Assembly: GCF_000007305.1 (NCBI RefSeq)
Contig: NC_003413.1
Location: forward strand, 707,318-739,317
Direction of reading: 5' to 3'
DNA length: 32,000 nt
From: Pyrococcus furiosus DSM 3638
GTDB lineage: Archaea; Methanobacteriota_B; Thermococci; Thermococcales; Thermococcaceae
Part shown: piece after piece, positions 1-32,000 of the stretch
Layout: each line of letters begins with the position of its first letter
How positions within the stretch are numbered: position 1 is the first letter of the stretch
Program-made: the position numbers and the translations under genes
The notes under the pieces: generated by a model
Seen by the model: only the letters and a program-made list of their open reading frames with translations
Database searches by the model: none
Told to the model about the DNA's origin: nothing

Positions 1-423
1 GTATCCGTTGTCATAGGTGCCGACTGGAACCACTACTACGCCAACATGACGAGGTACTTCCCGATAGGCCAGATGAGCGAGAGGGCGAAAAACGCTATGG
101 ACGCGATGGAAGAAGCTTATGCCATCTCCGTCGAGAAAACGAGGCCCGGTGTGAGGTTTGCACAGGTGGAGCGGGAAATCCAGAAGCTCTACTCATCCAG
201 GGGGCTTGGGGAGTATTACATAACCGGCTACACCCACGGCGTCGGCCTTCTCATCGAAGAAGACCCGATAACGACCATAGTGGTTCCGCACAGGGCGATG
301 GAGGCCAAGGAGAACATGGTGCTGGCTATGGTTCACGCCCCGCTGATGATCCCCGAAGGGGCAGTAAAGAAGGAAGATACCTTCATACTGGGCAGAAAGC
401 TGGAGAACGTGACAAAGTATTAA
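1..423 (+). CDS. M24-family metallopeptidase (Xaa-Pro aminopeptidase/creatinase-like), C-terminal part; the 5' end lies outside the window
   Basis: Frame 1 is open from base 1 (VSVVIGADWNHYYANM...) into tracked ORF 46..423. YITGYTHGVGLLIEEDP and MVLAMVHAPLMIPEG resemble the metal-ligand segments of the pita-bread fold. Confidence 0.75.
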   Translation, partial: VSVVIGADWNHYYANMTRYFPIGQMSERAKNAMDAMEEAYAISVEKTRPGVRFAQVEREIQKLYSSRGLGEYYITGYTHGVGLLIEEDPITTIVVPHRAMEAKENMVLAMVHAPLMIPEGAVKKEDTFILGRKLENVTKY

Positions 424-437
424 AAAGGCCGGGAAAC

Positions 438-1253
438 TCAGAAACTTCCGCTTCCAAGGCCGCATATCTTCGCGAACGGACAGATAGAGCAGTCTTCCGT
501 GTACGGCTCCAACGGCGGCTCTCCTTTGACTGCTTTCGTTATTTCCTTGGCCTTCTCCATGTTCTCGTCGTCCCCCTCAAGGACGAGGGTCACGCTCCCT
601 TCGGCCCCTCCAGCGCCTCCAGCGGCTATCGGTATCGCTTCAACACCTGCAAGAATCCTGTAAGCTTCTACCTCCGTAACCGGGTGCGCGTGAGGTATCG
701 GGACGAGCGCAGCGTAGAGCCCGGTTCCCCAGTTGAAGGAATAAATCCCGGTCAGCTTTGCGCTCTCCTTGACAGGAGTGGGCACGAACTTCTCAAGGCT
801 TATGGGCGTTATCGTGAAGACTCCCTTGGTTATCGTCCAGCCGAAGGTTTTCCCTATCGTTCCTCCATCGGGAGCCGCCGCAAAAACAGCGACGTTCCAG
901 TTTATGTCTATCGCGTTGCCACCCTTGATGAAAACGTCTTCCGGCCCCATCTCCTTCAGGGCCTCAAGAGGCTCCCCTTCGAAGAGCTTTCCCTTGTAGA
1001 GAACGAGGTGCTTTGGCCAGGTTGTCTTTGGAGTAACGCACGTCCTCCCCTTGCTTATCGTCCCCACCGTCCACTTCTCTTTCTCTATCTTCTCACCAAG
1101 AAGCTCCTCTGCTATGTAGGCCGCAGTCGTTCCGGTCGCTATGTAGATGAAGCCGTTCTTGAGTGCCTTCTGAACCTCATCCATCGCGACAACGGCTTTG
1201 GCTATCAAACGTTTGCTCTCTGAAGGTGTCAGAGTAACGAGGGCCCTCTGCAT
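438..1253 (-). CDS. Conserved hypothetical protein, function unknown
   Basis: Long ORF 438..1262. GAGGTGAT lies 4 nt upstream of the internal ATG at 1253, so MQRALV... is the likely start. I recognise no diagnostic motif. The C-terminus has a CSICPFAKIC pair. Confidence 0.55.
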   Translation of the reverse strand: MQRALVTLTPSESKRLIAKAVVAMDEVQKALKNGFIYIATGTTAAYIAEELLGEKIEKEKWTVGTISKGRTCVTPKTTWPKHLVLYKGKLFEGEPLEALKEMGPEDVFIKGGNAIDINWNVAVFAAAPDGGTIGKTFGWTITKGVFTITPISLEKFVPTPVKESAKLTGIYSFNWGTGLYAALVPIPHAHPVTEVEAYRILAGVEAIPIAAGGAGGAEGSVTLVLEGDDENMEKAKEITKAVKGEPPLEPYTEDCSICPFAKICGLGSGSF

Positions 1254-1324
1254 GAGAATCACCTCGTTAAAATTTACCTCTCACTCTTATTAAAATTGTG
1301 AAAAAGGCGGAAAAAGCAGGGGCC

Positions 1325-1678
1325 TCAAAGCGATTCAATAGCGGCTTTAACGTCCTCAAGCGGCTCTTTGATGACCTCAACTATGTCGTCGGCAGTGTTT
1401 ATTGCGATGTAAGTTTCTCTACCCTTCTCGTATAGGAGCACTGGGCAGGGAGCGAAGGAGCCAATCTCGTACTCGACCTTGGTCATCTCGTAGAACTTCT
1501 TCGGGTTGCAGACATAGAGAATCTTGTAAGGTTCCATCTCAACGCCAAGCTTTGCCTTAACCACGTCGCTCGGCGTGAACTCAAGCACTACCTTATAGCC
1601 CTTCTCCTCAAGCCTTGCCTTAAGCTTCTCCTCGGCCTCCTTCAAGGACATTTCAACTTTTCTCCTGTACCTGAACAT
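1325..1678 (-). CDS. DUF302-family protein
   Basis: 117 aa. The YKILYVCNP and FAPCPVLLYE pattern is typical of DUF302. It is a paralogue of 15954..16328, with the same MF.Y.RK N-terminus. It lies 13 nt downstream of the DsbD-like gene. Confidence 0.65.
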   Translation of the reverse strand: MFRYRRKVEMSLKEAEEKLKARLEEKGYKVVLEFTPSDVVKAKLGVEMEPYKILYVCNPKKFYEMTKVEYEIGSFAPCPVLLYEKGRETYIAINTADDIVEVIKEPLEDVKAAIESL

Positions 1679-1691
1679 TCAACCACCCCCC

Positions 1692-3002
1692 TCAAAGTTT
1701 TGAGAGCGATTCGAAGAGCGCACTCCACAACTTCAGCGGCGTAATTTCGGTCAGCATGAGAATCCCAAGGACTATGAGGACAACGCCGAGGGTTACCTCC
1801 CACTTTGCACTCCTTGAAGCCCCCAGCGACAGCTTGTTAGAGAGGAACTTCCTGTTGACCCACTCTGCGAGATCTTTCGAGGATGTGAGGAGATAAACCG
1901 TGAGACCCATCCCGAGGCCGTACGTGCCCATAACCACGACTCCACTTAGGATGTCTCCACTAAGGGCCGCTGTGAGGACTGCAAAGCCCACGTAGGGAGC
2001 TATACATCCCAACCAAGTTGCCCCGAGGGCAGAGCCGAGGGCGAAGTCATAGATAAGGCCGCTCTTTTTTAAGACCCTGTCCGAGAGCGAGAAGCTCAAG
2101 ATGCGCTCAAGCCCTGTCCTGACGTCCTCGCTGATGAAGCTGAGGCCGACTACTATGAAGCCCGCTCCGCCGATTAGGTATAGCGCCCCCTGGATTCTCG
2201 AAGCATACTCCCCGAGACTACCAACGAGGGCACCGAGGAGGGCAAACGAAGCTACCATTCCCGTTACTATGGCCTCCACGCTCCTCTTTGCAAAGGTGAG
2301 CGAGAGCGTGCCCACGATTATAGGGAGGACGCAGGGAGAGAACACGCTCACGATTCCCGCGGAAAATATGGGAAGGAGAACGGCAAGACTCAGGTTTGTG
2401 TTGAGGTTCTCCTCCGAAGCTCCCTTTTCTGCCATCTCGCTTTGAGTGCCTGTACTCTCTGTAGGGCTTTGCAGATCGTCTCCTATAGCAGTCTTTACGA
2501 AAAATTCAAGGCCATCGGGGTTCAGCGCCCCAACGGCCACTCCCTTAAGAACCTTCGTCCCGTTAACAACTTTGAATATAACCATCGTTGGCGTTCCGGG
2601 AACCCCGACGCTGATCTCTTCCCCTGGCTTCTTGGGCGTGTAGTAGCCGAAGTTGTCTGGCTGAAGCACGATAACCTTATCCTCCACGCGGTAGCGGAGC
2701 GTCGTTATCTCCCTCCCCCTGTAAACGTCAACCGCCACCAAGTTCAGGCTTTTGAGAGCCTGTTTGGCCTTCTCCGTCGGGAAAACGCTCTCCTTCATAT
2801 AGCTACACGCGGGACAGCTCTCGGAGTGGTAGAAGATGAAGAAGTACTCTCCCTCGTGGGCGGATATCAGGGAATTGAGCTCTTCCTCGGTCGAAACGTC
2901 GTGGAACTTTAGCCCTCCGTAGGAGACCTCTCTCCCAGTAACGAGGCCTGCAAAGAGCAGTAAAACGATAAATGTTAGAAGCGCCCTCCTCACCCTGTTC
3001 AC
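1692..3002 (-). CDS. Thioredoxin-fold domain fused to a CcdA/DsbD-type thiol:disulfide electron-transfer membrane domain
   Basis: It has an N-terminal signal/anchor, then a CPAC redox motif (HSESCPACSYM). The C-terminal polytopic region carries the CcdA signature FSPCVLPIIVG. Confidence 0.8.
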   Translation of the reverse strand: MNRVRRALLTFIVLLLFAGLVTGREVSYGGLKFHDVSTEEELNSLISAHEGEYFFIFYHSESCPACSYMKESVFPTEKAKQALKSLNLVAVDVYRGREITTLRYRVEDKVIVLQPDNFGYYTPKKPGEEISVGVPGTPTMVIFKVVNGTKVLKGVAVGALNPDGLEFFVKTAIGDDLQSPTESTGTQSEMAEKGASEENLNTNLSLAVLLPIFSAGIVSVFSPCVLPIIVGTLSLTFAKRSVEAIVTGMVASFALLGALVGSLGEYASRIQGALYLIGGAGFIVVGLSFISEDVRTGLERILSFSLSDRVLKKSGLIYDFALGSALGATWLGCIAPYVGFAVLTAALSGDILSGVVVMGTYGLGMGLTVYLLTSSKDLAEWVNRKFLSNKLSLGASRSAKWEVTLGVVLIVLGILMLTEITPLKLWSALFESLSKL

Positions 3003-3054
3003 CTAAACTGCCTTTTCCCAGGGCTTAAAAAGGCTTTTTTTGAAGCGTTTTTCA

Positions 3055-3384
3055 TTAAAATGTCATCGGAACGTAGTCCTTCTCAAGGTATTTTGCTATG
3101 ATTTTTCCGACGTACTCTATTTTGGCATATCTCTGCAGAGAAACCTCAAACCCCTCAAGCTCTGCGATTCTCTTGCAGGCTATCGGGAATTTTCCAAGCT
3201 CTTTAAGCTTCTCAATCCATGGAAGGAAGCGCTCATCCCCATTAGCTATCGCTCTCTCTATAGGACCGAAGAGTATAACCTCAACATCTTCAACCCATCT
3301 GTGCTTAATTGCATTCACTGCCCACATGAAGCCCGGTAAGGCACTCTCGTTGTCGCTTGATATTATAACCAATACTTTGACCAT
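3055..3384 (-). CDS. DsrE/DsrF-like (sulfur-relay fold) protein
   Basis: 109 aa. The MVKVLVIISSD... beta-alpha start and the size are typical of the DsrE-like family. It sits 2 nt after the upstream small Cys protein. Confidence 0.55.
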   Translation of the reverse strand: MVKVLVIISSDNESALPGFMWAVNAIKHRWVEDVEVILFGPIERAIANGDERFLPWIEKLKELGKFPIACKRIAELEGFEVSLQRYAKIEYVGKIIAKYLEKDYVPMTF

Positions 3385-3386
3385 CT

Positions 3387-3593
3387 TTACTCCTCCAGGG
3401 CCTTTATCAACTCCTCGAAGCTCCCGACAGATATCTCCTTTTCTCCCGCTATGACGTTTATATTACCACAACCGTACTTTGCGCAGAGTCCTATGCACTC
3501 CTCAATGCTTACCTTGTATCCCTTCTCTTTGAGGAGCTTCACAACGTCATCGAGTCTCTCTCCGGCGCAAAACTTGCACACCTTAGCCTCCAT
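3387..3593 (-). CDS. Small cysteine-rich protein, DUF1450 (YuzB)-like
   Basis: GGTGAT lies 4 nt before the ATG at 3593. The CKFC...ECIGLC...GCG pattern with C-terminal EELIKALEE resembles DUF1450. Confidence 0.45.
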   Translation of the reverse strand: MEAKVCKFCAGERLDDVVKLLKEKGYKVSIEECIGLCAKYGCGNINVIAGEKEISVGSFEELIKALEE

Positions 3594-3750
3594 TAGTATC
3601 ACCAATCTGTGCTTAATGAAGCAGACTTATGGCTCTTATCCTTTTCAAAATGGAAAAATTCTCCTGGGAAAGCTTGACACTCCTGCTCCATGTAAGGTCC
3701 TCCAAGAACTTTTTAAGACAAATCAGTGGAAAATAATTCTGGTGATACCC

Positions 3751-4134
3751 GTGCCGATGGTGATAATTGAGGGCCCAAAGGCAGATGTTGAGACAAAGAG
3801 GGAGCTCGTAAGGAGGATAACCGAGGTTGTTAGAGAAGTCTACAAGGTCCACCACGTGAGCGTCATAATCCATGAGAACGAGACGGAAAACGTTGGCTAC
3901 GATGGCGAGCTTCTCTCAGACATAATAGCGAGGAGAAGGGGGGTAAGCCCCTTCCCTTTACCTTTTACCCCCTGTAGCGGAGGTTTTCTTCAAAGCGCTT
4001 ATCCTCATCCGACCCCACAGGAATCCAACGATAGCAGCAACCATGTTTCCAATTACTATTCCAATCCACACTCCCCTGAGGCCCAGGGTCGTGTAGTGGA
4101 CGAAGATGTAGGCAAAGCCTACCTGCATCACTAG
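3751..4134 (+). CDS. 4-oxalocrotonate tautomerase-family protein whose reading frame runs on past the expected stop
   Basis: GGTGAT lies 4 nt before the GTG at 3751, giving M-P-MVIIEGPKADVETKRELVRRITEVVREV. Pro-1 after Met removal is the tautomerase hallmark. The recognisable domain ends near 3942. The frame then continues 64 codons antisense to the MATE gene. Confidence 0.6.
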   Translation: MPMVIIEGPKADVETKRELVRRITEVVREVYKVHHVSVIIHENETENVGYDGELLSDIIARRRGVSPFPLPFTPCSGGFLQSAYPHPTPQESNDSSNHVSNYYSNPHSPEAQGRVVDEDVGKAYLHH

Positions 4135-5343
4135 CGTCCTGAATATTGTGAGGATTAGGGACTTCTCGCCCTCCCCTATGCCCTGGAACATCGCCGAAGT
4201 CATCATTCCGAAGGGCGTGAGGACGAGAAAGACCGGGAGGGTTCTTAGAGCGCTTATGAGATCTCCCTTTATCACCTGGGCAGATTCCGAGTACGTGAAG
4301 AGGTATGCCACCTGGGGCGCGAAGAGCATTATGAATGCAACAACGGCAAGCTCTATCATGAAGGCGATCTTGATGGCATAGAGATAGGCAGTTTCAAGCT
4401 TCTCTACGTTTCTCTCCCCGTAGGCCGCTCCAGTGACGGATGTGGTCGCGGCCGCCATTCCGAGTATTGGAACTATGCCGAGCATCGTGATTCTCCACGC
4501 GCTCGTGAAGACTGCAACTCCGTTCTCCCCTCCAGCAGTTATGGCGACGCTGTTGAGGAAGAACATCGCTATGGACATCGAGAGCTGGGAGAGCGAGGAA
4601 GGCAGGCCAACCCGGAGGATGTCCTTTAGGATCTCCCTACTCGGTGAGAAGTCTCTAAGGGTTATGTCCACGTAGGTGTCCCGTTTTACGAAGAGCCAGT
4701 AGGCGATGAAGAGAGAGGTCACCACCATGGAGAGCAGCGTCGCGTAGGCCGCTCCGACGACGCCAAAGCCGAGGGTGTAGATAAATATCGGGTCAAGGAC
4801 TATGTTGAGGCCCGAGCCGAGCACCATAGCTAACATGGCCCTGTTGGCGTCTCCCTCTCCCCTAAGGATGCCGTTGCCGACGTTGTTGAAGACTATGATG
4901 AACGCCCCGGCAAGGAGAACCCTAGCATACTCTATGGCCAGCTCGACGGCTTCTCCTTTTGCGCCCATGGAGCGGAAGAGGGAATCTATAGCCGGGAGCA
5001 TTGTGATAGTTATCGTAACTCCAAGGATGAGGGAGAGGATGAGGGAATGGACGGCAACGTTGTCAGCTCCTTCCTTGTCCCTCGCGCCTATCCTTCTCGC
5101 TATCGCGGAGCTCGTGCCCACTCCCAGGCCGGCAGCGAGCGCTATTATGCCCATGAAGACCGGGAAGAAGAGGCCGACAGCCGCAAGCGATTCCGGGCCT
5201 AGGCCCGAGACCCATATTCCATCGGCGAGGTTGTATAGGGTCTGAACCGACATGCCTATCATCATGGGAATCGAGAGCCTGACTATGGCCTTTTTGGGGT
5301 CGCCCCTCAAAAGCTGGACGCCCTTGGTGGTTTTTTCACTCAT
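3958..5343 (-). CDS. MATE-family multidrug/efflux transporter
   Basis: 461 aa and about 12 TM segments. The N-terminus KAIVRLSIPMMIGMSVQTLYNLADGIWV is typical of the MATE/NorM family. Confidence 0.9.
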   Translation of the reverse strand: MSEKTTKGVQLLRGDPKKAIVRLSIPMMIGMSVQTLYNLADGIWVSGLGPESLAAVGLFFPVFMGIIALAAGLGVGTSSAIARRIGARDKEGADNVAVHSLILSLILGVTITITMLPAIDSLFRSMGAKGEAVELAIEYARVLLAGAFIIVFNNVGNGILRGEGDANRAMLAMVLGSGLNIVLDPIFIYTLGFGVVGAAYATLLSMVVTSLFIAYWLFVKRDTYVDITLRDFSPSREILKDILRVGLPSSLSQLSMSIAMFFLNSVAITAGGENGVAVFTSAWRITMLGIVPILGMAAATTSVTGAAYGERNVEKLETAYLYAIKIAFMIELAVVAFIMLFAPQVAYLFTYSESAQVIKGDLISALRTLPVFLVLTPFGMMTSAMFQGIGEGEKSLILTIFRTLVMQVGFAYIFVHYTTLGLRGVWIGIVIGNMVAAIVGFLWGRMRISALKKTSATGGKR

Positions 5344-5382
5344 TCTTCTCCCCCAGTCCTTTTATGGCCTTTCTCAGTAGCT

Positions 5383-5753
5383 TTACAAAACAATCCTTTC
5401 ATCTACACTCATTTCGGCGAAAATCTTTTCATCAAGCTCCTTTCCAGCCTTTGATATTTCTTCGAGCAACTCAAGGCCTTTATTTGTGAGCCTTACCAGG
5501 TAGGTCTTCCCCCTGCGCTCCCTCTCAACAATACCTTTATTTTCAAGAGAGCGGAGAACCTTTGAGGCGGTCGCTTTGGAGACCTTCATGTTTTTTAAAA
5601 GCTACGCCCTGGGTTTTAGCCCTCTCCGAGGTGGATAAGGGCCTTAAACTCCAGGAAGGTTATCCCGATTTTTTCAAGCCTCCCTTCGAAGGCTTTTCGC
5701 ATGAGCCAGTAGAGCTCCGAAATCAGGTCGCAGGGTCTTTCGCTTTTCTGCAT
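5383..5753 (-). pseudogene. MarR-family winged-helix regulator, disrupted by a frameshift plus an in-frame TAG
   Basis: The N-terminal piece (MQKSERPCDLISELYWLMRKAFEGRLEKIGITFLEFKALIHLGEG) stops at 5616. The recognition helix and wing (VSKATASKVLRSLENKGIVERERRGKTYLVRLT) are in the -1 frame. That frame carries a TAG between the two pieces (LKPRA*LLKNMKVSK). Confidence 0.7.
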
Positions 5754-5856
5754 GAGTTTCAATTGAAACCCATGACTTAAAAGTGTTTCTCCAAAGTCCT
5801 CCGCCAGGCTTATAAACCAGTTCTTACACAGGCGCTTCGGTGGTGCAGGAAAGCTC

Positions 5857-6924
5857 ACGGAACTGGTCAGGCGTGAATGGTTTCTCTCACTCCTTGTAGC
5901 CCTTTATGTTGCCCTCTCTATAGTCGATCCCTCCCTCATATCGAACACGCCGCGCTTTATTGACTGGGAAAGCCTGACCTTCATAATGGTCCTCCTCCTC
6001 ACGAGCCGGGCCATTGAGCTCTCGGGAGCTTTCGAATGGGCATCCCTGAAGGCCCTGAAGTTCCCAGGCGGTTCGGAGAGAAGACTTCTCGCACTCTTCA
6101 TCCTCGTAATAGCAGTTTCGTCGGCCATCATAATGAACGACACCGCGATGTTCGTCTTCGTACCGATAGTAGCCATGACGGCGAGGGCCGCAGGGGTGAA
6201 CGTTGCCAAGGCCACAGCCCTCTCAGCCGGTTCCCCCTTACTCCCATGGGCAATCCCCAGAACGTCATCATCTGGCAGACTTACAAACTCGGATTTTTCG
6301 AGTTTGTGTCCTCGATGGCCCCCCCTTCGTGGCTCTCTGGCTGGCTCTTCTCTTACCCTACGTTCTCATAGTCAAAAAGAGGCCCTAAGAAGCCCGCGAG
6401 GAACTCACGATGCACGTCGATAAACCCCTCCCTGCCCTCTCAACGGATCTCCTCGTCCTCAACGTCCTCTTTGCGGAGCTCCACATACAGTACGTGGGAC
6501 TTGCCCTCACGCTAACCTTGGTTTTCCTCTTCGGAAGAAGAGCTTTCTTTGGCTTCGACTGGGCGCTGATACTCACGTTTGCTCTCATCTTCGTGGACTT
6601 CCGGGAACTGTCCATCCTGCTTTCAAAGGTAGGCATCCTTCTCCCGAGGAAAGGAGTGGAGCTCATGCTCTTCTCAGCGGGCATAAGTCAGGTTATCAGC
6701 AACGTTCCGGCCACGGTTCTCCTGCTTCCCTCCGAGCATGAATGGCTCCCCTCTCCCTTGGCGTTAACCTCGGGGGAAACGGAATAATAGTGGGCTCGCT
6801 CGCGAACCTGATAGCCGTGAGGATTGCAGGGGTGAGTATAAAGGACTTTCAGAGGTACTCTCTCCCCTACTTTTTCTTGTCCACGGCAGCAACCGCCGTT
6901 GCTCTTATCCTCATCCCCTTTTGA
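5857..6924 (+). pseudogene. ArsB/NhaD-superfamily anion permease, multiply frameshifted
   Basis: Homologous pieces run in frame 1 (ELVRREWFLSLLVALY...NVAKATAL), frame 3 (LTPMGNPQNVIIWQTYKLGFFEFV), frame 2 (VALWLALLLPYVLIVKKRP, then TAA at 6386), frame 2 again (to 6787) and frame 1 (NLGGNGIIVGSLANLIAVR...ILIPF). Confidence 0.75.
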
Positions 6925-7032
6925 GGGGCCAGCAATCAAAAGCATCGAGATCAAGTCGGGGATTTGCCTTTCAGTATGCGTGATCTTGAGAAAACCCTAT
7001 TAACCCTGCCGGTGAAATTAAAAGGGGATATT

Positions 7033-7497
7033 ATGAAAACGCTCGTCGTTTTCTATTCCCGAAGCGGGACCACTAAGAGAGTGGCTCAAGAGCTCGCGAA
7101 AGCCCTTGGTGCCGACATCGATGAGGTTATAGACAAGAAGTCCCGTAAAGGCATCCTGGGATTTCTTAGAGCTGGTTATGATGCTACGAGAGGCAGGACT
7201 ACTAGAATTGAGTTCACAAAAGATCTCTCAGAATATGACGTGGTTATTATAGGGACTCCGGTATGGAACGGACGAGTAACACCGGCAATTAGGACATATC
7301 TTCTGGAGAATAGAGAAAATATAAAACAAGCTATTTTCTTCGCAACATGTGCTGGGAGACCTGGGAAATGTCTTAAACAGATGGAAGAGATATATGGGGG
7401 CAAAGTCCTCTTAAGGAAGGTCCTCCTAAGAAAAGAACTAGAAAAAGGAATAGAAGAGTTGAAGAGGAATATTGAAAATCCTTATCTTTTGTTGTGA
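7033..7497 (+). CDS. Flavodoxin-family protein
   Basis: MKTLVVFYSRSGTTKRVA matches an FMN phosphate-binding loop, with VVIIGTPVW downstream. A purine-rich stretch precedes the ATG at 7033, so the upstream part of the tracked ORF is probably not coding. Confidence 0.75.
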   Translation: MKTLVVFYSRSGTTKRVAQELAKALGADIDEVIDKKSRKGILGFLRAGYDATRGRTTRIEFTKDLSEYDVVIIGTPVWNGRVTPAIRTYLLENRENIKQAIFFATCAGRPGKCLKQMEEIYGGKVLLRKVLLRKELEKGIEELKRNIENPYLLL

Positions 7498-7763
7498 TTA
7501 AGCCAATTAAGCCCCAGGAGATTATTGCAGTTGTTGATAGGACTATGGCCACAATTTGTCTACTACTCAGTAGCTTTCCGGAGAATGTTTTCAAGCAAGT
7601 CCTTTTCTTTTGTATCTTTCTCCTCCTTCCGAAGAAGGGGGTTCAAAAATATTAACAAAGAAATCAAAATCAGGTGTCCCAACTTCCGTGTTCATATATT
7701 TTCCTTCCCTATGGACCGTCTATACTTCAGACAAAGTAAAGAAGACTCAAAAGTACAGGATTC

Positions 7764-8300
7764 TCATTTGAATCTTTTTCCGAACTCATTATAACTTACT
7801 TTCTCCCACTCAAAGACTTCATTCCCATGAGGTGGCTTATCCTCTGCTGGATAACCTACTCCAATTATACACAGTACTCGGTAGTTTTCGGGAATGTTCA
7901 ACAGTTCCCTTACATACTCTTCAGCCGTTTTGGTTTCATTGTGCATTCTATTCCTTATCTGAACCCAAAAAGAGGCAAGGCCTAGAGCATAAGAAGCTAG
8001 GTGAATATGTTCTGCTGCAATACTTGCATCCTCAATCCACACATCACTTTTGCTCTCATCAGCTGTAACAACTATTGCTACAGGGGCAGTTTTTAGTCCT
8101 GAAGCTCCAAGTTTAGATTTAGACAGGGCCTCAAGCTTTTCCCTGTCATCAACAACTATGAAGTGGCAAGGTCTTTTATTGTAAGAGCTTGGAGAGAGGA
8201 AAGCCGCCTCAAGGAGTTTTTCTATAAGTTCTCTTGGTACAGGTTTATCTTGAAAGCGTCTTATGCTCCGCCTCTTTTTGAGTACTTCAAAGAACTCCAT
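7764..8300 (-). CDS. Nitroreductase-family oxidoreductase
   Basis: MEFFEVLKKRRSIRRFQDKPV is the classic nitroreductase N-terminal motif. GGTGGTGA lies just upstream of the ATG at 8300. Confidence 0.85.
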   Translation of the reverse strand: MEFFEVLKKRRSIRRFQDKPVPRELIEKLLEAAFLSPSSYNKRPCHFIVVDDREKLEALSKSKLGASGLKTAPVAIVVTADESKSDVWIEDASIAAEHIHLASYALGLASFWVQIRNRMHNETKTAEEYVRELLNIPENYRVLCIIGVGYPAEDKPPHGNEVFEWEKVSYNEFGKRFK

Positions 8301-8361
8301 CTTCACCACCGCTAAGATTTATAGCATAACGATTATAAGACTTTTTGAGAACCGATAGACT

Positions 8362-9198
8362 ATGATAGGGTGGATTGGTCTAGGACACATAGGTAGAGCC
8401 ATGGCGGAGAGGTTATCAGAGGAGTATGAACTTCTTGTTTGGAATAGAACAATAGAGAAAGCTAACGGATTCAAAACTGTCGCTAGAACCCCAGAAGAAG
8501 TTGCTGAAAAATGTGATGTGATTTTTCTCTCCCTCTACGACAGCGAGGCAGTGCGGCAAGTTTCCGAGAGACTTCTTAGTGTTAATCTTAGAGGAAAGAT
8601 AATCGTAGATACTACAACGAACCATCACGAGAAAGTCTTGGAGTTCCATGAAATATATAGGAACGTTGGAGCTTTCTACCTCGAAAGCCCTGTTATTGGG
8701 AGCGTCATTCCGGCGAGAAACGGCCAACTGACGATTCTCGTAAGTGGGGAAAGAGAGGCCTTTGAGAGAGTTCGTCCATACCTTCAGAAGCTTGGAAAAA
8801 GGATATTTTACTTTAATGAACCTGGGAAGGCTACTAAGCTTAAGCTAATAAACAACTTTGTGCTTGGAGCCTTCATGGCTGCACTCGGTGAGGCGATAGC
8901 TCTAGGTGAAAAAGCAGGACTATCAAGGGAAGAAATTATAGAAATCCTTGAGAATGGGGCTGGCAATTCAATGGTATTGAGTGCAAAAAAGACTAAGCTT
9001 CTCAATGATGACTACTCGACGCACTTCTCCGTGAAGAACCTCGTCAAGGATCTTTCTTACGCTTACGACTTAGCTGTGGCCTCGAGAAAAGCAGTACCAC
9101 TTAATGCAACGGTGAGGGAGATTTACAGGCTTGCTTTTGAGAAAGGTCTTGAGGAGCTCGACTTTTCGGTGGTGTACAGGCTATTCAGGGAGCTTTAA
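8362..9198 (+). CDS. NAD(P)-dependent beta-hydroxyacid dehydrogenase (3-hydroxyisobutyrate/6-phosphogluconate dehydrogenase-like)
   Basis: It has the IGWIGLGHIGRAMA Rossmann GxGxxG motif, a central GKATKLKLINN segment, and a typical length of 278 aa. Confidence 0.85.
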   Translation: MIGWIGLGHIGRAMAERLSEEYELLVWNRTIEKANGFKTVARTPEEVAEKCDVIFLSLYDSEAVRQVSERLLSVNLRGKIIVDTTTNHHEKVLEFHEIYRNVGAFYLESPVIGSVIPARNGQLTILVSGEREAFERVRPYLQKLGKRIFYFNEPGKATKLKLINNFVLGAFMAALGEAIALGEKAGLSREEIIEILENGAGNSMVLSAKKTKLLNDDYSTHFSVKNLVKDLSYAYDLAVASRKAVPLNATVREIYRLAFEKGLEELDFSVVYRLFREL

Positions 9199-9585
9199 TC
9201 TCCTTTCATATTTTTAAATAAATAACGTAGAGGGACTAGTATTCTTGGAGGTTAAGAAGTTTATTTCCTCCGTAAACTAGAAAATTGATTCAAAAGACCT
9301 AGAAATTTTAGGGTAGAGAGTGATCTCATGGATGAGTGCAACTTCAGGATACATAAGAGTGTCCCTGTGGCGATGAAGATTGGAAAGTATAACTTCCCGG
9401 AAGAAGTGAGAGATATATGACTCCCTCTGCCAGCTCCTCGACCTTATCTGGAGTTCTTTGACTCAAGCTCGAGCCTGCTAGATAAATGGTATCATGCAGA
9501 AAGGTTTATTGGGACTGTTGTCTCTATGGCAAGAAGGGTTACAGCTGTCCCGCTCCGGTTATTTCTAGGGGTTGGGGGTGAGTAG

Positions 9586-10110
9586 ATGTACTACCTCCAC
9601 AACGAATTTAGGAAGAAAATTCAGCCGATTGAACCCCTGGTGGAGCTTATAAGGGAGAGGATTCCAAAAAGGGACATTCTCGTAGATTTTGGAGCTGGGA
9701 CGGGATACTTTACTCTTCCCCTTGCGAAGCTCTTCAGAGAAGTCTATGCAATTGATATAAACGCTGAGAGACTGGAATACCTTAGGAAGAGGCTTAAGGA
9801 AGAGGGGATAACGAACGTAAAGCTAATCCTCGGAGATAAACTACCCGACGTGAAGGCTGATCTGATACTACTCTCAAATGTTATCCACGAGCTCCCAGAG
9901 CCCGAAAAATTCCTTAGAGAAGTGGCTGAAAGGGCTGACTATGTCCTCGTGCTCGACTGGAGGAAAACCTCCACTCCCTGGGGGCCGCCGTTGGAGGAGA
10001 GGATAAGCGAAGAGGAAGCGAGGAAAATGATGGAAGAATACTTTATTGTTGAGGTCTTTAACCTCTATCCCTACCACTACTGCCTACTTGGAACCCGTCG
10101 TTTCCGTTAA
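9586..10110 (+). CDS. Class I SAM-dependent methyltransferase
   Basis: Motif I is ILVDFGAGTGYFT and post-I is EVYAIDIN. GGGGGTGA lies upstream of the ATG. Confidence 0.8.
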   Translation: MYYLHNEFRKKIQPIEPLVELIRERIPKRDILVDFGAGTGYFTLPLAKLFREVYAIDINAERLEYLRKRLKEEGITNVKLILGDKLPDVKADLILLSNVIHELPEPEKFLREVAERADYVLVLDWRKTSTPWGPPLEERISEEEARKMMEEYFIVEVFNLYPYHYCLLGTRRFR

Positions 10111-10118
10111 TTTTTTAT
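10111..10118 (+). terminator. Oligo-T tract right after the methyltransferase stop (possible archaeal terminator)
   Basis: The sequence ttttttat follows the stop codon directly. Confidence 0.3.
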
Positions 10119-10640
10119 CTGTTCAGATGGGAAGGGTCCTTCACGTATCTCACACAGAAAAAACACCTTCGAGTGGACAAAAAAACCTATAATCACCCTC
10201 TACACCAAACAACACTACGAGCTGAACGGGATCTTCCTACCCTATGCTAAAGCATGCCCCATAGTCAAGGATACTGAGCCATACAAACTCCTATCAAGCT
10301 AAGTCGCACAGCAAACGATGAAAATCGTTGAGAGAAACTCCCGCTACATGCTCAACGAGAGAAAGAAGGGAAACTTTTCCGCGACTTCAGACTGTTTAAT
10401 GTCAGAGGTGTAAGGTTCAGTGTTTAATTCTGACACTAAGCCGTATTCTGCTTCTAAGGGTGGTCTCTGGTACTAACGCACTCTAGAGACTTCGCGTTGG
10501 AAGAAGTCAAAGCTGTGCTCCGAGCCAAAGTTAAGACCCATAGATCATGAACAGCATCCAGCTGGAAGGGTTGGAGACCCAATGGACATAGCCCACTTTA
10601 GCTGACAACGAAAAAGCTGGCATAATAACTAAAACAAAAA

Positions 10641-10650
10641 ACTATAAAAA
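10641..10650 (+). promoter_or_regulatory. TATA-box-like element upstream of the heliorhodopsin-like gene
   Basis: The sequence actataaaaa lies about 36-45 nt upstream of the ATG at 10686. This would give a very short leader or a leaderless mRNA. Confidence 0.35.
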
Positions 10651-10685
10651 TATGTTATTGTGTTATATTAAATTATGTGATTTAT

Positions 10686-11429
10686 ATGGGGGACAAGTTC
10701 AAGTCTCTGAAAAGGCTCAACATGATAGCGGGAGTGTTCCACCTGATACAGGGAGTCCTCATACTCCTGCTTTCCAGCGATTTCACCGTTACCATAACCC
10801 GAAACTACCTTAAGTTTGACGAGGCCACGAGGAGCCTCGTGACGGTAACGGAGAACCTCTTTGAGGTCAAGCTGGTGTACCTCATAGCCCTCTTCCCGTT
10901 CCTAACCGCTTTATCCCATCTCGCGGTTTCAACGGTGCTCTTTGAGTCCTACAAGAAGAACCTCTCCAAAGGCATCAATCCCTACCGCTGGGCCGAGTAC
11001 TCAGTGACCTCCTCGATCATGGTGGTCATAATAGCCCTCCTCGTCGGCATCTCGGACATAGGGACTCTCATGCTCATGTTCTCCATCAACGCGGCAATGA
11101 TATTCTTCGGCTACCTCATGGAGCTCCTTAACCAGTACACCGAGAAGGTCAACTGGAGCCCCTTCATCTTCGGCTCCTTCGCGGGGATAATGCCGTGGAT
11201 AGTCATCTTCATGATAATTCTCCGCTCAAACCCGCCGAGCTTCGTGATATGGATATTCGTCAGCATAGCGGTGTTCTTCAACCTCTTCCCGCTCAACATG
11301 GTGCTCCAGTACAAAAAGTGGGGCAAATGGGCGGACTACCTCTACGGAGAGAAGGTTTACATAATACTGAGCTTTGTCTCGAAGACCATACTCGTGTGGC
11401 AGGTCTACGCCGGAACGCTCCAGCCGTGA
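10686..11429 (+). CDS. Heliorhodopsin-like seven-transmembrane protein
   Basis: About 247 aa. From my recollection of characterised heliorhodopsins, it matches along the whole length: NMIAGVFHLIQ, LTALSHL, NPYRWAEYSVTSSIMVV (Glu counter-ion position), GIMPWIVIF, and LQYKKWGKWADYLYGEKVYIILSFVSKTILVWQVYAGTL (Lys at the Schiff-base position). An alternative GTG start lies at 10677. Confidence 0.7.
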   Translation: MGDKFKSLKRLNMIAGVFHLIQGVLILLLSSDFTVTITRNYLKFDEATRSLVTVTENLFEVKLVYLIALFPFLTALSHLAVSTVLFESYKKNLSKGINPYRWAEYSVTSSIMVVIIALLVGISDIGTLMLMFSINAAMIFFGYLMELLNQYTEKVNWSPFIFGSFAGIMPWIVIFMIILRSNPPSFVIWIFVSIAVFFNLFPLNMVLQYKKWGKWADYLYGEKVYIILSFVSKTILVWQVYAGTLQP

Positions 11430-11464
11430 GATTTTTACCCCTTCTTATTTTTGGGTGATTACCG

Positions 11465-11689
11465 ATGGAAGATGAGTACGTTATAAAAGACCTCGACCAG
11501 TTCGTGGAGCTGTGGACGAGCATCTACAACACAGGAGGAAAGCCCGACTGGTCCCACATTCTGCCCTACTACAGCGAGAACATCCACTTCAGGGATAGCA
11601 TACAGGAGATACACGGCATAGAGGAGTTCAAAAAGATGGTGGAAAGACTCACAAAGCGCTCCAAGGAGCTCAAGTTTGTCATAAAGTAA
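11465..11689 (+). CDS. NTF2/SnoaL-like fold protein, probably C-terminally truncated
   Basis: The 74-aa ORF (FVELWTSIYNTGGKPDWSHILPYYSENIHFRDSIQEIHGIEEFKKMVERL) looks like the first half of a SnoaL-like domain of about 130 aa, and then stops. Confidence 0.4.
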   Translation: MEDEYVIKDLDQFVELWTSIYNTGGKPDWSHILPYYSENIHFRDSIQEIHGIEEFKKMVERLTKRSKELKFVIK

Positions 11690-11715
11690 TCCTCCTCGGC
11701 CTTGCGTTCGCCCAC

Positions 11716-12039
11716 ATGGCGCCAATAAAGGTGGAAAACCCCGACGTGCTTGGCGTCCTCCTTACGGCCCTCCTTTGGGCACCCGCCAACGCCTCAAGCG
11801 AGCAGCTCCTCTGGCTCTATATATTCGACTCGTGGGGTCTCTACTCGGAAAAGCCGAAGCTCTCCTACAGACTAATCGGCCTCCTGCTCTTCTCGGCCTA
11901 CGTTAGGATCATACACACCCTGTTCTGGACGAAGTTCCTGCAGGTTGTCGATCCTAAGAGCGTCTTTGGAGTTATCTTCGTGCTCCTCACCACAATATCC
12001 GGCTACCTCCACATTATCGTGTGGCGCAGGTCGGGATAG
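11716..12039 (+). CDS. Hypothetical membrane protein
   Basis: 107-aa ORF with 3 hydrophobic segments. A TAGATG junction links it to a further 29-aa hydrophobic ORF (12040..12129), so it may be one gene split by a stop. Confidence 0.3.
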   Translation: MAPIKVENPDVLGVLLTALLWAPANASSEQLLWLYIFDSWGLYSEKPKLSYRLIGLLLFSAYVRIIHTLFWTKFLQVVDPKSVFGVIFVLLTTISGYLHIIVWRRSG

Positions 12040-12133
12040 ATGGTGTTCACGTTCATACCCCACCTGCTTCTCAACATCGGCCCGCTCCTTTGGACGGGCT
12101 ATAGCATCCTGCCCTATCTCTGGAGGTGATTTT

Positions 12134-12356
12134 ACGTGCCTCTGGTCCCTCCACCCCAAATACCTCGACTCCAAAGGCCTCGTCGCCCTATGGAGGGAGG
12201 GCTTGCTCGCCAAGAAGGTGCTCGAGGGGAAGACGAGGAGCTACAGGAACCATCCCCCAGCTCGAGCGCTTCAAAAACCATCCTGAGCCCCTGAGGGCTA
12301 TAAATGCCTACCTCTACGAGGTGTGGAAGGAGTTGCATAGGGGGCTACCGTTTTGA
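12134..12356 (+). pseudogene. Pyrimidine-dimer DNA glycosylase (Pyr_excise-like) family remnant, with frameshifts and no start codon
   Basis: CLWSLHPKYLDSKGLVALWREGLLAKKVLEGKTRSYRNHP is in frame 2. It continues as QLERFKNHPEPLRAINAYLYEVWKE in frame 3 after a C5 run (12254-12258). A further shift at a G5 run (12340-12344) would give RGYRFD. GGAGGTGAT is followed by ACG where ATG is expected. Confidence 0.6.
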
Positions 12357-12390
12357 CATTAGGAAGATGAGGAGAAGCCTCGTGGAGAAT

Positions 12391-12957
12391 TCAGAGACCT
12401 TCCTCGTTCTCCTTCAGATTTTTCCTCACCTCATCCCTTATCGGCTTTAAAGCCTTCGTGTACTTCTCAAGAGTTTTGAGGAGTCTTTCAACCCTCTCTC
12501 TGTATTTCTCGTCTTTAAGCTCCTCACTCTCAAAGAGATCATCGACGTTGTAAAACAGAACTTGCCCTACGGGGAGCATTTTGTAATTTACTGCCGCTAA
12601 CCTTAACTCTTGGAGAAGTCTTACTCCACCTGTAACTGACGACACTGTGACTATTCCAACAGGTAAGCTCTCATACTCGTCAAATATTGTGTCGAGGAGT
12701 ATCTTGAGCTCTCCTGGATAACTTCCATTATATTCGGGGGCAACTATGGCAAGGGCATCGGCTTCAAGGATTTTTGCCCTATAGCGTTCTATTTCCGGTG
12801 TTACATTCCAGCGGTGGGTATAACAGAGGAGGTAGTCCTTCACATCTATAAGCTCAGCATCCCAACCAAGTTCTTTGGCCTTTTTTGTCAAATATCGAGC
12901 AACTTTCTCACTTTGTCTTCCTTTTCTTGCCGTTCCGAGAATAACTTTGAGCTTCAT
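12391..12957 (-). CDS. NADPH-dependent FMN reductase-family protein
   Basis: It has MKLKVILGTARKGRQSEKVARYL and IVAPEYNGSYPGELKILLD, the conserved PEYN motif of the family. Confidence 0.85.
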   Translation of the reverse strand: MKLKVILGTARKGRQSEKVARYLTKKAKELGWDAELIDVKDYLLCYTHRWNVTPEIERYRAKILEADALAIVAPEYNGSYPGELKILLDTIFDEYESLPVGIVTVSSVTGGVRLLQELRLAAVNYKMLPVGQVLFYNVDDLFESEELKDEKYRERVERLLKTLEKYTKALKPIRDEVRKNLKENEEGL

Positions 12958-13098
12958 GTTATCACCATATGAAATTTCTGATTTTTGAACTTTAAATTTA
13001 TCCTCTCGAAATGAAAAGTTTCGAAATTAAAAACTTTACACTTTGTTAGGACAACCTTTTTAAATTAGGGGAACCTAATTAATGATGGGGTAAACCAA

Positions 13099-13668
13099 AT
13101 GATAAGGGTTGGAGAAGTGGTTCCTGATTTCGAGGCCGATGCTTACTTTCCGGAGAAGGACGAAATAGGAAAGCTCAGGATTTCGGACTACAGAGGCAAA
13201 TGGGTCGTTCTGGCCTTTTATCCAGCGGACTTTACGTTTGTCTGCCCAACGGAGCTTGAGGAGCTCGCTGAGTATTATGAGGAATTCAAGAAGGAAGGAG
13301 CTGAAATAATAAGCGTTTCAACGGACACAGCTTATGTTCACAAAGCTTGGCATGATACTTCACCCGCTATAAAGAAAGTGAGATTTCCGATGCTTGCTGA
13401 TCCTGCTGGAAAGATATGTAGGCTCTTTGGAACATACATTGAAGATGAGGGCATCTCCTGGAGAGCTACCTTCATAATAGATCCTGATGGAAAAGTTGTT
13501 CACATGGAAATGCACGACAACAGCATAGGTAGAAGTGCTAAAGAGATACTCAGAAGGCTTAGGGCCGCTAAATTCGTTCGCGAGAATCCTGGAGTGGTCT
13601 GTCCAGCAAGCTGGGAACCTGGCAAGGAAGCCTTAAAAGTTAGCCTTGATCTTGTTGGGAAAATATGA
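13099..13668 (+). CDS. Peroxiredoxin, AhpC/TSA typical 2-Cys type
   Basis: The peroxidatic motif is FTFVCPTEL and the resolving-Cys motif is VVCPASWEPG. Confidence 0.9.
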   Translation: MIRVGEVVPDFEADAYFPEKDEIGKLRISDYRGKWVVLAFYPADFTFVCPTELEELAEYYEEFKKEGAEIISVSTDTAYVHKAWHDTSPAIKKVRFPMLADPAGKICRLFGTYIEDEGISWRATFIIDPDGKVVHMEMHDNSIGRSAKEILRRLRAAKFVRENPGVVCPASWEPGKEALKVSLDLVGKI

Positions 13669-13690
13669 TTTTCTTTTCTTATTTCTCTTT
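13669..13690 (+). terminator. T-rich tract after the peroxiredoxin stop (possible archaeal terminator)
   Basis: The sequence ttttcttttcttatttctcttt lies directly downstream of the TGA. Confidence 0.3.
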
Positions 13691-14002
13691 ATCGCAAAGA
13701 TGTGTACTTCCAAAGGAAAAACTATTTTGGAGCTAATTTTTAGATCTTGTAAAACGATTTTCCTCCCATATTTTCACTTTTGAAAGTATCATTTTTTAGA
13801 ATATTCAAAATTGGGCATTTTGTTTGGATTAAGTTCTGTAGATGTTCGATATTCGAATTTTAAATATTTGACATGTGAAATTTGTAGGTATTTTAAAAGA
13901 AACCTTTGACTGAGTGGCTCAAAATTTCGAATGTGAAATAGTAGCGTTAATAAACTACCCTAATTATTTTAGAATGTCCTAATAAATTTAGGAGGTGCAA
14001 AA

Positions 14003-14839
14003 ATGATAGGACAGTTTCTAATTACATTTAGAGAAGCATTAGAAGCAGCGATAATTGTTGCTATTATAATTGCCTACCTTAAACGTACTGATAGGGAAGA
14101 GCAAATCAGAGACGTATGGATAGGAGTTGGGTTATCGGTACTTGCTAGCGTAGTTCTAGGTGCAATAATCCTTGGACTTTACGGGGGAATTGAAGAGAAG
14201 GAGCTCTTTGAAGGCATTGCCTCTTACTTAGCTGTTATAGTTTTAACAAGCATGATCTACTGGATGGCTACCAAGGGAAGAAACATTAGAGCTGAAATAG
14301 AAAGGAAGGTAAGCAAGGCTATAAATCCTCTTGCCTTAGTGGGGTTTACCTTTATAGTAGTTTTTAGGGAGGGTCTTGAAACTGTGTTATTCCTTACACC
14401 TTTCGCTATCCAGGACTTGGGAGGAACTTTAATGGGACTTGTAAGTGGTATTATAGGTGCTTTGATTTTAGCGTATCTCATCTACGGTGTTGGGATGAGA
14501 ATAAACCTAAGGACGTTCTTCTACTACAGCTCGATACTGCTCGTTTTCGTTGCTGCTGGATTGGCTGGCTATGGAACTCACGAGCTCATTGAGTGGGCCG
14601 AAGAGGAGGGGATGAACCTCGGCTTTATTGAGGAGACAGCCTACAACCTTGGCATTCCTGAGGATAGTGTGTTCCATCACAAGGGAGTTATTGGTTCAAT
14701 CTTTGCAGTACTCTTTGGCTATTCCGTAAAGATGGAATGGGGAAGAGTGATAGTTCAATTCGGGTACTTAATAGTTACCCTATACCTCGTGCTTAGGGCC
14801 TATGGGCAGGAAACTCCAACCGCAAAGGCCGAGAAATGA
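14003..14839 (+). CDS. FTR1/EfeU-family high-affinity iron permease
   Basis: It has two REXXE motifs (FREALEAA near the N-terminus, FREGLETV mid-protein) and about 7 TM segments. AGGAGGTG lies upstream of the ATG. Confidence 0.85.
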   Translation: MIGQFLITFREALEAAIIVAIIIAYLKRTDREEQIRDVWIGVGLSVLASVVLGAIILGLYGGIEEKELFEGIASYLAVIVLTSMIYWMATKGRNIRAEIERKVSKAINPLALVGFTFIVVFREGLETVLFLTPFAIQDLGGTLMGLVSGIIGALILAYLIYGVGMRINLRTFFYYSSILLVFVAAGLAGYGTHELIEWAEEEGMNLGFIEETAYNLGIPEDSVFHHKGVIGSIFAVLFGYSVKMEWGRVIVQFGYLIVTLYLVLRAYGQETPTAKAEK

Positions 14840-14937
14840 TTGATAATTTCTGAATGAACTCTTTTTCTAGTTTTTTCATTTTGAAATAATAACCCTTATA
14901 GTTTTCTTTTGTAAGAGTTGTTCTGGAGAGTGAAACA

Positions 14938-15522
14938 ATGAAGCTGAAAGCCTTATTTTTATTGCTGGCTTTGGGTAGTTTAATCGTTCCCAGGATAGAG
15001 GCAGAAGAATTTGAGTCATCTAAGGTGCACTTCTACATGTACGGTGCCTACTGGTGTCCCCACTGCCGTAACGTTAAGGAAAGTATAAAGGAACACTTCG
15101 GAGAGGAAACACTAACGTATTATGAAATAGAGGGGGTGGAGCACAACAAAAACAAGTTTGAAGAACTCTATCTGCTAACGGGTATAAGCGGTATTCCTGC
15201 TACGGCTATATTCTATGAGGGGGAAATCTATGCGGTGATAGAGGGAGAATTTGACGTCTCCAAAACATGGCAGATTATAACAGAGGCCAAAAACCAAGGT
15301 GGAGTGATTCTAGTGACCAGCGGTAAAGCATACATTTTGAAATGGGACAGTCAGGAAGTGCAGAAGTTAAAGGAAATCTTTTTGAGTGGAAAAGTGAATG
15401 AAACACAGAAAAAAGCAGAAGAAAAAAGCATATGTGGGCCTGCGAGCGTGCTTCTCCTATCCATGGGTGCGATCTACCTTAGAAAGCGTAATTATTCAAC
15501 AGAAGTGTCCAGTAATGTATAA
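14938..15522 (+). CDS. Secreted thioredoxin-fold protein (CPHC) with a CGP-type C-terminal anchor
   Basis: It has an N-terminal signal peptide and the redox motif YWCPHCRNV. The C-terminus reads SICGPASVLLLSMGAIYLRKR: Cys-Gly-Pro, then a hydrophobic helix, then a basic cluster. Confidence 0.7.
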   Translation: MKLKALFLLLALGSLIVPRIEAEEFESSKVHFYMYGAYWCPHCRNVKESIKEHFGEETLTYYEIEGVEHNKNKFEELYLLTGISGIPATAIFYEGEIYAVIEGEFDVSKTWQIITEAKNQGGVILVTSGKAYILKWDSQEVQKLKEIFLSGKVNETQKKAEEKSICGPASVLLLSMGAIYLRKRNYSTEVSSNV

Positions 15523-15557
15523 AAAGATAAAAACTGATTTATCATTGGTGAGAAAAT

Positions 15558-15950
15558 ATGAATTCAAAAGAATTCAGGAAGATAGCTCTTGTTGGAGCAA
15601 GCAAAAATCCAGCTAAGTATGGTAATATAATTCTAAAAGACCTTCTAAGCAAAGGCTTCGAAGTCCTCCCAGTGAACCCGAACTATGATGAGATTGAAGG
15701 CTTGAAGTGCTACAGAAGCGTGAGGGAGCTTCCGAAGGATGTGGACGTCATCGTCTTCGTTGTCCCACCCAAAGTAGGCTTGCAGGTGGCCAAGGAAGCT
15801 GTTGAAGCAGGCTTCAAAAAACTCTGGTTCCAGCCGGGGGCAGAAAGTGAAGAGATAAGGAGATTCTTAGAGAAAGCTGGAGTTGAGTACAGTTTCGGGA
15901 GATGTATAATGGTAGAAACTAGCAATAAGAAGATTTTTCTGGAGGTATGA
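15558..15950 (+). CDS. CoA-binding domain protein
   Basis: IALVGASKNPAKYGNIILKDLLSKGFEVLPVNP is typical of the CoA_binding_2 family. Confidence 0.85.
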   Translation: MNSKEFRKIALVGASKNPAKYGNIILKDLLSKGFEVLPVNPNYDEIEGLKCYRSVRELPKDVDVIVFVVPPKVGLQVAKEAVEAGFKKLWFQPGAESEEIRRFLEKAGVEYSFGRCIMVETSNKKIFLEV

Positions 15951-15953
15951 AAA

Positions 15954-16328
15954 ATGTTCTATTACGTGAGAAAGTTCAAGGAAGATCTTGACTTTTTATG
16001 GGAGCGCTTCAAGAAAAGGCTTGAAGAGGAGGGCTTTCTCATCATAGGGGAGAGAATTCCTGTGGCGATAGTAGAAAGAGAAGACGGCATTGTCGCGGAT
16101 TATCATCTATTGTTTATATGTGACAAAGAACTCGTGGCAGAGCTCGTGAAGATAAATCCAAATATAGGAGCTCTGCTACCCTGTACGGGCTTTGGTTACC
16201 GGAGAGAGGACGGAAACTACCTCGGGGTTACTTTACCCAGTGTGGCGTGGAAGATAGCGGGTGAGGAAGTGGCTGAGCTCATGAAGCCAATGGAAGAGAG
16301 GATCATCAGAATTATTGAGTCGCTGTAA
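15954..16328 (+). CDS. DUF302-family protein
   Basis: 124 aa. YHLLFICD and ALLPCTGFGY match the DUF302 pattern. It is a paralogue of 1325..1678. Confidence 0.65.
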   Translation: MFYYVRKFKEDLDFLWERFKKRLEEEGFLIIGERIPVAIVEREDGIVADYHLLFICDKELVAELVKINPNIGALLPCTGFGYRREDGNYLGVTLPSVAWKIAGEEVAELMKPMEERIIRIIESL

Positions 16329-16412
16329 TTTCAATTTTCAAAGCTTCCTTCCCTTTTTCTTTCCACTTTGGAAAAGGTAAGGACAATAAGCAATTCTCTC
16401 TAATAAATTCTG

Positions 16413-16640
16413 GTGATGCAAATGGTGAAGGCCGTATTGAGGATACCCAACATGAGTTGCCAGCACTGCGTTATGAGGATCAAAAAGGCCATCGAGAGCG
16501 TTGGAGCCAAGGGCGAGGTCAGCCTTGAGAAGAAGACCGCTGTTGTTGAGTTCGAGCCGGAGAAGGTGAGCCTAGACGATATCATTAATGCAATAAAGCG
16601 CTACGGTTACGAGGTCGAGATTGGAGGAGAAGGCTGCTAA
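16413..16640 (+). CDS. Heavy-metal-associated (HMA) domain metallochaperone
   Basis: It has the [18 protein letters not shown]xCxxC motif and a ferredoxin-like fold length. The exact start is ambiguous (GTG 16413, ATG 16416 or ATG 16422). Confidence 0.85.
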   Translation: MMQMVKAVLRIPNMSCQHCVMRIKKAIESVGAKGEVSLEKKTAVVEFEPEKVSLDDIINAIKRYGYEVEIGGEGC

Positions 16641-16756
16641 GCCTTTTTAATCTTTTCTGCGTTATGATTGCCTAATGAAACCAGCCAATTCTGGAGAAGC
16701 TTAAAAGAGAGGAGAACAATATCCCATTGGGAGCCTGATGCCGTTTTTATGTTTTG

Positions 16757-17398
16757 ATGAAAGTCCTCGAATCTGCACCGAGCAGGTACGATAGGGGGAT
16801 CCGGATCATCACACTGGGGAAGCTCGATGAAGCATACGACCGGCTGACCTCCCGCATAAAGCCCGGCCAAAGGGTTCTTGACGTTGGATGCGGTACGGGG
16901 GCATTAACGCTAAGGGCCGCCCTGAGGGGTGCGAGGGTTAAGGCCATTGATATCAACCCCCAGATGCTTGAAATCGCACGAAAGAGGGTTGAAGAGGCGG
17001 GAGTCACGGGAATGGTCGAGCTGTGCGAGATGGGGGTTGCCGAACTCAACACCGAAGCATCGGAGGGCTACGATGCCGTGATGGCGGGCCTCTGCTTCTC
17101 CGAGCTGACCGAAGATGAGTTAAGCTACGCCCTTAGGGAGATTAAAAGAGTGTTAAAGCCCGGGGCACTCCTCCTTATTGCGGACGAAGCGGTGCCAGAG
17201 AGCCCCGTAAAGAGAGTTCTTTCGTGGCTGATAAGGGCCCCGCTCGCCGTTATCGCCTACCTCCTAATCCAGACCACAACGAGGGCCGTAAAGAACCTGC
17301 CCGAAAAGCTTGGGGAAGAGGGATTCCTGATAGAGTCCGTGAGACGGAGCTTTATGGAAGATTTCGTGGAGATTGTGGCGAGAAAACCCGGGAGATGA
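16757..17398 (+). CDS. Class I SAM-dependent methyltransferase with a C-terminal hydrophobic segment
   Basis: Motif I is VLDVGCGTGALTLRAA and post-II is LKPGALLLIADE. A hydrophobic stretch (LSWLIRAPLAVIAYLLIQ) follows. The stop lies 3 nt before the next gene's start. Confidence 0.8.
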   Translation: MKVLESAPSRYDRGIRIITLGKLDEAYDRLTSRIKPGQRVLDVGCGTGALTLRAALRGARVKAIDINPQMLEIARKRVEEAGVTGMVELCEMGVAELNTEASEGYDAVMAGLCFSELTEDELSYALREIKRVLKPGALLLIADEAVPESPVKRVLSWLIRAPLAVIAYLLIQTTTRAVKNLPEKLGEEGFLIESVRRSFMEDFVEIVARKPGR

Positions 17399-17401
17399 GC
17401 C

Positions 17402-25277: not shown

Positions 25278-25891
25278 AGAGATCACCAATTACAAATAGT
25301 ATTAATTACGAATTTAAGTTTTTTCTAAACTTTATGTTTAAAACATTAAGTTAACAAACTACTATAAAAAAAGCAATATCCTGTGAACCTAATTTCTGAA
25401 TATCGAGTACTTAAAAACTTACAACTTCCGATAGTTTTCACTGTTTTGGACGTATATAATCTTAGACCAACCATAGAGGGATTTTATCATCAGAGAAGAT
25501 ACAACGATGGTCCCCCGTGGAAAGGAGCAGGGAAATACCGAATGCCATTGGTATTGAGAGTCCCATCCCCGGATACTTGGAGATGTAGAGGGGCGCAAAG
25601 AATGCCACAGGAGCAATGACTCCCTTTGCAACGTCAAGGCGTATCGAATGGAACAGGAACGTTATAAGGATTACCGGAAAAGTGAAGCTGAAGAGGAGAG
25701 GAGCCGATATTAGGACTCCACTGAATATCTTTGTCAGGGAGAGTGGATTGCCTAGGTATGATATTCAGTAAGCATCCATCCGGCGATACTACCCAAAGCT
25801 ATCCCCCGTGATTCCTATGATAAAACCTCCGAGAGTTCTAATGAACACAAGCTGAACCGGATCAAGCGGAAGACTGAGGAGCATCTCGTGG

Positions 25892-26026
25892 ATGCCCAAA
25901 AGCTTCTCCCTGGAAACCGTGACGCTGAAGAAGAGGGCACTTGAAATTCTCGATGAAAAATACGCCAGAGGCGAGATAGACGACGAGGAATATCAGAGAA
26001 GAAAGAGAAAGCTTCTTGAAGGGTGA
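25892..26026 (+). CDS. Short ORF ending in a SHOCT-like domain, probably a remnant
   Basis: KKRALEILDEKYARGEIDDEEYQRRKRKLLEG matches the SHOCT motif (short C-terminal domain). No intact N-terminal membrane part is present upstream. Confidence 0.35.
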   Translation: MPKSFSLETVTLKKRALEILDEKYARGEIDDEEYQRRKRKLLEG

Positions 26027-26044
26027 GGATTAACAGCTCAATCC

Positions 26045-26650
26045 TCAGTCTTTTGTAGCTATTATCAGCCTCACGATATCATAGAAGAGGTTCTCGACCT
26101 TTTCTATTTTAAAGCCCGCCCTCTCGATGTTTCTCTGAGTTTCCCTCAGCAGAGAAGTTCCGAGGAGCGTTCTTATGAAGGGCTCCATGAGGTAGAGGGG
26201 GACGTTGAGAAGCTTTGACTCGCTTTTCATGTGCTCAAGAAATATTGCTCTTCCTCCAGGTTTTAGCACTCTGTAAGCCTCTTTTAGCCCTTTAATCGGA
26301 TCTGGAACTGTACAGAAGACGAACGTGCTAACTATGGTGTCGAAGGTATTATCCTCAAACTCCAGATCTTGGGCGTCCATGTATAAAAGCGTGACGTTCT
26401 CTAACCTGAGCTTCCTTCTCCGTTCTTCAGCTTTTTTAAGCATGTTTCTGCTGAAGTCTATGCCAATAACCTCCACATCCTTCGGGTAATATGGGAGGTT
26501 CTTTCCCGTTCCTACTCCTATCTCGAGGACTTTACCCCTAACAAGACTTAGGGCTCTTTTCCTGTATTTTGAAAAAGCTCGTATCTCCATAGGGCTTTCA
26601 AACAGATCATAAATCTTTGCAAATCTATCATATTTTTTCGCGGGGTTCAC
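26045..26650 (-). CDS. Class I SAM-dependent methyltransferase (UbiE/COQ5-like)
   Basis: It has VLEIGVGTGKNLPYYP, VIGIDFS, FDTIVSTFVFC and LKPGGRAIFLEH. Confidence 0.85.
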   Translation of the reverse strand: MNPAKKYDRFAKIYDLFESPMEIRAFSKYRKRALSLVRGKVLEIGVGTGKNLPYYPKDVEVIGIDFSRNMLKKAEERRRKLRLENVTLLYMDAQDLEFEDNTFDTIVSTFVFCTVPDPIKGLKEAYRVLKPGGRAIFLEHMKSESKLLNVPLYLMEPFIRTLLGTSLLRETQRNIERAGFKIEKVENLFYDIVRLIIATKD

Positions 26651-26805
26651 GGTTCTCGCCTGTTAATTATCCTTGCAAACTTCCAAATTAAGATTATCCT
26701 TCCATTCTGGCAAAGGAACAACTTTTTGGTTGCCATGCTGGGAATGATAAGCCTATTATCCCTTGCTCACCTAGGTGTGTATTAGAAAAGGGGGAGGATG
26801 ATAAG

Positions 26806-27165
26806 ATGGAGTGGAAGTCACTGCTAATTGGTTTCATAATTGGGGCGCTCATAGCAATCCCGTATGGCCTAGCCCACAGTGGCGGGTTTGACGTTGGAGA
26901 GAAGACCGGTTCGCACGGGGGCTTTGGTCCAATGGGCGGTCATGGAATGGGCATGGAAATGATGGGCTACGGCATGCACGGCATGATGGACGAACACGAG
27001 GAGATGGAGGAGTACATGACCGATGGGAACTTCACCGAGCTTCATGAGGAAATGGAGGAGGAGATGGAAGAGCACATGGGTGTTAACTGGGAAGAAATGA
27101 AGGAAATGCACGAGGCATGTGAGAAGTATATGGGTTTTGAAGAAGAGGAAGAAGAGAACCCATGA
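26806..27165 (+). CDS. Membrane-anchored Met/His/Glu-rich protein (putative Cu/metal-binding)
   Basis: It has an N-terminal TM helix, then GGHGMGMEMMGYGMHGMMDEHEEMEEYM...EEMEEEMEEHM...EEMKEMHEACEKYM. GGGGGAGG lies upstream of the ATG. Confidence 0.65.
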   Translation: MEWKSLLIGFIIGALIAIPYGLAHSGGFDVGEKTGSHGGFGPMGGHGMGMEMMGYGMHGMMDEHEEMEEYMTDGNFTELHEEMEEEMEEHMGVNWEEMKEMHEACEKYMGFEEEEEENP

Positions 27166-27280
27166 CTTGCCTAATCTTTTATATATTTTGAGGGATTGGT
27201 GCTGTGAAAGGACTTTTTATGCTCAATGTCCTCAGTGTCATTCCATGAAATTTGGCAACTTACATAAGAGGTGCCACAAA

Positions 27281-28022
27281 ATGAAAAAGACCATCTTGAT
27301 ATTATTTGGTCTGTTAAGTATGGGTGGAGGAGTTTTAGCTGAACCCATAAACGAATTTACGGGATTGACGACCCTTTCCGTAATAGCACTTGGAATTCTG
27401 AATGCATTAAGGCCCTCTATTTTTCTGATGATTGTGTTTCTCCTCTCGATGATAGCCCTGATCGACAAAAATAAGGTTCTCAAAGTTGGACTTTCGTTTA
27501 CTGCGGGAGCTTTTTCTGGGATATACCATAATAGCCTCCGTCTTGATGAACCTCCACGGAAAATTTATCGGCTTAAGGTACTTTGTTGTGGCATTTGGGA
27601 TCTTAGTTGGAGCCTACAAAATAGCATCATCTCTGGAATACGTAAAAATATTCCCAAGCAACCCCCTGAGGGAGAAAAGCAACAGAATTCTTGAGAGGGC
27701 CACATCACCACCGAGTGCTTTTTTAGTGGGTGGCATAATGTCTTTTCTCTCTCTTTCGTGTGTTCTTCCCTCGTACCTGCTTGTAACCTCTTTGTTATCT
27801 GATGGATTCCCCTTAGGCACTAGGGCAGTACTCTTGGGAACGTTCATTGGGATTTCAATGCTTCCCTCGGCATTAGTTACGTTGGGGTTCCACTCTAGAA
27901 GCAGATATGCAAAGCTCGGCGAAGCTGTCAACAAACTCTCAAAAATGAGTGGAAGAGGGGACTTAGCCATGGGCATGGTGCTCGTGTTCGTGAGCATCCT
28001 TTACCTTCTGTTCCTTGGGTAG
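27281..28022 (+). pseudogene. CcdA/DsbD-like integral membrane protein, frameshifted at a T5 run
   Basis: GAGGTG lies 8 nt before the ATG at 27281. The protein (MKKTILILFGLLSM...LSFTAGAF) continues as LGYTIIASVLMNLHGKF...SFLSLSCVLPSYLL... in the next frame after the ttttt at 27511-27515. Confidence 0.55.
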
Positions 28023-28583
28023 TTTAACTTTCTCTAAATTTTCCCTTGCCTTCTTGAACTCTCTAAAGCAAGTTGGACAGCAGAAGAAGTAGACTTTGTT
28101 ATGGTACTTGTAAACTATAGGTTCTCCAACGATTTCCTTTCCGCAGTAGTCGCACTTGAAGGGCACCTTTATTTTTGGTTTGAGCTTCTTTTCTCTGGTC
28201 TCAAGGATTGGCATTATCTCAATGACCTCCACACCAGTACCCTCAATAACCCGCCTGAAGTCTTCCATATTTTCCACAGCGACTTTTATGAGGTACTTCG
28301 TGCTTGTAAAGCGGTTTATCTCGATTATCTCCTCGAACTCATCCATCTTCTCTGGGTTCTCCGTTTTGACAACTAGAGCAACTACATTGTGAGCCCTCTG
28401 AAGTTCCGGGTTTAGCTTTATGGTGTAGCCTTGGATTATCCCTTCCTTTTCGAGCTTTTCTAGTCTAGATCTTATCGTAGGTCTGCTAACTCCGAGCCTA
28501 TCGGCCAGCTCAGATATACTTAGCCTTGCATCGTCCATTAAAAGGTATATGAGCTTTAGATCCAAATCATCTAACTTGGTCAT
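27963..28583 (-). CDS. copR: Copper-responsive regulator: Lrp/AsnC HTH + ACT-like domain + TRASH metal-binding domain + His-rich tail
   Basis: It has MTKLDDLDLKLIYLLMDDARLSISELADRLGVSRPTIRSRLEKLEKEGII (Lrp HTH). The TRASH domain is CDYCGKEI...x...CCPTC. The C-terminus is HEHEHHAHG. It is divergent from copA. Confidence 0.85.
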   Translation of the reverse strand: MTKLDDLDLKLIYLLMDDARLSISELADRLGVSRPTIRSRLEKLEKEGIIQGYTIKLNPELQRAHNVVALVVKTENPEKMDEFEEIIEINRFTSTKYLIKVAVENMEDFRRVIEGTGVEVIEIMPILETREKKLKPKIKVPFKCDYCGKEIVGEPIVYKYHNKVYFFCCPTCFREFKKARENLEKVKLPKEQKVKDAHEHEHHAHG

Positions 28584-28614
28584 TCCAACACCCCCATTCC
28601 CTGGGAGTATTAGT

Positions 28615-28658
28615 TGCCAAAATATAAAAAACATTTGGTTAGTGTTTACATTTTGGCA
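28615..28658. promoter_or_regulatory. Perfect 9-bp inverted repeat bracketing the shared A/T-rich TATA region of the copR/copA divergent promoters
   Basis: tgccaaaat (28615-28623) pairs with attttggca (28650-28658). The spacer contains atataaaaaac. Confidence 0.45.
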
Positions 28659-28676
28659 TGAATAATACCCATTAAG

Positions 28677-28707
28677 TTTCGTCACAAAGTAAATATTGGT
28701 GACGAAA
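28677..28707 (+). promoter_or_regulatory. 9-bp stem / 13-nt loop inverted repeat covering the candidate copA start codons
   Basis: tttcgtcac (28677-28685) pairs with gtgacgaaa (28699-28707). TTG 28696 is in the loop, GTG 28699 is in the stem, and GTG 28708 lies just after it. Confidence 0.35.
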
Positions 28708-31107
28708 GTGAAGATCACTCTTAAAGTTAATGGTATGACATGTGCAATGTGCGTTAAAACCATAGAGATGGCTTTAACTGAATTGGAGGGGGTTAAAGTT
28801 GCAAAGGCAAATCTAAACAATGAGACCGTCTTTGTTGACTTTGATGAGTCAAAAGTTAGCCTAAATCAGATCATCAAAGCCATCGAAGATGTGGGCTACG
28901 AGGTGATAAGGGAGCGCAGGGATGCTGTGATAAAGATAGGTGGTATGACATGTGCAATGTGCGTTAAAACCATTGAAAATGCGATAAAGGAGCTCCCTGG
29001 GGTTATGGAGGTAAGCGTAAACCTTGCAACTGAAAGCGCAAGAGTCTCTTACAATCCGTCCATTTTAACAATCGAAGACATCAAAAAAGCCATTGAGAGC
29101 GTTGGTTACGAGTTTTTGGGTGTAGAAGGAGAAGAGAGTCACGACATAGAAAAAGAGGTAAGGGAAAAGCACATAAGGGAGATGAAGCGCAACCTTTTAG
29201 TAGCTTGGAGTGTTGGGATACCTCTGTTTATTTCTATGCAACTAAAGAGGTTTGGATTCCACATTGAAAATCTTATCTATGTCCAGTTTCTTCTTGCGAC
29301 AATAGCGATAGCCTACGCTGGTAGGGGAATTTTCAAAAAGGCTTATTCATCGCTTAGACATAAGACGCTCAACATGGAGGTCATGTACTCTTTGGGCATA
29401 GGTTCCGCTTATCTGACGAGCGTTCTGGCTACATTTGGGATAATTCCAAGGGAGTTTAACTTTTATGAGGCCAGTGTTCTTCTCATGGCGTTTCTTCTCT
29501 TGGGTCGTTACCTTGAAGCGAAAGCAAAGGGGAGAACAAGCGAGGCAATAAAGAAACTCATTGGTCTTCAGGCAAAGAGAGCTACCATTGTAAGAGATGG
29601 AAAGGAAATCGAGGTTCCAATCAGTGAAGTTAAAGTTGGAGATATAGTTATCGTAAAGCCGGGTGAGAGGATTCCGGTGGATGGAGTGGTTATTGAAGGG
29701 GAAAGTTATGTTGACGAATCCATGCTCACAGGCGAACCCATTCCCAACCTAAAGAAGAAGGGAGACAAAGTTATTGGGGGAACTATAAACAAGAACTCTG
29801 TCCTAAAGATTAAAGCGGAAAAAGTTGGAAGGGATACACTCCTCGCCCAGATAATAAAACTTGTTGAAGAGGCCCAAAACACAAAGCCCCCCGTGCAGAG
29901 ATTTGCTGATACTGTGGTTACTTATTTTATACCTACTGTCCTTGCTGTGTCTCTCCTCTCCTTTGCATACTGGTACTTCATAGCTGATAAACCATTGGTG
30001 TTCGCCTTCACTACTCTACTCAGCGTTCTTGTCATAGCCTGTCCGTGTGCCTTTGGTTTAGCAACTCCAACAGCTTTGACGGTAGGCATTGGGAAGGGAG
30101 CTGAGCTCGGAATACTAATCAAAAACGGTGAGGCGTTGGAGATAGCTAAAAATGCCACAGTTGTCCTCTTTGATAAAACCGGAACACTTACAAAAGGAAA
30201 GCCAGAGGTTACGGATGTGATATCGTTGGATATAGATGAAAAAGAGCTATTATCATTAGCTGCATCTGCAGAAAAGCGTTCTGAGCATCCTCTTGGCGAA
30301 GCAATCGTAAGAAAGGCAGAAGAGCTTGGAATTGAGATAGAAGAACCCGAGAAGTTTAAAGTATTGCCTGGAAGGGGAGTTGAGGCCAGAGTCAGGGGAA
30401 AGGAAGTCGTTGTTGGTAACAAAAAGCTCATTGCTGAAAAAGGTATCAGTCTTGAGGGGGTTAAAAATATTATCCATAGGCTAGAGAATGAAGCCAAGAC
30501 GGTAGTTATAGTAGTAGTGGATGGGAAGATAGTGGGAATTATCGGCATAGCAGACACGCTCAAAGAAGGAGCTAGAGAAGCTATTGAAGAGCTCCACCGA
30601 ATGGGAAAGAAGGTAGGAATAATAACGGGAGACAACAAACGGACAGCAGAAGCGATAGGGAAGATTTTGGGAGTTGACTACATACTTGCTGAGGTTTTAC
30701 CAGGGGATAAAGCTAATGAAGTTAGAAAGCTTCAGGAAAAGGGAGAAATCGTGATATTTGTGGGTGATGGGATAAATGATGCACCTGCTTTAGCTCAGGC
30801 AGATGTTGGTATAGCAGTAGGGAATGCAACTGATATAGCGATGGAGAGCGGGGACATAGTGCTAATTAGAAATGATCCAAGAGACGTTGTTAGAGCAATA
30901 AGGCTTAGTCAGAAGACATTATCAAAAATAAAGCAAAATATATTCTGGGCGATGTTTTACAACACACTATTAATTCCCTTTGCTGCAGGACTTTCTTACA
31001 AGATCTTTGGTGTTACTTTTCAGCCTGAATGGGCTGCTGGCGCCATGAGCTTAAGCAGTGTAAGCGTTGTCACAAATTCCCTTCTACTTAAACGGGTTAG
31101 AATTTAA
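28696..31107 (+). CDS. copA: Copper-translocating P1B-type ATPase with two N-terminal HMA domains
   Basis: It has two GMTCAMC motifs, TGE, the CPC TM6 motif ([11 protein letters not shown]), DKTGTLT, and [10 protein letters not shown]. The exact start is ambiguous (TTG 28696, GTG 28699 or GTG 28708). Confidence 0.95.
28731..28763 (+). repeat. 33-nt perfect direct repeat, copy 1 (first HMA domain)
   Basis: tggtatgacatgtgcaatgtgcgttaaaaccat is identical at 28941-28973, exactly 210 nt (70 codons) away. Confidence 0.9.
28941..28973 (+). repeat. 33-nt perfect direct repeat, copy 2 (second HMA domain)
   Basis: Identical to 28731-28763. Confidence 0.9.
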
Positions 31108-31122
31108 AGGAGGTGAAAGGAG

Positions 31123-31425
31123 ATGATAATTGAATATGATGGAGAGATAGATTTTACAAAGGGAAGAGTTGTGCTGTGGTTTTCTATCCCAGGTTGCCCT
31201 CCATGCAGGTTAGTTGAGAGGTTTATGACGGAGTTAAGTGAGTACTTTGAGGACATTCAAATTGTTCATATAAATGCAGGGAAATGGAAAAACATTGTTG
31301 ATAAGTTTAACATTCTAAATGTTCCTACTCTAGTTTATCTCAAAGATGGAAGGGAAGTTGGAAGGCAGAATCTTATAAGAAGTAAGGAAGAAATTCTAAA
31401 AAAGCTTAAGGAACTCCAGGAGTAG
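31123..31425 (+). CDS. Thioredoxin/glutaredoxin-like protein (CPPC)
   Basis: It has WFSIPGCPPCRLVERF and a cis-Pro region NVPTLVYL. AGGAGGTGA lies upstream. It starts 15 nt after copA. Confidence 0.85.
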   Translation: MIIEYDGEIDFTKGRVVLWFSIPGCPPCRLVERFMTELSEYFEDIQIVHINAGKWKNIVDKFNILNVPTLVYLKDGREVGRQNLIRSKEEILKKLKELQE

Positions 31426-31513
31426 TATTTAGCAATTCACTGTAGCTCCTGGATCTAAAGTAAAGTTACGACAATAAACCAAACATTAAAATACACAAAT
31501 TGGGAAGAATTAA

Positions 31514-32000
<487 letters not shown>

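Follow-up and report, generated by a model that had tools for sequence, protein, structure and literature searches.

An intact heliorhodopsin gene in a decayed, Thermococcus-derived patch of the Pyrococcus furiosus genome

The open reading frame at positions 10686-11429 (forward strand) of the window, the 32,000-nucleotide stretch of Pyrococcus furiosus DSM 3638 DNA that was analysed, encodes an intact, full-length heliorhodopsin (HeR) of 247 amino acids. Profile match, fold and key residues identify the protein as a genuine member of the family, and its gene is carried by a Thermococcus-derived foreign patch whose remaining genes are all decayed; the latter is what is added here. The protein is an exact match to P. 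furiosus PF0718 (WP_011011843.1), to which RefSeq and UniRef have already given the name "heliorhodopsin HeR". Its identity was known, and the identification itself adds nothing new. The preliminary description of this DNA, made from the letters alone, correctly recognised an intact heliorhodopsin gene in a hyperthermophilic host of the Thermococcales type, but the novelty it implied is reduced, since the name exists and an orthologue has been purified with retinal.

Family membership, key residues and fold

Translation of the reading frame can start at GTG 10677 or at ATG 10686 and ends at the stop codon 11427-11429, with the ATG form giving the 247-residue protein. The profile search proposed in the preliminary description was carried out, and PF0718 matched the heliorhodopsin Pfam family PF18761 with 325.9 bits (E = 1.8e-97; cutoff 26.7) over model positions 1-242 of 242. 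The NCBIfam HeR equivalog NF038020 was matched with 335.4 bits (E = 2e-100; cutoff 100).

TaHeR from Thermoplasmatales archaeon SG8-52-1 (PDB 6IS6, 7U55) matched at E = 2e-75 (6is6) and was 50% identical to PF0718 in structural alignment; its source is an uncultured archaeon known from a metagenome bin and not a cultured hyperthermophile. HeR 48C12 from a freshwater actinobacterium (PDB 6SU3, 6UH3) matched at E ≈ 6e-54 with a TM-score of ~0.9 and 41% identity. The three proteins differ in the A-B loop, where the polar motif is YDEI in TaHeR and FDEA in PF0718 while 48C12 has GPPG-type chemistry, and in the helix E-F loop, which is one residue shorter in PF0718 than in TaHeR and longer in 48C12 than in PF0718.

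The four motifs in which functionally critical residues had been proposed were located at GVFHLIQ 16-22 (H19), LSHL 76-79 (H78), RWAEYS 101-106 (E104) and SFVSKTILVWQ 229-239 (K233). In the alignments, H19, H78, R101, E104, E222, K233 and W238 of PF0718 correspond to H23, H82, R105, E108, E227, K238 and W243 of TaHeR, and the two histidines, the counter-ion glutamate and the Schiff-base lysine correspond to H23, H80, E107 and K241 of 48C12 (published numbering taken from PMC9385722). All seven residues are invariant across 47 aligned homologues. K233 occupies the Schiff-base position in helix G (TaHeR K238, 48C12 K241), so that the misplaced lysine named beforehand as grounds for rejecting the assignment was not encountered. 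E104 in helix C is the equivalent of the single glutamate counter-ion, and the pair H19 and H78 as well as R101 with E222 are the equivalents of the H23/H82 and R105-E227 pairs that line the Schiff-base cavity of TaHeR.

The AlphaFold2 model of PF0718 (pLDDT 93.9) revealed seven helices and the long A-B-loop β-hairpin of a heliorhodopsin (strands 34-45 and 50-62). A Foldseek comparison with TaHeR gave TM-scores of 0.95-0.96 at an rmsd of 1.0-1.4 Å, the best match being 6is6 (0.96, 1.0 Å). Lysine and arginine number 13 (net charge +8) on the side of the N-terminus and the B-C, D-E and F-G loops versus 4 (net −2) on the opposite face; judged by the positive-inside rule, which is a rule of thumb, this distribution fits an inverted topology with a cytoplasmic N-terminus.

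Type-1 rhodopsins (bacteriorhodopsin, sensory rhodopsin II and KR2) share the seven-transmembrane retinal-protein fold and a lysine in helix G with PF0718; their identity to it is 10-16%, their TM-scores are only 0.5-0.65, and their membrane orientation would be opposite, as judged by charge. The Bac_rhodopsin Pfam profile gave no match to PF0718 at E ≤ 1. A type-1 rhodopsin was ruled out on these grounds.

The foreign patch and its decayed genes

The features of the locus are as follows.

9462-9578: AsnC-type regulator relic, upstream of PF0717
9586..10110, + strand: class I SAM methyltransferase (PF0717), flank
10339..10629, + strand: SDR (adh_short) relic, annotated as pseudogene PFDSM3638_03555 'oxidoreductase'; traced by blastn, tblastn and alignment
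10638..10685, + strand: putative archaeal promoter and 5' leader, very AT-rich (GC 0.22)
10686..11429, + strand: heliorhodopsin CDS (PF0718 / PFDSM3638_03560), 247 aa, intact, with H19, H78, R101, E104, E222, K233 and W238
11465..11689, + strand: SnoaL/NTF2-like gene (PF0719), truncated to aa 1-74 of 148
11686..12129, + strand: relic of a 230-aa multi-pass membrane protein without Pfam family (PF0720), aa 84-230 only
12140..12408, + strand: pyrimidine-dimer DNA glycosylase (Pyr_excise, PF03013) pseudogene, frameshifts at ~12255 and ~12342
12391..12957, − strand: NADPH-dependent FMN reductase (PF0721), native flank, GC3 0.44
13099..13668, + strand: peroxiredoxin (AhpC/TSA family, PF0722), native flank, GC3 0.43

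The HeR gene (GC 0.52, GC3 0.79) is part of a compositionally foreign patch of ~2 kb, in which the adjacent relics have a GC3 of 0.73-0.76, against 0.35-0.50 for native genes. At the nucleotide level, HeR is 95% identical to a Thermococcaceae MAG (locus L002) and 92% identical to both Thermococcus sp. 2319x1 and T. stetteri. Composition and identity indicate that the patch is a recent import into P. furiosus from a high-GC Thermococcus lineage. Vertical inheritance was considered, as the divergence of HeR from that of the related locus L017 (81% nucleotide identity) resembles that of the native flanks (79-86%); it was ruled out because GC3 values of 0.73-0.79 stand against 0.35-0.50 and because identity to the Thermococcaceae MAG reaches 93-95%. 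The window showed no tRNA and no obvious site of integration.

The SDR relic retains approximately residues 125-229 of 261 and carries internal deletions of 11 bp and ~58 bp. Its segment 10484-10596 is 88-89% identical to L001 and L002 (blastn), and an intact counterpart immediately precedes HeR in Thermococcus sp. 2319x1, T. stetteri and the MAGs. On the other side of HeR, PF0719 shares 90.5% amino acid identity with the 148-aa protein encoded next after HeR in L017, and its stop lies at a deletion junction. The junction at 11686 marks a deletion of ~4 kb relative to the intact L017 cluster, which took the C-terminal half of the SnoaL protein, a second SDR (SDR315), an FAD oxidoreductase, a Rieske oxygenase and the 5' end of PF0720. 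The PF0720 relic (93% to L002, blastn) contains an in-frame stop at 12037-12039, and the Pyr_excise pseudogene has lost its 3' end where it runs into the native FMN-reductase gene. This analysis thus recovered the GC-rich block of damaged genes that had been described from the letters, the SDR, SnoaL, membrane-protein and Pyr_excise genes all being damaged.

Immediately before the HeR start, a BRE/TATA-like motif, AAAACTATAAAAATA, was located at 10638-10652 and a Shine-Dalgarno-like GTGAT at 10677-10681 (P. furiosus promoter consensus from PMC6640164). A three-way alignment revealed the position of both motifs, and the spacing of the BRE/TATA-like one, to be kept in the Thermococcus loci, and 10638-10685 is the probable promoter and 5' leader of HeR. 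Table 4 of PMC6640164 places HeR and PF0719 in one operon, as an in-silico prediction only.

Related loci and selection on the heliorhodopsin

A recurrent cluster in the order SDR – HeR – SnoaL – SDR – FAD oxidoreductase – Rieske oxygenase – membrane protein – pyrimidine-dimer glycosylase was found to be intact in L017. The pair of AsnC-type regulator and SAM methyltransferase also flanks the cluster in L016 and L017, and the peroxiredoxin/FMN-reductase pair also lies near it in L016, L017 and T. zilligii. HeR is the sole gene that is intact in all Thermococcales-type loci (8/8). In P. furiosus every cluster partner is truncated, deleted or frameshifted, including the SDR, the most constant neighbour of HeR, and independent losses are evident from Rieske relics in 2319x1 and a frameshifted Pyr_excise gene in T. 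stetteri. The T. stetteri locus was taken via P0003, leaving out P0004 (the RefSeq form of T. stetteri) and P0014 (Thermococcus sp. P6). A scan of genome contigs returned only 9 loci, with the named Thermococcus carriers not among them, which makes it unfit for counts of carriers and non-carriers.

The association with the Rieske, 230-aa and Pyr_excise genes was also considered as a general trait of heliorhodopsins. None of these genes was found by tblastn beside the HeRs of L008-L014 (Thermoplasmata, Methanomassiliicoccales, Saccharimonadales and actinobacterial loci), and among the loci searched the association is confined to those of the Thermococcales type.

Pairwise dN/dS values of HeR were 0.06-0.15 across the Thermococcales-type clade, which supports purifying selection on the predicted protein at this level; to that extent the earlier suggestion that the gene is maintained by selection was borne out. 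The branch leading to P. furiosus carries 3.5 nonsynonymous and 5.5 synonymous changes (binomial P 0.006-0.03); this test comprises only 9 substitutions, and the branch includes time in the donor lineage. No disabling lesion was observed in HeR, whereas at the density of lesions seen in the neighbouring relics 3.1 would be expected, a marginal difference (P = 0.046).

These results bear on the possibility that PF0718 is an orphaned passenger, a foldable heliorhodopsin without function in P. furiosus and the last unhit piece of a decaying import. The pseudogene state of all other patch genes, the recency of the import (95% identity to the MAG, unameliorated GC3 of 0.79), the marginal lesion-density test and the 9 events of the branch test would all agree with it. 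Since every cluster partner is dead, the SDR included, the protein may have nothing left to regulate in P. furiosus. Likewise, reports on PF0718 expression, proteomics or phenotype were not found, nor was a paper tying heliorhodopsin to Pyrococcus. Against a passenger stand the survival of HeR alone in 8/8 loci, several lineages having independently shed its partners, the skew of P. furiosus-branch changes towards synonymous sites, and a promoter motif that was kept despite deletions immediately upstream. We regard loss of function as unlikely, albeit with enough in its favour to be taken seriously.

Chromophore, habitat and possible role

The HeR of Thermococcus sp. 2319x1 (TcHeR/NTH) is 92.3% identical to PF0718 at the amino acid level; both have 247 residues and belong to the same 90% cluster. 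None of the 19 substitutions between them falls on a column that is invariant across the 47 homologues, and they have in common the A-B-loop motif FDEA44-47 and the colour-tuning residues M145, M205 and S232. When the 2319x1 protein was produced at 35 °C in E. coli supplied with all-trans-retinal, the purified pigment had an absorbance maximum of 530 nm (Kim et al. 2021, Sci Rep, PMC7807009). Given this degree of identity and the same tuning residues, absorption at ~530 nm is predicted for PF0718. The preliminary description would have abandoned its assignment for a purified protein that does not bind retinal, an objection answered by an orthologue and not by PF0718 itself. PMC7807009 gives no thermal or temperature data on 2319x1 HeR, and passages from its Methods describe absorption spectroscopy only; photocycle or transport data for Thermococcales HeRs were not found in the literature.

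The two hosts differ in growth optimum (85 °C for 2319x1, ~100 °C for P. furiosus) and in the setting of the gene. In 2319x1, the SDR directly upstream of HeR is intact and the locus lies beside a glycine-betaine-type ABC transporter, whereas the P. furiosus patch retains an SDR relic only and lies between the methyltransferase and the FMN reductase/peroxiredoxin pair.

None of the carotenoid and retinal genes crtB, crtI, crtY and blh was found in the window around HeR, which within these limits does not belong to an opsin-linked carotenoid/retinal cluster. P. furiosus is a strict anaerobe, whereas retinal formation by the known Blh route depends on O2. No retinal source is known in this organism, and its laboratory cultures, grown in the dark, have no known defect; both points count against a sensor at work in P. 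furiosus. The missing retinal pathway pointed out in the preliminary description is a real puzzle, but it is not peculiar to Thermococcales: heliorhodopsin genomes are generally without blh, and the puzzle has been described for HeR hosts at large. The description had further spoken of vent organisms. The assignment to Thermococcales stands, but the implied darkness does not, as the documented origins of three named HeR carriers are beach sediments (P. furiosus), a tidal-zone vent (Thermococcus sp. 2319x1) and a marine solfataric field in a cove (T. stetteri).

A chromophore-independent role, in which the apoprotein has a dark function as membrane scaffold or partner regulator or binds a non-retinal ligand, would explain a heliorhodopsin in an organism without a retinal pathway. 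The general lack of blh, the anaerobic host and the fact that heliorhodopsins work through protein-protein contacts all lean this way. However, the invariance of the Schiff-base lysine, the counter-ion glutamate and the cavity His, Arg, Glu and Trp residues is hard to explain without retinal, the 92.3% identical orthologue binds it, and the documented carriers come from beach, tidal-zone and cove sites. Such a role is considered quite improbable.

The most likely role of PF0718 is that of a retinal-scavenging sensor for photo-oxidative/UV stress. PF0718, a seven-transmembrane heliorhodopsin, would have inverted topology and hold all-trans-retinal through a Schiff-base link to K233, E104 acting as the counter-ion. 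Its gene reached P. furiosus recently on a fragment of ~2 kb from a larger Thermococcus cluster; in P. furiosus the partners have decayed, while the reading frame of HeR stayed open and its critical residues and TATA-like promoter motif were retained. In sunlit shallow water or beach sediment, the apoprotein may pick up retinal from algal or plant debris; the loaded protein would absorb green light (~530 nm), enter the slow heliorhodopsin photocycle and modulate a partner protein by direct contact, which could prime the defence against photo-oxidative and UV stress. For the explanation as a whole, an imported genuine HeR that still serves P. furiosus in this way, we see the chances as about even.

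Direct binding is the mode of action demonstrated for heliorhodopsins, with glutamine synthetase, photolyase and the OmrDE ABC transporter as partners (Cho et al. 2022, 2024; Shim et al. 2022), and the SDR is a recognised partner group. Relatives of PF0718 likewise show an operon-like link with an SDR, a group counted among the ten recurrent partners, as well as with a UV-repair enzyme, and light-dependent protein-protein modulation is the presumed shared mode. In contrast to these regulatory HeRs with proven partners, the linked candidate partners of PF0718 are all pseudogenes in P. furiosus, and the UV-repair neighbour of the Thermococcales-type HeRs is a pyrimidine-dimer glycosylase and not a photolyase. 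Genes for peroxiredoxin, FMN reductase, rubrerythrin, SOR, ferritin, FUR and the UV-repair glycosylase abound in the surroundings of the Thermococcales-type HeRs, which matches both published HeR contexts and the photo-oxidative-stress model. The conserved sensor in an eroding cluster, its repeated adjacency to peroxiredoxin, FMN reductase and rubrerythrin and the sites of the carriers support this model.

Light-driven or light-gated ion transport that aids membrane energetics, as in some giant-virus HeRs, was weighed against the sensor model. Viral heliorhodopsins are reported, in work cited by other papers, to transport protons. PF0718, however, groups with TaHeR and other prokaryotic HeRs (~50-55% identity), HeRs of its kind are described in the literature as having no confirmed proton pumping and as releasing no protons, and its operon-like context is typical of regulatory HeRs, while the viral proton-transporting HeRs are without such neighbours. 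Ion transport is accordingly very hard to credit here.

P. furiosus is genetically tractable (strain COM1) and offers a model with a lone HeR stripped of its linked partners, which suits the largely open physiology of heliorhodopsins. If the sensor works, the organism would be a clean system for what a heliorhodopsin does alone. As P. furiosus is putatively among the most thermophilic retinal-protein hosts, the stability and photocycle of the pigment at 80-100 °C would be of biophysical interest.

A more far-reaching proposal is that Thermococcales-type HeRs are working light sensors at 85-100 °C in strict anaerobes, and that the gene set travelling with them is an undescribed module for blh-independent chromophore synthesis or light-triggered photoprotection; we consider this rather improbable. 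The candidate module consists of a SnoaL/NTF2-like protein, a POR/RDH-like SDR, a distant CrtI-superfamily FAD oxidoreductase, a Rieske oxygenase, the unclassified 230-aa membrane protein and the pyrimidine-dimer glycosylase.

The FAD enzyme of L017 scored 75-82 bits on models of the CrtI family and carotenoid isomerases (cutoffs 238-640), and its PDB match to a carotene desaturase does not extend beyond the FAD-binding N-terminus. With scores so far below the cutoffs and a PDB match to the dinucleotide-binding motif, the enzyme as a phytoene desaturase or carotenoid isomerase, and the cluster as a retinal pathway, were rejected and are retained as a lead only. For the Rieske enzyme, the resemblance is to O-/N-demethylase-type monooxygenases. 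A blh-independent route to retinal, as postulated by others, could be sought in the intact cluster of the uncultured relatives.

Identity and predicted structure of PF0718

Re-reading of the + strand in the window placed the start of PF0718 (locus tag PFDSM3638_03560) at GTG 10677 or ATG 10686 and the stop at 11427-11429, giving 247 aa from the ATG, and confirmed the coordinates and the heliorhodopsin (HeR) assignment of the preliminary description. The protein matched Pfam family PF18761 end to end (325.9 bits, gathering score 26.7, model positions 1-242 of 242) and the NCBI HeR equivalog model NF038020 with 335.4 bits (cutoff 100). The top matches among solved structures were TaHeR, a Thermoplasmatales HeR (6is6, E = 2e-75), and the freshwater actinobacterial HeR 48C12 (E ≈ 6e-54).

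All four motifs previously proposed were present, namely GVFHLIQ (H19), LSHL (H78), RWAEYS (E104) and SFVSKTILVWQ (K233). In alignments to the solved HeRs, renumbered according to PMC9385722, H19, H78, R101, E104 and E222 corresponded to H23, H82, R105, E108 (counter-ion) and E227 of TaHeR, and K233 and W238 to K238 (retinal Schiff base) and W243, revealing the Schiff-base lysine to be correctly placed. The 48C12 counterparts of H19, H78, E104 and K233 were H23, H80, E107 and K241. These seven PF0718 residues did not vary among 47 aligned homologues with identity down to ~50%.

The AlphaFold2 model (pLDDT 93.9) comprised seven helices and the characteristic A-B β-hairpin and superposed on TaHeR with a TM score of 0.96 and an rmsd of 1.0 Å, whereas type-1 rhodopsins reached only TM 0.5-0.65 at 10-16% identity. 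As a rule of thumb, the loop charges (13 K+R versus 4 on the opposite side) fit the family-defining cytoplasmic N-terminus. Since HMM matches, aligned residues and predicted fold agree, PF0718 is, on the features testable in silico, a member of the HeR family.

The sequence is identical to AAL80842.1/WP_011011843.1 of P. furiosus DSM 3638 and is the same in strain COM1. In RefSeq and UniRef it already bears the name "heliorhodopsin HeR"; the 2019 re-annotation of P. furiosus still listed a "hypothetical protein". Other members of its 90% cluster derive from Thermococcus sp. 2319x1, T. stetteri and Thermococcaceae metagenome-assembled genomes (MAGs). The 2319x1 HeR was expressed in E. coli with all-trans-retinal, purified, found to absorb at 530 nm and mutated at M145, M205, S232 and the FDEA44-47 loop motif (PMC7807009). 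PF0718 carries these residues at identical numbers and is 92.3% identical to that protein, with none of the 19 substitutions at columns invariant across the 47 homologues. Of the two refuting conditions named in the preliminary description, a misplaced lysine is contradicted by the alignment, and a lack of retinal binding by the behaviour of this near-identical orthologue; PF0718 itself would be expected to bind retinal.

The identification of PF0718 as a HeR is already known, because the protein is annotated as such and a close orthologue has been characterised. A literature search found no paper on the P. furiosus HeR gene or its physiology. To this the present work adds an origin by horizontal transfer, a reconstruction of the accessory cluster that has decayed, the recurrent oxidative-stress neighbours, the habitat pattern and tests for selection, which refine existing hypotheses and reveal no new kind of system.

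A foreign patch with decayed neighbours

The GC3 of the HeR gene was 0.79 and that of the two downstream ORFs 0.73 and 0.76, compared with 0.35-0.50 for native genes of the window. Nucleotide identity over 10677-11435 was 95% to the Thermococcaceae MAG locus L002 and 92% to 2319x1 and T. stetteri; 11686-12372 was 93% identical to L002, and 10484-10596 matched, at 88-89% identity, the 3' portion of the SDR gene preceding HeR in these genomes. Gene content was resolved by tblastn with proteins of intact relatives.

Gene content of the patch and its native flanks (window positions)
10339-10629: SDR relic; aa ~125-229 of 261 left, with internal deletions
10686-11429, + strand: PF0718, intact HeR
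After HeR: PF0719, SnoaL/NTF2-like gene; first 74 of 148 codons, 90.5% identical to the uncultured relative L017
11686-12129: PF0720, relic of a 230-aa membrane-protein gene; starts at codon 84, joined directly at 11686
Pyr_excise (pyrimidine-dimer DNA glycosylase) gene: two frameshifts, 3' end lost
Native flanks: methyltransferase on one side; FMN reductase, peroxiredoxin, FTR1 and CoA-binding protein on the other

PF0720 additionally carries an in-frame stop at 12037. Relative to L017, the junction at 11686 is a ~4-kb deletion of a stretch that holds the remaining SnoaL gene, a 315-aa SDR, a 527-aa FAD oxidoreductase, a 321-aa Rieske/VanA_C oxygenase and the start of the membrane-protein gene. 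The native flank proteins share 79-92% aa identity with homologues in L017 and in L016, a further uncultured relative. The earlier picture of a GC-rich block in which an intact HeR stands among truncated or frameshifted genes was thus accurate, as evident from GC3 and the tblastn relics.

A further trace of gene decay at this locus lies immediately upstream of the methyltransferase PF0717, at 9462-9578, where 39 codons of an AsnC/Lrp-type regulator survive (51% identical to the C-terminal end of its L017 counterpart). Two more foreign-looking blocks, at 46-6787 and 16754-20639, had a GC of 0.49-0.57 and a GC3 of 0.60-0.74 (native 0.35-0.50). The former encodes an M24 peptidase fragment, DUF302, a DsbD-like protein and a MatE transporter, with ORFs of lower GC3 (0.45-0.54) at ~3098-4134; the latter encodes a methyltransferase, a CdhD/4Fe-4S protein, an unclassified 310-aa ORF and an ABC ATPase. 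Both may be further Thermococcus-derived imports.

The HeR cluster in relatives

Gene order at the compared loci
T. stetteri (L018): OpuA-type ABC transporter – SDR – HeR – Rieske – 229 aa – Pyr_excise (last apparently frameshifted in a draft genome; 8480-8900)
MAG loci L002-L005: order as in T. stetteri; 230-aa gene of L002 with an in-frame stop
Thermococcus sp. 2319x1 (L001): SDR – HeR, then only three Rieske oxygenase fragments (10791-11143)
T. zilligii: HeR – Rieske, adjoining peroxiredoxin and FMN-reductase fragments
L016: Cyt-b5 – HeR – (FAD relic) – Rieske – 230 aa – Pyr_excise – SDR (6001-9062)
L017: fullest cluster, with intact SnoaL – SDR – FAD inserted after HeR, then Rieske, 230 aa and Pyr_excise, likewise intact (5355-11182)
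L007 (MAG binned as Pseudothermotoga, GC 0.40): HeR – SnoaL – SDR – FAD (8001-11818)

HeR was the sole gene intact in every compared locus, the losses of its partners being different and independent. Oxidative-stress genes abound nearby (peroxiredoxin, FMN reductase, rubrerythrins, SOR, rubredoxin, NROR, ferritin/encapsulin and FUR).

Accessory genes appeared to be eroding in the cultured isolates, Pyr_excise in T. stetteri and the Rieske gene in 2319x1, and sequencing errors in the draft assemblies may contribute to this picture. Both genes are apparently full-length in L002, L016 and L017. The in-frame stops of the 230-aa gene differ in position between P. furiosus and L002 (11813-12500); the gene is intact in T. 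stetteri (L018 7819-8508), L016 and L017. A family search with its product gave no Pfam match; by eye, conserved E, H and HxxxN motifs are reminiscent of CPBP-type intramembrane proteases. The order AsnC – methyltransferase – FMN reductase – peroxiredoxin – FTR1 – CoA-binding protein is conserved around the HeR cluster in P. furiosus (9462-16328), L016/L017 and T. zilligii, with the cluster differing in position and orientation in each of the three, which points to either a recombination hot spot or a functional link to the peroxiredoxin/FMN-reductase pair. HeRs 70-80% identical to the Thermococcales type also occur in bacterial-looking contexts, in L007, in L019 (directly after the gene of the bacterial replication protein PriA) and in L020 (after a priA C-terminal fragment), suggesting inter-domain transfer of this subclade among thermophiles.

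The accessory cluster was considered as a carotenoid/retinal pathway and rejected, because its enzymes are of generic type, the Rieske protein being similar to O-/N-demethylase-type monooxygenases and the long SDR to POR-like SDRs, with the FAD protein showing only sub-threshold similarity to the CrtI/carotenoid-isomerase superfamily. Nor is P. furiosus unusual in having no known retinal pathway; blh is rare in HeR genomes generally, and an as yet unknown route to retinal has been proposed. On these grounds, the intact L017-type cluster is a candidate for chromophore supply or photoprotection. A chromophore-independent role of PF0718, set against the absorbance of the 2319x1 orthologue, is improbable.

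Selection and probable role of PF0718

Pairwise dN/dS among six Thermococcales-type HeRs was 0.06-0.15; between P. furiosus and the MAG HeR, 8.5 nonsynonymous and 24.5 synonymous differences were counted. When changes were polarised with outgroups, the P. furiosus branch carried 5.5 synonymous and 3.5 nonsynonymous changes, at a neutral expectation of ~78% nonsynonymous (binomial P 0.006-0.03). The adjacent relics hold three disabling point lesions in 723 bp, so that ~3.1 would be expected in HeR, where none was observed (P = 0.046). The BRE/TATA-like motif AAAACTATAAAAATA at 10638-10652 and a GTGAT Shine-Dalgarno-like motif are spaced as they are in the Thermococcus loci, despite deletions just upstream that removed the SDR 3' end. 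These data favour maintenance of HeR by selection, as had been proposed from its intactness, and fall short of proof because the branch-specific numbers are small. The main rival is that PF0718 is an orphan in P. furiosus, simply not yet decayed like its neighbours, which we regard as possible and less likely than not.

Four of five synonymous changes on the branch were G/C to A/T, as amelioration in an AT-rich host would give. The 86 bp directly upstream of HeR (10600-10685) are homologous to the Thermococcus intergenic region and heavily AT-shifted (GC 0.22 versus ~0.5 in the coding patch); together these suggest ongoing amelioration.

Heliorhodopsins bind all-trans-retinal and have slow photocycles. 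Those of known function bind and modulate glutamine synthetase, photolyase or the OmrDE ABC transporter, and the ten recurrent operon partners include SDR-family oxidoreductases and photolyases (PMC11109279). Ion transport by PF0718 is very improbable. Carotenoid and UV-repair genes often flank archaeal HeRs, which led to the proposal that HeRs sense light and trigger photo-oxidative defence (PMC8612252, PMC9585477). AhpC/TSA antioxidants are frequent neighbours as well. The Thermococcales cluster, with its UV-lesion glycosylase, O2-dependent redox enzymes and peroxide/iron-defence genes, fits this model.

The best explanation, to which we give about an even chance, is that PF0718 was imported from a Thermococcus, that its apoprotein would scavenge retinal and sense green light, and that it would signal through protein contact, thereby priming photo-oxidative and UV defence. 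A sensor working at ~100 °C together with a new chromophore or photoprotection module is unlikely. In practical terms, P. furiosus is of interest as a tractable hyperthermophile whose heliorhodopsin stands alone, and the intact accessory cluster of the uncultured relatives is worth testing for blh-independent chromophore supply.

Where the origin of a carrier is documented, it is a beach, tidal or cove setting: P. furiosus was obtained from sediments of the beach at Porto di Levante, strain 2319x1 from a tidal-zone vent receiving algal and plant debris, and T. stetteri from a cove with a marine solfataric field. The source of T. zilligii is a terrestrial hot pool in New Zealand.
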